A stretch of 61,365 nucleotides of DNA from Elusimicrobiota bacterium. Lineage in GTDB: Bacteria > Elusimicrobiota > Elusimicrobia > UBA1565. The notes beneath the pieces were generated by a model, which searched no databases, was not told the origin of the DNA, and was given only the letters and a program-made list of their open reading frames with translations. The position numbers and the translations under genes are program-made. Location of the stretch: the NCBI GenBank assembly GCA_043827405.1, contig JBDRPD010000093.1:1-61365 (forward strand), given 5' to 3'. This document shows, in pieces, positions 1-61,365 of this stretch (position 1 is its first letter; every line of letters begins with the position of its first letter).

Positions 1-1488
1 GGCACGCATACCCCCGAGACCCGTTCGCTGGCGCGCGCCAAGCAGGCCTCGGAAGCCTTCAATGTCCGCGATTTCGCGGCCGCCGAAAAGAAGGCGAAGG
101 AGGCCGTCGAAATCCTGCCGCAAAACGTTCCGGCCTACTCCATCGGCGCCTGGTCGCAGATTTATCAGCAGAAGTACAGCGACGCGGCGCAGATGGCGTC
201 CTTCGGCCTGAACTTTGATCCCAATCACGTCAAGCTGCTCAATGCCCGGGCTCTCGCCCACAATCGCACCCAGCGCTACCAGCCCGCGCTGACCGATGCC
301 TCTTTGGCCTCGGCCATCAATCCGGGCAGCGCGATCGCCCACTTCAACAAGGGCTATGCGCTCAGCGGACTCGGCAAGCGCCAGGAGTCCCTGCAGGCCT
401 TGAGTGAAGGGGCGCTGCATGATCCCAAGGTGGCCGAGCTGTTTGAAGCGGCCGCCGCCCTGCCATCGGACGGCGACCTGCTGGCGCTCTTCGACCAGTC
501 GCTGTTTACCAAATCGCCGGAGGTGGCGCCGAGCGCGCCCGCACCCGCGCCCGCCGCGCCCTGGAAGTGGCTGGCTCTGGCCGCCGCCGCGGCGCTGTTC
601 GGAACGGCGGTATTCTTTCTCGGCAAACGGAGCGGGACGACGGCGGTGAGCGGCGGCGGGACGCCGGCGCCGGAAGGGGGGTTCTGGAGCGGCTACGAGG
701 TGACGCGCGAGATCGCGGCCGGCGGCATGGGCGTGGTCTATGAGGCGATGGACCGAGGGCTCGATCGCAAGGTGGCGATCAAGAAGATGCTCGACGCCAT
801 CCGCGATGATCCGGCCTCGCGCGCGCGTTTCCTGTCCGAGGCCCGGATGGTGGCCAAGATGCGCCATCCCGGCATCGTCGAGATATACGCCATTGAGGAA
901 CAGGGTAATGACGCCTACCTTATCTTTGAATACGTCGAGGGGAAGACCCTGCAGGAGCGTATGGGCGAGGGGCGGCTCGGCTTGGAAGAGGCGCGCGGTA
1001 TTTTGGCCGGAGTCGGCGCCGCTTTGGACTATGCGCATGAAAACGGGGTAGTGCACCGCGATCTTAAGCCCTCCAATATCATGATCGATCAGGACGGGGC
1101 GTCCCGAGTGATGGACTTCGGCGTTGCCCGCCAGGGGGCTGAGGCTTTGACCCATCTCGACAAGACCAATACCGTCTGCGGTACGCCCCTCTATATGGCG
1201 CCGGAGCAGGAAGAAGGAGTGGTCGGCCGCGAGACCGACACCTACGCCTTGGGCCTCTGCCTCTTTGAGATGCTGGTCGGGGCGCCGCCTTTTCAGGGTA
1301 CGGCGGGAGCGATGCTTTTAGCCAAGCGCGACGGGCGCTTCGCGCCGCCGAGCGTCGCGGCGGCGGATCTGCCCAAGGAACTGGACGCCGTACTCAACCG
1401 GGCGCTGGCGCCGAATCCGCAGGACCGCTTCCATTCATGCGGCGAGCTGGTGGAAGCTTTTACGGCCGCGGCGGGGCTGAAGGTCTAG
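1..1488 (+). CDS. TPR-containing transmembrane Ser/Thr protein kinase (5'-truncated by window edge)
   Basis: Frame 1 is open from base 1 (GTHTPETRSLARAKQASEAF...), so the ORF-track start at 193 is internal. TPR-like helices, TM segment WLALAAAAALFGTAVFFL, then Hanks kinase motifs IAAGGMGVVY, VAIK, HRDLKPSN, DFG, APE. Confidence 0.92.
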   Translation, partial: GTHTPETRSLARAKQASEAFNVRDFAAAEKKAKEAVEILPQNVPAYSIGAWSQIYQQKYSDAAQMASFGLNFDPNHVKLLNARALAHNRTQRYQPALTDASLASAINPGSAIAHFNKGYALSGLGKRQESLQALSEGALHDPKVAELFEAAAALPSDGDLLALFDQSLFTKSPEVAPSAPAPAPAAPWKWLALAAAAALFGTAVFFLGKRSGTTAVSGGGTPAPEGGFWSGYEVTREIAAGGMGVVYEAMDRGLDRKVAIKKMLDAIRDDPASRARFLSEARMVAKMRHPGIVEIYAIEEQGNDAYLIFEYVEGKTLQERMGEGRLGLEEARGILAGVGAALDYAHENGVVHRDLKPSNIMIDQDGASRVMDFGVARQGAEALTHLDKTNTVCGTPLYMAPEQEEGVVGRETDTYALGLCLFEMLVGAPPFQGTAGAMLLAKRDGRFAPPSVAAADLPKELDAVLNRALAPNPQDRFHSCGELVEAFTAAAGLKV

Positions 1489-1497
1489 TCTTCGCGG

Positions 1498-2142
1498 CTA
1501 CTTGCCGATATTGCAGGTCCCGTACTTGGGCATCAGGTAGTACTTGCAATAGTAGGACTCCCACCACGCCTCATCCTTGCTGGGCGCTTGCGCCGCGGTC
1601 TTCTTCATCGGCGGGGGCGCGGCGGTCCTTAACCCGGCCTGCATCGCGGCGGCGGCATTTTCGGACTTTACGATCGCGTCGACCTTGTTCGCCTTGTCTT
1701 CTTCCTCTTTCGCCGCCTGCTTGGCGCGGTCTTCCTTGGTCGGCGGGTTCTCGACGCGCGCTTTGAGCTCGGCGATGGCCGGCGCAGAGATGAAGCGCTC
1801 CAGGCGCTTGTATTTGGCGGCGATATCTTTGTCCTCCGCGGCTTTGGCCGGGGAATCGTAGAGCTGTTGATACAGGTCCAGGTCCCCCTTCATCTGCGGC
1901 AGCTGGAGGCGCAGCCCGGTCGCGTCCTGGATGGCTATTCGTTTGGCGCTGCCGTCCGCAAGCCCGCGTTGTACAAGACTCATGGCCTCTGCGTTAAGGC
2001 GATCCGAATGGGAAATGCCTTGCTGCTGCAGCGCTTGCTTCTGTACGGGATTGAGGGCGGGCTTCGGTTCCGGTGCGGCCTGGGCGCCAGAGCTTACGGC
2101 AACGGTGAGAAGTGCGGCAAAGAGTATACGTGGGGTTTTCAT
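1498..2142 (-). CDS. Secreted hypothetical protein
   Basis: ATG at 2142 preceded by AAGGAGG SD; signal peptide MKTPRILFAALLTVAVSSGAQA; no recognisable domain. Confidence 0.8.
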   Translation of the reverse strand: MKTPRILFAALLTVAVSSGAQAAPEPKPALNPVQKQALQQQGISHSDRLNAEAMSLVQRGLADGSAKRIAIQDATGLRLQLPQMKGDLDLYQQLYDSPAKAAEDKDIAAKYKRLERFISAPAIAELKARVENPPTKEDRAKQAAKEEEDKANKVDAIVKSENAAAAMQAGLRTAAPPPMKKTAAQAPSKDEAWWESYYCKYYLMPKYGTCNIGK

Positions 2143-2166
2143 CGGCGTACCCTCCTTCCTGCCCTC

Positions 2167-2212
2167 AGTATAGCGGGGGCTCCTTGACAAATCAAGGGCC
2201 CGAGCCTACACT
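2167..2212. promoter_or_regulatory. Back-to-back sigma70-type promoters
   Basis: Plus: TTGACA(2184-2189)-17bp-TACACT(2207-2212). Minus: TTGATT(2190-2195)-17bp-TATACT(2167-2172). The two -35 boxes form the palindrome CCTTGA-CAAA-TCAAGG. Confidence 0.7.
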
Positions 2213-2227
2213 CAAATAAGTCCGCAT

Positions 2228-4678
2228 ATGCCTTCTTTATCGCTATTTAACCGCCTGTCGATCGCGCTGGCAGCAGTCTGTCTGCTTACCTCCGCCGTCC
2301 TCGCAGACCACCATAAGAAGAATCAGCAGGGTATGACGGATGTGGTCGAGCTCGTTCGTGTGCGCGCCGCGCTCGAGAAGCAGTTTCCGGGCGACGCCAA
2401 GAAAGTCGAGCAGGCTTTAGAGTGGTTTGAGAATGTGGTGGAAGGAATCGAGGAACCGCGAAAGAAGCGCGATGCGACGCAGGTGTTCCGGTCGATGCTG
2501 AATCCTCCGCCGAAGACGCCGATTATCGGCAAGCCGAGTCCGGAAGATTTTCAGATGATGCGGCGCATGGAGAATGTGGGTCAAGAGAATATGGTCGCCT
2601 TGGAGGGACTGCTGGCGCGGATTCAGCAGACTAGAATTCCGAGCGTCGTCGCGCCGCCGCCTAAAGTCGTCGTCGGCGGGAAACCCGGGCAGATCACGCA
2701 AACGGTTACAGCTGCGGCGAAGCCGGTCGATCTCGTGGAGGCGTATAAGGTCGCGGTCGCTAATGCCGATCCGGATGACCCCAAAGCGACCGAGGAGCTG
2801 ACGAAGTACGCGGCGAAAAACGGCGATCATGAGGGCACGGTCCGTTACGGCACCGAGGCTCTCAGCCGCGGCTCGACCGATCCCAATACCCGCCTCCTGC
2901 GCGGCTTGGCCTTCGAAAAGCTCGGCGACAGCGAGGCCGCCAATGCGGACGCGCGCAAGCTTTTGGAGCAGAACCCGAACAACCGCTCGGCGCTGTCGCT
3001 CTACAAGCTGACGCAGGGGAAGGCTTCCAAGATTAGCGTCGACTCCAAGAGGCCGGATTTTACCGGCGGGCAGAATGTCGGCGCCTTGGCGAAAGTCGTC
3101 GGCATCGGCGCGCAGCAAGACCCCGTGCGCGTGCTGCGGGAAGCGCAGCGGCAGGCGGCGGGCGCCGGTCCCGGCGTCGAACAAAAGGCAGCCTTGCTGC
3201 GCAAGGAAGCCTACGCGGCGCTCAAGGTCAAGGACTACCGCGCCGCGGCGAAGCATGCGCAGCGGTCCGTCGAGCTCGACCCCAACGACGCCCAGGGCTG
3301 GTATGCTCTGGCCACGGCGCAGATGCGCGGCGGCGACTATGCAGCGGCCGCCGGCGCCGCGGAGCGCGGGCTGGCGCTGGCACCCGAAAACGTGCCGCTT
3401 CTCGTCACCCGCTCCTTCGCGCTTAACCGGCAGCAGGATTACACCATGGGCTACCGCGATGCCGCCGCCGCCGTCCGCTTTCAGCCCAACAGCGCCATGG
3501 GCTACTACAACCGCGCCTATGCCGGCGCCGGCATGGGGCGGCGGCAGGAGGCGCTCGCCGATTTGCGCGCGGCCGCCGAGCTCGACGCGCGATTCCAGGA
3601 GAAGCTGCAGCGCGCGGAGGCGCTGTTTGAGGACGATGATATGATGTTCCTTTTTGCGGAAGCGATGGAGACGGCCGCCCAGCCGGCGGCGGCCGGCGGG
3701 ACCGAGAGCGGGAAGGCTTTTCCGCTGTCCAAGACGGTCTTTATCCTGGCCGGACTTCTCCTGCTGGGGCTGGGCCTCTACCATATGCTTTCGCCTAAAG
3801 GGCGCGAACGCCTGACCACCCTGTTCGGCGGCTCTCCCACGGAGGACCTGGACGCCATCCCGGATTCCGGCTTCTGGCGGCGTTATGATGTGATCCGCGA
3901 GATCGCGGCGGGGGGCATGGGCATCGTCTATGAGGCGCGCGACAAGAGCCTGGACCGGCGGGTGGCGGTCAAGCGCATGCGCGACGAGATCAGCGGCGAC
4001 CGGCGCGAGCGTGAACGTTTTCTTAACGAGGCGCGCATCGTCGCCGGGATGCGGCATCCCAATATCGTGGAGATCTACTCTATAGAGGAAGATGGTGACG
4101 ACGCCTATCTGGTTTTTGAGTATGTCGACGGCAAGACTTTAGACGAGATTTTGACGGATAAGGGGAGCCTGTCGCGCGCCGGTTCGCTGGAGATCCTGCG
4201 CGGGGTCTGCGAGGCGTTGGAGTACTCGCATCAGCATAAGGTGATCCATCGCGACCTTAAGCCTTCTAATATCATGGTTAACTCCGAGGGTACGGCCAAG
4301 GTTATGGATTTCGGCGTCGCCCGCCGGGCGCCGGACGCGGCGGAGCATATCGAGCAGACCCATACCGTGATCGGGACCCCGCCCTATATGGCCCCCGAGC
4401 AGGAAGAAGGGATTATTCGGCCGGAATGCGATGTCTACGCGCTGGGGGTCTGCCTGTACGAGATGCTCAGCGGCGGGCGCCCGTTCCAGGGGACGCCGGG
4501 GGCCGTGCTGCTGAGCAAGCGCGAGGGGAAATACACCCCGCTGCATAAGGCGGTTGAGGGCATGCCGGAGAGCGTGAGCCGCGTCATCGACACCGCCCTC
4601 GACCCCAACCCGGACCGGCGTTACCGCCGGCCCCGGGATTTCTTCGCGGCGCTCGAAGCGGCGACGACTAGTCCTTGA
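2228..4678 (+). CDS. Signal peptide-TPR-TM-Ser/Thr protein kinase
   Basis: N-terminal signal peptide, multiple TPR repeats (e.g. AVELDPNDAQGWYALATA), TM VFILAGLLLLGLGLYHML, C-terminal kinase with VAVK, HRDLKPSN, DFG, GTPPYMAPE. Confidence 0.93.
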   Translation: MPSLSLFNRLSIALAAVCLLTSAVLADHHKKNQQGMTDVVELVRVRAALEKQFPGDAKKVEQALEWFENVVEGIEEPRKKRDATQVFRSMLNPPPKTPIIGKPSPEDFQMMRRMENVGQENMVALEGLLARIQQTRIPSVVAPPPKVVVGGKPGQITQTVTAAAKPVDLVEAYKVAVANADPDDPKATEELTKYAAKNGDHEGTVRYGTEALSRGSTDPNTRLLRGLAFEKLGDSEAANADARKLLEQNPNNRSALSLYKLTQGKASKISVDSKRPDFTGGQNVGALAKVVGIGAQQDPVRVLREAQRQAAGAGPGVEQKAALLRKEAYAALKVKDYRAAAKHAQRSVELDPNDAQGWYALATAQMRGGDYAAAAGAAERGLALAPENVPLLVTRSFALNRQQDYTMGYRDAAAAVRFQPNSAMGYYNRAYAGAGMGRRQEALADLRAAAELDARFQEKLQRAEALFEDDDMMFLFAEAMETAAQPAAAGGTESGKAFPLSKTVFILAGLLLLGLGLYHMLSPKGRERLTTLFGGSPTEDLDAIPDSGFWRRYDVIREIAAGGMGIVYEARDKSLDRRVAVKRMRDEISGDRRERERFLNEARIVAGMRHPNIVEIYSIEEDGDDAYLVFEYVDGKTLDEILTDKGSLSRAGSLEILRGVCEALEYSHQHKVIHRDLKPSNIMVNSEGTAKVMDFGVARRAPDAAEHIEQTHTVIGTPPYMAPEQEEGIIRPECDVYALGVCLYEMLSGGRPFQGTPGAVLLSKREGKYTPLHKAVEGMPESVSRVIDTALDPNPDRRYRRPRDFFAALEAATTSP

Positions 4679-5519
4679 AGGGGCTGGCCATCTGTTCGAA
4701 GTGGCCGTCGCCCTGCAGGTAATAGACTCCCGCTCCCCGCGTGACCTTGCGGTTGTTGGCGATCTGCCAGGTCAGGTTCATGATCATGCCGGCTACCGGC
4801 TCTTCCGTGGTGCCGACGTTTGATACGCTCGCGACCTCGACGCCCATATCGTACTTGAAGCCCCAGAGGACGTCGACCTTGACCGGGATGACGGTGACGC
4901 CGGTGAGGTAGAGGCCCTTGCCGGCCTTCTTGCCCCCGGCGGTGCGCAGGACGATATAGGTCACATCCACCACCTTCTTGCCGTAGCCGTTCTTGGCCGA
5001 GAAGCTGTAGAGGGTGCGCTCGGGCTTGGACCAGCCTTCGAGCTCGGTCCAATGCTCGGTTCCCGCGGGCACCGCATTGGCGTAGTGGGTGGTCACGTTG
5101 ACGACCGGCTTGTTGCGTTCGATGAACTTCCAGATCTTCTCGGCGATGTTGATGATCTCGTTCACGTCGTCGAGGCCGGAGTCGGATGAACCGCCGGGGG
5201 TCGGCGCGGTATTGCCGTCGGGTCCTGCGCCGGGCTTGCCGTCGCCGGGCTTGACGATCGGAATGGTAACTTCGCTCAGCGGCAGGTAGGCCGCGTCGAG
5301 CTCCTCGTGAACGACCGACGCCGGGTCGATCTCCCAGTACAGCGGATCGTAGGCCTCGGCGCCTTTCGCCGCGGGCATCTCCTTGGCGCCCTTGTGCAGC
5401 GATTCGACGACGGCGCCGGCATTGATCTCGGAAAGGTCCAGCTGCGGCAAGGCCGCCCAGGCCGACGAGACTGTGAACGCGGCCGCCGCGAATGTCAGGA
5501 CGAGAGTTCTCGCTTTCAT
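4668..5519 (-). CDS. Secreted hypothetical protein
   Basis: ATG at 5519 after GAGGTGG; signal peptide MKARTLVLTFAAAAFTVSSAWA; Pro/Gly linker then beta-rich C-terminal domain. Confidence 0.8.
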   Translation of the reverse strand: MKARTLVLTFAAAAFTVSSAWAALPQLDLSEINAGAVVESLHKGAKEMPAAKGAEAYDPLYWEIDPASVVHEELDAAYLPLSEVTIPIVKPGDGKPGAGPDGNTAPTPGGSSDSGLDDVNEIINIAEKIWKFIERNKPVVNVTTHYANAVPAGTEHWTELEGWSKPERTLYSFSAKNGYGKKVVDVTYIVLRTAGGKKAGKGLYLTGVTVIPVKVDVLWGFKYDMGVEVASVSNVGTTEEPVAGMIMNLTWQIANNRKVTRGAGVYYLQGDGHFEQMASPFKD

Positions 5520-5584
5520 TCCTACCACCTCTCTGAACGGGGGCCTGAGGAGCTTGGCCCGCGTCGTTCCAGGAATCTAGGAAT

Positions 5585-5651
5585 AGTATAGGTGCCTAAA
5601 GTCTGACACGAGTAGTGCCAATGGGCCGCGAAGTTTCAGGGTCTATGGGCC
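5585..5651 (-). promoter_or_regulatory. -10 box plus tandem GGGCC-N3-GGGCC-like motifs
   Basis: Minus-strand TATACT at 5585-5590; plus-strand gtgcc-aat-gggcc (5615-5627) and gggtc-tat-gggcc (5639-5651), 24 bp apart. Confidence 0.5.
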
Positions 5652-5701
5652 TATATTGTTGCGGGAGCGTCCGCTGTCGCCGGCGGCCTGGCCGCGTCCG
5701 G

Positions 5702-5953
5702 TCAGGAGTCTTCTTCCGTCAGCTCCGCGCTTTCGAACTTGCCCTTGCCCTTCTTGGTCAGGACCTCGACCCGGTGCTTGACCTCGTCGAGGCGCGTCGT
5801 GAGCTCCTTGCTGAGCTTCACCCCGTTCTCGAACAGCGTCAGGGATTCTTCGAGGCCCTTGTCGCCGGACTCAAGATCTTCGACAATGGCCTCCAGGTCC
5901 TCAAGGGACTTCTCGAAGGGGATTTTCTCGTCTTTCTTGGACTTTGCCGTCAT
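5702..5953 (-). CDS. xseB: Exodeoxyribonuclease VII small subunit
   Basis: FEKSLEDLEAIVEDLESGDKGLEESLTLFENGVKL motif; follows xseA. Confidence 0.95.
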   Translation of the reverse strand: MTAKSKKDEKIPFEKSLEDLEAIVEDLESGDKGLEESLTLFENGVKLSKELTTRLDEVKHRVEVLTKKGKGKFESAELTEEDS

Positions 5954-5962
5954 GACGTTCTC

Positions 5963-7222
5963 CTAAATGACCTCGGTCTTGATCTCTCCCCGGTGCAGCC
6001 GGACCCGGAGCCGGTCGCCGGGCTTTACTTCCGCGGCCGCGCGCACGGCTTTGCCGTCTTTGAAAGCGATCGCATAGCCGCGCGCCAGGACCTTGAGCGG
6101 GCTGAGCGCGTCGAGGCGCTCGGCGTGCCGGCGCAGCGTCTCTGCGGCCAGGCGCAAACGCTGGCGGATCGGGCCCTCGAGGCGGGCCGCGGCCTTGAGC
6201 CGCTCTTCGGCGCGGGCGACGAGCCGGCGCAGGCCGGGCGCGAGCCGGGCGGTTAGTTCGTCGATGCGCTGGACCTGCTGCTCGAAGATGCGCTCGGGGT
6301 GGCGGAGAAAAGGGGAGCGCGTCAGCCGCCGCAGGCGCTCGCTCAGGGTCTGCACCAGCAGGCCGGCGGAGCCGGTCAGCCGCTGCTCGAGCCGCGCGAT
6401 CTTGTCTTCGAGGGCCGCGCGCTCGCAGACCGCGAGCTCGGCCGCGGCCGAGGGCGTCGGCGCGCGCAGGTCGGCGACAAAGTCGGCGATGGTGAAGTCG
6501 GTCTCATGTCCGACGCAGGAAATGACCGGGATGTTTGAGGCGGCGATGGCGCGCGCGACCGCCTCCTCGTTAAAGGCCCAGAGGTCCTCCAGCGAGCCGC
6601 CGCCCCGGCCGACGAGCAGGAGCTCGGTGTCGGGAAAGTGCGCGTTGAAATCCGCGATCGCCTCCGCGATCTCGGGCGCCGCCGTCGTCCCCTGGACCGT
6701 CACCGGATAGAGCCGGATATGCAGGCCGTCGAAGCGGCGGCCGAGGACCGAGAGCATGTCGCGGACCGCGGCGCCGGTGCGCGAGGTAATGATGCCGATG
6801 CGGCGCGGGAAAGGGGGCAGCGGCTTCTTGCGCTCCTCGGCGAAGAGGCCTTCCGCGGCGAGCTTCTTTTTAAGCTGCTCAAAGGCCAGCTGCAGGGCGC
6901 CGGCCGACTTCGGCCGAATTTCCCGCACGACGATCTGAAAGCTGCCGCGCGCCTCATAGAGGGTTACGCGGCCGCGCGCCAGGACTTCGAGGCCCTGCTC
7001 AAGCTCGAACTTGATGCGGGCGGCGTCGCCGCGAAAGAGCGCCGCGGAGATCTGCGCTCCCGCGTCCTTGAGCGTGAAATAGACGTGGCCGGAGGGCGCC
7101 GCTTTTGCGTTCGAGATCTCGCCCTGGACCCAGACGTCGCCGAAGTCGCGTTCAAGACCCGCCTTGACGAGACGGTTGAGCTCGGTGATGGAGAGGGCGT
7201 CGGGGAGCGCCTCGACGCTCAT
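5963..7222 (-). CDS. xseA: Exodeoxyribonuclease VII large subunit
   Basis: [59 protein letters not shown]. Confidence 0.97.
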
Positions 7223-8532
7223 GCCTTGCCGAGGTCCGCGAGGCGCTTCTTGATGCGCGCCTCGTCGCCTTGGCCGTCGGGCATGTAGAAGCGGACGGGC
7301 CGGGGCATGTAATCCTGTTCGACATGGTGGCCGGGGAAGTCGTGGGCGTATTTGTAGCCCTTGCCGTGGCCGCGCGATTTGGCGTCGAGGTTGGCGTCGC
7401 GCAGGTGCAGCGGCACCTCGCGATCGGGGCCGCTGCGGACCTCCTCGAGCGCCGCGTCGACGGCGAGATACGCCGCGTTGGACTTCTGCGCCGTCGCGAT
7501 AAAGGTGACCGCCTGCGCCAGCGGGATGCGCGCCTCGGGCATGCCGAGAAATTCCACCGCCTGGAAGGCGGCCGTGGCGACGAGCAGCGCCCGGAAGTCC
7601 GCGTTGCCCACGTCTTCGGCGGCGCAGATCAGCACGCGGCGGGCGATGAAGCGGGGATCCTCGCCGGCGGCGAGCATCTTGGCCATCCAGTACAGCGCGG
7701 CGTCGGGATCGGAGCCCCGCATCGACTTGATGAAGGCGGAGATGTGGTCGTAGTGGTCGTCGGACTTCTTGTCGTAGCGAACCGCCCGGTGCTGGATCGA
7801 CTCCTCGGCCACTTCCAGCGTAATGACGCGCTTGCGCTTCTTCATGGTGATCGGCGTCGAGAGCGCGGCGAGCTCCACCGCGTTGAGCAGGCGGCGGGCG
7901 TCGCCGCCGGAGAGGCGGAGCAGGTGCGCCCGCGCCTCCGGCGTCAGTTCGAGCTGTTTTTTGGCGAGGCCCGTCTCCGCATCGTTTAGCGTGTTCTCGA
8001 TAATGCCGTCGAGTTCCGCCTCCGATAAGGGATGAAACTCGAAAGATGTGGAGCGCGACAGCAGCGCCGCGTTGACGTAGAACGACGGGTTCTCGGTCGT
8101 CAGGCCGATCATGATGATATGGCCGCGCTCGACCGACGGCAGCAGCACATCCTGCTGGGTGCGGTTGAAATGGTGGATCTCGTCGACCAGCAGCAGGGTT
8201 TTGCGCCCGTGCTGGGCGCGCATGAACTTGGCGGTTTCCAGGACCTTTTTGAGGTCCGGAACTCCGGCGGTTACGGCGTTGATCTCCACCACCTTGGCGC
8301 CGTCCCGGTCGATGCGCGAGGCGATCAGCCGCGCCAGGGCGGTTTTGCCGGTGCCGGGCGGGCCGAAAAATATGGCCGATGTTACGCGATTGGCCTCGAT
8401 AAGCCGCCGCAGCATTTTGCCGCGCCCCAGCAGGTGCTTCTGGCCGACGAAGCCGTCGAGCGACGCCGGCGCCATACGGGCGGCCAGGGGGCGGGTTTCG
8501 GGAGCGGCTTCGGTAGGGAAGAGCTCGGTCAC
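7219..8532 (-). CDS. rarA: Replication-associated recombination protein A (MgsA/RarA AAA+ ATPase)
   Basis: PLAARMAP, GPPGTGKT, DEIHHFN, TTENPSF, ISAFIKSMRGSDPDAALYW, YKYAHD. Confidence 0.96.
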   Translation of the reverse strand: MTELFPTEAAPETRPLAARMAPASLDGFVGQKHLLGRGKMLRRLIEANRVTSAIFFGPPGTGKTALARLIASRIDRDGAKVVEINAVTAGVPDLKKVLETAKFMRAQHGRKTLLLVDEIHHFNRTQQDVLLPSVERGHIIMIGLTTENPSFYVNAALLSRSTSFEFHPLSEAELDGIIENTLNDAETGLAKKQLELTPEARAHLLRLSGGDARRLLNAVELAALSTPITMKKRKRVITLEVAEESIQHRAVRYDKKSDDHYDHISAFIKSMRGSDPDAALYWMAKMLAAGEDPRFIARRVLICAAEDVGNADFRALLVATAAFQAVEFLGMPEARIPLAQAVTFIATAQKSNAAYLAVDAALEEVRSGPDREVPLHLRDANLDAKSRGHGKGYKYAHDFPGHHVEQDYMPRPVRFYMPDGQGDEARIKKRLADLGKA

Positions 8533-8534
8533 CG

Positions 8535-8828
8535 CTACTCTGCGTTTACGTTCTTTTCCAGGTCGATGATCATGCTCGCGACCTTGTCGCCTTCGATCTT
8601 GTCGAAGTCCTCCATCCGGGACTTCAGCTTTTGGTATTCGGCGGCGATTTCCATCGCCGTCAGGATGGCGAGCTTGGAGGAGTCGACGATCTTGGACTCT
8701 TTGGCGATCTCCCGCATCCGCTCATCGACCAGGCGGGCTATCGCTCCGACTTCGAGCGGGGACAAGCCCTCCATTTCGACGGTAAATTTGCGGTTGTAGA
8801 TCTCGATCTCGATTTTATCGTTGAGCAT
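8535..8828 (-). CDS. zapA: Cell division protein ZapA
   Basis: IEIEIYNRKFTV...VDERMREI...LAILTAMEIA plus coiled coil; typical position after pheT. Confidence 0.88.
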   Translation of the reverse strand: MLNDKIEIEIYNRKFTVEMEGLSPLEVGAIARLVDERMREIAKESKIVDSSKLAILTAMEIAAEYQKLKSRMEDFDKIEGDKVASMIIDLEKNVNAE

Positions 8829-8830
8829 GG

Positions 8831-9076
8831 CTAGTCGATGAACTCGAATACCTTGTCCAGTTTGGCAAGCATCCTCTCAATGCGTGCGCGCATCTTCTCC
8901 TGCCGGCTGCTGAGCGACTTGAAGCGCCGGAAGTGCATCTCAAGGCGGATCTTCTCGTCGGACAGCTCGTGCAGGTCCGCCCGCAGCTTGCCGTTCTCCT
9001 GCTTCAGCTTCCCGATGTCCTGCGTCGCCTTCTTGACCAGCTTCTCCAGCTTGCCGAAGCGCTGAGCACGGTTCAT
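8831..9076 (-). CDS. ZapB-like coiled-coil protein
   Basis: 81 aa coiled coil (LEKLVKKATQDIGKLKQENGKL) between pheT and zapA. Confidence 0.7.
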   Translation of the reverse strand: MNRAQRFGKLEKLVKKATQDIGKLKQENGKLRADLHELSDEKIRLEMHFRRFKSLSSRQEKMRARIERMLAKLDKVFEFID

Positions 9077-11535
9077 CCCCGCAGCTCCGCGCCGAGCAGC
9101 CGGGCGAGGGCGGCCAGCAGGGTCTCGACGTGCGTCTGGATCTCCTCGTCGCGCAAAGTCCGGTCGGGGTGGGAGAAAGTCAGGCGGATGGTCAGGCTCT
9201 TGCGGCCGGCGGGCACGCCTTCGCCGGTGAACAGGTCGATAAGGACGATGCGGCCGAGCCCGGCGCCGCCGTGGTCGCGCAGCGCTTGCTCCACCCGGGC
9301 GTACTCGACCCCGGCGTCGACCAGAATGGAGATGTCGCGTGAGGATGAGGGAAAAGCGGAGAACGGCTTGAACTTCATGGCCGGCGCGGCGGCGGGTTCC
9401 CGGGCTGCGGCCGCCGCCTTCTTGACGGCGTTCGCATCGAGCGGGGCGGCGGCTGCGGGAAGGTCGGCCATGGCGTCAAGTTCCAGCTCGAAAGCCGCGA
9501 CCGCTCGTCCCTCGAGATCCCAGTTTTTCAGCAGGGTCGGATGCAGCAGGCCGAAGCGCCCGACTCGCCGCTCGCCGCGGAAAATGTCGAGGCAGGCTTT
9601 CGGGTGATGGATGCCGTTCTCGCTGTCCGGCGCGCGGAGCCCGGCGCCGCTGCCGGCGAGCAGCGCCGCGACGACGCCTTTGACTTCGAAGAAGTCGGGT
9701 TCGGTCCGGGTTGAAGCCCAATGGGCTGTCGAGGTCGCCGGTCCGGCCAGGATGCCGGCCAGGTGCGTGCGCTCCGCGACGGTTCCGTCTTCTTGGCGGT
9801 AGACGCGGCCGAGCTCAAAGAGGCGCAGCCCATCGGCGCCGCGGTTGAAGTTCAGGGCGGCGCTGCGCAGCAGGCCGGGCAGCAAGGCGCCGCGCAGGTA
9901 CTGCCAATCCTGGGAAATGGGGTTGCGCAGCCGGGGGCGGTCTTCCGCCGCGCCGCCGCCGCGCCGCAGCTCAGCGGCGGAAAGAAAATCGTAGCAGTAG
10001 GCCTCATAGAAGCCCAGGCCGACCAGAAGTTCGCGGCGGGAGTCCGCGAGCGCGGACAGCGGCAGGGACTCCAGCTTGGGCAGCCGGACGGGACCCGCAT
10101 CGTTGGGGACGGCGCCGTAGCCGAGGTGGCGGCCGATCTCCTCGGCCAGGTCCCAGGCGGTCTCCAGGTCCAGGCGGTGGGACGGAGGGTAGACGGTGAG
10201 GGTCTCGCCGTTATCGGCCATGTCCTCGCTTAGGGCTTTAAGCACCGCGGTGATCCGCTCCGGCGGATAGTCGGCGCCGAGAATAGCGTTGATGCGCGCG
10301 GCCGAGATTTCGATCCCGGCGGGCGCCGGCGGCGCGGGCCGGGTGTCCGCAACAGCGCCGGCGCGTCCTCCAGCGAGCTCGATGATAAGCGCCGCTGCCC
10401 GTTCGGCCGCCGCGGGGATGCCGGCGATATCGGTGCCGCGCTCGAAGCGGTAGGAGGAATCGGTGCGCAGGTTCAGCCGTTTGGCGCCGCGGCGGATCCG
10501 GCCGGGATGAAAGTGCGCGCATTCGATGAAGATTCGAGTTGTCCCGGCCGTGACGCTGGTTTCCTCGCCGCCGATAATTCCGGCGACCGCCACCGGGCGC
10601 GAGGCGTCGGCGATGACGAGGTCGGAGGGCGTTAGCGCATGCTCCAGGCCGTCGAGCGCCAGAATCTTCTCATCCGGGCGCGCGTCGCGCACCCGGATGC
10701 GGGCGCCGTCGATCTTGTCGGCGTCAAAGGCATGCAGCGGCTGTCCCGTCTCCAGGAGGACGTAGTTGGTAACGTCGACGATATTATTGATCGGCCGCAG
10801 GCCCACGGCGCGCAGCCGTTCAGCGAGCCAGGGCGGCGACGGGGCGACGCGGATGCCTTCGATAATCCGGCCGTGGTAGCGCGCGCACTGGGCGGCGTCG
10901 TCTATGGTGATCGGAAACGACGCGCCGCCGCCCTCCGGCAGGCCGCCCTTGGGGGGGAGCGGCGGCGTGACGGCGAGGTTGAAATGCACGGCGAGCTCCC
11001 GGGCCAGGCCGATATGGGACAGGCAGTCGGGGCGATTGGGCGTGATGTCCACGTCAAGGACGGCGTCGGGCTCGCCCAGCGCCTGCGCGAAATCCGCGCC
11101 GAGCTCGCTGTCCGGCGGCAGGACAAGGATGCCGCTGTCGGCGCCGTCTTTTTCCGGCAGGTTGAGCTCCTTGGACGAGCAGATCATGCCGTGCGAGACC
11201 GCGCCGCGAATTTTGGACTTCTTGATCTTGAGGTCGCCGGCGAGACGAGCGCCGATCTTGGCGAAGGGGATGCGCTGTCCCTCCGCCACGTTGGGCGCGC
11301 CGCAAACGACGGAAAATGTCTCCTCTCCGTCCGAGACCTGGCACACCTTCAGGCGGTCGGCGTCGGGATGCTTCTCGACCTTGAGGACTTCGCCGACCAC
11401 GACGCCCTTGAAGTCCGGGCCGAGATGTGCGATCTCGGCGACCTCGAAGCCGATCTTCAGGAGATGGCGGGCGAGCTCATCGGCCGGCATCTCGAGCGGG
11501 ATGCGCTCCTTGAGCCAGTTGTAGGAAATCTTCAT
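9073..11535 (-). CDS. pheT: Phenylalanine--tRNA ligase beta subunit
   Basis: MKISYNWLKE, HPDADRL, VVCGAPN, ITPNRPDCLS, NNIVDVTNYV, RFERG, C-terminal FDX-ACB domain (FPSSSRDISI). Confidence 0.98.
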   Translation of the reverse strand: MKISYNWLKERIPLEMPADELARHLLKIGFEVAEIAHLGPDFKGVVVGEVLKVEKHPDADRLKVCQVSDGEETFSVVCGAPNVAEGQRIPFAKIGARLAGDLKIKKSKIRGAVSHGMICSSKELNLPEKDGADSGILVLPPDSELGADFAQALGEPDAVLDVDITPNRPDCLSHIGLARELAVHFNLAVTPPLPPKGGLPEGGGASFPITIDDAAQCARYHGRIIEGIRVAPSPPWLAERLRAVGLRPINNIVDVTNYVLLETGQPLHAFDADKIDGARIRVRDARPDEKILALDGLEHALTPSDLVIADASRPVAVAGIIGGEETSVTAGTTRIFIECAHFHPGRIRRGAKRLNLRTDSSYRFERGTDIAGIPAAAERAAALIIELAGGRAGAVADTRPAPPAPAGIEISAARINAILGADYPPERITAVLKALSEDMADNGETLTVYPPSHRLDLETAWDLAEEIGRHLGYGAVPNDAGPVRLPKLESLPLSALADSRRELLVGLGFYEAYCYDFLSAAELRRGGGAAEDRPRLRNPISQDWQYLRGALLPGLLRSAALNFNRGADGLRLFELGRVYRQEDGTVAERTHLAGILAGPATSTAHWASTRTEPDFFEVKGVVAALLAGSGAGLRAPDSENGIHHPKACLDIFRGERRVGRFGLLHPTLLKNWDLEGRAVAAFELELDAMADLPAAAAPLDANAVKKAAAAAREPAAAPAMKFKPFSAFPSSSRDISILVDAGVEYARVEQALRDHGGAGLGRIVLIDLFTGEGVPAGRKSLTIRLTFSHPDRTLRDEEIQTHVETLLAALARLLGAELRG

Positions 11536-12593
11536 CCGAACTGCTCCAGAAAGCGGACGTCGTTCTCATAGAACATGCGGATGTCCGGGATGCCGAGGCG
11601 CAGCATCGCCGGGCGCTCCACGCCCACGCCGAACGCGAATCCCGAGTATGTTTCCGGATCGAGGCCGACGCCGGAGAGGACCTTCGGGTTGACGAGGCCG
11701 GCGCCGAGCATCTCCATCCAGCCTTCCTGCTTGCAGGCCGAGCAGCCGGTGCCCGCGCACAGCAGGCAGAGTACGTCGACTTCAACCGAGGGCTCGGTAA
11801 AGGGGAAGTAGGACGGCCGCAGGCGTGATTTGGTTCGCGGTCCGAACAGGTTCTTGACGAAGGTGTCGAGGGTCCCCTTCAGGTCCGCCATGGTTACGTT
11901 CTGATCGACGTAGAGCCCTTCGATCTGATGGAAGACGGCCGAGTGGCTGGCGTCGACCGCCTCGTGACGGAAGACCCGGCCGGGCGCCATGATGCGGACA
12001 GGGGGGCGGTGCTTTTCCAGGTAGCGGATCTGCACCGGGCTGGTGTGGGTGCGCATCAGCAGCGGCGTCTCGCCCGCTTCCCGTTCCAGATAAAAAGTGT
12101 CCTGCATGTCCCGCGCGGAATGATCGGCGGGGATATTCAGGGCTTCGAAGTTGTAGTACTCGGTCTCAACCAGCGGGCCGTCGGCGAGGGTGAAGCCCAT
12201 GCGGGCGAGGATGTCCGTCATTTCCCGGAGGGTGCGGGTAAGCGGATGGACGCGGCCGCGCGCAAACGGGCGGGCGGGGAGCGTCAGATCGATGCGGGTG
12301 TCGGCGATGCGGCTTTCGGTCGCGGCGCGCTCGAGCTCGGAGCGGCGCAGCTCAAGGGCTTCCTGCAGCGCGTTTTTGAGCTTGTTGGCTTCGGGTCCGC
12401 GGCGGCGGCGTTCGTCGAGCGGCAGGTCCTTGAGCCCCTTGAGGAGCAGGGTCAGCGCACCCTTGCGTCCGAGCTGCTCAAGGCGAACAGCCTCCAGTTG
12501 ATCGAGGGAGCCGGCGGCGGATACGGCGTCAAGGGCGGAGCCGGAAACGCTCCGCCATCTCTGCTCCCAGTCGTCGCCAGATAAATGCGCCAT
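11532..12593 (-). CDS. pheS: Phenylalanine--tRNA ligase alpha subunit
   Basis: HSARDMQDTFY, LMRTHTSPVQIR, FHQIEGL, YFPFTEPS, GFAFGVGVER. Confidence 0.98.
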   Translation of the reverse strand: MAHLSGDDWEQRWRSVSGSALDAVSAAGSLDQLEAVRLEQLGRKGALTLLLKGLKDLPLDERRRRGPEANKLKNALQEALELRRSELERAATESRIADTRIDLTLPARPFARGRVHPLTRTLREMTDILARMGFTLADGPLVETEYYNFEALNIPADHSARDMQDTFYLEREAGETPLLMRTHTSPVQIRYLEKHRPPVRIMAPGRVFRHEAVDASHSAVFHQIEGLYVDQNVTMADLKGTLDTFVKNLFGPRTKSRLRPSYFPFTEPSVEVDVLCLLCAGTGCSACKQEGWMEMLGAGLVNPKVLSGVGLDPETYSGFAFGVGVERPAMLRLGIPDIRMFYENDVRFLEQFG

Positions 12594-12627
12594 GGAACCC
12601 GTTGGTGACGGCGCCGTCCTGCGCGGG

Positions 12628-12975
12628 TTAGGCCGGCTTGACGATCGAGACGATCTTCTTGAAAGAGCCGGTGTCCCGCAGGGCGATCTCCGCCAGCATC
12701 TTTCGGTTTAGGCGGAGGTCGGCTTTCTTCAGTCCGGCGATGAGCTTGCTGTAGGTCAGGCCTTCCTCGCGGCAGGCGGCGTTGAGCCGGCTGATCCAAA
12801 GCCTGCGGAAATTCCCCTTCCTGTCCTTGCGCCCGGTATAGGCGCGGTCAAGGGATTTTTCCACATGCTGGAGCACCTGCCGGTACTTCTTGCTCTTGCC
12901 GGCATAGGCGCCCTTCGCCAGTTTAAAGTACTTCTTCTTGCGCGTTCTTCTGGTGGTTGCGGCTTTAATTCTCAT
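12628..12975 (-). CDS. rplT: 50S ribosomal protein L20
   Basis: RKDRKGNFRRLWISRLNAA, LNRKMLAEIA; follows rpmI. Confidence 0.97.
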   Translation of the reverse strand: MRIKAATTRRTRKKKYFKLAKGAYAGKSKKYRQVLQHVEKSLDRAYTGRKDRKGNFRRLWISRLNAACREEGLTYSKLIAGLKKADLRLNRKMLAEIALRDTGSFKKIVSIVKPA

Positions 12976-12978
12976 GAT

Positions 12979-13179
12979 TTAACCGTAAGGTAAATAGCGG
13001 CGGGAAACCGTAGCGGTATCAGTAGCATTGAGCAGGCCAGCCTTCCGCAGTCGTCGGATGCGCTTGGTCTTTGCCGGCGTCAGCAGATGACGCTTGCCTT
13101 GCTTCTTGTACTTCACTTTACCGGACGGGAGCTTATTGAAGCGCTTTTTCGCGCCGCTGTGGGTTTTAAGTTTCGGCAT
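12979..13179 (-). CDS. rpmI: 50S ribosomal protein L35
   Basis: MPKLKTHSGAKKRF, GKRHLL; SD AAGGAG upstream. Confidence 0.97.
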   Translation of the reverse strand: MPKLKTHSGAKKRFNKLPSGKVKYKKQGKRHLLTPAKTKRIRRLRKAGLLNATDTATVSRRYLPYG

Positions 13180-13203
13180 AAAATGTCTCCTTCTCTCCTG
13201 CCG

Positions 13204-13755
13204 CTAGCGTTTCGGCGCCAGCGTCATCGACATGCGGTTGCGGTCCTTCGCCGGCCGCGACTCGATAATCGCGAGTTCGGCGAGGTGTTCGGCGACGGAC
13301 TCGAGCAGCTTGAGCCCGATGTCCACATGCTTGTTCTGCCGGCCGCGGAACAATACCGTGAACCGCACTTTGTCGTTATCCTTCAAAAATCCTTTTGCGT
13401 GCCTGAGCTTGACCTCGAGGTCGTGCATCCCGATCGTCGGGCCGAAGCGCACCTCTTTGAGGGAGCCCGCCTTCTGATGCTTGCGCGATTCACGGGCTTT
13501 CTTATCCTGCTCGTACTTGAACTTCGAGTAGGCCAAAATCTTGCAGACGGGAGGCTTTCCGTTCGGGGCGACCTCCACCAGGTCCAGGCTTTTCGCGCTC
13601 GCCAGCTTCAGCGCTTCCGCGAGCGGCTTGATCCCCAGCTGATTGCCGTCGGAATCGATCAGGCGAACCTGCGCGGCGCGAATATCGTTATTGATCCGGT
13701 TTTTGTTCTTGGCCGGAGTCTGGAAAAGCTTCTTCCCTCTTTTAGGATATGGCAT
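13204..13755 (-). CDS. infC: Translation initiation factor IF-3
   Basis: RINNDIRAAQVRLID, LDLVEVAP, PPVCKI, KEVRF, FRGR. The exact start codon is uncertain. Confidence 0.96.
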   Translation of the reverse strand: MPYPKRGKKLFQTPAKNKNRINNDIRAAQVRLIDSDGNQLGIKPLAEALKLASAKSLDLVEVAPNGKPPVCKILAYSKFKYEQDKKARESRKHQKAGSLKEVRFGPTIGMHDLEVKLRHAKGFLKDNDKVRFTVLFRGRQNKHVDIGLKLLESVAEHLAELAIIESRPAKDRNRMSMTLAPKR

Positions 13756-13765
13756 ACAGTCAGAT

Positions 13766-13794
13766 AATATATTAATTTACGTCGAAAACGTCAA
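13766..13794 (-). promoter_or_regulatory. sigma70 promoter of infC operon
   Basis: TTGACG(13789-13794)-17bp-TATATT(13766-13771), 10 nt before ATG. Confidence 0.7.
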
Positions 13795-13807
13795 CAATTA
13801 ACGGAGT

Positions 13808-15361
13808 TCAGACGCCGGCGCGCTTTTTGCCCCGGCGTTCGAGGCCCAGCAGCTCAAGGACCTTGCTGATGAAGACGTCTTTGGAAAAGGGCTTCAAAAT
13901 AAAGGCCCGGGCGCCCTTTTCCACCGCGCTTTTGGCCGCCTCTTGATGGCCGCTGACGATAAGCACGGTGGCCTGCCGGTCCTCAGGCATCCGCTGCATG
14001 CGCTCCATGACATCAAAGCCGCTCATGCCCGGCATCATAAGATCGAGGATCAGCAGGTCGTAAGGCGTCTGCGACAGGAGCTCGAGGGCGTGCTTGCCCT
14101 GGTCGGTTGTGGTGAGAATGAGATTGTCCGAGAAATTCGCCAGAAACAGGCGGATGATCTCGATGATGTCCTCGTTATCTTCGCAGATGAGAACTTTCTT
14201 TTTGTCGATCCGGCGCTGCTGCTCGACGATGACCTGGGAGGCGCTCGCCGCCGACAGCGGCAGGGCGACGTAAGCCGTGGTGCCGCTGCCGACGCCCTCC
14301 GATTCGAGCCACACGCGCCCCCCGTGGAGCTCGACGGTCTGCCGGGCGAGGGCGAGCCCGAGACCCAGCCCGGAAACCTCGCGCGTAAGATCGGTGTCCG
14401 TGTGATAGAAGCCTTCGAACAGGCGCGGCAGCGATTCCGGAGGTATGCCGCGGCCTTCATCGACGATCTTGACCCAGGCCTCCTTGCCGCCGTGGACTTC
14501 CAGCGCGACCTGAATGCGGCTGTCTTCGGGGCTGAACTTCACGGCGTTGCTCAGCAGGTTCAGGAATACCTCTTTGAGCTGCGCTGCGTCGGCGAGGATC
14601 CAGATCGGCTCAGCGGGGAGGCGGCGTTCGATCGCCGCGCCGTGCCGGTGGTCCCCCTCGATTACGCCGGACAGCACTTCGTTGATAAAGGCGCCGAGAT
14701 CGGTCGGGTGCAGAACGGCCTGCTGGTGTCCCTGCGAGGCGTCCTTGAAGGCCAGCAGGCGGTTGAGCATCTCCAGCAGCTTGGTTCCCCGACGGCCGAT
14801 CGCTTCCACGGCGCTCTTCTGCGGCGGATTGATCTCGCCGAGATCGCCGTCTTCCAGGGATTTCGCGTAGCCAAGGATAACGGCCAGGGGGGTGCGCAGC
14901 TCATGGCTTACGCTGGCGATGAACTCGTCCTTCATCCGGTTGACCTGGCGCAGTTCGGCGTTTTCTCCCTGCAGCGCCTGCATCTCCATCGCTCGGCGCA
15001 TGAGCCGGTCGAAGTCGATGGCGTTAAGGTCGGAGCGCACGAGGTGGTCGATGGCGCCGCGGCGGATGGCGTCGACCGCTATCTTTTCGTTGCCTTTGTT
15101 CGCCGTCATGATGACGGCGACCTTGGGGTGCCGCTGGCGGATTTGCTCGAGCAGCTTGATCCCGTCCATGTCCGGCAGGTGGAAATCGAGGAAGGCGGCG
15201 TCGAACATCGACTCGCGCAGGGCGGCCAGCGCCGAATCGGCGTCGTAGGCGGAGGCCGGGCGAATCTCCCAGGCGGAGACCTCGGCGAAGCGGCGCCTGA
15301 GAAGCTCGTGGTCTTCCTTATCGCTGTCGATGATGAGAACGCGAAGTCGGGGCTGCGGCAT
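13808..15361 (-). CDS. Hybrid cytoplasmic histidine kinase (REC-HisKA-HATPase-REC)
   Basis: N-terminal receiver (LDFHLPDMDG), H-box SVSHELRTPL, N-box NLLSNAVKFS, DEGRGI, GLGLGL, C-terminal receiver (LDLMMPGMSG...KPF). ATG at 15361 chosen because TACAAT lies 6 nt upstream. Confidence 0.92.
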   Translation of the reverse strand: MPQPRLRVLIIDSDKEDHELLRRRFAEVSAWEIRPASAYDADSALAALRESMFDAAFLDFHLPDMDGIKLLEQIRQRHPKVAVIMTANKGNEKIAVDAIRRGAIDHLVRSDLNAIDFDRLMRRAMEMQALQGENAELRQVNRMKDEFIASVSHELRTPLAVILGYAKSLEDGDLGEINPPQKSAVEAIGRRGTKLLEMLNRLLAFKDASQGHQQAVLHPTDLGAFINEVLSGVIEGDHRHGAAIERRLPAEPIWILADAAQLKEVFLNLLSNAVKFSPEDSRIQVALEVHGGKEAWVKIVDEGRGIPPESLPRLFEGFYHTDTDLTREVSGLGLGLALARQTVELHGGRVWLESEGVGSGTTAYVALPLSAASASQVIVEQQRRIDKKKVLICEDNEDIIEIIRLFLANFSDNLILTTTDQGKHALELLSQTPYDLLILDLMMPGMSGFDVMERMQRMPEDRQATVLIVSGHQEAAKSAVEKGARAFILKPFSKDVFISKVLELLGLERRGKKRAGV

Positions 15362-15400
15362 CGCGGGATTGTACACTTTGGGGCGTCCGGGGGCAACGCG

Positions 15401-15429
15401 TTGCTTTCAAACCCAGATTTAGTTATCCT
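15401..15429 (+). promoter_or_regulatory. Putative sigma70 promoter of hpt-ftsH operon
   Basis: TTGCTT(15401-15406)-17bp-TATCCT(15424-15429). Confidence 0.5.
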
Positions 15430-15469
15430 ATGAAAGTCGACGGATTCCCTCTTGCTGTCTCCCTAGAAT

Positions 15470-16039
15470 ATGACGAAATCAGAAGCCAGGCATAGCGATA
15501 TTAAGCATGTTTTGTTCGAGGCCGAGCCGATTCAGCGGCGCGTATGCGAGCTGGGGGAGCAGATCTCACGGGACTATAAAGGCAAGGATCTGGTTCTGGT
15601 GGGCATCCTGAAGGGCTGCGTCCCCTTCCTTTCGGATTTGATGCGCCGGATCGATTTGGATTTCGCCGTCGATTTCATGTCCGCCTGCTCCTATGAGGGA
15701 GAATCGACCACGGGCGTCGTCCGGCTGCTGCTGGACCTGCGGCGAAGCGTGCAGGACAAAGACGTGCTCATCATTGAGGATATCGTGGATACCGGGCTGA
15801 CGCTGAAGTACCTGCAGGAAAATCTGCGCACGCGCACCCCCCGGTCGTTGGAGATTTGCACCATGCTGGACAAACCGGATTGCCGCATGGTGCCGGCGCG
15901 GCCGAAGTACGTCGGCTTCGAGATCCCGAACGAGTTCGTCGTGGGCTACGGTCTCGATTACTACGAAATTTACCGCAACCTGCCCTATATCGGCGTGCTG
16001 AAGGATGAAGCGATCGCCAGGAGAAAGACCGCCGCATGA
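15470..16039 (+). CDS. hpt: Hypoxanthine phosphoribosyltransferase
   Basis: LVGILKG, VLIIEDIVDTGLTL, FVVGYGLDY, YRNLPYIG. Confidence 0.97.
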   Translation: MTKSEARHSDIKHVLFEAEPIQRRVCELGEQISRDYKGKDLVLVGILKGCVPFLSDLMRRIDLDFAVDFMSACSYEGESTTGVVRLLLDLRRSVQDKDVLIIEDIVDTGLTLKYLQENLRTRTPRSLEICTMLDKPDCRMVPARPKYVGFEIPNEFVVGYGLDYYEIYRNLPYIGVLKDEAIARRKTAA

Positions 16040-17853
16040 ACCCCGGCAAAAAGAACATCAAGCAGCTGATCGTATGGATGGCGGCGTTTATGCTCCTCCT
16101 GGTCCTCTTTCAGAACCTGAAGGTGGTGCAGGAAGAAGCGGAAGTCCCCTATTCCACATTTAAGGAGCAGCTGGCGGCGGGGCGGATCATTGAAGTGACC
16201 ATGCGTCCGGACCTGCTGCGCGGCAAGATGCAGGGCAAAGACGGGAAGACGGAATCCTTCCGCGCCTACCCGCTGCCGGATCCCGATTTGGTCAAGGAGA
16301 TGGGAGCCCAGAAGGTACTGCTCTATAAGGGCGAGCCGGACCGCGGCTGGGTGACGGCCGTGCTGCTCAATATCGGCTGGGTCATTCTATTTTTCGGGCT
16401 GTGGTGGTTTTTCGTTATCCGCCAGGTGCAGATGGGCGGCAAGCAGGCGATGTCGTTCGGCCGCTCGAAAGCGAAGCGGCAGGGCAAGGACGACAAAACG
16501 AAAAAGACCAAGTTCGCCGACGTCGCCGGCTGCGATGAGGCGAAAGAGGAGCTCATGGAGGTCGTGGAGTTCCTCAAGTACCCCGAGAAGTTCCAGAAGC
16601 TGGGGGGCAAGGTTCCCAAGGGGCTGCTGCTCTACGGCCAGCCGGGCACCGGCAAGACCCTGCTGGCCCGCGCCGTCGCCGGCGAGGCGAGCGTCCCGTT
16701 CTTTTCCGCTTCCGGCTCGGAGTTCGTCGAGATGTTCGTCGGCGTAGGCGCCTCGCGCGTGCGCGATCTTTTCGACCAGGCCAAAAAAGCGGCGCCGGCG
16801 GTGGTGTTTATCGATGAGCTGGACGCCGTGGGGCGCGCGCGCTTCGCGGGCATCGGCGGCGGACACGACGAGCGCGAGCAGACGCTCAACCAAATTCTAG
16901 TCGAGCTCGACGGCTTCGAGAACAAGGGGGGGGTGATCCTCATCGCCGCGACCAACCGCCCGGATGTCCTCGACCCGGCGCTGCTGCGCCCCGGCCGCTT
17001 CGACCGCCACGTTAATGTGCCCAATCCTGATCGGCGCGGGCGCGAGGAGATCCTTAAAGTCCACGCCAAAGAAGTCAAGCTCGGCAAGGAGGTCGACCTG
17101 GAGGTTATCGCCAAGCGCACGCCCGGCTTTGTGGGGGCCGATCTGGCGAATATCATCAATGAGTCGGCGCTGTTGGCCGCGCGGCGCGACAAGAAGGAGG
17201 TCTCGATGGAGGAAGTCGAGGAGGCTACCGAGCGGGTGATGGCCGGTCCGCAGCGCAAGAGCCGCCTGATCAGTGATCATGAAAAGCGGGTGGTGGCCTA
17301 TCACGAGAGCGGCCATACCTTGGTCGCCAAGCTGCTGCCGGGGACCGACCCGGTCCATAAGGTGTCCATTATTTCGCGCGGTCCGGCGCTCGGCTATACG
17401 CTGCAGCTGCCCGAAGATGACCGCTACCTGACGACGAAGTCCGAGATTCTCAACCGTCTGACCGTGCTGCTCGGCGGGCGCTGCGCCGAAGAGATAGAGT
17501 TTAACGAGATCACAACCGGCGCGTCCGATGACCTCAATAAGGCGACGGCGTTCGCTACCAAGATGGTCATGGAATTCGGGATGAGCGAGAAGATGGGGCC
17601 GATGACCTACCGCAAGCAGGATGGGGAGGTATTCCTCGGACGTGATATTTCCCGCGGGCAGGGCTATTCCGAGAATACCGCGAAGGATATTGACGCCGAG
17701 GTCCAGCGCATCCTCGGCGACGCGCTTAAGCGCGCCCGTGCGGTGCTCAAGAAGAATAAGACGGTGCTCGATAAGCTGGCCGCGCGCCTGATCGAAAAGG
17801 AAGTCATCGGAGCTGAAGAGCTGACCCTTATCGTCGCAGGTGCCGCGGCCTGA
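16036..17853 (+). CDS. ftsH: ATP-dependent zinc metalloprotease FtsH
   Basis: Two TM segments, [42 protein letters not shown]. Confidence 0.98.
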
Positions 17854-17861
17854 TATCCCGC

Positions 17862-18728
17862 ATGTCCACTCAGCCGGCGCCCGGCGCGCGCATCGAATCC
17901 CTTCCCGTCCGCGGCGCGCATCGCCCCCTGATCATGGGGATTCTGAACGTTACCGCGGATTCATTTTATGCGGCGAGCCGCCGTGCCGGTCCGGCCGCCG
18001 CCGTCGAGGCGGGACGGCGGATGGCGGAGGAGGGCGCGGATATCATCGACATCGGCGGCGAATCCACCCGCCCCGGCGCGCATCCGGTCACCGCGCAAGA
18101 GGAGCTGCTCCGGGTGCTGCCGGTTATTGAGGCTCTCGCGGCCGCGGTCCGCGTCCCGCTGTCCATCGACACCAGCAAGGCGGCGGTCGCCGAGCGGGCG
18201 CTTGACTCCGGAGCGACCATGCTCAACGATGTCCTCGCGCTGCGCGGCGCCGGCATGCCGGCGGTCGCGGTACGCTACCCCCGCGTCGTACTCATGCATA
18301 TGCTCGGCAGCGGCCCGCAGACGATGCAGGACGCTCCCCGCTATGGTGATGTGGTGGGCGATATCGCCGATTTCTTCACCCAGCGGCTCGCGGCTTTCCG
18401 CGCCTCCGGGGGGGAACCCGAGCGCGTATGGCTCGACCCGGGCATCGGTTTCGGCAAGAACGTCGAGCATAACCTTGAAATCCTGGCGCGGCTGAGCGAG
18501 TTCCGGCGTCTGGGGCGGCCGCTCCTCATCGGCGCGTCGAGAAAATCCTTTATCGGCAAGGTCCTTGGTTCCGCGGACGCGCCCGCGCCCGCGGAGCAGC
18601 GGCTCGCGGGTTCGCTGGCCGCCGCCTGCCGGGCGGCGGAGGCCGGCGCGGCCTGCGTGCGCGTGCACGACGTCGCCGAGACGCGGCACGCGCTGGAGAT
18701 TTGGGCGCGGACCGGGAGCCGCGGATGA
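17862..18728 (+). CDS. folP: Dihydropteroate synthase
   Basis: MGILNVTADSF, DIGGESTRPG, SIDTSK, DPGIGFGK, GASRKSF, RVHDV. Confidence 0.96.
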   Translation: MSTQPAPGARIESLPVRGAHRPLIMGILNVTADSFYAASRRAGPAAAVEAGRRMAEEGADIIDIGGESTRPGAHPVTAQEELLRVLPVIEALAAAVRVPLSIDTSKAAVAERALDSGATMLNDVLALRGAGMPAVAVRYPRVVLMHMLGSGPQTMQDAPRYGDVVGDIADFFTQRLAAFRASGGEPERVWLDPGIGFGKNVEHNLEILARLSEFRRLGRPLLIGASRKSFIGKVLGSADAPAPAEQRLAGSLAAACRAAEAGAACVRVHDVAETRHALEIWARTGSRG

Positions 18729-20101
18729 GCCCGCTGTTCGGCACCGACGGCGTTCGCGGTATTCCGGGCCGGCCGCCGTTGACGCCGGCCGAGGTGCGCC
18801 GGCTGGGGCGCGCGGCCGGAGAGGTCTTTTTACGCGCGCGCCGCCGCGTTAACGGGACGCCGCCTTATGTGCTGATGGGGCGTGATACCCGCGATTCGGG
18901 TCCGGCGCTGGGCCGCGCTCTCGCGCAAGGCTTCGCCGCCGCCGGCTGCGTGACGCGGGATCTCGGCGTCATCCCGACGCCGGGCGTATCCTATCTCGCC
19001 GCCCGCCGCGGCGCGCTCTGCGGTGTTGTGATTTCGGCGAGCCATAACCCCCCGGAGTTTAACGGGATCAAATTTTTCTCCGGCGACGGCTTTAAGCTTC
19101 CGGTTCAGCTCGAGCGCCGCATCGAATCCGCCTTCCGCGCCGGCCCGGCGCTGCGCGCCAAGCCGCTCGGCCGCATGTTCTCGCGTGATGCGGACGGGAT
19201 GAGCGACTATCTCGATTTTCTGCGCAGCACGTTTCCGCCGACGCTGGGGCTTGCGGGACGGCGCATCGTCGTGGACGCGTCCAACGGCGCGGCTGCGGCG
19301 ATTGCGCCGGGCCTGCTGCGCGGGCTCGGCGCCGAAGTGTTCGCCATCGGCTGCGCTCCCGACGGCGCCAATATCAACAAGGGCTGCGGGGCGCTGGCGA
19401 CCGAACGTATGCGCCGCGCGGTCGTGCGGCGCAAGGCCGATGCCGGCGTGGCGCTTGACGGCGACGCGGACCGCGCGGTCTTTGCCGATGAAAAAGGGCG
19501 GCTGCTCGACGGCGACGCGCTGATCGCGCTGGCGGCGCTGACGCTCGAGCGGCAGGGGCTGCTGCGCGGGGGGAAGGTCGCGCTCACCGTGATGTCCAAT
19601 CTGGGGCTGATCAATTTCCTCGCTTCCCGCGGCATCGGCACCGTTCAGGTGCCGGTGGGCGACCGCAACGTAACCGATGCGATCATGGCGGAAGGGCTGT
19701 CGCTGGGCGGTGAGAACTCCGGCCATATCGTGTACCGCCGCTTGGCGCCGACCGGGGACGGGCTGCTGACCGCGCTGCAGACGCTCGCGGCGTGGCTGGA
19801 GTCGGGGCGCCGCATCAGCGCGGTGCGGACGCTCTACCGCGTCTACCCGCAGATTCTTAAGAATATCCGCATCGACCGCCGCGTGCCGCTGGCGGGCCTG
19901 AACCATTTTCAGCGCGCGCTGCGCGCGTGTGAGAAGAAGCTCGGCTCCGGAGGGCGCGTGTTTGTGCGCTACTCGGGGACCGAGCCCCTGCTGCGCATCC
20001 TCGTTGAAGGACGCGCCCCGGGTATGATAAAAGAGATTGCCGACGAACTGTCCCGGGTATTCCTGGAGGAAGTCGAGGCGAAGCTCGCGAAAGGAGTCTA
20101 G
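18725..20101 (+). CDS. glmM: Phosphoglucosamine mutase
   Basis: LFGTDGVRG, ISASHNP, DGDADR, GGENSGH, VRYSGTEP; ATGA overlap with folP. Confidence 0.96.
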   Translation: MSPLFGTDGVRGIPGRPPLTPAEVRRLGRAAGEVFLRARRRVNGTPPYVLMGRDTRDSGPALGRALAQGFAAAGCVTRDLGVIPTPGVSYLAARRGALCGVVISASHNPPEFNGIKFFSGDGFKLPVQLERRIESAFRAGPALRAKPLGRMFSRDADGMSDYLDFLRSTFPPTLGLAGRRIVVDASNGAAAAIAPGLLRGLGAEVFAIGCAPDGANINKGCGALATERMRRAVVRRKADAGVALDGDADRAVFADEKGRLLDGDALIALAALTLERQGLLRGGKVALTVMSNLGLINFLASRGIGTVQVPVGDRNVTDAIMAEGLSLGGENSGHIVYRRLAPTGDGLLTALQTLAAWLESGRRISAVRTLYRVYPQILKNIRIDRRVPLAGLNHFQRALRACEKKLGSGGRVFVRYSGTEPLLRILVEGRAPGMIKEIADELSRVFLEEVEAKLAKGV

Positions 20102-20102
20102 A

Positions 20103-20834
20103 ATGAACGCCAAATTGGGAGTCAATATCGATCACATCGCGACGTTAAGGCAGGCGCGCCGGGCCGTCGACCCGGATCCGGTGGTGGCGGCGCGTGTGGC
20201 GCGTACGTCCGGCGCCGACATGATCGTCGCTCACCTGCGCCAGGACCGGCGGCATATCCAGGAAAAGGACCTTATTGCGCTGCGCAAGCTGTATAAGACG
20301 GGCCTGCATATGGAGCTGGCCAATGTCCCCGAGATGATCAAGGTGGGGCTTCAGATCAAGCCGGATACGATCTGCATCGTCCCTGAGAATCCGCGGGAAG
20401 TAACGACGGAGGGCGGGCTCAAGTTCTCCGGCGCGAGGTCCAAGGAGCTCGAAAAGACCATCCGCCGCTTGAAAAATGCCGGCATCGGCGTCGGCCTGTT
20501 CGTCGATCCGGATGCGATCAGCGTGCGGACGGCGCACAACCTGGGCGCCGACGCCGTCGAGCTGTGCACTTCCGCCTACGCGGAGACGATCGGCAAGCAC
20601 AAGCAGATCATGGAGCTGGAGCGCCTGGAGCTGGCGGCATACCTCGGGCATGAGCTGAAGCTGGAGCTGCATGCCGGGCACGGCCTGGACTACACGAATG
20701 TGGGGGCGGTCGCCGCGATTCCGCATATGCGCTACCTCAATATCGGCTTCTCGATCGTGGCGCGGGCGCTCTTTACCGGCCTTAAGCCCGCCGTCGCCGA
20801 GATGAAGAAGCTTATCGTCTCCGCGCGCGGTTAG
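20103..20834 (+). CDS. pdxJ: Pyridoxine 5'-phosphate synthase
   Basis: LGVNIDHIATLRQAR, HLRQDRRHI, TTEGGL, HAGHGL; AAGGAG SD before ATG 20103. Confidence 0.95.
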   Translation: MNAKLGVNIDHIATLRQARRAVDPDPVVAARVARTSGADMIVAHLRQDRRHIQEKDLIALRKLYKTGLHMELANVPEMIKVGLQIKPDTICIVPENPREVTTEGGLKFSGARSKELEKTIRRLKNAGIGVGLFVDPDAISVRTAHNLGADAVELCTSAYAETIGKHKQIMELERLELAAYLGHELKLELHAGHGLDYTNVGAVAAIPHMRYLNIGFSIVARALFTGLKPAVAEMKKLIVSARG

Positions 20835-20849
20835 CGGGAGTCCGCCGGC

Positions 20850-22715
20850 ATGTGCGGAATCATCGGCTATATCGGCCCGCGTGACGTAACTCCCGTGCTG
20901 ATGCACGGGCTGCGCCGCCTCGAGTATCGGGGCTATGATTCCGCCGGCATCTGCGTCGTCGACAATGAGAAATCGCTGCGCATCGTCCGCGCGGTGGGCA
21001 AGATCGCCGAGCTGCAGTTCCGCCTGCAGGGCAAGGAGCCGCGAGGGAGCGCCGGCATCGGGCACTCCCGGTGGGCCACCCACGGCGCGCCGTCGGAAGT
21101 GAACGCTCATCCGCACGCCGACTGCACCGGGCAGGTCGTTGTCATCCACAACGGGATCATCGAGAACTACCGGGAGCTGAAGGAAAAGCTCACCCGCGCC
21201 GGCCACCACTACGCCTCCGAGACGGATACCGAGATCCTGGCCCATCTCGTCGAAGACAAGCTCCGGAAGCTGCGGCGGCGGATCAAGGACAAGCAGCGCC
21301 GTTTCATTGAGGCGACGCGCAGCGCGCTGCGGGAAGTCGAGGGCGCGTACGCCATCGCGGCGATCTGGGCGGAGCTCCCGGATACGCTGATCGCGGCTAA
21401 AACCTCGTCACCGCTGGTCATCGGCCGCGGCAAGGGGGAGATGTTTCTTGCCTCCGATGTCCCCGCCTTTATGAAGTATTCTCGTGAGGCTTATTTTCTC
21501 GATGACGGTGAGATGGCGATTCTCGAGCGCGGCGGCGCGGAGATCCGCCGGCTTCGTTCAGGCCGCCGGCATACGCCGAAGTTTATAAAGATCGACTGGG
21601 ACCGGGGGCGGGCCGAGAAATCGGGCTTCAAGCACTTCATGCTTAAGGAGATCTACGAGCAGCCCCAGGCCGTTTCCGATACCATCCGGCAGCGCCTCTA
21701 TCCGGTGGGCGTCCGTTCGCTCAAGCGCGAGACCGGCATGTCGGCCGCCGCGATCAGGAAGATTGAACGGGTGCAGTTCCTCGCCTGCGGTACGGCGAAC
21801 CATGCGGGCATGATCGGCACCTATTTTATCGAGCACTTCGCCAAAATCCCGGCCGAGGCCGAGCTCGCTTCGGAGTTCCGCTATCGGGAGCCGGTGCTTG
21901 ACGAGCGGACCTTGGTCGTCGCGATCAGCCAGTCGGGAGAGACCGCCGATACGCTGGCCGCGGTACGGCTCGCCCGGCGCCGGGGCGCCAAGATATTATC
22001 GATCTGCAACTGCGTCGGCTCGGCGTTGACCCGCACCGCCGACTTTAATCTCCATACCCATTGCGGGCCGGAATACGGCGTGGCTTCGACCAAGGCCTTC
22101 GTCGGTCAGCTGACCGCGATCGCCATTCTGACGCTGCATTTGGGCATCGCCAAGCGCACCATGGACGATCAGCGCGGCCGCGCCCTGATCCGCGGGCTCC
22201 GGCATTTGCCGGAGATGATCCATAAAACCCTCAAGCTCGATCGGCAGATCCTCGCCCTCGCAAAGAAGCTCAAGAAGAAGAAGCAGTTCCTGTTTATCGG
22301 CCGCCACGTCGACTACCCGTTGGCGTTGGAGGGGGCGCTCAAGCTTAAGGAGATCTCCTACCTTCACGCCGAAGGCTACGCCGCCGGTGAGATGAAGCAT
22401 GGCCCCATCGCCCTCATCGACCAGGATATACCGGTGATCGCCATCGCCACCGAATCCCGCATCTTCGAAAAGACCTTCTCGAATATCGAGGAGGCCAAGG
22501 CCCGCGGAGCGATGGTGATCGCGATCGCCTCGGAAGGGGAGCGGCGCCTGCGGGGCAAAGCCGACTACGTGCTCTCCGTACCCAAGGTGGACGAGTACCT
22601 GAGCCCGTTGGTCAGCGCCGTGCCGCTGCAGCTGCTCGCCTACCACATATCAAACCAGCTGGGATTGGACGTGGACCAGCCCCGCAATCTCGCCAAAAGC
22701 GTGACGGTCGAATGA
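20850..22715 (+). CDS. glmS: Glutamine--fructose-6-phosphate aminotransferase
   Basis: MCGIIG, LEYRGYDSAG, GHSRWATHG, SQSGETADT, C-terminal PRNLAKSVTVE. Confidence 0.98.
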   Translation: MCGIIGYIGPRDVTPVLMHGLRRLEYRGYDSAGICVVDNEKSLRIVRAVGKIAELQFRLQGKEPRGSAGIGHSRWATHGAPSEVNAHPHADCTGQVVVIHNGIIENYRELKEKLTRAGHHYASETDTEILAHLVEDKLRKLRRRIKDKQRRFIEATRSALREVEGAYAIAAIWAELPDTLIAAKTSSPLVIGRGKGEMFLASDVPAFMKYSREAYFLDDGEMAILERGGAEIRRLRSGRRHTPKFIKIDWDRGRAEKSGFKHFMLKEIYEQPQAVSDTIRQRLYPVGVRSLKRETGMSAAAIRKIERVQFLACGTANHAGMIGTYFIEHFAKIPAEAELASEFRYREPVLDERTLVVAISQSGETADTLAAVRLARRRGAKILSICNCVGSALTRTADFNLHTHCGPEYGVASTKAFVGQLTAIAILTLHLGIAKRTMDDQRGRALIRGLRHLPEMIHKTLKLDRQILALAKKLKKKKQFLFIGRHVDYPLALEGALKLKEISYLHAEGYAAGEMKHGPIALIDQDIPVIAIATESRIFEKTFSNIEEAKARGAMVIAIASEGERRLRGKADYVLSVPKVDEYLSPLVSAVPLQLLAYHISNQLGLDVDQPRNLAKSVTVE

Positions 22716-23125
22716 GCGCCCGGACGCGCTTCCCGTCGCTCGGCATCGATATTGTTGAAATCGACCGGGTGGCGCAGCTGGCGAAGAACAGCAAGCGCTT
22801 CCTGACGCGGGTCTTCTCAAAGGATGAGATTCGCTACTGCCATGACAAGAAGAAGAAGTGGCAGCACTTCGCGGTGCGCTTCGCGGCCAAGGAGGCGATC
22901 TGGAAGGCCGTCGGCCAGGCCGGTCTGAACCTGAAGGATATCGCCATTCGCCGCGGCCCGAGCGGGCGGCCCAGCGTCGTCCTGGAGGGACGTGCCGCGC
23001 CTTTTATCCAGGTGTCTCTGACGCATACGGAAAAGTACGCCGCCGCGGTCGCGGTTTACATGCGGCATATGACTCTGCCCAATGCCCCGGCGCGAAAGCC
23101 GACGAAGAATAAGAAGCGGGCATGA
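22712..23125 (+). CDS. acpS: Holo-[acyl-carrier-protein] synthase
   Basis: GIDIVEIDR, RFAAKEA, GRP, VSLTH. Confidence 0.94.
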   Translation: MSARTRFPSLGIDIVEIDRVAQLAKNSKRFLTRVFSKDEIRYCHDKKKKWQHFAVRFAAKEAIWKAVGQAGLNLKDIAIRRGPSGRPSVVLEGRAAPFIQVSLTHTEKYAAAVAVYMRHMTLPNAPARKPTKNKKRA

Positions 23126-24027
23126 AGTTTTCGCTTAAGACGCTTAAGACATGGCTGCCGGCGCGCCGCCGTGAGGCGCATAAGGGCGATTTCGGCCGCC
23201 TGCTCATCGTCGCCGGGTCCCGGGGGATGAGCGGCGCCGCGATCCTGGCGGCGCGGGCGGCGCTCCGTGCGGGCTGCGGCTTGACCACCTTGGCGCTGCC
23301 CGAGAGCCAGCAGCCGATAGCGGCGGCGGCGGTGCCGGAGGCTATGACTTTGCCGCTGCCTGAAACCGCGGCCGGAACGCTGCGCCGCGACGCCGTCAGT
23401 TCGCTCATGAGCGCGCACGAGAAGCACAAGTTTACGGCGCTCGCTCTGGGGCCCGGGCTGACGACGCATACCGAAACGGCCCGTGCCGTTGTCGGTATTC
23501 TCGGTAGCCTCCACGTTCCTGCGGTGATCGACGCCGACGCTCTCAATATCCTCGCCATTGAATCGCGGGCGGAGGTGGAGAAGCTGTGCCATCGCCGCAC
23601 CGCGCCGTGCGTGCTGACCCCCCACCCGGGCGAGGCCGCGCGATTGCTGCGTGAGAAGTTCGGGAGCGGCGCCAAGGAGCGGGAAAGCGCGGCCCGCCGG
23701 CTGGTCGAGGAATGCGGCGGCGTCTGTCTGCTTAAGGGCCGCGACAGCGTGATCGCCGACGGCGAGCGTGTATGGATAAACCCCACCGGCAATCCGGGCT
23801 TGGCCAAGGGCGGCTCGGGCGATGTGCTGACCGGAGTGATCGCCGCAATTTGGGCCCAGCGGCTGCGCGTCGACGCGCGGGACCGGGGCTTTGAGGCCGC
23901 GGCTTTGGGCGCCTGGCTGCACGGCTTCGCCGCCGACTGTGCGGTCAGGGAAAAGACGACCCGCTGCCTGCTGTCCACCGATGTGATCGAAGCTCTGCCC
24001 CGCGCCTTCAAGAAGCTCGGGGCTTAG
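23122..24027 (+). CDS. nnrD: ADP-dependent NAD(P)H-hydrate dehydratase (YjeF C-terminal domain only)
   Basis: HKGDFG, GPGL, VIDADALN, LTPHPGE, LKG, GGSGDVLTG; no epimerase domain. Confidence 0.93.
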   Translation: MKFSLKTLKTWLPARRREAHKGDFGRLLIVAGSRGMSGAAILAARAALRAGCGLTTLALPESQQPIAAAAVPEAMTLPLPETAAGTLRRDAVSSLMSAHEKHKFTALALGPGLTTHTETARAVVGILGSLHVPAVIDADALNILAIESRAEVEKLCHRRTAPCVLTPHPGEAARLLREKFGSGAKERESAARRLVEECGGVCLLKGRDSVIADGERVWINPTGNPGLAKGGSGDVLTGVIAAIWAQRLRVDARDRGFEAAALGAWLHGFAADCAVREKTTRCLLSTDVIEALPRAFKKLGA

Positions 24028-25193
24028 AGGCTCTCCGCCAATACTTCGGCGATAACCCGGTTGCCTGCCGCTGAGTAGTGCTTCTGCGGAGTGAAAAGAG
24101 AATCCAGGGAAGTGCTTTCGGATCGGCGCAGCAGTTTTTCGGTAGGGTCAATGACATGGAAATCCTTCTTGAGCTTCTTCAGCAAGGCCGCATAGTCGAG
24201 CGGCTTTCCGCGGCGCGCGGCAGCTAATTGGTCCCGTCGCGGGATGTGGAGAATCCAAAACCGGGCGCCCGCTTCCTCCGCTTCACGCCGGAAGCTGTCG
24301 ATGATGCGCAGTGCGAGACGGGCGGGTTCGGTGTCGGGCGGGTAGAAATTTCGTCCCGCCTTTCGCGGGGTGCGGGTTTCCCTGGCGAGAGCGGTCAGAA
24401 AAAAGGCGGTGAGCCGGCTCTTGAGCCAGAAGCTGTCGGCGTAATCGGCGGGATCGTAGAACGCTTCATGGGCGGCCAACGGGGAATGTGGAAGCGTCGC
24501 TATCACCGCGGCCAGCTCGTGCGGAGAGGGCGTCGGCGAGTTAACCAGTTCTAGAGCGCCGTCTTTTAGGATGAAGCGGGGTTTTGACAAGTGGATGCTG
24601 GACCGGTAGTAGTAGAACCTGCGAAACATGTTCTGGCATCGTTTAATGTTCTCCGCCTGAAAGCCGAGGACGACGACTTTGGGAGAGATTTGATTCTTGA
24701 TCGATCGCCACCTCAGGTATGCCTGGTCGATCCCATACCCGGAGTAGCCGAGGTTCAAAACCCGGATACCGCTTCGGCTGCGTTCGAGGATGGCGGAGAA
24801 AGTGTCGTCGTATTGGACGTCGTCGCCGTGGACGTAGGAATCTCCAAAGACCGCGACGGTTATGCCGCTGGTGGAAATCCGCGGCGGGCTCAGCGGCGTT
24901 TTTGTCCGGATGCCCTGTGCGTCATAGGCATAAAACCCATACATGAACCGGCTCTCGGGCCGCGGGGACCAGCCGAGAAGGGGGTCGTATTGGGTGGTTA
25001 TGGTTATGTCGGTCGTCGAGAGCTTCTTCATGGCCGCCGCCGTCGATTTGACCGGCAGGCGATAGGGCCTGAGCTGGACGGAGCGGATGGAGAAATTGCC
25101 GTCGATGTCGGTGCCGCCGAAAAGACGCATTCCCGCCTCCAGGGCGAGGAGGCAGAGGAGCGAGGAGATCAGGACGAGGTGCCTTCTTTTCAT
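24024..25193 (-). CDS. Membrane-anchored SGNH/GDSL hydrolase-family protein
   Basis: N-terminal TM (LLCLLALEAGMR), YDPLLGW, VFGDSYVHG, NLGYSGYGIDQ, HYSAAGNRVIA; ATG at 25193 is 10 nt below TATAAT. Confidence 0.85.
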   Translation of the reverse strand: MKRRHLVLISSLLCLLALEAGMRLFGGTDIDGNFSIRSVQLRPYRLPVKSTAAAMKKLSTTDITITTQYDPLLGWSPRPESRFMYGFYAYDAQGIRTKTPLSPPRISTSGITVAVFGDSYVHGDDVQYDDTFSAILERSRSGIRVLNLGYSGYGIDQAYLRWRSIKNQISPKVVVLGFQAENIKRCQNMFRRFYYYRSSIHLSKPRFILKDGALELVNSPTPSPHELAAVIATLPHSPLAAHEAFYDPADYADSFWLKSRLTAFFLTALARETRTPRKAGRNFYPPDTEPARLALRIIDSFRREAEEAGARFWILHIPRRDQLAAARRGKPLDYAALLKKLKKDFHVIDPTEKLLRRSESTSLDSLFTPQKHYSAAGNRVIAEVLAESL

Positions 25194-25266
25194 GCGCCAT
25201 GGCATTATAGCGCTAATGCGATATTCATCAAGGCGCTGTTTAGGGCCGAAGTTGTAGAATTCCGCT

Positions 25267-27957
25267 ATGGGTGAGATCGCACCGTTGGCCGTCGCGGACT
25301 TCCGTCTGCGCGCCCTGTATCCCAATCTGCGCGACTTGTTCAACAGCTTCGGCGACAGGCGCGCGCGGGGAAAGAAGAAGAGCAAGGCGCTCGGCTACTT
25401 TCCGCCGATCGCCGAGTACCGTCTGCGTCACGACGCGCCGGGGCGTGACCGCGTGCTGGAACTGCGCGACGTCGATGTCCCGCTGCTGATGAACACTTCG
25501 CATGACCGCGGCAAGCGCTATATGTCGTGCCTGCTCGAGGCGCGCAAAGGAAATGCCGGCGCGCGCGCCGAGATTGATAATCTGGTCAACGAATTTTTCG
25601 CGACCCTGGAGCAGCGCTATTGGGGCGCCCCCGTCTTCGCCGACCGGCATGTCGTGCCCTCGATGTGCGAGGGGCCGTCCTCGACCGATATCGTCAGCCA
25701 CAAGGGTTCGATCCTGCTTAAGCTCAGCCGCCAGGGCTACCCGGTGCCGGACTTCGTGGTCCTAACCTCCAACGTCTATCTCGACCGCAAGAAGGACTTC
25801 GCGCGGCATACCTGCCGCGCGCTGTCGGATCTGGAACGGCTCACCGGGCAGCGCTTCGGCTCGTCTAATAATCCTATCGTCGTGGCTGTCCGCTGCGCGA
25901 TGCCGCGCTACTATCCGGGCCTGATGCCGACCTATTTGAACGCCGGCGTGATTGAGAGCACTCTGCCTCCCTTGTCGCGGCTGTTCGGCGAGAAGGCGGC
26001 GTGCCGGATGTATCTCAATAACCTGCGCAACCTCCTCGGGAGTTTTATCAGCGGCGAGGATTTTAAGACCGAGGCGGCGGTCTCGAGCGATCTGCCGCTG
26101 GAAGATCTGAAGGAGCTGGTCGCCAACTTTCGGGAGCGCGTCGCGCGTTTTGACCGGAGGCTGCTGGAGGACGCCGTCTACCAGGTGCAGTTTCTCGCCG
26201 ATCAGGCGTACCGGCAGTACGACGCCCACGCGGACCTGATCAGTACTTTGTCCCGGGGAGAGAAGCATTATCCCTCCTTGATCCTGCAGAAGATGGTATG
26301 CACGGTACGCGACGACGCCTCCTATGCCGGCGTGCTGATCAGCCGTGACGCGAAAAGCGGCAGCGGGCGTCACCTTGAGATCGGCCGCAATATTTTCGGC
26401 GAGGATATTATGACGGGGACCATCCCCACGCAGCAGATTCGCTACGGCTCTGCCGAGGAGATCAAGTCCTCCTTCCCCGCCGTCTATCATTTTTCGCCGG
26501 CGCTCGATGAGCTCGAGCGGGAGTTCGAGGGGCCGGTGACCGTTGAGTTCGCGGCGGAGGGAACGCGCGGGCATGAGCTCTTCGCTATGCTGCAGCTTAA
26601 CGATACGGGCATGACGGGGCAGGCCGCGTTTATCTCCACGGTGGATATGCACAAATCCGGGATCATATCGCGCAAACGCCTGACCCAGCTGATCCTTCCC
26701 TATCACATAAAGCAGCTGCAGGGCGACGCGATCGATGAGAGTTCCTTTGCGACGCTCGAGCGCTTCTCGCAAGGCGTCTCCATTTTGCCGCGCTCCGCCG
26801 TCTGCGCGCAAATTTACTTTTCGGCCGAGGCGGCGCTCGGCGCCAAGAAGCGCGGCGAACGGGTTTGCTTCTGCAAGAAGAGCTTTACTCCCGCCGATGC
26901 CGTGGTTATGCGCGAAGTCGACGCCATCGTCAGCCTTAATTCGGCGGCTATCCACGTGGTGGCCATCTGTCAGAGCTTCGGCACCCCGGCGCTGCTGAAT
27001 CTCGAGGCCGAGGGGGTGCGCCTGCTTCCCGCAGGGCGCTTGGTCAACGGGCAGGGGGTCGAGATCGAAGAGGGAGTCTGGGTTACGATCTCGTCACGCA
27101 GCCAGGCGCTGTTCCGCGGGAAGGCGCGGCTGAAGCCCGCGCGCTTTTCCCGCTACCTGCGGCGGGAAAAGGTGCCTCTGTCGGAAGAAGAGGAGGCTCT
27201 TTTTTCGCGGATGGCCTACGCCTACCGCTACTATCAGCAGCTGGTCCGGGGTCTGAAGCTGGATCAGGTCTCCAGCTTGAGCGAGCTTATTCGGCTGGTC
27301 AATTTGGAGATGCGGGGTGAGGCGGAGGAAGCCCGCGACTTCGTTCATGGCTGGTTCGACAGCCACGAGGCTTTCTATGTCGACGAAGTCCTGAAGAGCG
27401 AGATGGGGGACCATCTGAACCAGCATACGGTGTTCGATATGCTGACCCTCGACCGCAAGATCCGTTTTTACAAGCTTGCCCTGGAGCGCTGCGCGCGGGA
27501 GAAGATTTCCGGCTACGCCGCCGGTACCTTTATGCTCGGCCGGTTCCTGTCGCGGGCCAAACCGGTCGACTTCTGGAAATCGTTCGTCCCCGCCGAGGCG
27601 GCCTTGCTCGTCAATGAGTGGGTGCTGTTTGAAAAGTATATCCAGGTTCTCTACGACGTGGGAGAGCGGCAGGTCACGCGCGCGCGCCACAAGATCCTGA
27701 AAGAAGGGCTGGAGACGATGCGGCTCGCGGCGCATAACGTCGCCGTGCTCGTAACTTTGAAGCTGAGCCCGCTGGATCTGGCGGAGGTCCGCGGCGCGAT
27801 TCCCGAGTGGGCGGATCCGCAGACGTCGGAAGTTCTGCAAATACTGAGCGCCCCGTATAAAGAGCTGTTCGATTTTAGCCAGGAATGGTCCCGGCGCAAG
27901 CTGGAGGGCTTCTGCGCTGAGGCGAAAATCCCGGTTCCGGGACCCGAGGACCGTTAG
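25267..27957 (+). CDS. PPDK-like dikinase (ATP-grasp + phospho-His swivel domain, unrecognised C-terminal domain)
   Basis: SHKG...GYPVPDF, VAVRC...PGLMPTYLNAG, LQKMV, GEDIMTG, VEF...MLQ and AAIHVVAICQSFG align with PPDK N-terminal and central domains. No PEP-binding barrel motifs (e.g. SFGTNDL). Confidence 0.8.
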   Translation: MGEIAPLAVADFRLRALYPNLRDLFNSFGDRRARGKKKSKALGYFPPIAEYRLRHDAPGRDRVLELRDVDVPLLMNTSHDRGKRYMSCLLEARKGNAGARAEIDNLVNEFFATLEQRYWGAPVFADRHVVPSMCEGPSSTDIVSHKGSILLKLSRQGYPVPDFVVLTSNVYLDRKKDFARHTCRALSDLERLTGQRFGSSNNPIVVAVRCAMPRYYPGLMPTYLNAGVIESTLPPLSRLFGEKAACRMYLNNLRNLLGSFISGEDFKTEAAVSSDLPLEDLKELVANFRERVARFDRRLLEDAVYQVQFLADQAYRQYDAHADLISTLSRGEKHYPSLILQKMVCTVRDDASYAGVLISRDAKSGSGRHLEIGRNIFGEDIMTGTIPTQQIRYGSAEEIKSSFPAVYHFSPALDELEREFEGPVTVEFAAEGTRGHELFAMLQLNDTGMTGQAAFISTVDMHKSGIISRKRLTQLILPYHIKQLQGDAIDESSFATLERFSQGVSILPRSAVCAQIYFSAEAALGAKKRGERVCFCKKSFTPADAVVMREVDAIVSLNSAAIHVVAICQSFGTPALLNLEAEGVRLLPAGRLVNGQGVEIEEGVWVTISSRSQALFRGKARLKPARFSRYLRREKVPLSEEEEALFSRMAYAYRYYQQLVRGLKLDQVSSLSELIRLVNLEMRGEAEEARDFVHGWFDSHEAFYVDEVLKSEMGDHLNQHTVFDMLTLDRKIRFYKLALERCAREKISGYAAGTFMLGRFLSRAKPVDFWKSFVPAEAALLVNEWVLFEKYIQVLYDVGERQVTRARHKILKEGLETMRLAAHNVAVLVTLKLSPLDLAEVRGAIPEWADPQTSEVLQILSAPYKELFDFSQEWSRRKLEGFCAEAKIPVPGPEDR

Positions 27958-30413
27958 CCCCGCGCGGTTGTGGACGCCCCGACGCCGGCTTGTTCTTCCC
28001 GGCGCGCGACTCCGTAGAGCCGATCCCGGTCGATAACCGGTTCGGCGGCCTGCAGAATATCGGGCAGCTCCACCCCATCGCGCGCCGCGATCAGGCGGCC
28101 GAGCGCGAGCGAGACCGATAGAATCGCGTTCATTCCGAGGTTCGCCTTTACCTGCATGGCGGCGATCTTTTTCTCGTCGGAGGCATCGGCGGCGACCTTG
28201 CCTCGCTTTTGCGCCAGATCGAGTTCTAGGCGCAGCAGCTCCCGGTCGATATCGGCCAGGCCGCCCAGCTCGCTGAGTTTTTTCCCTAGGAAGCTCGGGG
28301 CGATGGTCTCTTCGGCGTTGGCGACCGCGTTGAGGCAGCCCTTGCCGCCGTAGCGTTTGGCGCGCATCCAGATGCCGGCCAGCTCGTCGTCGTTCTGCGC
28401 CGATATCGTCTCGGCGTCGACGTTGGCGGCGAAGCGGTAGGTTTTCTGCTTCTCATCGTAGGTGAACAGGCGGGGATATTTGCGGGTTTGCGGGCACTCC
28501 TCAATAATACTGTCGACCAAGTGCAGGGCCTCTTCGGTGCCCGCCGAGGTGCCCAGCGGGGTGGCGGCGGCGAACTTCATGCCGTTGTCGATCCGTATCA
28601 CGACGCCGACCGTGGGGATGCCGGCATTGGTGGGCTCCTCGTGGGCCGTGATATCGGCGATCATAAGATTCTCGTCGAGCCGGTGCTTGATCGTGGACCC
28701 TTTCTGCGCCAAGCCGATCAGCTCGACGATCCGGCCGTACTTTATGAGCCGCTCCGTATTGCTGCCGCCGCCGCATTTCAGACCCAGCGCGCCCACGGCG
28801 AAACCGATATCCGCCTCCATGACCTCGTTGGGGGATTTCGAGCGGTGGGAGACGACGAGGGCGAGGCCGTGCTCCTTGGCGGTGCGGGTCGCGAGCAGGG
28901 TCTCGCTGAGCGTGCCGATCTGGTTGGCTTTGATCAGGGCGGTGTTGATCAGCCCTTGCTCCGCGCAGCGGGCGATGGTCGAGTCTTTCGTCGTGACAAG
29001 GTCGTCGCCGATGATCAGGACTTCGCTGCCGAGCTCGCGCATCAGGGATTTCCAGCCCTCCTCATCGTCCTCGGCGAACGGGTCTTCCAGGGAAACGATC
29101 GGATACTCTTTGATCCAGCGCTTGTAGAGATCGACGAGGTCCTCGGTCGTCATGATTTTGGGGTCTTCGGCGCGCCAGAATAGATACTGGCCGATCGACT
29201 CCCGTTCCCCGGTCTGTTCGCGGTAGGCGATGCTCAGTTCGCTGGCCGCCGAGTCGAGCGCGAGCACGACGTCGCGGTCCGGGACGAAGCCGCACTGCTC
29301 GATTGCCTGGACCGCCACCTTGAGCGCGCGCTCCTCCGGAAGGATATCGTCCTCGCCGCGGGCATAGGAGGCGACGACGCCGCCCTCAAGGCCGATGCCG
29401 ACGAAATTGAGCCCCTCGGAGTCCTGGATGATCTGGATGACGCGGCTTTGCAGGGCATTGGTGACGCGCTGGGCTTCGATGTAGTCCTGGGCGGTCAGCG
29501 GTATGAACATCATCTCCTGGAAGCTGAGGTTGCCGCCCATCTCCTCGGTGTGGCGGCCGCCCATGATGGAGTTGCGGAACTCCCACGGCGCGAAAACGCG
29601 GCGCCCGTCGGGCAGCTCGACTTCCTGCAGCCGGTGCACTTCAAGCTTGCGCTTGAGCTCGGAGGGCTTGGTTTCGGTCCAGCGGTATTTTCCGGCCGGC
29701 TGGCCGGAGGCGTCGGCCGAGGCGGAGACTTTGGCCGCGGCGGCCTTGTCCCGCGCCTCTTTCTCCCGCGCCTGGAAGGCCCGGTATTTTCCGGGGTCGG
29801 CCAGCAGGAAGTCAAAGAGGGCGACGATGCCTATGGTCGCCAGAAGGCGTCCCGCGTAGACGCCCCATTCAAGCCCCGCGGGACGGCAGGACGCGATCAG
29901 GACCACGCCGGGCAGGAGCGTCGCCCAAGCGAGCGTTTTGCTCGCTGCGGGTCCGGCGGCGGAGACGGCCAGATTCTGCGACTTGACGCGGGGGTGGAAG
30001 TTCCCTGATTCTTTGGCGACGCCGGGGAAGGCGCCGTAGGGAATAGTGCAGAACATCTTTAGATACCACAGCCAGCGCGCGGCGGTTCCGCCCGCGAGGC
30101 GCTCGTTCGCGGGGCCGAGGAGGTCCGGCCGGAGATTGTTGGTGCGGACGGCGGCGAGGTAGTGGCCCATTTCGTGGAGCGCGATATTGGCGTGCCAGGC
30201 GGCGTACCACATTACGGTTGAAAGGAGCAGTTCGATGCTGAAGAACATCTCGCGCAGCACGTCGGTCCGGGAGGCGATATGCTCGGAGATGCTGATCAGC
30301 GAGGTGAGAAACGCCGCGTGGAATGAAACGAGCTTGTGGTTGGCGATGATCCAGCCGCGGTCGAGGCGGCTGTGCGGCGTGTTTTTAGGCAGCGAAAAAG
30401 GTGGAAATCTCAT
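27954..30413 (-). CDS. M50-like membrane domain fused to circularly permuted enolase
   Basis: HEMGH and VSAAGP in hydrophobic N-terminus; enolase barrel motifs (GGRH, FQE, EGG, LALDSAASE, EDP, GDDL, IKANQIG, SHRS) precede the enolase N-terminal-domain motifs (GIPTV, PLGTSAG, RYGGKG, LGMNAILSVS). Confidence 0.88.
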   Translation of the reverse strand: MRFPPFSLPKNTPHSRLDRGWIIANHKLVSFHAAFLTSLISISEHIASRTDVLREMFFSIELLLSTVMWYAAWHANIALHEMGHYLAAVRTNNLRPDLLGPANERLAGGTAARWLWYLKMFCTIPYGAFPGVAKESGNFHPRVKSQNLAVSAAGPAASKTLAWATLLPGVVLIASCRPAGLEWGVYAGRLLATIGIVALFDFLLADPGKYRAFQAREKEARDKAAAAKVSASADASGQPAGKYRWTETKPSELKRKLEVHRLQEVELPDGRRVFAPWEFRNSIMGGRHTEEMGGNLSFQEMMFIPLTAQDYIEAQRVTNALQSRVIQIIQDSEGLNFVGIGLEGGVVASYARGEDDILPEERALKVAVQAIEQCGFVPDRDVVLALDSAASELSIAYREQTGERESIGQYLFWRAEDPKIMTTEDLVDLYKRWIKEYPIVSLEDPFAEDDEEGWKSLMRELGSEVLIIGDDLVTTKDSTIARCAEQGLINTALIKANQIGTLSETLLATRTAKEHGLALVVSHRSKSPNEVMEADIGFAVGALGLKCGGGSNTERLIKYGRIVELIGLAQKGSTIKHRLDENLMIADITAHEEPTNAGIPTVGVVIRIDNGMKFAAATPLGTSAGTEEALHLVDSIIEECPQTRKYPRLFTYDEKQKTYRFAANVDAETISAQNDDELAGIWMRAKRYGGKGCLNAVANAEETIAPSFLGKKLSELGGLADIDRELLRLELDLAQKRGKVAADASDEKKIAAMQVKANLGMNAILSVSLALGRLIAARDGVELPDILQAAEPVIDRDRLYGVARREEQAGVGASTTARG

Positions 30414-30420
30414 GTCTAGA

Positions 30421-30463
30421 ATCGTAGCAGAAAGGCGGGGGGGGGCAATAGGGCCGCTGGGCG
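30421..30463 (-). promoter_or_regulatory. Leaderless-type promoter with C9 tract and GGGCC motif
   Basis: TTGCCC(30443-30448)-16bp-TACGAT(30421-30426, preceded by TGc), 7 nt before ATG; G9 run 30437-30445; gggcc-gct-gggcg at 30451-30463. Confidence 0.55.
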
Positions 30464-30507
30464 CAGAAAATCCCCAGGCGCAATAATAAGATAAAATCGC
30501 GGCTTCT

Positions 30508-32037
30508 ATGAATCCGATCCGATGCGTGTTCTGGGCGGCGGCGTTCGCTCTCGGCGTGCAGGTTCCGGCCGTGCACGCCGCCGCTGCGAAAAGCGATGTG
30601 GCCCGGCGCATCGAGTCCCGCATCCAATCGGGACAGAATGTGTTCTTTGTCGCGCCGTTGGAGGGCGCGGTCTACCCCGCCAGGTTTTCTCCGCCGACGT
30701 TTAGCTGGGAGGTTTTCGCCGACGCGTTGGGCAAGGAGCGCGGCGCCGGGCTCGGCTCCTGGCGCTTGACCATCTCCGAAGAAGGGAAGGTCCTGCACGA
30801 GGAGTCGATCTCCGGGCCTCCGCGATGGACTCCGCCGCGCAAGCTGTGGGAAATCTGGACAGGAAAGAAGCTGGAAGCGGAGGTGGGCAATGAGGTGAAC
30901 CGCGCCATCCCCGTTCACTTCGGTATTGATCATCAGCCCCTTCCCGACGACGCGCTGTTTCGGTATATCGGGCTGGCCGAAGGCGCTGCGCGGCCCTATC
31001 AGCCGCCGCAGAGTTTGGTGTGGATGGATCCTGTCGCGAGCAAGTGCGAGGATGTCATCCGGATGGGCAGCCGTTGGCCGTTCCGCTGCGCCGGCTGTCA
31101 TGCGACGCACTCCCCGTCGGGTCTTTGGTCTTTCGTCGACTACCGTTTCGACAGGAAGCGCTCCTATCGCCGCAGCGTCGAGATCGCCGGGGCCGACGAT
31201 TCCGGACGGCCCGTAACGAGAATCCTGGACCCGGCCGGCGAGCTGGGCGGCCTGCGCTATTCCTTTTCCGGGGAGAAAAGCGCGCTCTTTATGTACCGGC
31301 CGCGGGGCACGGCGCCCGAGCCGTATCCCAAGGCTTACACCTTCATTAAGCCGCGGGGATACAAGCTGCATGCGGAGGCCTTCAATAAGCGCTATGTGTC
31401 GCCCTTCTGGGATATCGTGATCGCGGACCGTGCGACCGGGGAACTGGTCCCTCTTAAGGGCGCCGCCGACGCCGCTGCCGTCGAGACCTTTCCGAGTTGG
31501 TCCGCGGACGATAAGCGGGTGGCTTTCGTGCGCAATGAAGGGATGGGAAAGATGGATATCTACACGGTTGAATACAACGGCGGCAAGGGCGGGCAAGCGC
31601 AGCCTTTGGCCGGGGCCAGCGGCAACGGCAGCGACAACTATTTCCCGGAGTTCTCACCCGATGGGCGCTGGCTCGCATTTACCCGGGGGAACGCTTCCGG
31701 CGGACCGTTCGCCCGCGACAGCAGCGATATCTATATCGTTCCGGCCGCCGGGGGGCGGGCCCGCCGCCTGGAGTCGAATGTCGAGGGCGTCATGGACTCC
31801 TGGCACAGCTGGTCGAGCGACAGCCGCTGGCTTCTCTACAGCTCGAAGCGTGACGGGCTGGCTACTCGGGCCTATATTACGAGGATAGACGAGCGGGGCG
31901 GCGCCTCGGCTCCGGTGGAGCTTGGCTGCGAGCAAGGGGTGAACGCCCGGGTCAATATGCCCCAGTGGATAAAGAAGGGGCGTCCGCCTGCGTTCTCAGA
32001 CGACGAACTGGACGAACTGCAGCGCCGGAATCCGTGA
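30508..32037 (+). CDS. Secreted TolB-like (PD40 beta-propeller) protein with CxxCH motif
   Basis: Signal peptide; CAGCH; PD40-type repeats FPSWSADDK, FPEFSPDGRW, HSWSSDSRW. Confidence 0.82.
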   Translation: MNPIRCVFWAAAFALGVQVPAVHAAAAKSDVARRIESRIQSGQNVFFVAPLEGAVYPARFSPPTFSWEVFADALGKERGAGLGSWRLTISEEGKVLHEESISGPPRWTPPRKLWEIWTGKKLEAEVGNEVNRAIPVHFGIDHQPLPDDALFRYIGLAEGAARPYQPPQSLVWMDPVASKCEDVIRMGSRWPFRCAGCHATHSPSGLWSFVDYRFDRKRSYRRSVEIAGADDSGRPVTRILDPAGELGGLRYSFSGEKSALFMYRPRGTAPEPYPKAYTFIKPRGYKLHAEAFNKRYVSPFWDIVIADRATGELVPLKGAADAAAVETFPSWSADDKRVAFVRNEGMGKMDIYTVEYNGGKGGQAQPLAGASGNGSDNYFPEFSPDGRWLAFTRGNASGGPFARDSSDIYIVPAAGGRARRLESNVEGVMDSWHSWSSDSRWLLYSSKRDGLATRAYITRIDERGGASAPVELGCEQGVNARVNMPQWIKKGRPPAFSDDELDELQRRNP

Positions 32038-32068
32038 GAATGCGGCGCCGACGCTCGCCTTGTGCGCT

Positions 32069-32389
32069 TCAGGGCTGCGGCGGCGTGCGGCGCCGAGTCC
32101 AGAGAGACATGGCCAGCCCCAGGGCCAGCATCAGGAGCCCCGAGGGGAAAAATACCAGCATGATGATGGTGCCCTTCATGCCGATATCGCTCTGGTCTCC
32201 CGGATGCGCGAGGAGCATGCCCAGCAGCAGCGGCCCCACAACGCCGGCGGCGAGCAGCGCGCCTCCTGCGCGCATGAACCATCTCGGCCGGTCCTTAGCG
32301 AACAGGATTCCGGCGACTACGGCCAGGCTCGCGATAATTAACGGCGGACCCAGCACGTTGATTATGCCGTTGATCATTCTCTCGCTCAC
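32069..32389 (-). CDS. Small integral membrane protein (3 TM)
   Basis: Three hydrophobic segments; TTGACT(32418-32423)-17bp-CATCCT(32395-32400) lies 5 nt before GTG. Confidence 0.65.
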   Translation of the reverse strand: MSERMINGIINVLGPPLIIASLAVVAGILFAKDRPRWFMRAGGALLAAGVVGPLLLGMLLAHPGDQSDIGMKGTIIMLVFFPSGLLMLALGLAMSLWTRRRTPPQP

Positions 32390-32472
32390 CCTATAGGATG
32401 GCCGGTCGTCGGCGATTAGTCAAGGCGGCGCCGTTTTACCCCGGCGCCTCCTAATTTAGCCATAATAAGACG

Positions 32473-32895
32473 GTGAACATCCTGTCCCGGAACGAGGAGC
32501 AGACGCTGGCGTTCGCGGCCAAGCTGGCAAAGGCAGTGAAGCCGGGCGTCATCTGCCTCAGCGGACCGCTGGGCGCGGGTAAGACGACGTTTGTGCGCGG
32601 CTTTCTGCGCGGCCTCGGCTACCGGGGCGCCGTGCGCAGCCCGACTTTCGCCCTGGTCCATGAATACCCGCGGGTAAAGCCGCGCGTTTATCACCTCGAC
32701 CTCTACCGCATCGAGGATTCCGGCGAGCTCGACGGCATGGGGCTTGAGGACTGCCTCTCGGACGTCGGCGCCGTCAGCCTCATCGAGTGGCCGGAGATCG
32801 CCGCCGGCCGCTTGCCCGCCCGGCGCGTGGATATCTCCTTCGCGCACGCGCGCGGCGGCGGCCGCTCCCTGCGGCTGCGCCGGAGGCGGCGGTGA
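32473..32895 (+). CDS. tsaE: tRNA threonylcarbamoyladenosine biosynthesis ATPase TsaE
   Basis: LSGPLGAGKTTFVRG, SPTFALVHEY, HLDLYR, IEWP. Confidence 0.96.
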   Translation: MNILSRNEEQTLAFAAKLAKAVKPGVICLSGPLGAGKTTFVRGFLRGLGYRGAVRSPTFALVHEYPRVKPRVYHLDLYRIEDSGELDGMGLEDCLSDVGAVSLIEWPEIAAGRLPARRVDISFAHARGGGRSLRLRRRRR

Positions 32896-33524
32896 ATATC
32901 CTCGCGATCGACACCTGCGGCGAAGGGCTGTCGCTGGCGGTCGGAGGAGCCGGGCGCCGCTGCCGGCAGCGGCGGCTGCGGACCCGAAAGGCCGATGAGC
33001 GGATATTCCCGACGCTGCGGGTCCTGCTCAAGGGAGCGGGTCTGGGGCTGCGGGACCTCGACGCGGTCGTCGCGGCGAACGGGCCGGGCCGCTTTACCGG
33101 CATCCGCATCGGCATGACGTTCGCCAGGATGCTGGGGGACTCTCTGGGCGTGCCCGTCGCGGCTGTGAGCCGCTTCGCGGCGCTGGCCGCCGCGGAAAAA
33201 AAGCCGGTCCGCCGCTGCCTCGTGCTGCCGGCCGGGCGCGGCGACATCTACCTGCAGGTTTTTACGCCGGGGCGGGATGGGCGCCCGCAGCCCGCCGGCG
33301 CGCCGCGCTGGCATGCGCAGGCCGAGGGCGAAGCGGAGCTCGCGCGGCTGACGAAAGCGGACGGCGTTCTCGTCACGCGCTACGAGTTCGACCGCGGCGG
33401 GCCGTTGTTCCCGGCGTCGCTGCTGCTCAAGGCGGCGCGGGAGAAACTCGCGGCCGGCGCGGCCGGCGCTTTTCGCCCGCTGTATCTGCGGCTGGCCAAC
33501 TACGAGCTAAAGCGCGGGCGCTGA
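32892..33524 (+). CDS. tsaB: tRNA threonylcarbamoyladenosine biosynthesis protein TsaB
   Basis: GTG at 32892 (GTGA overlap), ILAIDT, GPGRFTGIRIG, C-terminal PLYLR. Confidence 0.9.
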   Translation: MNILAIDTCGEGLSLAVGGAGRRCRQRRLRTRKADERIFPTLRVLLKGAGLGLRDLDAVVAANGPGRFTGIRIGMTFARMLGDSLGVPVAAVSRFAALAAAEKKPVRRCLVLPAGRGDIYLQVFTPGRDGRPQPAGAPRWHAQAEGEAELARLTKADGVLVTRYEFDRGGPLFPASLLLKAAREKLAAGAAGAFRPLYLRLANYELKRGR

Positions 33525-33545
33525 AATATTATAATGACGGCGCCT

Positions 33546-35714
33546 ATGATCCCTTCGGCTCTGCGCCGCTTCCTCTTTTCCGCGCTGCTGATTCCGGCGT
33601 TGGCGCTTTCCGCCGCGGCGGTGCAGAAAGCGGCCTATAACCATTATTTGAAGGCGCTGCTGCTTTCCAATCAAGGGAACTCCGGCGAGGCGCTTAAAGA
33701 GTATGAGGCCGCCCTGAAGCTGGACTCGGGCTCCGCTTTCATGTATGAGCAGGCGGCCGAGCTGGCTCTGGAAATGGGCCAGAGCGACCGCGCTATGGAG
33801 TACGCGCAGCGGCTGGTTGAGCTTTCGCCGCAGGACGGCAAGGCGTTTTTCCTGCTGGGCAACGTGCATTGGGCGCGCGGCGAACTGGAACCGGCGCAGG
33901 CCGCTTTCGAGAAGACGCTCGAGCTGCAGCCGGATTATGCGCACGCGCTCTATACTCTGGGCAACCTGCTGAGCTCGCAGTCGCCGGAGCTGGCCAAGCG
34001 CTACCTGCAGGACTACGTGGCGCAAAATCCGGACAACGCCTCCGATGCGGAATTTCAGATCGCCGTCATCGAGCAGCGGGCGGGCCGGGAAGACGGCGCG
34101 GTCGAGCATCTGCGTTCCGCCATCGAGCTGGATCAGGAAAATATGCACGCGTACTACGCGCTGGCCCAGATCTACGAGGTGCGGCGCGATACCGTCGCCG
34201 CGCTGGCGGTCTACGAGGAGATACTTGAGCGCGATCCCGGCAATGCGGCGCTGCTCAACCACGTCGGGGAGATCCACTACCTGGTCGAAGATATCGAGGC
34301 GGCGCGCGGTCTTTTCCAGCGCGCCAAGGACCTGCAGCCGGCGAACCCGACGACCTGTTTGTGGCTGGCGCTGCTGGCAGAGCAGCAGGATGACTATAAG
34401 GCCGCGGCGGAGCATATTCGAGCCAGCTCCGCCCTCGATCAGGAGGCGTCGCTCAACCTGCGGCTAAGCTACTACCTGACGCAGGCCGATGACCTGAAGA
34501 GCGCCGTTGCCGTTCTGGAGAACGCCCATAAAAGCTGGCCGCGGAACGAGGAGATTTCCTATTTTCTGGCGCTCGGCTACGACGACTTAAAGCTGCCGCG
34601 CCGCGCTATCGAGCTGATGAAAGAGGTGCTCGCGCTCCGGGCGGATCACCGCGACGCGCGGTTCCAGCTGGGAGCGCTCTATGAGAAGACCGGGGACATC
34701 GCCAATACGGAAATTCAGTTCCGCGAGATTCTGCGCGCGCATCCGGACGACGACTCGGCGCTGAATTTTCTCGGCTATACGCTGGCGGATCGGAATATGA
34801 AGCTCGACGATGCGGAAGCGATGATCGCGCGGGCGGTGGAGCTCAATCCCCGGAACGGAGCTTATATCGATTCGCTCGGCTGGGTGCACTACCGGCGCGG
34901 GCGCCTTGAAGAAGCGCTGCGCGAGCTGCGCCGCGCCGCGACCATGCTGCCCGCGGACGACGCCGTCTGGGCGCATCTGGGAGAAGTGCTGGACAAGCGG
35001 GGGCTCCGGCGGGAATCGTGGCAGGCGTGGAAGCGGAGCCAGCTCTACGCGCCGCAGAAAGCGCAGTACGAGGTGGCGGTCGCCAAGCTCGAGAAGACGC
35101 TCGCGCCGGAAGAGCTGGGCGCGTACTATCAGGAGTTTTTAGGCCGGATGCTGGAGGCTTTGACGTCGTACGGCGGGCCGTGCGCGATTCGGGGTGAAGT
35201 CGCGGGAAAGAAGTTCACGCTGCAGGGGATCGTTCACTATAAAGCGCCGTGGGACTTGACCGTCGATGTTCTGGGACCGATGTTTGTTCCCGTGCTGGGA
35301 ATCGCCGTCCGCGGCGAGGACGGCTTTGAGATGGACCCGCTTGATCTTGAGGGCGTGCGGCAGGAACTGCTGCGTGAAAAGATTTACGGCGCGGTCATGC
35401 TGCTTCGGGATTTCTTCGCCGGAGGGATATTCCGCTCCGAGCCCGCGGTTTTTAAACGGGGCTGGCGGCGCTCCCGACTGGTCACGCCGGCGGGCACGCT
35501 GCACCTCAACAAGTCCCGCACGCGGATCGCTTCCATTCAGGCGCCGGACCAGCGGAACCTGCGGCTGTATTTGTCGGGCTATCAGCGCGTGCAGGGACGC
35601 TGGCTGCCGGCGCACTTCAAGATCATGGGAAAGGGCTTCGTGTTGGAATTTGGGCTGCAGAATCCCAATGCGGTGTTTGAGCCCGCGTCGGCCGCGCCAA
35701 CGCGGGCCGACTGA
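33546..35714 (+). CDS. Secreted tetratricopeptide-repeat protein with C-terminal LolB-like beta domain
   Basis: Signal peptide, many TPRs including ALNFLGYTLAD and AYIDSLGWVHY; beta-rich ~200 aa tail (LTVDVLGPMFVPV...WLPAHF). Confidence 0.85.
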   Translation: MIPSALRRFLFSALLIPALALSAAAVQKAAYNHYLKALLLSNQGNSGEALKEYEAALKLDSGSAFMYEQAAELALEMGQSDRAMEYAQRLVELSPQDGKAFFLLGNVHWARGELEPAQAAFEKTLELQPDYAHALYTLGNLLSSQSPELAKRYLQDYVAQNPDNASDAEFQIAVIEQRAGREDGAVEHLRSAIELDQENMHAYYALAQIYEVRRDTVAALAVYEEILERDPGNAALLNHVGEIHYLVEDIEAARGLFQRAKDLQPANPTTCLWLALLAEQQDDYKAAAEHIRASSALDQEASLNLRLSYYLTQADDLKSAVAVLENAHKSWPRNEEISYFLALGYDDLKLPRRAIELMKEVLALRADHRDARFQLGALYEKTGDIANTEIQFREILRAHPDDDSALNFLGYTLADRNMKLDDAEAMIARAVELNPRNGAYIDSLGWVHYRRGRLEEALRELRRAATMLPADDAVWAHLGEVLDKRGLRRESWQAWKRSQLYAPQKAQYEVAVAKLEKTLAPEELGAYYQEFLGRMLEALTSYGGPCAIRGEVAGKKFTLQGIVHYKAPWDLTVDVLGPMFVPVLGIAVRGEDGFEMDPLDLEGVRQELLREKIYGAVMLLRDFFAGGIFRSEPAVFKRGWRRSRLVTPAGTLHLNKSRTRIASIQAPDQRNLRLYLSGYQRVQGRWLPAHFKIMGKGFVLEFGLQNPNAVFEPASAAPTRAD

Positions 35715-36610
35715 TGCCCTACTGTGTCCAGGTGCAGTGTCCCGCGGGGCTGCCGTTGTTTTTCGCGGCCGCCGGCCGCCGTCAGGGCGGGCTCGCGGGG
35801 GCGGCGGTGCTGCGCGCCAAGGTCAACCTATTCGACGTGATCGACGCCGAAGCCGCGGAATCGGACTTGGCGCTGGAAGTGACCGATGAAATCGGCAACG
35901 GTACGGCCGACGGCCGCGGCGACTGCGTCGCGCGGGCGGCCGTGATGTTTCGCCGGGCGTTCGGTGTGCGGACGGGGGCGCGGCTGCGGTTGACGAAGCG
36001 GATTCCAGCGGGTGCCGGTTTGGGCGGCGGCGCATCCGATGCCGCGGGCACCTTGGTCGCGCTGGCGCGGCTGCACCACATAAGGTTTGACCGCGGTCTG
36101 CTCGCGACGCTAAAAAAACTGGCTCTGAAGCTGGGCGGTGACGTCCCTTTCTTCACGCGAACGGAACCTGTCTGCGATATTCGCGGCTCCGGAGGCCGGC
36201 CCAAGCCGGTGGCCGTCAGTGGAACGCTGCCTTGGATAATCCTTGTATTTCCAAGCAAAATAACGGTTCGTGAAGCGGTCCTGGAGCGTTGGAGGCCGGA
36301 CGACAAAGGGGCTGTCTTGACAAGGCTTTCGCATCTTGATACACTCAAAAAAAAGCTAGGAAAAGGAAGGCCTATTTCGGAATGGGAAGGACTTCTTTTT
36401 AACCAGCTCGAGCATGCGGTGCTGGATATTCATCCGGGAGTTCGTCAGGCCCATAGTATTCTGAACCGCCTCCGGCTGCAAGGCGTATCGGTTTCCGGTT
36501 TTGGAGCTGCTGTTTTTGGGTTCGTCCCCTCGCGCGAAGAGGGAGAGGCTGTGATGCGGCGGCTTCGGGGATACCCGTGGAAGACGTTTCTCGTTAGCTG
36601 TCTGGGCTAA
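35714..36610 (+). CDS. ispE: IspE-like GHMP kinase (4-diphosphocytidyl-2-C-methyl-D-erythritol kinase family, divergent N-terminus)
   Basis: KRIPAGAGLGGGASDAA, GGDVPFF, LFNQLE, VSGFG; syntenic position before tRNA-Gln/prs. PAKxN and GYH motifs are degenerate. Confidence 0.8.
   Translation: MPYCVQVQCPAGLPLFFAAAGRRQGGLAGAAVLRAKVNLFDVIDAEAAESDLALEVTDEIGNGTADGRGDCVARAAVMFRRAFGVRTGARLRLTKRIPAGAGLGGGASDAAGTLVALARLHHIRFDRGLLATLKKLALKLGGDVPFFTRTEPVCDIRGSGGRPKPVAVSGTLPWIILVFPSKITVREAVLERWRPDDKGAVLTRLSHLDTLKKKLGKGRPISEWEGLLFNQLEHAVLDIHPGVRQAHSILNRLRLQGVSVSGFGAAVFGFVPSREEGEAVMRRLRGYPWKTFLVSCLG
36317..36345 (+). promoter_or_regulatory. Internal sigma70 promoter within ispE
   Basis: TTGACA(36317-36322)-17bp-TACACT(36340-36345) with TGn extension; locally AT-rich codons. 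Confidence 0.75.
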
Positions 36611-36653
36611 GCGGGAGCACGGCGGGTGCGGTAGCAACTGTGGAGGGCGTATC

Positions 36654-36935
36654 ATGGAGATAACCGAAATCCGGGTCCATCTTCGCAATGAAGACAAGCT
36701 GAAAGCCTTCGTCACCGTTACCTTCGACGCCTGTTTTGTCGTGCGCAACATGAAGGTCATCGAGGGGAATAAGGGGTTGATCCTCTGCATGCCGTCGAGG
36801 AAGCTGCCCAATGGAAGCTACAAGGATATCGCGCATCCGATATCCATGGACTTCCGCAAATTTTTGGAAGACAAGATTATGGCCGCATACGAGGAAGAGG
36901 CCAAGAAAGGCGGTTCTCCGGGGGGCAGCGATTAA
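36654..36935 (+). CDS. spoVG: SpoVG family nucleic-acid-binding protein
   Basis: MEITEIRV, LKAFVTVTFD, VIEG, MPSRK, YKDIAHPI; GGAGG SD. Confidence 0.96.
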   Translation: MEITEIRVHLRNEDKLKAFVTVTFDACFVVRNMKVIEGNKGLILCMPSRKLPNGSYKDIAHPISMDFRKFLEDKIMAAYEEEAKKGGSPGGSD

Positions 36936-36954
36936 AGCGGCCGGGTTCTATTTC

Positions 36955-37025
36955 TCCCGGGTGGTGTAACGGTAACACACCAGCCTTTGGAGCTGGGTTT
37001 CTAGGTTCGAGTCCTAGCCCGGGAA
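36955..37025 (+). tRNA. tRNA-Gln(TTG)
   Basis: Acceptor stem TCCCGGG/CCCGGGA, anticodon arm CCAGC-CT-TTG-GA-GCTGG, T-arm CTAGG-TTCGAGT-CCTAG; CCA not encoded. Confidence 0.96.
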
Positions 37026-37055
37026 CTTTTTCAGTTCGTGATGAGAGAGATGACC

Positions 37056-38459
37056 ATGAAAAGCGCGGGAAAGAAGTCCGGTAAGAGCGGCGGACTGGCG
37101 GTCCTGATCCTGGCGGCCGGGCAGGGGACGCGCATGCAGTCGTCCGTCCCGAAAGTGCTCCACGCGCTGGGCGGCCGGCCGCTGATCTATTACCTGCTGC
37201 GCCTGGCCAATGCGCTGAAGCCCGCGGGCATCGGCATCGTCGTCGGTCATCAGGAGGCGATCGTCCGCAAGGAGATCACGGATTCGCTTAAGGATTGGGG
37301 GATATCACGGTCCATCACCTATATCCGGCAGAAGAACCCCACCGGTTCGGGCGGCGCCGTGCTCGACTCGCTGCCGTTCCTCAATAAATTCCAAACGGCT
37401 CTCGTCATGTGCGGAGATGCTCCGCTGCTGACCTTCGACACGCTCTACGCTTTGCACAACCAGCACCGTACCGAGAAGGGGCAGGTGACGATGCTGACGG
37501 CGCGGCTGCACAGCCCCCACGGCTACGGCCGGATTATCCGTTCGCCGATCGGCGAGGTGATGCGCATCGTCGAGCAGTCGCACGCGACGCAGAAGGAAGC
37601 GGCTATCTGCGAGGTGAACTCCGGCACCTACTGCTTTGAGGTGCCGCTGCTGGCCGATGCGGTCAAGAAGCTGCGGCCGCAGGGCTCAAAGAAGGAGCTG
37701 TATCTTACGGACTGCCTGGAACATGTGCGCTCCAACGGCGGCCGCGTGACGGCCTATCTTAGCGCCATGTCGGAGGAGATTCTGGGCGTCAATACGCGCG
37801 TCCAGCTGGCGCAGGCCGAGCGCGTCCTCAACCGCCGCATGCTCGAGCGTCTTATGCTCTCCGGCGTGACGATCATCGATCCGAACCATATTTATGTGGA
37901 CGCCGACGTCGAGGTAGGCCAGGACAGCGTCCTTTACCCGGGCACGATCCTGAAAGGGAAGACCAAGATCGGCAGGAACTGCCAGATCGGCCCTTATACC
38001 CAGATCGAAGATTCCGCGATCGGCAATGACTGCTCGGTCGTTTTCTCGCTGGTACGGTCGTCGCGCATCCTTGAGAAATCCTCAATCGGACCGTACTCCC
38101 ATGTGCGCCCGGAGAGCGTCATCGGGCCGCGCGCGCGCGTCGGCAACTTTTCGGAGATCAAAGCCTCGCGCATCGGCTTCGGTTCCAAGGTTCCGCATCT
38201 GAGCTATATCGGAGACGCCGAGATCGCGGAGGATGTGAACGTGGGGGCCGGGACGATCACCTGCAACTACGACGGGCATAAGAAGCATAAGACAATTATC
38301 GGCCCCAAGGTTTTTATCGGCTCCAACGTCAATCTGATCGCCCCGGTCAAGGTCGGCCGCGGCGCCAAAATAGGCGCCGGCTCGACGATTACCGAGGATG
38401 TGCCCGAGGGCAGCCTCGCCATTGAACGCGGAACGCAGGTCAACAAGGTGAAGAAATGA
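37056..38459 (+). CDS. glmU: Bifunctional UDP-GlcNAc pyrophosphorylase/GlcN-1-P acetyltransferase
   Basis: ILAAGQGTRM...PKVLH, GDAPL, GYGRIIR, EVNSG, HLSYIGDA, TCNYDG, hexapeptide repeats; start could be 37050. Confidence 0.97.
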   Translation: MKSAGKKSGKSGGLAVLILAAGQGTRMQSSVPKVLHALGGRPLIYYLLRLANALKPAGIGIVVGHQEAIVRKEITDSLKDWGISRSITYIRQKNPTGSGGAVLDSLPFLNKFQTALVMCGDAPLLTFDTLYALHNQHRTEKGQVTMLTARLHSPHGYGRIIRSPIGEVMRIVEQSHATQKEAAICEVNSGTYCFEVPLLADAVKKLRPQGSKKELYLTDCLEHVRSNGGRVTAYLSAMSEEILGVNTRVQLAQAERVLNRRMLERLMLSGVTIIDPNHIYVDADVEVGQDSVLYPGTILKGKTKIGRNCQIGPYTQIEDSAIGNDCSVVFSLVRSSRILEKSSIGPYSHVRPESVIGPRARVGNFSEIKASRIGFGSKVPHLSYIGDAEIAEDVNVGAGTITCNYDGHKKHKTIIGPKVFIGSNVNLIAPVKVGRGAKIGAGSTITEDVPEGSLAIERGTQVNKVKK

Positions 38460-39484
38460 GCTCCAATACCGCCGCTCCGGCAAAGCGCAGGCCCGCGAAG
38501 CACAAGAAAGTCCGGTCGGCCATGCGCAAGCTGGACCCCGGCAGGTCGGATTGGGCGCTGAAGCTGTTCGCCGGGAACTCCAACCGTCCGCTGGCGGAGA
38601 AGATCGCGGCCTATATCGGGGTGGAGCTCAGCAACGCCGAAGTCGGCCGCTTCGCCGACGGCGAGATCCACGCGCAGATTCAGGAGAACGTGCGCGGCAA
38701 GGACTGCTACGTCATCCAGTCCACCTGCCGGCCGGCCAATGAGAATCTCATGGAGATGCTCATTATGATTGACGCTCTGAAGCGGGCGAGCGCCGGGCGC
38801 ATCACGGCCGTCATGCCGTATTTCGGCTATGCCCGGGCGGATCGCAAGGCGCAGCCGCGCGTGCCCATCTCCTCCAAGCTGATCGCCAACCTGATTACGC
38901 AGGCGGGGGCGGACCGCGTCATCACGGTGGATCTGCACGCGGGGCAGATCCAGGGCTTCTTCGACATCCCCGTCGACCACTTGTTCGCGATGCCGGTCAT
39001 TCTTGATTATCTCTGGAAGAAGCCGCTGAGCAACTTCACCGTGGTCTCTCCCGACGTCGGCGGGGTGGAGCGGGCGCGGGCGTTCGCCAAGCGGCTCAAG
39101 GCGGATCTGGTGATCATTGATAAACGGCGGCCGCGGCCCAATGAGGTGTCCATCTATAACATCATCGGCGACGTGAGGAACAAGACGGCGCTGATCCTAG
39201 ACGATATGGTCGACACGGCGGGGACGCTGTGCCGGGTGGCGGATAAGGTTCGGGAAGCGGGGGCGGTGAGGGTGGTGGCCTCCTGCGTGCACGGCGTGCT
39301 CTCGGGCGGCGCGGTCGATATGATTCGCAACTCCTCGATCGAGGAGCTGATTATGACGGATACGATCCCATGCCGCGTCCCCAGCGACGACCCCTTGTTC
39401 AAGTTTTTATCGATCGCGCCGATTCTCGGCGAGGCGATTTATCGTAATCATTGCGGCGAGTCCATCAGTGAGCTGTTCGTGTAA
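38456..39484 (+). CDS. prs: Ribose-phosphate pyrophosphokinase
   Basis: RFADGE, PYFGYARADRK, DLHAGQIQGFF, VSPDVGG, DDMVDTAGTL. Confidence 0.98.
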   Translation: MSSNTAAPAKRRPAKHKKVRSAMRKLDPGRSDWALKLFAGNSNRPLAEKIAAYIGVELSNAEVGRFADGEIHAQIQENVRGKDCYVIQSTCRPANENLMEMLIMIDALKRASAGRITAVMPYFGYARADRKAQPRVPISSKLIANLITQAGADRVITVDLHAGQIQGFFDIPVDHLFAMPVILDYLWKKPLSNFTVVSPDVGGVERARAFAKRLKADLVIIDKRRPRPNEVSIYNIIGDVRNKTALILDDMVDTAGTLCRVADKVREAGAVRVVASCVHGVLSGGAVDMIRNSSIEELIMTDTIPCRVPSDDPLFKFLSIAPILGEAIYRNHCGESISELFV

Positions 39485-39543
39485 AACCCAATAAGTCGAA
39501 GGCCGGTACCGAAGAATTTAAGAACGAGGTAGGAGAGGATACG

Positions 39544-40260
39544 ATGGCAGACATTGAAATTACAGCTTCTATACGCGGTGGGAAGAGCCGCAAAGGCGAG
39601 CTCGCAAAACTCCGCGAATCGCGGACCATCCCCGGCGTTGTTTACGGGGGGGGCAAGAAGGGAAATCTGCTCGTGACCGTTTCCGAACTCGCGCTGCTTA
39701 AGGCGATGAAGACCGGCGGCGCGAATACGGTCATTCACCTTAAGCACGATGAGGGCGAGGAGACGGTTATCGTCAAGGACCTGCAGCGTCACGTCGTGAC
39801 CAACGCCGTCCTCCACGCGGACTTTCAGCGCGTCGATCTGGCGAAGAAGATCATCGTCGAGGTGCCGATCAGCGTGCTCGGCGAGCCCCCCGGCGTCAAG
39901 CTGCACGGCGGCGTGCTCGAGCATACGCTGCGCGAGGTTGAGGTCGAAGCCCTGCCGGGAAGCATCCCGCAGAAGATCGAAGTGGATATCTCGAAGCTCG
40001 AGATCGGTGAGGCCATCAAAGCCAAAGACCTGATCGTGCCGGCGGGCGTGATCGTGCTGGAAGATGCCGAGCAGATCATCGTGCACGTCATGCACATGAA
40101 GGTCGAGGCGGAGCCCGTTCCGGGAGTCGACGGCGAAGAGGTGGCGGAGCCCGAAGTCCTCAAGCAGGGCAAGAAGGAAGAGGGAGCCGAAGGCGAGGCC
40201 GCGGACAAGAAGGACGGCGAGAAGAAGGACGGCGGCAAGAAGGACGGCGGCAAGAAGTAA
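39544..40260 (+). CDS. rplY: 50S ribosomal protein L25/general stress protein Ctc
   Basis: IPGVVYG, HADFQRV, GVKLHGGVL, IPQKIEVDIS, EPEV. Confidence 0.95.
   Translation: MADIEITASIRGGKSRKGELAKLRESRTIPGVVYGGGKKGNLLVTVSELALLKAMKTGGANTVIHLKHDEGEETVIVKDLQRHVVTNAVLHADFQRVDLAKKIIVEVPISVLGEPPGVKLHGGVLEHTLREVEVEALPGSIPQKIEVDISKLEIGEAIKAKDLIVPAGVIVLEDAEQIIVHVMHMKVEAEPVPGVDGEEVAEPEVLKQGKKEEGAEGEAADKKDGEKKDGGKKDGGKK
40207..40257 (+). repeat. 15-bp coding tandem repeat (KKDGx x3) in rplY tail
   Basis: aagaaggacggcgag aagaaggacggcggc aagaaggacggcggc aagaag. Confidence 0.8.
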
Positions 40261-40278
40261 TCTTGTCCGCCGCCGCGT

Positions 40279-40869
40279 GTGGAAGGGGAAGCGATTCGTC
40301 TTGTCGTCGGACTGGGAAACCCGGGGGAGCGCTATGCCGGCACCCGGCACAATGTCGGCTTCATCGCCGTCGAGCGTTTCGTCGCGTCCCTGGAAGGGGC
40401 GTGGTCGGCCGCCCGGCCCGGTGCGGGGCGGCAGGCCAAGGTCCGGCTGCCCGGCGGTCGGGAGCTGTGGGTCGTGCAGCCGCACACCTTCATGAACGTC
40501 TCCGGCGAGATGGTCGCGGCTTTCGCGCGCTACTACAAGATCGCTCCGCCGGCGGTGCTCGTGGTCGCCGATGACTTCAGCCTTCCTTTGGGGAAAATCC
40601 GTGTCCGCCGGCAGGGCTCTTCCGGCGGGCAGAAGGGGCTGGAATCCATTCTCCGGCAGTTCGGGACGCAGGAGGTTCCGCGTGTTCGTTTGGGGATCGG
40701 CCCGGTTCCGCCGCACTACAATCCGGCGGATTTCGTTTTGGGACGCTTTCGCAAAGACGAGTCGGATTGCTGTGCGGAGCAGATGCGGCGCGCGGCGGAC
40801 GCGATTCGCGCCTGCTGCGAGAAGGATGTCGGCGCTGCCATGAACTCCTTTAACGGCGGGGAAAAATGA
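40279..40869 (+). CDS. pth: Peptidyl-tRNA hydrolase
   Basis: LVVGLGNPG, TRHNVGF, TFMNVSG, SSGGQKGL, RVRLGIG, DFVL, AMNSFN. Confidence 0.96.
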   Translation: MEGEAIRLVVGLGNPGERYAGTRHNVGFIAVERFVASLEGAWSAARPGAGRQAKVRLPGGRELWVVQPHTFMNVSGEMVAAFARYYKIAPPAVLVVADDFSLPLGKIRVRRQGSSGGQKGLESILRQFGTQEVPRVRLGIGPVPPHYNPADFVLGRFRKDESDCCAEQMRRAADAIRACCEKDVGAAMNSFNGGEK

Positions 40870-41096
40870 GGCCGGAGATCAAGATCGCGCTGGGCATCGC
40901 ATTTTTTTTCCTCGGACTCGGCTATTTATTCCGCCCCACGTGGATTGAGCGCATGAACTCGTTTATCCGCGAGACGGTCCTCAATGACGCATATATCGCC
41001 CTCGAACGCCGCAAGTGGGGTGTTTTCTTTCTGCTGCTGGCGTTTCTGTTCCTCTATATGGGCATGACATCGATCTACGGCATCCCGGAATGGTAG
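40866..41096 (+). CDS. Small membrane protein (2 TM)
   Basis: ATGA overlap with pth; two hydrophobic segments. Confidence 0.7.
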   Translation: MRPEIKIALGIAFFFLGLGYLFRPTWIERMNSFIRETVLNDAYIALERRKWGVFFLLLAFLFLYMGMTSIYGIPEW

Positions 41097-41107
41097 GAGA
41101 TGCGGAT

Positions 41108-41272
41108 ATGACGCTCGATCCGGAGCTGTTGAAGCTGCTGGCCTGCCCCGCCTGCAAGAAACCGCTTAAGTCGGTCGCGCAGGGTCTTGACTGCCCCGCC
41201 TGCCGCAAGCGTTATCCGGTGCGGGACGGAATCCCGGTCCTGCTTATTGAGGAAGCGGCCGCGCTCGATTAG
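41108..41272 (+). CDS. Trm112/YcaR family protein
   Basis: LDPELLKLLACPACK...CPACRKRYPVRDGIPVLL; AGGAG SD. Confidence 0.9.
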   Translation: MTLDPELLKLLACPACKKPLKSVAQGLDCPACRKRYPVRDGIPVLLIEEAAALD

Positions 41273-41285
41273 CGAAGCGGCCCGC

Positions 41286-41702
41286 TCAATCCTGCTGGTC
41301 GATGACGACGTTGATGTCGCGGCCGCCGGACCATACTTCTCCCCGGTGCGTCCCCCGCAGGTCTCCCTTAAGCGTAACTCCCAGCGTGCCGTGCGAGTTG
41401 ACGACAACGCGCACCTGGAGGGGGCCTGCCCAGGCGGGGCCCGGCAGGACGAGGTCCTCGGCGTTCATGCGGTAGTGTACGGGCAGCGTGGGGTTGATAA
41501 TTTTTTTAATGGCGACGGGAACCCCGCTGTTGTTGGTCGCGACGATGAATAGAACGAGGTTGGGGCGTTGGGTTAGTTTTTGGATCGGCGGCGGCGCGGT
41601 GATGCTGCCGGAGAAATGGAAGGATGTGCGGCCGTCGCGGGCGCAGCCGAACGTGAGGCCGCCGACCATAAGCAGCGGCAGGAGCCGTCCCGGCGGGCTC
41701 AA
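41286..41702 (-). CDS. Putative lipoprotein resembling the CcmI/CycH C-terminal domain
   Basis: TTG start overlapping upstream stop (TTGA); lipobox-like LTFGC; LFIVA...GVPVAIKKI...LPVHYRMNAEDLVLPG. Confidence 0.6.
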   Translation of the reverse strand: MSPPGRLLPLLMVGGLTFGCARDGRTSFHFSGSITAPPPIQKLTQRPNLVLFIVATNNSGVPVAIKKIINPTLPVHYRMNAEDLVLPGPAWAGPLQVRVVVNSHGTLGVTLKGDLRGTHRGEVWSGGRDINVVIDQQD

Positions 41703-42493
41703 ACCGCGTCCGGCGGCGGCACGTGCTGCCGGATGGCCTGCCAGAGGTAGACGCCGACGACGATGAACGCCAGGACGCGGAAATACGGGATCGGCTTGAG
41801 CAGCAGCAGGGTGACCATTTGCAGCACGATAACGGGCGTCTGGGCATATACCGCGAGCTTGTAGAGCTCGCTGAATTCCAGGCGGCCGCCCACGCCGGCG
41901 TTGATCAGCAGCGCGACCAGCGAGTAGATGAGCGCGGCGGCGTGCTTCCACAGCAGGAAGATCAGCCACGAGGTAAGGAGCGCCGCGGGATAGAGAATCG
42001 TGGTCAGGACCGAGCCCAGCGACTGGTAAAATTCGGCGTTGATGCTGACCGGCTTTTCGTTCTGCGCCTTGGAGAGATCATAGGCTTCCATGCGGGCGCC
42101 GGCGCTGCCGCCGCGGACGACGTAGATGGCGTTCTGCGTCAGGTAGGCGAGCGCCTTGCGCTCGTGCATCTCCGCCGGCGTCACGGCCGTCGTGCGGTCC
42201 GTATCGATGATGACGGTCAGCTCTTCTGCTTTGGGGTGGCGGACCACGGTAAGGCCCTGCGCCGAGCTGCTGAGCTTGCCGTCGGCCAGCGTCATTTCGG
42301 GGACCTCCGTCGAAGCCCAGTCGACGGCTTCCTGGATTTTCGGCCGCAGATGCACGAACAGCGCGATGACGACAACGACGCTGTAGATCAGGCCCAAATA
42401 CGCGATGTAGCCGAATGTCGCGCCAAGGCTCTTCTTGGGAACATCGCGGTAGAACGCGAAATCAATAACGCTTTTTAGCGGATCAGTAATCAT
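41699..42493 (-). CDS. DUF1189-like membrane protein
   Basis: N-terminal TM, periplasmic loop (PEMTLADGKL), three C-terminal TMs with YKLAVYAQTP; TTGAAA(42525-42530)-17bp-TATTCT promoter 8 nt before ATG. Confidence 0.7.
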   Translation of the reverse strand: MITDPLKSVIDFAFYRDVPKKSLGATFGYIAYLGLIYSVVVVIALFVHLRPKIQEAVDWASTEVPEMTLADGKLSSSAQGLTVVRHPKAEELTVIIDTDRTTAVTPAEMHERKALAYLTQNAIYVVRGGSAGARMEAYDLSKAQNEKPVSINAEFYQSLGSVLTTILYPAALLTSWLIFLLWKHAAALIYSLVALLINAGVGGRLEFSELYKLAVYAQTPVIVLQMVTLLLLKPIPYFRVLAFIVVGVYLWQAIRQHVPPPDAV

Positions 42494-42526
42494 GGTGTCT
42501 TAGAATACCAGAAGGTCCGTGGTATT

Positions 42527-43072
42527 TCAATCAGACCGGCGCTTCCACCGGGTTTCGGCCCGCCGGGATTTCGCGTTGACCCAGCGCGCGGCCGTGAATA
42601 GGTAGTCGGAGAGACGGTTGAGATAAACCCGCACGCCGTGCGGCGCCTCGCCGCGGCCGAGGCGCAGAACTGCGCGTTCGGCTCGCCGGCATACGGCGCG
42701 GCAGATATGCAGCCGCGCACCCGCGGGCGAGCCGCCGGGGAAGATGAAGTTCCGCAGGGGCGTCAGGTCCGCGCTCATCGCGTCGATGCGCGCTTCCAGC
42801 CGCGCCGTCTTGGCCGCGTCCGGCGCCTGTCGTCGGGCGGGAGAGGCCAGCAGCGCGCCGCTGGTGAAGAGTTCCGCCTGGATGTCCAGGAGATCGCGGC
42901 GCAGCGGCTTATAGACGCGGTTGTGGGGCACAACGGCGAGCGCATCGCCCAGGAAAGCGTTAAGTTCGTCGACGGCGCCGCAGGCTTCGATGCGCGGATG
43001 GGTTTTGGCAACGCGCCGGCCGCCGATCAGTCCGGTGCTCCCGCGGTCCCCCGTTTTGGTATAGATCTTCAT
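42527..43072 (-). CDS. ATP:cob(I)alamin adenosyltransferase (PduO-type)
   Basis: MKIYTKTGDRGST, GAVDELNA, FIFPGG, RAVCRRAER, YLNRLSDYLF. Confidence 0.95.
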   Translation of the reverse strand: MKIYTKTGDRGSTGLIGGRRVAKTHPRIEACGAVDELNAFLGDALAVVPHNRVYKPLRRDLLDIQAELFTSGALLASPARRQAPDAAKTARLEARIDAMSADLTPLRNFIFPGGSPAGARLHICRAVCRRAERAVLRLGRGEAPHGVRVYLNRLSDYLFTAARWVNAKSRRAETRWKRRSD

Positions 43073-43152
43073 GGCGTCAGACTGCAAGTTATTTTAGCTT
43101 TGATTGGTAGTGTGAAATAGTACAAAACTAAAATAAGTTGCAGTCTGACGCC
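43073..43152. repeat. 25-bp inverted repeat (1 mismatch) around a 30-bp spacer
   Basis: GGCGTCAGACTGCAAGTTATTTTAG (43073-43097) and CTAAAATAAGTTGCAGTCTGACGCC (43128-43152). Confidence 0.92.
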
Positions 43153-43259
43153 GGTGTATATTGGTTATCAATACTCGCATATATCACATTTTTAGCTGCT
43201 GTTGAATGTGTAAAAACACTTAAAAAATAAGATAAAAAACAAATATGCCAACAGCGTTT

Positions 43260-43320
43260 AAACTTGATATATTTCGTCAGGTATGATAAACTATTAAAGG
43301 TGAATAGATTGATCAACTTA
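43260..43320 (+). promoter_or_regulatory. suf promoter with two IscR-type (Rrf2) operator-like boxes
   Basis: TTGATA(43264-43269)-17bp-TAAACT(43287-43292, TGn-extended); boxes AAACTTGATATATTTCGTCAGGTAT (43260-43284) and AAAGGTGAATAGATTGATCAACTTA (43296-43320). Confidence 0.7.
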
Positions 43321-43345
43321 GCTGTCGTTATTTTGGAGGACGTTC

Positions 43346-44101
43346 ATGGCTGCCCTGCTTAAAGTACAAGACCTGCACGCGGAAGTCGAAGGAAAGGAGA
43401 TTCTTAAAGGCCTGACGCTGACGGTCTCCGCCGGGGAGGTGCACGCCATTATGGGGCCCAACGGTTCGGGGAAGAGCACCTTCTCCAATGTTCTAATGGG
43501 GCATCCGAATTATCAGATTACTCGCGGGCAGATTCTCTATAAAGGGGAGGATATCACGGGGTTCTCGGCGGAGCAGCGCGCGCGTCGCGGGATATTCCTC
43601 GCTTTCCAGTATCCCACGGCCATCCCGGGCGTGTCGGTGGCGAATTTTCTGCGCACGGCGCTCAAGGCGGTCAGCGCGGATGGGAAGCAGGCCGTGAAGA
43701 CGTTTCGCAAAACGTTGAAGGAGAAGATGGCGCTCCTGAGCATGGACCCCAAGTTCGCCACGCGCTATGTAAATGACGGCTTTTCCGGCGGCGAGAAGAA
43801 GCGCCTCGAGGTTTTGCAGATGGCTATTCTGAATCCGGATTTCGCGATCCTCGACGAAACCGATTCGGGCCTGGATATCGACGCCCTGCGCATCGTGTCG
43901 GAGGGCATCAACCGCCTCGTGAGCCCGGACAAAGGCATTTTGATGATTACGCATTACCAGCGCATGCTCGACTACGTGAAGCCGCACTTCGTGCACGTGC
44001 TCAAGGACGGCCGCATCGAGAAGTCGGGCGGTCCGGAGTTGGCGCTGGAGCTGGAGAAGACCGGATACCTCGTAAAAGTGAAGCAGCCCGCGGAGGTCTG
44101 A
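43346..44101 (+). CDS. sufC: Fe-S cluster assembly ATPase SufC
   Basis: [44 protein letters not shown]. Confidence 0.97.
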
Positions 44102-44107
44102 GCGATT

Positions 44108-45535
44108 ATGGCCGGCACGGAATCCAAAACTCCAGATCTGGATCTGAAAAAGGGCTATGCCGAAAAGTACGGCTTCCACGACAAGGAGAAATTCTTTCAC
44201 AAGCCCAAGAAGGGGCTTAACCGGAAGGTGGTCGAAGAGATTTCCTGGCTCAAAAAGGAGCCGGACTGGATGCGCCAAAAGCGGCTTGCAGCCTACGATA
44301 TCTTCACCGCCAAGCCGCTGCCGACCTGGGGCAACTGCGAGCTGATCAACAAGATCGATTTCTCCGAAATCTACTACTACCTCAAGCCGAGCAGCAAGAC
44401 CGAGAAAAAATGGGAGGACGTGCCGGAGAAGATTCGCTACACCTTCGAGCGGCTCGGCATCCCGGAAGCCGAGCGCAAGTTCCTCGCCGGGGTCACCGCG
44501 CAGTACGATTCCGAAGCCGTCTATCATCAGGTCGACAAGGAGCTCAAGAAGAGCGGGGTGATTTTTACCGACATGGATACGGGGCTGCGCGAGTTTCCCG
44601 ATATCATCAAGGAGCATTTTGGCACCATTATCCCGGCGACCGACAATAAGTTCGCGGCGCTCAATACCGCGGTGTGGTCGGGCGGCTCCTTCGTCTACGT
44701 CCCCAAGGGCGCCAAGGTCACCATGCCGCTGCAGGCCTATTTCCGGATCAATGCCGCCAATGCGGGACAGTTCGAGCGGACCTTGATCCTGGCCGAGGAG
44801 GGGTCCGAGGTGCACTATATCGAGGGCTGCACGGCGCCGAGCCTGTCGGAAGACGCCCTGCATTCCGCCGTCGTCGAGCTTATCGCTCGCCCGGGGTCCC
44901 ATATCCGCTACACCACGATTCAGAACTGGGCCGACAACGTCTACAACCTCGTCACCAAGCGCGCGATGGCGTACGAGGATTCGCTGGTCGAATGGGTGGA
45001 CGGCAATATCGGCTCCAAGCTGACGATGAAGTTCCCGGCCGTTTACCTCGTCGGGAAAGGCGCGCGCGCCGACATCCTGTCCTGCGCCTTCGCGGGCAGC
45101 GGCCAGCATCAGGATACCGGGGGCAAGCTCATCTTCGCGGCGCCGCATACCTCCGGAAACATCGTGTCGAAATCGGTCAGCATGGGCGGCGGCCGTGCGA
45201 GCTATCGTGGTCTGGTCAAGGTCTACCCGCAGGCGCACGACGCCAAGGTGAACGTGCGCTGCGATGCGCTGCTGCTGGACGACCGCTCGCGCTCCGACAC
45301 CTATCCGACCATGGAGATCGACGGCAAGCGCGCGCAGGTCGGGCATGAAGCCTCGGTCGCCAAGATAGGCGACGAGCAGCTTTTCTACCTGCGCAGCCGC
45401 GGGCTGTCGGAAACCGACGCGGTATCCATGATCGTCAATGGCTTTTTCGAAGCCTTTACCAAGGAACTGCCGCTCGAGTATTCGGTGGAGATGAACCGGT
45501 TGATTCAGCTGGAGATGGAGGGATCGGTAGGATGA
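44108..45535 (+). CDS. sufB: Fe-S cluster assembly protein SufB
   Basis: GQFERTLI, HYIEGCTAP, LHSAVVE, YNLVTKRA, HEASV, ELPLEYSVE. Confidence 0.98.
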   Translation: MAGTESKTPDLDLKKGYAEKYGFHDKEKFFHKPKKGLNRKVVEEISWLKKEPDWMRQKRLAAYDIFTAKPLPTWGNCELINKIDFSEIYYYLKPSSKTEKKWEDVPEKIRYTFERLGIPEAERKFLAGVTAQYDSEAVYHQVDKELKKSGVIFTDMDTGLREFPDIIKEHFGTIIPATDNKFAALNTAVWSGGSFVYVPKGAKVTMPLQAYFRINAANAGQFERTLILAEEGSEVHYIEGCTAPSLSEDALHSAVVELIARPGSHIRYTTIQNWADNVYNLVTKRAMAYEDSLVEWVDGNIGSKLTMKFPAVYLVGKGARADILSCAFAGSGQHQDTGGKLIFAAPHTSGNIVSKSVSMGGGRASYRGLVKVYPQAHDAKVNVRCDALLLDDRSRSDTYPTMEIDGKRAQVGHEASVAKIGDEQLFYLRSRGLSETDAVSMIVNGFFEAFTKELPLEYSVEMNRLIQLEMEGSVG

Positions 45536-46716
45536 GCGGCACGACGGCATGGCTTAACGAAGCGCGCGAGCGCGCTTGGGAGACGTTCGGACGCACCGCG
45601 GCGCCGGCCAAGACGACGGAGACCTGGCGGCGCCTGCCCTTCGAGAACTGGCGCATCGACCGCTTGACCGAGAACGACGCCCTTGCCGTTTCGGGCGTCG
45701 AGGACGGCGTGCGCCGGGCGATCGAAAAAGCGGGAGGAGAGCTGCTGGCGCTCGAGGAGGCCGCACAGAAGTACCCGGATATTGTTCGGCCCTATCTCGA
45801 CGCACCGACGGCTTCCGCGGATTTTCGCAAGTTTGAGAGCGCCAACCTCGCGCTGTGGCGCGGCGGCGTATTCCTCCGCGTTCCCCGGGGCGTGCGTATC
45901 GAGGAGCCGGTCCATATTACTTTCCGGCATGACCAGGCCAAGCCGTTCGCTTTCCCCCGGGCGCTGATCCGCGTCGAAGAGGGCGCCGAGGTGACGGTAG
46001 TGGAAGAGCATGTCAGCCGGGAGGGGGAGTCGGCGCAGGCCCCCGTATCGGCCGCATTCTCACAGGTGACCGTGGGCAACGGCGCCCGGCTGCGCTTCTA
46101 CAGCAGCCAGGATTTGGCTATGGATGCGGTGCACTTCAGTCACCAACGCATCGAGCTCGGCCGCGACTCCAAGCTGGAGCACTATTCGGTCATGCTCGGC
46201 GCCCGCCGCCACAAGAGCGAGCTGCAGGTCGTCCTCGGCGGGGCGGGAGCGGAGAGCGAGATCCGCGGCGTGCTGCTGGCGCGGGGCAGTCAATTCTTCG
46301 ATCCGCATACCCAGCAGCTGCATGTCGCGCCGCGGACCCGCAGCAATCTGCTGTTTCGCGCCGCGGTGCGCGATAAATCGCGTTCGATTTACACCGGGCT
46401 GATTCGCATCGAGCGGGAGGCGCCGGACTGCGAAGCCTATCAGACCAACCGCAACCTGCTGATCTCCGACGAAGCGCGCGCCGACAGCACGCCGGTCCTC
46501 GAGATTATGCCGGATGCCGTTAGGTGCCAGCATGGATCGGCCTCCGGCCCGGTGAACCAGGAGGAACTGTTCTATTTGGCTTCGCGGGGCATTCCGGAGC
46601 AGGAAGCCATGCGCATGCTGATCCTGGGATTTTTTGACCCCATTCTGTCGAGCTTCCCGCTCCCGGAACTGCGTGATCGTCTGCGCGAGAAGGTCGAGCG
46701 CGAGGCCGTCCGATGA
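45532..46716 (+). CDS. sufD: Fe-S cluster assembly protein SufD
   Basis: ETWRR, YQTNRNLL, ARADSTPVLEI, VRCQHGS, LFYLASRGI. Confidence 0.94.
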   Translation: MSGTTAWLNEARERAWETFGRTAAPAKTTETWRRLPFENWRIDRLTENDALAVSGVEDGVRRAIEKAGGELLALEEAAQKYPDIVRPYLDAPTASADFRKFESANLALWRGGVFLRVPRGVRIEEPVHITFRHDQAKPFAFPRALIRVEEGAEVTVVEEHVSREGESAQAPVSAAFSQVTVGNGARLRFYSSQDLAMDAVHFSHQRIELGRDSKLEHYSVMLGARRHKSELQVVLGGAGAESEIRGVLLARGSQFFDPHTQQLHVAPRTRSNLLFRAAVRDKSRSIYTGLIRIEREAPDCEAYQTNRNLLISDEARADSTPVLEIMPDAVRCQHGSASGPVNQEELFYLASRGIPEQEAMRMLILGFFDPILSSFPLPELRDRLREKVEREAVR

Positions 46717-47021
46717 CCGCGGACGCCGCCGTCGCGAAGGCCGCGGATATCGCGCCGGGAAAGGTAAAGGTGGTCGCGGTCGGCGAGCTCCGGATCGCGC
46801 TGTGCAACGTCGAGGGGACGTTCTACGCGGTGGAGGATGTGTGCACGCACGACGACGGCCCTCTCGGCGAGGGCGCGCTCGAGGGCTGCCGCATCAAGTG
46901 TCCGCGCCACGGCGCTCTATTTGACGTCAAGACGGGCGCGGCCGTGAGCATGCCGGCCATCGTGCCGGTGCGGACGTTCCCGGTCAAGGTCAAAGCGGGC
47001 GAAATCTACATCAAGGTATAG
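46713..47021 (+). CDS. Rieske [2Fe-2S] ferredoxin
   Basis: CTH...CPRHG Rieske ligands. Confidence 0.93.
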   Translation: MTADAAVAKAADIAPGKVKVVAVGELRIALCNVEGTFYAVEDVCTHDDGPLGEGALEGCRIKCPRHGALFDVKTGAAVSMPAIVPVRTFPVKVKAGEIYIKV

Positions 47022-47025
47022 GCTT

Positions 47026-48273
47026 ATGGCATTCGACGTCGAGAAGATACGCAAAGACTTCCCCATCCTGTCGCGCCAGGTTCGCGGCAAGCCGCTGATC
47101 TATCTCGACAGCGCGGCCACGTCCCAGAAGCCCACGGTGGTTATTGAGGCGTTGTCGCGGTTTTACCGGGAGTGCAACTCGAATATCCATCGGGGAGTGC
47201 ACGCGCTCGCCGAGGAGGCCGAGCGGCATGTCGACGAGACGCGGCGCAAGACGATGGAGTTTATCGGCGCGAAGTCCACGTCGTCCGTGATCTTCACGCG
47301 CAATACCACCGAGTCGATCAATCTGGTGGCTTATGCCTGGGGGCGGAAGTTCCTCAAGGAGGGCGACGAGATCCTGCTCACCGAGCTCGAGCACCATTCC
47401 AATCTCATCCCGTGGCAGATGCTGGCCAAGGAGAAGGGCGTTCGCCTGGGTTTTGTCCCCATTGAGAAAGACGGCTCGATAACGCTGGAGGCGGCGCGCG
47501 GCGCCTTCACCCCCCGGACCAAGCTGTTCGCCTTCACCGCGATGTCGAACGCGCTGGGGACCATCGTTCCGGTGCGGGAGTTTTGCGCCTTGGCGCGCGG
47601 GAACGGAGCCGTCTCTTTGGTCGACGGAGCGCAGTGGGTGCCGCACCTGAAGACGGACGTGGGCGAGTTCGGCTGTGATTTTCTGGCGTTCTCCGCGCAC
47701 AAGATGCTCGGCCCGACCGGTCTCGGCGTGCTGTACGGCAACGAGACGCTGCTCGATGCCATGGACCCCTTCCTCGGCGGCGGCGACATGATTCAGGATG
47801 TGTGGTACGACCGGGCGACCTTCAATAAGCTGCCCTACAAGTTTGAGGCGGGCACGCCCAATATCGCCGATACGGCCGCGTTTTCCGCCGCGCTCGACTA
47901 TCTCGGGGCGATCGGCTTCGACGATATGCGCCGCCATGAGGAGCTGCTCACGCGCCGGGCGATGGAGATTCTTGAGGCCGAGCCCTGCGTTACGTCATTC
48001 GGGCCCAAGGAGGCCGAGCGCCGGGGCGGCGTCGTCTCATTCAATGTGGGCGATCTGCACCCGCACGACGTCGGACAGGTCTTCGATATGGACGGGATAG
48101 CGGTGCGGGTCGGCCACCACTGCTGCCAGCCGCTGATGCGGAAGTTCGATGTGGGCGGCACCGCGCGGGCGAGCTTCTATTTCTACAACACCCTCGAGGA
48201 GGTCGAAGCCTTCGGGCGCGGGCTGCGCCGGATCAAGGAGTTTTTCAAGATCGGCACGGAGGTCAAGGTCTGA
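47026..48273 (+). CDS. sufS: Cysteine desulfurase (SufS)
   Basis: YLDSAATSQKP, EHHSN, FSAHKMLGPTG, EAGTP, RVGHHCCQP. Confidence 0.97.
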   Translation: MAFDVEKIRKDFPILSRQVRGKPLIYLDSAATSQKPTVVIEALSRFYRECNSNIHRGVHALAEEAERHVDETRRKTMEFIGAKSTSSVIFTRNTTESINLVAYAWGRKFLKEGDEILLTELEHHSNLIPWQMLAKEKGVRLGFVPIEKDGSITLEAARGAFTPRTKLFAFTAMSNALGTIVPVREFCALARGNGAVSLVDGAQWVPHLKTDVGEFGCDFLAFSAHKMLGPTGLGVLYGNETLLDAMDPFLGGGDMIQDVWYDRATFNKLPYKFEAGTPNIADTAAFSAALDYLGAIGFDDMRRHEELLTRRAMEILEAEPCVTSFGPKEAERRGGVVSFNVGDLHPHDVGQVFDMDGIAVRVGHHCCQPLMRKFDVGGTARASFYFYNTLEEVEAFGRGLRRIKEFFKIGTEVKV

Positions 48274-48755
48274 TGGCCGATGGGGACGCCGAGCTGCAGG
48301 ACCTCTACCGCGACGTGCTTATCGACTATTTCCGCGACGGCACGCATAAGGGCGAGCTGCCGGACGCCGATATCCGCGCCCATGGCGCGAACCCCACCTG
48401 CGGCGACGAGATCAAGATCACGATCGTGCGCCGCGGTGATGTGATCGAGGGGATTCGCTTCGCGGGCCACGGCTGCGTCATCAGCCAGGCGTCTTCAGCC
48501 ATGATGTGCGAGGCGGTCGAAGGCCGGACAACCGCAGAGGCGCGCGGCTTCGTCGCGGCCTTTCGCGCCATGATGGTCGAGAATCTGCCGGCGGACCGCC
48601 TGCCGGAGGCGCTCGGCGAGCTGGAGGCGCTTGAGGGAGTGCGCAAGTTCCCCATCCGGGTCAAGTGCGCGCTGCTCTCCTGGATAACCCTGCTGCAGGG
48701 GCTTGACGACGCCATCGCGGGAAAGGCGCAAAGCGAATATACGGAGACCGCATGA
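48273..48755 (+). CDS. sufU: SufU/NifU-like sulfur-transfer protein
   Basis: NPTCGD, GCVISQAS, RVKCALL. Confidence 0.93.
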   Translation: MADGDAELQDLYRDVLIDYFRDGTHKGELPDADIRAHGANPTCGDEIKITIVRRGDVIEGIRFAGHGCVISQASSAMMCEAVEGRTTAEARGFVAAFRAMMVENLPADRLPEALGELEALEGVRKFPIRVKCALLSWITLLQGLDDAIAGKAQSEYTETA

Positions 48756-49096
48756 ACGGCGCGGCCGAAATCGCCGAGGTGACCTTTCCGCAGATTGGTG
48801 CGGCGCTCGCCCCCATCCAGGATCCGGAGATCCATATCGGGATAACCGAACTGGGGCTGATTTATGGGGCCGAGATCCTGCCGCGCGCCGCGGGCAAGGG
48901 CCGCAAGGTCCGGCTCACCATGAGCCTGACTTCGCCCGCCTGCCCGTACGGCCCGATGCTCCTGGCCTCCGTGCATGACGCGCTGGCGAAGCTCCCCGGC
49001 GTCGAGGATGTTAAGGTGGATCTGGCGTTCGATCCGCTATGGGACCCGCGGACGATGGCGAGCGAGGAAGCGATGGACGTGCTGGGAATTTTTTAA
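48752..49096 (+). CDS. DUF59/SufT-like Fe-S assembly protein
   Basis: DPEIHIGITELGLIY, LTSPACP, FDPLW. Confidence 0.92.
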   Translation: MNGAAEIAEVTFPQIGAALAPIQDPEIHIGITELGLIYGAEILPRAAGKGRKVRLTMSLTSPACPYGPMLLASVHDALAKLPGVEDVKVDLAFDPLWDPRTMASEEAMDVLGIF

Positions 49097-49112
49097 CAGG
49101 GAGAGGGCCGCC

Positions 49113-49568
49113 ATGCTGAAGATATCGAGTTCGGTCGAATACGGCAGCCGGGTGATCGTTCACCTCGCGGCCCAGGACCCGCAGGATCCGCTTACGGCCG
49201 AAAAGATCGCCGCCTCCGAGAATATTCCCCGGGATTACGTTGATCAGCTGCTTATGCGGCTGCGGCGCGCCGGGCTGGTGATCAGCCGCCGCGGCGCGCG
49301 CGGCGGCTATCTGCTGGCCAAGCCCACCAAGGAAATTTCGGTGGGCAGCGTTATGCGGGCGGTTGACGCCGGCGTCTTCGAGTCCATTTGCGAGAAGTAT
49401 GCCGAGGGCGACCAGCAATGCAGCCGCGCCAGCGACTGCGGTATCCGGCCGGTATGGCAGCGCTTGGGCGTGCTGATTGAGAAATTTCTCGACAGCGTGT
49501 CGATCACCGAGCTGCAGGCGACCGAATCCCGCGTCGCCAAGCTGTTCGCCGACGTCGAGAAGCCTTAA
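49113..49568 (+). CDS. Rrf2-family transcriptional regulator (IscR-like)
   Basis: SVEYGSR, LRRAGLVISRRGARGGYLL, three Cys (ICE...QCS...DCGIRPVW); ATG at 49113 after GGGAGAGGG. Confidence 0.92.
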   Translation: MLKISSSVEYGSRVIVHLAAQDPQDPLTAEKIAASENIPRDYVDQLLMRLRRAGLVISRRGARGGYLLAKPTKEISVGSVMRAVDAGVFESICEKYAEGDQQCSRASDCGIRPVWQRLGVLIEKFLDSVSITELQATESRVAKLFADVEKP

Positions 49569-49578
49569 AGGGCCGAAC

Positions 49579-50400
49579 GTGTCGAAGAAGATCGACCTGC
49601 ATACGCATTCCACGTATTCCGACGGAACTTTATCGCCGGCCGAGCTGGTAAAGGTCTCCCATAAGCATGGGGCGGAAGCGCTCATCCTTAGTGATCACGA
49701 CAGCGTCAGCGGCTGCGGCGAGGCTGCGGCCGAGGCGGCTAAGCGGGGTCTGCGCTTCGCGTGCGGGGTGGAGATTAATACGCGGGAAAGTGATGTGCAC
49801 GTGCTGGGCTACGGCTTCGCGGCGTTTTCCGCTGAGTTCTCCAAGCACCTCGCGTCCTTTCGCGGGTGCCGGGAGGAGCGCGTCCGCCGCATTCTCGATA
49901 AGCTGCACGGTTTGGGTGTCGAGCTTACTTATGAGGAAGTGACCCGGCAGGTGAAGGAGTCCGTGGGGCGGCCGCATGTGGCGGACGCCCTGATTCGCGG
50001 CAAGATCGTTCGCTCGCGCCGTGAGGCTTTCCATAAATTCCTCGGGCAGGGGGCGGCGGCCTATGTCGAGCGCCTGGGACCCAACATCCAAGAGGCCATC
50101 GCCGCGATCCGGGACGCCGGCGGCTGGGCGGCGCTGGCGCATCCGTATACGACGCCTTTCGAGGGGAGAATTGAGAGCTGGGTCGATGCCGGTCTGCAGG
50201 GGATCGAGGTCTATTACATGAACCATACCCGCCGGCAGATCGAGCGGCTGGTCGAGGTGGCGCGGCGTTACGGTCTCAGGATGACGGGCGGTTCCGATTT
50301 CCATGGCCCCAGGACGGGGCGCGATACGCCGGGTCCGGTGGAGGTTGCCGACGATGTTTTCGCGGCAATCGAGGACAGTTTGCGCCTCTCGGAGGTATGA
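49579..50400 (+). CDS. PHP-domain phosphoesterase (TrpH/YciV-like)
   Basis: DLHTHSTYSDG, SDHD, GVEI, GRPH, LAHP, GGSDFHG; GTG start. Confidence 0.92.
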   Translation: MSKKIDLHTHSTYSDGTLSPAELVKVSHKHGAEALILSDHDSVSGCGEAAAEAAKRGLRFACGVEINTRESDVHVLGYGFAAFSAEFSKHLASFRGCREERVRRILDKLHGLGVELTYEEVTRQVKESVGRPHVADALIRGKIVRSRREAFHKFLGQGAAAYVERLGPNIQEAIAAIRDAGGWAALAHPYTTPFEGRIESWVDAGLQGIEVYYMNHTRRQIERLVEVARRYGLRMTGGSDFHGPRTGRDTPGPVEVADDVFAAIEDSLRLSEV

Positions 50401-50404
50401 AAAG

Positions 50405-51124
50405 TTGAAGATCGCCGCGCACCGGGGAGCATCGGGCGACCGCCCGGAAAACACGCTGGCCGCCTTCCGGCGGGCCCTCGAGCAGGGCTGCCGGGCCTTT
50501 GAGTGCGATGTGCGGCAGACCAAAGACGGCGAGCTGGTGCTCAGCCATGACCCCGATCTGAAGCGCACCGCGGGGGTGAATGCGGAGATCGGCGCGCGAA
50601 CCTACGCCGAGCTCGCGCGGCATGACGTCGGCGCGTGGTTCGGCGAGCGCTTCCGCGGCGAGCGGCTGGCGCGCTTTGCGGATTTGCTCAAGCTGCTTCC
50701 GCCGGAGGTCGAGCTGCATGTCGACATCAAGCAGGCAGAGCCGCCGTATGCCGGAATCGAAGGACGTATTTTACGCGCTCTGCGTGAGCGCGGCGAGTGG
50801 AAGACGCGTACCACCTTCTCCAGCACCGACGCGGCGACGCTCGAGCGGCTGGCCGCCGCCGAAGACGGACTCCGGCTGGGCTACCAGCCGCGCCTGACGC
50901 CCATCGATGAGGCGTTTTCGATCGCCGAAAGGCTGCGGCCCGAGAGCCTGCGGCTCAATCTTGAACGTCTGACTCCGGACTGGCTCACGCGGGCGCGGGC
51001 GCGGGATTTTCTGGTATATATATATACCGTGAACACCCGCGAGGATTTCGCCCGCATGCGGGCCCTGAATATCGATTTGGTCTTCTCCAACTATCCCGCG
51101 ATGGTGGGGGCGGCCGAGTTATGA
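50405..51124 (+). CDS. Glycerophosphodiester phosphodiesterase
   Basis: IAAHRGAS...PENTLAAF, ECDVRQTKDG, SHD, YTVN; TTG start after GGAGGT. Confidence 0.92.
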   Translation: MKIAAHRGASGDRPENTLAAFRRALEQGCRAFECDVRQTKDGELVLSHDPDLKRTAGVNAEIGARTYAELARHDVGAWFGERFRGERLARFADLLKLLPPEVELHVDIKQAEPPYAGIEGRILRALRERGEWKTRTTFSSTDAATLERLAAAEDGLRLGYQPRLTPIDEAFSIAERLRPESLRLNLERLTPDWLTRARARDFLVYIYTVNTREDFARMRALNIDLVFSNYPAMVGAAEL

Positions 51125-52167
51125 AGGCGGATAATCCGACGGCCGCGCAGATCGACGCCGAGATCGACCGTTTGGAAGAGCGCGGCCTGCCTTCGATCGG
51201 CTACTCCGAGCAGGATCTTGAGCGGCTCGCCGTCCTGACGCTGAAGATCAACGCTCTCAAGAAGCTTAAGAAGATCGTCATCCCGGCGCATGTCTACCAG
51301 CGCGCCGAGATCCTCGCCGGAGTCGCGGATTTCAGCGGCGATTCCTACAAGCTCGCCAAGGACTGCTCCGGCGTCGACGCTCGCGGCATCGTCTTTTGCG
51401 GCGTGCGCTTCATGGCCGAGACGGCCAAAATTCTCAACCCGGAGAAGGACGTCTACCTGCCCGCCGCGGAAGCCGGGTGCACGCTGGCCGATGCGATCAC
51501 AGCGGCCGACGTGCGGCGGCTCAAGAAGAAGCACCCCGGCCTGCCGGTCGTCAGCTATATCAATACCACGGCGGAAGTGAAGGCCGAAAGCGATATTATC
51601 GTGACCAGTGCCAATGCCGTGCGCATCCTGCGCTGGATGTACGACCGCCACCCGCGCCTGATCTTTCTGCCGGACGCGTATATGGGACGCAATCTCGCCG
51701 ACGAGCTCGGCAAGCGCGTCGGCCGCGACATGATTATTTGGGACGGGAAGTGTGTCGTGCACGAGAACTTCGACGCCTCGTCGGTGCGCTACTACCGCAA
51801 GGTTTACCCCGGCGTCAAGGTCCTGGCGCATGCCGAATGCAGCCCCGCCTTGATTCATGTCGTGGACTTCGTGGGCGGCACGGGCGATATGATGCGCTAT
51901 GTCCGGGAGACCCAGGCGCCGAACTATATGCTGGTCACGGAGTGCGGGCTCGGCGAGCATGCCCGTCTGCTGCTGCCGGAGAAGCGCTTCATTCCGATGT
52001 GCCGCCTATGTCCGTTCATGAAGGCCATCGACCTGCGGCGAATCCTCGCCGTACTGGAGAACCCCCGTCCCGCGCAGTGCATCCACGTGCCCGCCGGCAT
52101 CGCCGACAAGGCCAAGCGCTCGATCGAAAAGATGTTCGAAGTGGCGGACGCCGCCGCCAAGGACTGA
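51121..52167 (+). CDS. nadA: Quinolinate synthase
   Basis: AHVYQ, GDSYKLA, FCGVRFMAETAKIL, AGCTLA, YINT, CVVHE, AHAEC, TECG, CPFMK. Confidence 0.95.
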   Translation: MKADNPTAAQIDAEIDRLEERGLPSIGYSEQDLERLAVLTLKINALKKLKKIVIPAHVYQRAEILAGVADFSGDSYKLAKDCSGVDARGIVFCGVRFMAETAKILNPEKDVYLPAAEAGCTLADAITAADVRRLKKKHPGLPVVSYINTTAEVKAESDIIVTSANAVRILRWMYDRHPRLIFLPDAYMGRNLADELGKRVGRDMIIWDGKCVVHENFDASSVRYYRKVYPGVKVLAHAECSPALIHVVDFVGGTGDMMRYVRETQAPNYMLVTECGLGEHARLLLPEKRFIPMCRLCPFMKAIDLRRILAVLENPRPAQCIHVPAGIADKAKRSIEKMFEVADAAAKD

Positions 52168-52172
52168 CCGTC

Positions 52173-52607
52173 CTAGGCGCTTTTGTCCGCGAGCTGTCCT
52201 TTGCGCTCGTCGGCTTTCTTTTTGAGGTTTACCAGCAGCAGGGCCTGCATGCCGATAAGCTTCTGAAATGAGTCGTGGGGGATGGTTAGAATTTCGGTTC
52301 CGTCTGCGCCGGCCTTGACGCCTGCCGTCGCCGCCGTATCCTCAAGCACCGACATCTCACCGAAGAAGTCGCCGACACCCAGCTTGACGGAGACCGGCTG
52401 CCCCTTGCCGTTCTTGGTGCTGACCACGACCTGGCCTTGTTTGATGATATAGAAGCCGTCGGTGATCTGTCCTTTGAAAACGACGCTCTCGCCGTTCTTG
52501 TAAATGTGGTGCTCGATGTCCGGTGTTACCTTGCGCAGCTGGTCGGGATTGAAGAAGGATAGGATGTCGACCTTGGCATTGAGAAACATCGTATCGTCAT
52601 TGGGCAT
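52173..52607 (-). CDS. Stand-alone cyclic-nucleotide-binding-domain protein
   Basis: FYIIKQGQV, LGVGDFFGEMSVL; no HTH. Confidence 0.88.
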   Translation of the reverse strand: MPNDDTMFLNAKVDILSFFNPDQLRKVTPDIEHHIYKNGESVVFKGQITDGFYIIKQGQVVVSTKNGKGQPVSVKLGVGDFFGEMSVLEDTAATAGVKAGADGTEILTIPHDSFQKLIGMQALLLVNLKKKADERKGQLADKSA

Positions 52608-52747
52608 AGCGGACCTCGGGGGACGTCGTCTGTTGGTTATTATAGCATGGGCGCATGGAGATGATCGTATGGATTCTCGTCGGGGCGCAGCCGCTCGCGG
52701 TGCGCGTGATCGACTGTCCGGTCTAAAATTTCTACTATCCTATACGT

Positions 52748-54571
52748 ATGCAGCAGGTGTTACTGCTCGTTCTTTTTTCGGCCGCGGCGGTTTCCGCTGA
52801 GGCGCCGCAGGCTCCCGCTGCGGCGCCGAGCGCCAGTACGGCTGCCCCGTGGGTGCAGGTCGTCTGGCCCTTCGAAGGGGATGACTATCCCTACCTGGAG
52901 CGCTCGTTTACCCTCGGCAGCGTTACGCCCGGCTCGACTTTGACCGTCAACGGCACGGCGCTGCCCGTGGAGGACAACGGGGCGTTTCTCGGCATGCTGC
53001 CTTTCGCTACCGGCGTCTTCACGCTCAACTATACGGCGATCTGGAACGGACAGTTCGCGACCTCCTCGGTAACCGTCAAGGTGGCGCCGCCCGGCGGCTT
53101 GACCGCTGTCGAGGGCAAGGCGGTTTTTTTGCAACCGTCCGAGCCGCTCGCGGTGCGCCGCGGGGACCTGATCGAGGTTCGCTGCCTCGGCCCGGCCGGG
53201 CATTCCGGCGCCTTCCGCATTAAGGGGCTGACGCGCTGGCTGCCCATGGCCGAGACCGCGGAGCCGGTCCCGGGTGTATACGCGGGCCATTATTGGGTGC
53301 AGCCGCGCGATCGCGGCGAGGATCGCGAGATCGAATGCCGCATCAAGTCCGGGATGTGGGGCGGGGTGAGCGCGCGCGGCCCCGGCCGCGTCACCGTGCT
53401 CGATCCGGCCCAGACGCGGACCGCCGCGACCAAGACAGCGAATACCGTGGTTAAGACGATCCCGGGAGGCTATACCCTGTTCTACCCGCCGGGGGTGCTC
53501 TTCGCAGTCGACGGCCGGCGCGGCGAGCTGTCGCGCGTGCGCTTCACGGAGAACTTTTCCGGCTGGGTGGACACCGGACGGCTGGAGTTCCTGCCGGAAG
53601 GGACGCCGCCGCCGCGCGGGATGGTCGGGCGCTGGGTGCGGACCTATGTGGAAGGCGACCGGGTTCGTCTCAATATCCGGGCACCGGTGAAGCTGCCGTA
53701 TGAGGTGCGGCATACGATCGATCCCCTGCGTTTCGAGATCCGCTTTTTCGGCGCCGCTCAGCGCTTCGACCGCATCGTCTACCGCAGCGACGATCCGATC
53801 GTAAAGGAGATACGGTGGCGCCAGGAGAGCGAAAGCGTGGTGCTGGTGAGCGTCGAGACGCGGCTTAAATGGAGCTGGGGTTATCACGGCGCCTACGACG
53901 AAGACGGCTTTTTTGCGCTTGAGATCCGCCGGCCGCCGGACCTGACCCGGAGCGCGAATGTTCTGGCCGGCCGAAAAATCGTTATCGATCCCGGACATGG
54001 TCCGATGAAGCAGGCGATCGGGCCGCTGGGCACCAATGAACGTGATCTGAATATGGCGGTCAGCGGCAGACTGGAAGCGCTGCTGCTCGAGGCCGGCGCC
54101 GATGTCTATATGATTCGCACCAGCTCCGACGGCCCCTCGCTGGTCGACCGGCCGCTGCTGGCGCGGGAGGCGGGCGGGGATATCTATATCAGCATCCACC
54201 ACAACGGCTTCCGCAAGACCTGGGATCCGCGCTCGGCGCCGCGGGGATTTACCAACTTCTATTATCATTCGCAGAGCCTGCCGTTGGTGGAAGCGATGCA
54301 CGAAAGCTATCGGCAGCGGCATCCCGACTTCGCCGATGAGAGCGTGCGCTGGGGCGACCTGCATGTGCTGCGGATTACCGACATGCCTTCGGTGCTGACC
54401 GAATCGGGCTATATCGTCCTGCCCGAGCACGAGAAGCTGTTTGTTCAGCCCGCCTATCAGGAAAAGTTCGCCCGCACCATGTTCGAGGGGATGCGCAATT
54501 TATACCTGGAGTATCAGGCCCTGCAAAGGAAGAGCCCCGACGAGCAGGCCGCCGCCGGGGCTCTTGATTAG
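52748..54571 (+). CDS. N-acetylmuramoyl-L-alanine amidase (Amidase_3) with N-terminal accessory domains
   Basis: Signal peptide; IVIDPGHG, NERDLN, ISIHHN, VLTESG zinc/catalytic motifs. Confidence 0.92.
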   Translation: MQQVLLLVLFSAAAVSAEAPQAPAAAPSASTAAPWVQVVWPFEGDDYPYLERSFTLGSVTPGSTLTVNGTALPVEDNGAFLGMLPFATGVFTLNYTAIWNGQFATSSVTVKVAPPGGLTAVEGKAVFLQPSEPLAVRRGDLIEVRCLGPAGHSGAFRIKGLTRWLPMAETAEPVPGVYAGHYWVQPRDRGEDREIECRIKSGMWGGVSARGPGRVTVLDPAQTRTAATKTANTVVKTIPGGYTLFYPPGVLFAVDGRRGELSRVRFTENFSGWVDTGRLEFLPEGTPPPRGMVGRWVRTYVEGDRVRLNIRAPVKLPYEVRHTIDPLRFEIRFFGAAQRFDRIVYRSDDPIVKEIRWRQESESVVLVSVETRLKWSWGYHGAYDEDGFFALEIRRPPDLTRSANVLAGRKIVIDPGHGPMKQAIGPLGTNERDLNMAVSGRLEALLLEAGADVYMIRTSSDGPSLVDRPLLAREAGGDIYISIHHNGFRKTWDPRSAPRGFTNFYYHSQSLPLVEAMHESYRQRHPDFADESVRWGDLHVLRITDMPSVLTESGYIVLPEHEKLFVQPAYQEKFARTMFEGMRNLYLEYQALQRKSPDEQAAAGALD

Positions 54572-54596
54572 CACCTCCTGTGTGTCGTTCCCAACC

Positions 54597-55712
54597 TTAC
54601 GGGCGCTGCTCCTGGCCGTCTGACGTTTGGGTCATGCGCCGAGTCTCGCGTACTGCCGTCAGGCTGCCTTCGAGCTCACCCTTAACGGCGGGATCGGTCT
54701 CTATCTGCAGGCGGGCCGCCAGCATCTCCTCGCCCCGCTCAAGCTCCAGTCCCTGATGCTTGACCGCATCCGGGATGATGCGGGCGACGAGCCGGCGGAT
54801 TCCGGGGTCGGCATGCGCCAGGCGCCGCTGCGCCGCCGGCATGACCGAGCGCGTCAGCGTTGGCCGCAGCCAGACCACGCGCAGAGCGCGCAGCAGCTCG
54901 TCGTCATCGGCCTTCTCGATATGCTGCGCCATGAGCCGCCCGCTGAACCACGGCAGCTCCTTTATGTCGGCCAGCATTCCCGCTTTCTCGAGACGCGAGA
55001 GCACCGGGCCCAGGAGGTGCGGCCGGTGCAGGTTTTGGATCTCGACGGCGCAGTGCCGCAGGGTGCGGTTGTCTTCCGTCGATTCCATGAGCGCCATCAG
55101 CTCATTTTCCGCCGCGGCGCCCAGGGAGCGCCGGATCACCGCGGGACGCAGCCACTGCGGCACGCCCGATGAATGCACCGCGGTGTAGACCGCGCTGCGG
55201 ACCGTCTCGTCCTTTATCCAGCCGCTGGAGAGCAGCTGCAATGCCGCGGTTTTCTCCTGCGCGTCCGGTGAACTCAGGATGCCGGCCGCGAAGGCGTGCG
55301 CCGCCGGCGTGTCGAGCCTGGTCAGTACGAGCCCCAGCGCCTGCCGCTTGATCGCCGCGCTCTTGGCGGTTTCCCCCGGCTCGCCGTCATAGAGCTCGAT
55401 TACGGACAGCGCGCTCTCCTCGCGCATCTCCGCGCTGAGCTCCTTGCCCGCGTCCCGGTCGAGCGCTCCGGCGAGCGCGCCGAGCGCCGCCTGACGCACG
55501 TTCGGATCGAGGCTGACCAAAGTCGGCAGGAGCGTCTGGAACTCCTCGTCGACCGTCATCGGCGCCGGCTCGAGCATGTCGATAGGCGCCGTTATCTGCG
55601 CGGTTCGCTGATATCCCATCTGCGGGACGAACAGCGAATCGTATATGCTGAAACCCGCCAGTGCGATCACGGCGGCGGCTCCCAGCGCCACTCCCAGTTT
55701 CGTCTTTTCCAT
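54597..55712 (-). CDS. Membrane-anchored HEAT-repeat-like protein
   Basis: N-terminal TM; LDPNVRQAAL, DPGIRRLVA, DPAVKGE HEAT-like motifs; AAGGAGG SD. Confidence 0.75.
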   Translation of the reverse strand: MEKTKLGVALGAAAVIALAGFSIYDSLFVPQMGYQRTAQITAPIDMLEPAPMTVDEEFQTLLPTLVSLDPNVRQAALGALAGALDRDAGKELSAEMREESALSVIELYDGEPGETAKSAAIKRQALGLVLTRLDTPAAHAFAAGILSSPDAQEKTAALQLLSSGWIKDETVRSAVYTAVHSSGVPQWLRPAVIRRSLGAAAENELMALMESTEDNRTLRHCAVEIQNLHRPHLLGPVLSRLEKAGMLADIKELPWFSGRLMAQHIEKADDDELLRALRVVWLRPTLTRSVMPAAQRRLAHADPGIRRLVARIIPDAVKHQGLELERGEEMLAARLQIETDPAVKGELEGSLTAVRETRRMTQTSDGQEQRP

Positions 55713-55832
55713 GTTGCTGCCTCCTTTGGGGCGCCCTCTTGGAGCCGCCCTCTGCTCAACTACGCGGAGGCAGGGGTGATTATTTCAGCCGGGACGGTAC
55801 CGGCCTTTAACTTATTCAACTTATTGGAATTA

Positions 55833-56207
55833 TTAGAGAAGAAACAGCATAAGTGCCGCGAGACATAACCCCGTGTTGATAACGGGGGCGGCAAAGTTGA
55901 CGGCGTCGGTGATGGGCGCGGGCTCCTGCGGCGGGCTCGTGCGTCCGGTTTCCGCGCCGCCGGGGCCGAAACGCAGCTGCAGTCCGTCGCCGGGCCGGGG
56001 ACGGTTGGGCCGGCCGAGCGACAAGAAGCTTTCCGGCGATTCGTCGCCGCACAAAATTCGGGTGCGCGAGCAGCGTCTGTCCGCCCGGCCATAGACGTTG
56101 CTTTGCATGTATCCGTGCCAGGTGAGTTCGGCGTGGTAAATTCCGGACGCGCCGGCAGGTAGTACAAATACCGCCAGGAAGATCGGGATCAGGTAGAGGG
56201 CGCGCAC
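55833..56207 (-). CDS. Hypothetical exported/membrane protein
   Basis: Signal-peptide-like N-terminus and hydrophobic C-terminus; CATACT lies 6 nt before GTG at 56207. Confidence 0.5.
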   Translation of the reverse strand: MRALYLIPIFLAVFVLPAGASGIYHAELTWHGYMQSNVYGRADRRCSRTRILCGDESPESFLSLGRPNRPRPGDGLQLRFGPGGAETGRTSPPQEPAPITDAVNFAAPVINTGLCLAALMLFLL

Positions 56208-56253
56208 GACCATAGTATGCCGCAAGCCGGACGCGGCGGCAAGGCGGCGGCGC

Positions 56254-57021
56254 TTAGCGGAGTCTGCTCAGGAAGTCGTCGTCTTTAAGCAGGCGCCCGC
56301 ATAGCTGGCGGGCCAGGTCCTGCCCGGCCGCCACATCGCTTGGATGGTGTACGCCGACTATCGCGCGCAGCTCGCCGAGACGGTCGCCGTAGTCGCCAAG
56401 CGTCCCGGCCCGGTCTTCATACTTGGCCGCCAGAACGCAGGCGCCCAAATGCGCCAACAAGGCATGCGAGCTGGGATAGGACGTGCGGCCGCCCGGCTTA
56501 TGCGCGCAGGGGATCAGCGTCGGATCCGTCGTGAAGGGCCGCGGGCGGGAATACTTGTGCTTGTAGTAGCCTGCGATTCGCGTACCGAGTTTGAAGACTT
56601 CGTCCATTAAGGGCGCCATGGCCGCAACTTCCGCCTGGGTCAGCGGCGAGGAGCCCGCACTGAAGAGATACTTGAAGGCTGGAATTTTCTGCGAACGCGC
56701 CTGGCGGCAGGCCGCTTCGGATCTCTGTTCCTGCCAGTCATGGAGAATACGGAAATCAAGAGCGGATTCCGGACTTCCTAATGCGGGGTAGTCCGCGACC
56801 GCAAAACTCTCGGAAGGGATATCCTGCCAGTTCGCCGCCTGCGTCGGGGCGACGGCGCGGCCGGCAATCTGCGCGTCCTCTCCCGGCTGAGCTCTCCGTT
56901 CCTTTAAATCTCCCAGCAGGACCGAGATGTCGCCCCCGAGAGAGAGCGGTTCCTGCGTCCATGCCGGCCGGGCGCACAGAGAGAGACAGATAGTCAGAGA
57001 TAGCGCCAAGCCCATCCGCAT
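56254..57021 (-). CDS. Secreted PAP2-family (class A) acid phosphatase
   Basis: KHKYSRPRP, SYPSSH, RAIVGVHHPSDV; signal peptide. Confidence 0.9.
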   Translation of the reverse strand: MRMGLALSLTICLSLCARPAWTQEPLSLGGDISVLLGDLKERRAQPGEDAQIAGRAVAPTQAANWQDIPSESFAVADYPALGSPESALDFRILHDWQEQRSEAACRQARSQKIPAFKYLFSAGSSPLTQAEVAAMAPLMDEVFKLGTRIAGYYKHKYSRPRPFTTDPTLIPCAHKPGGRTSYPSSHALLAHLGACVLAAKYEDRAGTLGDYGDRLGELRAIVGVHHPSDVAAGQDLARQLCGRLLKDDDFLSRLR

Positions 57022-57029
57022 ACAGGGAT

Positions 57030-57095
57030 AGGATGGCCCATGCCGCAGGCATAAAGCAGGGCCCTAGAGCCCAGGCGAGTATGGGCCTAAGGGCC
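57030..57095 (-). promoter_or_regulatory. -10-like box plus tandem GGGCC-N3-GGGCC motifs
   Basis: CATCCT(57030-57035) 8 nt before ATG; gggcc-cta-gagcc (57059-57071) and gggcc-taa-gggcc (57083-57095), 24 bp apart. Confidence 0.5.
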
Positions 57096-57097
57096 TA

Positions 57098-58519
57098 TTA
57101 GGGCGCGGACTGCCGCGCGGCGGCCAGCCGCAGCACAACCCCGTAGAGCAGTTTAAGATAGGGCCCCAGGGCGGCGACCGGAATCCGCTCATCGGCGCCG
57201 TGCGACCGTTCTCCGTCCTCGACGGTCAGGGGCGGGTCGAGCCCGTAAACCTTGACTCCCCGCGCTCGGAAGGCGAGAGAGTCCGTCGACCATGCCGCCA
57301 TGTACGGCCGAACCGGCGCGCCGGGGGCGAGCTCGCCGGCGGCGTTTTCGACCGCCCGGAAGAGCTCGCTGTCTATCGGCATCGCCGGAGGCGAAGGGAA
57401 CTTCGGACGCGTATAGCCCACCTCGACCCCGGGTTCGCGCATCACGTCCTGCAGGCTGGAAACGAACCGGGCGACGTCGCTTCCGGGAAGAAGCCGGCAG
57501 TTGACTACGGCCTCCGCCGTCGCGGGGATGACGTTCGACTTGTACCCGGCCTTGAGTATCGTCACCGCGCAGGTATCTTTGAGGATCGCTCCGTGCTCCG
57601 GGGACAGCCCGGCGATCGCGCGGGCCGCTGCGGACCGGGCCTTGCCTTCGGCGCCCAGCAGGCGGTTTATCTCCCGCCTAAGCTCCGGGGAAGAGTCTTC
57701 CCTGACCGCGCGCAGATAGGCCATCGAGACCTCGGGAAACTCGAACTCCGGCTCCCAATCGGCCAGCCGGCCCAAGGCTCGTACCAGGACGTGGACGGCG
57801 TCCTCCCTGCCGGGCTTGGAAGAATGCCCGGCCTTTCCCCGCACGCTCAGATTCAGGTCCAGATACTGCTTCTCCCCGCATTGGAGGTCGATCGCGGCGA
57901 TGCGGCCGTCGCGCCACAGGATGAAACCGCCCTCGTTGATCCCGAACTCCGCGTCGAGCTTGTCGAAGTGCTTGTCGATTAGCCAGTCCAGGTGCCGGTC
58001 GGATCCTCCCGACTCCTCATCCGCTTGCGCCAAAAAGATCACATCGCGGTCGAGGCTCACCTGGTGCCGGCGGAGCAGGGACATGACAGTCAGTTCTGCC
58101 GCGCACATGCCCTTGATGTCCGCCGCTCCCCGGCCGTAAAGATAACCGTCCTTCTCAACTGCGCCGAAGGGATCGACCGACCACTTGGACCGGTCGGCCG
58201 GCACGACGTCGGTATGACAGATGATGAGCAGCGGCCGCTTGCGGCCGCTCCCCGGGAGCCGCGCGACCAAGGACCCGCGCGTCCCGCTGGAGATGAGCAA
58301 TTCGGACCGGATGCCGTCCCGGCTCAGCGCGTCGCGCAAGTAGCGCGCGGCCAGGATCTCGTTGCCGGGAGGGTTCGACGTATCGATACGGATGAGCGCC
58401 TTAAGGTGAGCGAGCGCCTCGCGTTCAGCGGTGCGCCAGGCCTCATCCGGTATCCCGGCGGCCTGCGCCGAGGCGCTCAGTGCGGCGAGGACGATGACCG
58501 CGACGATCCGGACCATCAT
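57098..58519 (-). CDS. Secreted M20-family metallopeptidase/amidohydrolase
   Basis: True start 58519 (ATGA overlap); signal peptide; CHTDVVP, GRGAADIKG, ADEESG, NEGG, GHSS, SHGADE. Confidence 0.93.
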   Translation of the reverse strand: MMVRIVAVIVLAALSASAQAAGIPDEAWRTAEREALAHLKALIRIDTSNPPGNEILAARYLRDALSRDGIRSELLISSGTRGSLVARLPGSGRKRPLLIICHTDVVPADRSKWSVDPFGAVEKDGYLYGRGAADIKGMCAAELTVMSLLRRHQVSLDRDVIFLAQADEESGGSDRHLDWLIDKHFDKLDAEFGINEGGFILWRDGRIAAIDLQCGEKQYLDLNLSVRGKAGHSSKPGREDAVHVLVRALGRLADWEPEFEFPEVSMAYLRAVREDSSPELRREINRLLGAEGKARSAAARAIAGLSPEHGAILKDTCAVTILKAGYKSNVIPATAEAVVNCRLLPGSDVARFVSSLQDVMREPGVEVGYTRPKFPSPPAMPIDSELFRAVENAAGELAPGAPVRPYMAAWSTDSLAFRARGVKVYGLDPPLTVEDGERSHGADERIPVAALGPYLKLLYGVVLRLAAARQSAP

Positions 58520-59172
58520 CGCATCCGTATCAAGGGCGCGGGCACTGCTTCGAGGTGCTGCTCTCCCTTGATGTAGATCGCGAGCTGCTGATGCTCGACG
58601 CGCTTCCCGTCGCGGTTCTCGTAGTCGCGCCAGCGCGCCATGAGTTCGGACTTCGGGAGGTAGGCATATCTTCCGAAGCTCGAAGGGTCCATGGCATAGA
58701 GATAGTGGGCGTCCGCCCCCACCAGAATCACGTAATGTCCATCCTCCCAGCGCTGCTCCCAGGCATAATCGATCTCGCCGTCTTTTCCCGGCTCGATGTT
58801 GGGCCAAGCCTGGAGGTCGAGGACCACCGTTTCGCCGCGGGCGAGCCCGGCCGTGAGGTCGGCAAGCGTCTGCTCCGTCCGGATATCGGCAGTCAGCTTG
58901 TAGGCGCGAGCCAGATCCCTCATGTGGAGGGGGTCGGTCCCTTCCTCCGGAGTCGTCTTGAGCTGCGCGTAGAGGGAGCTTTCGTTCTGGTCGATCAGTT
59001 TCCAATAAAGGAGCACCGCCATCATGACCGCGGCGCCGCAGCTGTAGGAATGGGCCTGCGGGATGACCGGGACCTTGAGATGATCGGCGGGGATGCTCGG
59101 CAGCGGGGAGGCGGCGATGGAAACGGCCAGCAGCAGCGGAAGAGGTGCGGCGGCTAGGCGGAGACTTTTCAT
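58516..59172 (-). CDS. Secreted C39-like cysteine peptidase
   Basis: VPVIPQ...SCGAA (Gln/Cys), GHYVIL (His), AMDP (Asp); signal peptide. Confidence 0.88.
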   Translation of the reverse strand: MKSLRLAAAPLPLLLAVSIAASPLPSIPADHLKVPVIPQAHSYSCGAAVMMAVLLYWKLIDQNESSLYAQLKTTPEEGTDPLHMRDLARAYKLTADIRTEQTLADLTAGLARGETVVLDLQAWPNIEPGKDGEIDYAWEQRWEDGHYVILVGADAHYLYAMDPSSFGRYAYLPKSELMARWRDYENRDGKRVEHQQLAIYIKGEQHLEAVPAPLIRMR

Positions 59173-59204
59173 GAGATTCCATCCATACGGCGATTTCCTG
59201 CCGC

Positions 59205-60365
59205 CTATTTTTTACTGCGCGCGCGCGGCGTCTTTGCGCCTTCCTGAGCCGGGTAGGAGCCCAGGATCTTGAGATACGTCGTCATCTTCCGGAGCTCGGT
59301 GAAAGCCGCCATGATGTTCGGATCGGCGAGGTTCCCTTCTAGGTCAACGTAGAAGAGATACTGGAACCGCGTACCGGAACGCGGCCGGCTCTCGAGTTTG
59401 GTCATATTAAGCTTGTGCCGGTGAAAAACGTCAAGCGCCTTGAGCAGGGCGCCTTCCGCGTGGGGGGTCGCCATGATCAGCGATGTTTTGCAGGGCACGC
59501 GGCGTTCGACTTGGACCGGCGTTTTCGCCGCCACCAGAAAGCGCGTAAAATTCTCCCGGCGGTCGGCCAGGTTGCGGCGTAGCACCTTCAGGCCGTATCT
59601 TCTCCCCGCATCCTCGCTGGCGATCGCGGCCTGCAGGGGGTCCCGGTCTTCGCGCACTTTTCTGACCGCCATGGCCGTGTCGGCGAAGAACTCGGTCTGG
59701 CAGTTATGGAGCTTGCCGAGGAATTTCCCGCACTGGGCGAGCGCCTGGGGATGCGAGAGGACGCGGCGGATCTTGAAGACCGATACGTCTGCAAGAGCGA
59801 GGAGACAGTGGTCGATTCGCAGGACCACCTCGCCGACGATAGTGAGTGAGGTCCCGGCCAGGAGATCGTAGACCTGGTTGATGCTTCCCGCGGTGGTGTT
59901 TTCGATCGGGAGCACGGCGTAGTCGGCGGCGTCCCGCTCGACGGCGCGCACCGTATCGTCGAAAGACTCGCAGCCGGCGAAGAAGGACCTTTCGATCTCC
60001 TTGGCGAAGAACTTGTACGCCGCCAGCTGGCTGTAAGCGCCCTCGATGCCCTGGAAAGTCACGCGGATCGTGTCGCGGCGCCCGGGATGGGCGCGGGCCA
60101 TCAGCTGCAGGCGCTGGGTGCGCAGCGAGTCGTCGATGATCTCCTGGTAGACGCGGGTGACGAGGTGCGCATCGAGACCGTGGCGGCGGCCTTCGCGCGT
60201 CAGCCGGTTGAGTATGCGTTCTTCGCGGCGTACGTCGCGCAGGGAAGTCTTTTTGCTCTTGGCGCGCAGTACGCGGTCGGTGAGTTTGCGCCGGGCGGCG
60301 AGCGCCTGGAGGATGCGGTCATCCGCCTTGTCGATTTCGCCGCGCAGGTTTTTTAGGTCGTCCAT
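59205..60365 (-). CDS. pheA: Bifunctional chorismate mutase/prephenate dehydratase
   Basis: LKNLRGEIDKAD (AroQ), QGIEGAYSQ, LPIENT, SHPQALAQC, NFTRF, ACT domain NMTKLESRP. Confidence 0.96.
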   Translation of the reverse strand: MDDLKNLRGEIDKADDRILQALAARRKLTDRVLRAKSKKTSLRDVRREERILNRLTREGRRHGLDAHLVTRVYQEIIDDSLRTQRLQLMARAHPGRRDTIRVTFQGIEGAYSQLAAYKFFAKEIERSFFAGCESFDDTVRAVERDAADYAVLPIENTTAGSINQVYDLLAGTSLTIVGEVVLRIDHCLLALADVSVFKIRRVLSHPQALAQCGKFLGKLHNCQTEFFADTAMAVRKVREDRDPLQAAIASEDAGRRYGLKVLRRNLADRRENFTRFLVAAKTPVQVERRVPCKTSLIMATPHAEGALLKALDVFHRHKLNMTKLESRPRSGTRFQYLFYVDLEGNLADPNIMAAFTELRKMTTYLKILGSYPAQEGAKTPRARSKK

Positions 60366-60445
60366 AATATCCAAAGATCATACTTATTGTCTGCCCTGGC
60401 GCGTTCTCTCCGTGCGGAGTAAGCTTTCTGCAAGGGAAATATCGC

Positions 60446-61365
60446 ATGCCGAGCGCAAAGAAGCGGATTATACTGGGCTTTTTGATTCTGGCTGGATTTG
60501 GCATTCGAATCTGGAATGTCGAAATCCATGACTGGCACTACGATGAGATGCTGCACGTGGTCGCCGCACAATCGCTGCTTGAAACCGGCTCCCGCACCAT
60601 GCCGTCGGGATGGGTATACTCCCGGTCCCCCGTCGTGACCGCGGGAGGAGCGTTGATGTTTCGGTTCTTCGGAGCGTCTAAAACAGCGGGGCGATTGCCG
60701 GCGGTTTTAATCGGGACGCTGCTGATATTTCTTCTGTATCAATTGACAAAAGATCTGATCGGGTATGGGCCGGCGCTGGGGGTTTCATTTTTATATGCGT
60801 TTTCACCGTACTGTATCACCGCGTCCCGATTCTTCCGCTATTACGCGGATGTGCAGCTGTTTTCTCTGCTCGCATTTTTTCTGGTGCTGCCGTATTTGGC
60901 GCGCTCGTATGAAACAGGGAAAGTCTTTCCACTCATGAGGGAAGCCTTAAGACGGGAGCCGCTGCGCTGTATGGGTGGCTGTTTGTCGCTGGCGGTGAGT
61001 CTCTATCTCATGAAGAGCGACAATAAATTGTCGCTGTCTATTTTCGTTGGTGTTATCGTTGTTTTGGGTATTCGATTTCTCATCGAAGTGTTCCGGCAGG
61101 GGTTTAGAAAGGCCGTTAGAAGATCGGACTGTGCGATCCTCGGCTTGCTGCTTTTTGCGCTAATTTTGACCTATATCGTCTCGCCTCTGAGCATAAAGAA
61201 AATATATTGGGAGTCGCAAAGAATCGACCGTTGGGCGTACGCCAATGCGGACAACCTTTTTTACTATGTGCAGTTATTTCTTAGAGACTACCCCTCGAGC
61301 CTTATCGTCGTTCCTCTGGGCTCCTCTATGATCTGCCGAAAAGAGAAGTGGAAGGGGGCGATGAT
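60446..61365 (+). CDS. GT-C (ArnT/PMT-like) membrane glycosyltransferase, 3'-truncated by window edge
   Basis: Not in the ORF track. Frame open from ATG 60446 (after AAGGGA) to the end: MPSAKKRIILGFLILAGFGIRIW...WHYDEMLH...GRLPAVLIG...AFSPYCITASRFFRYY; polytopic; lower GC. Confidence 0.85.
   Translation, partial: MPSAKKRIILGFLILAGFGIRIWNVEIHDWHYDEMLHVVAAQSLLETGSRTMPSGWVYSRSPVVTAGGALMFRFFGASKTAGRLPAVLIGTLLIFLLYQLTKDLIGYGPALGVSFLYAFSPYCITASRFFRYYADVQLFSLLAFFLVLPYLARSYETGKVFPLMREALRREPLRCMGGCLSLAVSLYLMKSDNKLSLSIFVGVIVVLGIRFLIEVFRQGFRKAVRRSDCAILGLLLFALILTYIVSPLSIKKIYWESQRIDRWAYANADNLFYYVQLFLRDYPSSLIVVPLGSSMICRKEKWKGAM

Follow-up and report, generated by a model that had tools for sequence, protein, structure and literature searches.

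We found that a single gene in the window, the 61,365-nucleotide stretch of Elusimicrobiota DNA that we analyzed, encodes a site-2-protease (M50)-like membrane domain followed by a circularly permuted enolase. We confirmed the order of the three parts, M50-like membrane domain, enolase TIM barrel, and enolase cap. The earlier note had proposed this order, and Pfam, which places Enolase_C before Enolase_N, agrees with BLASTP and phmmer in supporting it. The gene lies on the minus strand at 27954..30413 and encodes 819 amino acids plus a stop codon. The open reading frame (ORF) is longer (27954..30623, minus strand, 889 amino acids), and the ATG at 30413 yields the 819-residue protein. The database gene call (P0003) and the homologues agree on this start, which leaves a gap of 94 nt to a divergent gene at 30508. 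Pfam and BLASTP match positions below follow the 889-residue ORF, and residue and motif positions follow the 819-residue protein. We checked the coordinates by translation, and those of HEMGH, AAGP, DFLLADPG, the barrel and cap boundaries, and the cap insert were all correct.

The permuted enolase

We found the enolase barrel at residues 262 to 572 (28698..29630, minus strand), where conservation, sequence searches, and structure comparison all place it. Pfam Enolase_C matched positions 346 to 634 (E value, 3.2e-54; 184.7 bits; gathering cutoff, 21.5). In BLASTP against the genome's own canonical enolase, positions 346 to 635 aligned to enolase residues 148 to 408 with 34% identity (E value, 4e-44). 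The top Foldseek matches of the barrel were all solved enolases, PDB entries 2fym and 5ohg among them, over about 300 columns with rmsd values of 2.0 to 2.4.

The cap follows at residues 584 to 790 (28044..28664, minus strand). Enolase_N matched C-terminal to Enolase_C in two stretches, the best at 755 to 853 (E value, 5.3e-14; 53 bits; cutoff, 35). BLASTP aligned positions 655 to 704 to residues 4 to 53 of the canonical enolase (E value, 8e-5), and phmmer against PDB sequences aligned positions 823 to 847 of the same ORF to residues 101 to 125 of 9no2_A. With the barrel at 346 to 634 and the cap at 655 to 853, the order departs from the canonical one, in which the cap comes first. Between the aligned blocks, an 11-residue permutation linker (residues 573 to 583; 28665..28697, minus strand) joins the old C terminus to the old N terminus, with pLDDT values of 84 to 98. 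The cap also carries an insert, put at about 50 residues by the earlier note and found here to be 52 (residues 635 to 686; 28356..28511, minus strand). This insert has no counterpart in the alignment with canonical enolase and is partly conserved within the family.

The catalytic residues were said to be retained, and we found that the catalytic, Mg-binding, and substrate-binding residues all align to those of the genome's own enolase. H288, E300, E343, D387, E443, D470, K495, H523/R524/S525, K546, and S623 (in the PLGTSAGT motif of the cap) were invariant in 53 sequences. We take the aligned residues to be the contacts to 2-phosphoglycerate (2-PG)/PEP or to the two Mg ions in canonical enolase. 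All enolase motifs were kept in 29 of 30 divergent members. Beside the active site, the family also has invariant changes of its own: GLEGG for GDEGG, SHRSKSP for SHRSGET, LKxGGGxNTERL, PLGTSAGT, and an extended loop following D387.

The protein scored 237.1 bits against TIGR01060 (eno), below the equivalog cutoff of 300, largely because the permutation splits the match into three stretches. The canonical enolase of the same genome is encoded on another contig and scored 598.1 bits. Because the genome also has this canonical eno gene, the permuted enolase probably has an additional function. The permuted enolase resembles canonical enolase (EC 4.2.1.11) in having both Pfam domains above their cutoffs, a barrel that superposes, and an invariant active site. 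In contrast to canonical enolase, it has its barrel before its cap, the linker, and the cap insert; it is fused to a membrane domain, scores below the TIGR01060 cutoff, and falls in a separate clade.

In a tree of 30 permuted and 44 canonical barrels, a single branch (SH-aLRT, 99) separated the two sets. We concluded that the permuted enolases have one origin. The end branches of the permuted barrels were shorter than those of the canonical enolases. These shorter branches point to selection on catalysis and, together with the retention of every catalytic residue, argue against a pure sensor. Across phyla, both the enolase and the protease-type active sites are under purifying selection.

The membrane domain

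We assigned residues 1 to 235 (29709..30413, minus strand) to a site-2-protease-like membrane domain on the basis of Pfam, an AF2 model, structure alignment, Atlas, and hydropathy. Peptidase_M50 (PF02163) matched positions 147 to 297 with an E value of 2.2e-5 and a score of 24.4 bits, below the cutoff of 27.2; in the search of the genome, the protein scored 26.3 bits against the same cutoff. A precomputed PF02163 match was present in 29 of the 120 best of 942 homologues. In Atlas, PF02163 was assigned to 25 of the 30 named clusters nearest to the membrane domain. hhalign of the domain against an M50 protein of the same genome gave only an E value of 0.012.

The AF2 model of the domain (pLDDT, 89.7) has four long helices, a β-hairpin, and a cytoplasmic amphipathic helix. 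When we compared the model with 48,161 chains in VIA-align, RseP (7w6z_A) ranked first (Z, 7.2; 125 residues; rmsd, 4.8) and the Methanocaldococcus jannaschii site-2 protease mjS2P (3b4r_B) ranked third (Z, 6.7; 106 residues; rmsd, 3.6), these Z scores being within the range that the tool describes as common for helical bundles. Chain 9j83_A ranked 23rd (Z, 5.1). Foldseek of the domain against the PDB gave no match at an E value of ≤0.001, and phmmer against PDB sequences gave nothing at an E value of ≤10.

The M50-type motifs named in the earlier note, HExxH, AGP, and an Asp motif, were verified by translation. HEMGH (30162..30176, minus strand) holds H80, E81, and H84, the putative zinc ligands and catalytic Glu, and lies within a helix at residues 60 to 90 of the model. 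H80 and E81 were invariant in 60 sequences, and H84 was at least 90% conserved; HExGH was kept in 28 of 30 divergent members. AAGP (residues 152 to 155; 29949..29960, minus strand) opens the third long helix, and its A152 and P155 were invariant in the family alignments. DFLLADPG (D201 to G208; 29790..29813, minus strand) may supply the third metal ligand or ligands; D201 and D206 were at least 90% conserved and lie where the last membrane helix (residues 182 to 205) reaches the cytoplasm. The hairpin glycines G127 and G131 were also invariant. Hydropathy, positive-inside counts, and the topology of the model indicate that both the motifs and the enolase face the cytoplasm.

Like the site-2 proteases (S2Ps) RseP, SpoIVFB, and M. 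jannaschii S2P, the domain has, in this order, HExxH in a membrane helix, a β-hairpin, an xAGP helix, and a helix with conserved Asp at its cytoplasmic end. RseP and mjS2P are its best structural matches, and Pfam and Atlas indicate M50. Unlike these proteases, it has only a minimal core, about 235 residues long, and it scores below the Pfam cutoff. The usual S2P Asp motif is NxxPxxxxDG, whereas the motif here is LDFxxADPG. In other S2Ps the regulatory domain is of the PDZ or CBS type, whereas the soluble partner domain here is a complete enzyme. Overall, the evidence that this is an S2P domain is moderate.

A variable tether rich in Ala, Ser, and Gly (residues 236 to 261; 29631..29708, minus strand) links the membrane domain to the barrel. 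It is 20 to 30 residues long and unconserved across the family, with pLDDT values of 54 to 59 at residues 231 to 250. This variability and low model confidence argue against tight allosteric coupling between the two domains. In addition, one member of the family (P0157) keeps the enolase site and has lost HExxH, AAGP, and both Asp residues, an observation that counts against activity of both domains.

The dikinase partner and the family

We found that the gene next to the permuted enolase encodes a pyruvate phosphate dikinase (PPDK)-like protein of 896 amino acids (25267..27957, plus strand). The two genes are convergent, and their stop codons overlap. The earlier note overlooked this truncated partner, which is the most informative part of the context. 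TIGR01828 matched it with an E value of 1.2e-36 over profile positions 14 to 517 of 865, a stretch that covers the ATP-grasp and runs through the swivel. The Pfam PEP-utilizers family gave only an E value of 0.24. PF02896, the PEP/pyruvate TIM barrel, had no match in the partner, and its matches in the genome were on three other contigs only. The putative swivel phosphohistidine, His563 (codon at 26953..26955, plus strand), was invariant in 46 family members.

In the place of the PEP barrel of PPDK, the partner has a conserved C-terminal domain of 264 residues (residues 633 to 896; 27163..27954, plus strand) with many invariant columns. No Pfam family matched this domain, Atlas returned its own family alone plus a weak Rph_4th lead at 0.80, and comparisons by HMMs and hhalign with the giant or fused forms described below revealed nothing equivalent to it. 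The partner is thus like PPDK and PEP synthase in its ATP-grasp and swivel with an invariant His. Rifampicin phosphotransferase and glucan-water dikinase are dikinases without a PEP barrel, and in this the partner is like them. It differs from known dikinases in that its C-terminal domain is outside known families and in that adjacency or fusion links it to a permuted enolase; we know of no other dikinase with such a link.

We found 942 homologues of the permuted enolase protein at an E value of ≤1e-3, hundreds of them independently assembled with the same architecture. A scan of genome contigs for the single protein with narrow patterns gave 4 relatives. The carriers are uncultivated bacteria of soil, sediment, and groundwater from several phyla, and their proteins have so far been annotated only as "hypothetical" or "enolase."

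In all 9 carrier genomes that we checked, one contig carried both the dikinase and the permuted enolase, and none of 5 relatives without the permuted-enolase gene yielded a dikinase orthologue. Among close metagenome loci, the dikinase adjoined the gene in 36 of 52, mostly in convergent orientation with a median gap of 85 nt. At more distant stand-alone loci, there was no dikinase neighbor within about 4.5 to 7 kb in 28 of 28. We also found a large sister family, here called the fused family, whose proteins of about 2,050 residues combine a permuted enolase with a related dikinase module; of the 120 best longer homologues, 111 have such a module in the same chain. In 35 members of the fused family, the M50 and enolase motifs were at least 97% conserved, and the swivel His was also kept. 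hhalign of the partner against the PPDK_N region of the fused family gave a probability of 95.9. The ATP-grasp region alone was common to the two in hhalign, and the fused modules are nearer to the genome's canonical PPDK than to the partner. This suggests that the two enzymes may have become partners on more than one occasion, or loosely. In tblastn (1e-4), this genome showed no homologue of the additional modules in the giant fused proteins.

In the neighborhoods of relatives, we found no conserved third gene beyond the dikinase. Nor did we find a conserved candidate protease substrate near the loci examined, an observation that counts against a working protease coupled to the enolase.

Possible roles

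The earlier note had offered two roles, a membrane-tethered enolase or an intramembrane protease that senses 2-PG/PEP, and either may hold. That both active sites are conserved is in keeping with two working domains, the membrane domain being more than a mere tether. We tentatively favor, from sequence, a two-enzyme membrane protein with both domains active, the enolase acting as the cytoplasmic part that couples the protease to metabolites. According to this model, the enolase would interconvert 2-PG and PEP at the inner membrane face, in the place that a soluble regulatory domain occupies in other S2Ps. Its ligand or catalytic state would couple lower-glycolytic status to the cleavage of a membrane substrate. 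The truncated dikinase, with its ATP-grasp and phosphohistidine swivel, would be an accessory in this lineage and would probably exchange phosphate with the 2-PG/PEP pool at the enolase site. The absence of a dikinase neighbor at the distant stand-alone loci suggests that the M50-like/enolase fusion is self-sufficient.

Somewhat less probable in our view, though still a serious candidate, is a membrane-tethered metabolic module, in which an active enolase and the dikinase carry out a two-step phosphotransfer and the S2P-like domain is mainly an anchor. For instance, the enolase site could bind PEP or 2-PG and so make up for the PEP barrel that the dikinase lacks; alternatively, a hydroxy acid could be phosphorylated by the dikinase and then dehydrated by the enolase. 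The fully conserved catalytic set, the flexible tether, the lack of a PEP-binding barrel in the partner, and the swivel His kept in both partner and fused forms are in its favor, as is the association of the two genes in carriers, close loci, and longer homologues. However, an anchor leaves the invariant HExGH, AAGP, Asp residues, and hairpin glycines unexplained. The 28 distant loci with no dikinase nearby also argue against this module, as does the limited similarity between the fused modules and the partner. Because the two genes are convergent, they are not cotranscribed, which again counts against it.

It seems unlikely that the enolase-fold domain has shifted in substrate and applies enolase-type chemistry, within another pathway, to a 2-phospho-3-hydroxy acid or to an analogue linked to a lipid or protein. 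The invariant family-specific changes beside the active site, the longer loop after D387 included, the cap insert, and the low TIGR01060 score would fit such a shift. Against it, the computed alignment shows that every residue that we take to contact 2-PG/PEP or Mg is kept. Slightly more doubtful still is a self-contained membrane machine in which PEP bound or formed in the permuted-enolase site is the phosphoryl partner of the dikinase swivel His; the enolase barrel would then replace the lost PEP barrel, and the reaction would gate an intramembrane zinc protease.

That an assembly or gene-calling artefact united unrelated genes is excluded for practical purposes: we found no support for it, and it is refuted by homologues from independent assemblies (942 in total, the best 120 of which, drawn from many assemblies, are 780 to 861 residues long and have a coverage of 96% or more, and 491 relatives on metagenome contigs), by the order Enolase_C before Enolase_N, seen in all 22 long representatives in which both domains occur, and by a single 12,843-nt Logan contig that covers the entire gene (27000 to 31000, with 7 differences). 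This contig is from run X1, which may be the source sample, and Logan pieces of a second study (X2) bridge the junction of membrane domain and barrel. Two metatranscriptome runs belonging to the study of X1 yielded no pieces of the locus, a result that carries no information on expression.

Canonical enolase is itself recruited, noncovalently, to membrane-bound RNase E in the Escherichia coli RNA degradosome. The protein described here is similar in that an enolase is at the inner membrane face beside another enzyme. It differs in that the link is a covalent fusion, the enolase is a permuted paralogue, and the neighboring domain is protease-like. Enolase is, to our knowledge, among the most conserved enzymes known. 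The earlier note did not recognize the architecture as characterized, and our search of literature titles and abstracts likewise turned up neither a naturally permuted enolase nor an enolase fused to a domain like that of an intramembrane protease.

With its present annotation, this family will be counted wrongly as ordinary glycolysis in automated metabolic reconstructions. The truncated dikinase suggests a hitherto undescribed phosphoryl acceptor. Should both domains prove active, the enolase would represent a new type of S2P accessory domain and could directly tie central carbon metabolism to membrane proteolysis. A PEP-gated machine, if true, would connect lower-glycolytic flux and energy charge directly, through covalent wiring, with regulated intramembrane proteolysis.

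Domain order and predicted fold

The gene occupies a minus-strand open reading frame (ORF) of 889 aa at 27954..30623. The ATG at 30413, which is the start in the database gene call (P0003) and in homologues, gives a protein of 819 aa, and an AT-richer gap of 94 nt separates it from a divergent PD40-repeat gene at 30508. In the numbering of the 889-aa ORF, Pfam placed Enolase_C at 346-634 (E, 3.2e-54) and, C-terminal to it, Enolase_N at 755-853 (E, 5.3e-14); a Peptidase_M50 match at 147-297 (E, 2.2e-5) scored 24.4 bits against a cut-off of 27.2. BLASTP against the genome's own enolase aligned ORF residues 346-635 with canonical residues 148-408 and 655-704 with 4-53, and phmmer against PDB sequences aligned 823-847 with enolase residues 101-125. 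These alignments match in swapped order, so the protein is permuted, with the barrel first and the cap last. This is the order that an earlier note had proposed; all of its motif and boundary coordinates agreed with the translation, and its cap insert of about 50 aa measures 52 aa. An 11-residue linker connects the barrel to the cap at the site of the canonical enolase's free ends, and the permutation cut coincides with a natural domain boundary.

The same genome does have a canonical eno elsewhere, a point raised in the earlier note: it lies on contig C62 (TIGR01060, 598 bits). A canonical enolase was also found 0.3 to 4 kb from the permuted one in four loci of different subgroups (L015, 10695-12026; L016, 14518-15891; L092, 9687-10979; and L095, 5200-6480).

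We modeled the protein with AlphaFold2 from a 53-sequence alignment (mean pLDDT, 90.5; pTM, 0.87). The sole internal weak stretch, residues 231-250 of the 819-aa protein (pLDDT, 54 to 59), is an unconserved, flexible Ala/Ser/Gly-rich tether. Using Foldseek, we found that the barrel matched solved enolases over ~300 columns (rmsd, 2.0 to 2.4) and that the membrane domain had no PDB match. Modeled alone (pLDDT, 89.7), the membrane domain has a helix at 16-40, a helix at 60-90 that carries HExGH close to its end, both a helical and a beta-hairpin in the interval 91-147, a helix at 148-179 that opens with AAGP, a helix at 182-205 that carries D201, and an amphipathic helix at 209-233. In site-2 proteases (S2Ps), the motifs are on the cytoplasmic side. 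Because the Lys+Arg counts place loops 91-147 (7 residues) and 206-262 (14 residues) inside, with none in the outside loop 178-183, the protease-type motifs and the enolase are predicted to be cytoplasmic, as in S2Ps.

In a VIA-align search of 48,161 chains, an RseP orthologue ranked first (7w6z_A; Z, 7.2; 125 residues) and the Methanocaldococcus jannaschii S2P third (3b4r_B; Z, 6.7; rmsd, 3.6; 106 residues), Z values that are common for helical bundles; Aquifex RseP ranked 23rd. In a language-model search, 25 of the 30 named clusters closest to the domain carried PF02163 (scores, 0.90 to 0.91). When aligned by hhalign with the same genome's 211-aa M50 protein, the membrane domain paired HExxH with HExxH and AAGP with LAGP, at an E of only 0.012. 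We therefore call the domain S2P-like, short of a proven M50 member. The genome also encodes an RseP-type S2P (a 442-aa open frame) and three more large frames with Peptidase_M50 matches, of 1,113, 1,155, and 680 aa (C3:33364-36705, C30:5689-9155, and C50:196728-198770; L111-L113), one of which also matches subtilase S8.

Conservation and spread of the family

By word-indexed search, we recovered 942 proteins at an E of ≤1e-3. The best 120 of these, drawn from many assemblies, measure 780 to 861 aa and align with at least 96% of the query at 70 to 78% identity. Their only names are "hypothetical protein" (in MAGs with a Terriglobales or Acidobacteriia label) and "enolase"; the source annotations of family members use only these two descriptions. 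When 50%-identity representatives were searched exhaustively, about 45 more distant members (34 to 67% identity) came to light, with Planctomycetota, Candidatus Eiseniibacteriota, and Omnitrophota among the named sources, and a scan of metagenome contigs gave 491 relatives. Pfam found both enolase domains in 22 of 25 longer members, with Enolase_C before Enolase_N in all 22. We built a maximum-likelihood tree from barrel sequences only, with 30 permuted and 44 canonical rows. One branch (SH-aLRT, 99) sets apart all the permuted forms, which is consistent with one origin. A full-text literature search, judged from its result listings, returned no published account of a circularly permuted, membrane-bound, or S2P- or PPDK (pyruvate phosphate dikinase)-fused enolase.

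Misassembly, which the earlier note had asked about, is excluded by the architecture shared across many assemblies together with sequence from other records. In run X1, which may be the source sample, one Logan contig (12,843 nt) covers 27000-31000, and with it the whole gene, with 7 differences. Sequence pieces from a second study account for most of this interval, the junction of membrane domain and barrel included.

Many distant members sit inside proteins of 1,371 to 6,041 aa. In these giants (P0126-P0141 and P0160-P0163), the S2P-like and permuted-enolase module is mid-protein, and on its flanks lie at least four extra modules that recur in positions that vary between proteins. A ~230-aa module gave weak HD-domain matches in two of the giants (E, 0.0018 and 0.0028), and one relative bears the JGI name "enolase/HD superfamily phosphodiesterase."

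Conservation extends to both active sites. Of 30 divergent members, 28 have HExGH, and AAGP, IPxGxFxG, and LDFxxADPG are conserved too; in a 60-sequence membrane-domain alignment, H80 and E81 are invariant and conservation of H84, D201, and D206 is 90% or higher. The enolase motifs (GRHTE, QE, GLEGG, LDxAxSE, SxEDxFxEDD, IGDD, KANQIGT, SHRSKSP, LKxGGGxNTERL, and PLGTSAGTxEA) were found in 29 of the 30. Twelve residues (H288, E300, E343, D387, E443, D470, K495, H523, R524, S525, K546, and S623) are invariant in the 53-sequence alignment. Aligned to canonical enolase, they are the equivalents of the catalytic set that the earlier note had listed as retained, in yeast numbering. One member, P0157, keeps the enolase site, but its protease-type motifs are gone (HExxH, AAGP, and both Asp residues). 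Another, P0173, is missing nearly all of the enolase catalytic residues along with the Glu of HExxH; with its degenerate enolase, it looks like a pseudo-enzyme version.

Among 301 sampled genomes of the window's own phylum, the full-length form occurs only in this genome and in G180; the other matches listed are barrels of canonical enolases of ~430 aa. It occurs in 5 of 121 sampled genomes from the order of a Terriglobales-labelled MAG. Because occurrence is patchy and identity across groups is 72 to 78%, these data suggest an accessory gene that spreads horizontally. The MAG G301 carries two copies on different contigs (L016 and L018), 72 to 73% identical to the window's.

The dikinase-like partner and the surroundings

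The convergent gene at 25267-27957 (+) encodes 896 aa. Its TAG (27955-27957) overlaps the TAA of the enolase gene (27954-27956, minus strand), and the same 4-nt ORF overlap recurs in a same-family relative (L004). The partner matches TIGR01828 (PPDK) over profile positions 14-517 of 865 (E, 1.2e-36), that is, the ATP-grasp and swivel regions. Pfam found no PEP-utilizers_C barrel in it, and the genome's three PF02896 proteins are all on other contigs. Its family (~890 aa, 50 to 54% identity) has an invariant His563 and, at the C terminus, a 264-aa domain that is well conserved and belongs to no known family.

We found a partner orthologue on the same contig in all nine carrier genomes examined (G000, the window's own, and G180, G301-G303, G323, G339, G362, and G374), convergent and within 300 nt in seven. 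In five relatives without the permuted enolase, we found no orthologue; they gave only matches of 24 to 25% identity in 934- to 973-aa frames, or none. In two MAGs, the NCBI locus tags are consecutive (ACE14M_00545/00550 and VEV41_19740/19735). The dikinase is the sole recurrent neighbor across 80 metagenome loci. Of the 52 loci in the 68 to 78% identity group, 36 have it, 34 of them on the opposite strand (median gap, 85 nt), and most of the loci without it stop less than 3 kb downstream (exceptions, L033 and L042).

A search for longer proteins gave 302 at an E of ≤1e-50. Among the best 120 of these, 111 (~2,010 to 2,355 aa) have PPDK_N and/or the PEP-utilizers swivel behind the permuted enolase; in 35 of the fused proteins, conservation of the S2P motifs, the enolase motifs, and the swivel His is 97% or higher. 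The fused dikinase modules are nearer to this genome's canonical PPDK than to the partner, with which they share only the ATP-grasp region (hhalign probability, 95.9). An HMM search found no dikinase neighbor in 28 loci of the 58 to 60% and 45 to 49% identity groups, which have stand-alone forms of 824 to 996 aa; 104 of the 134 neighboring ORFs at these loci were scanned with Pfam, and none had PPDK_N or PEP-utilizers. G301 has only one dikinase, next to one of the two copies. The dikinase-less loci, the PPDK-like fused modules, and this two-copy MAG are evidence against an obligate enolase-dikinase pair. As judged from gene neighborhoods, the dikinase link is specific to a subfamily.

Housekeeping genes surround the pair (16036-24027 and 32473-35714), namely, those for FtsH, dihydropteroate synthase, a phosphoglucosamine-mutase-like protein, GlmS, NAD(P)HX dehydratase, TsaE, a TsaB-like protein, and a TPR protein, and we saw no sign of a mobile element in these stretches. 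Upstream of the dikinase gene are two overlapping long ORFs, both candidate genes: 24024-25385 (-), with a weak GDSL-lipase match (E, 9.4e-6, below cut-off), and 24591-25274 (+), with no family match. Elsewhere, neighbors are subgroup specific: an M48 peptidase with a zinc ribbon downstream (L086, L089, and L093), PAS-domain histidine kinases upstream (L064, L067, and L068), and a Na+/H+ exchanger downstream (L069, L071, and L016), followed in L069 and L071 by a universal stress protein. These may reflect shared contig ancestry and no functional tie.

Possible roles of the two domains

We infer from residue conservation that both domains are catalytically active. Tentatively, we prefer a reading in which an S2P-type protease would carry the enolase as an accessory domain, cytoplasmic and coupled to metabolites. 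The invariant HExGH, Asp residues, and hairpin glycines, and the 28 dikinase-less loci, favor a protease domain that works and requires only the enolase. Possible, and only slightly less probable, is that enolase and dikinase form a phosphotransfer module tethered to the membrane, with the S2P-like part serving chiefly as an anchor; the tether, the complete catalytic set, and P0157 favor catalysis as the core. That the enolase fold has instead shifted to another substrate is improbable beside a catalytic set that aligns throughout with that of canonical enolase. The two leading readings, coupling of the enolase to a protease and phosphotransfer with the dikinase, are compatible with each other.
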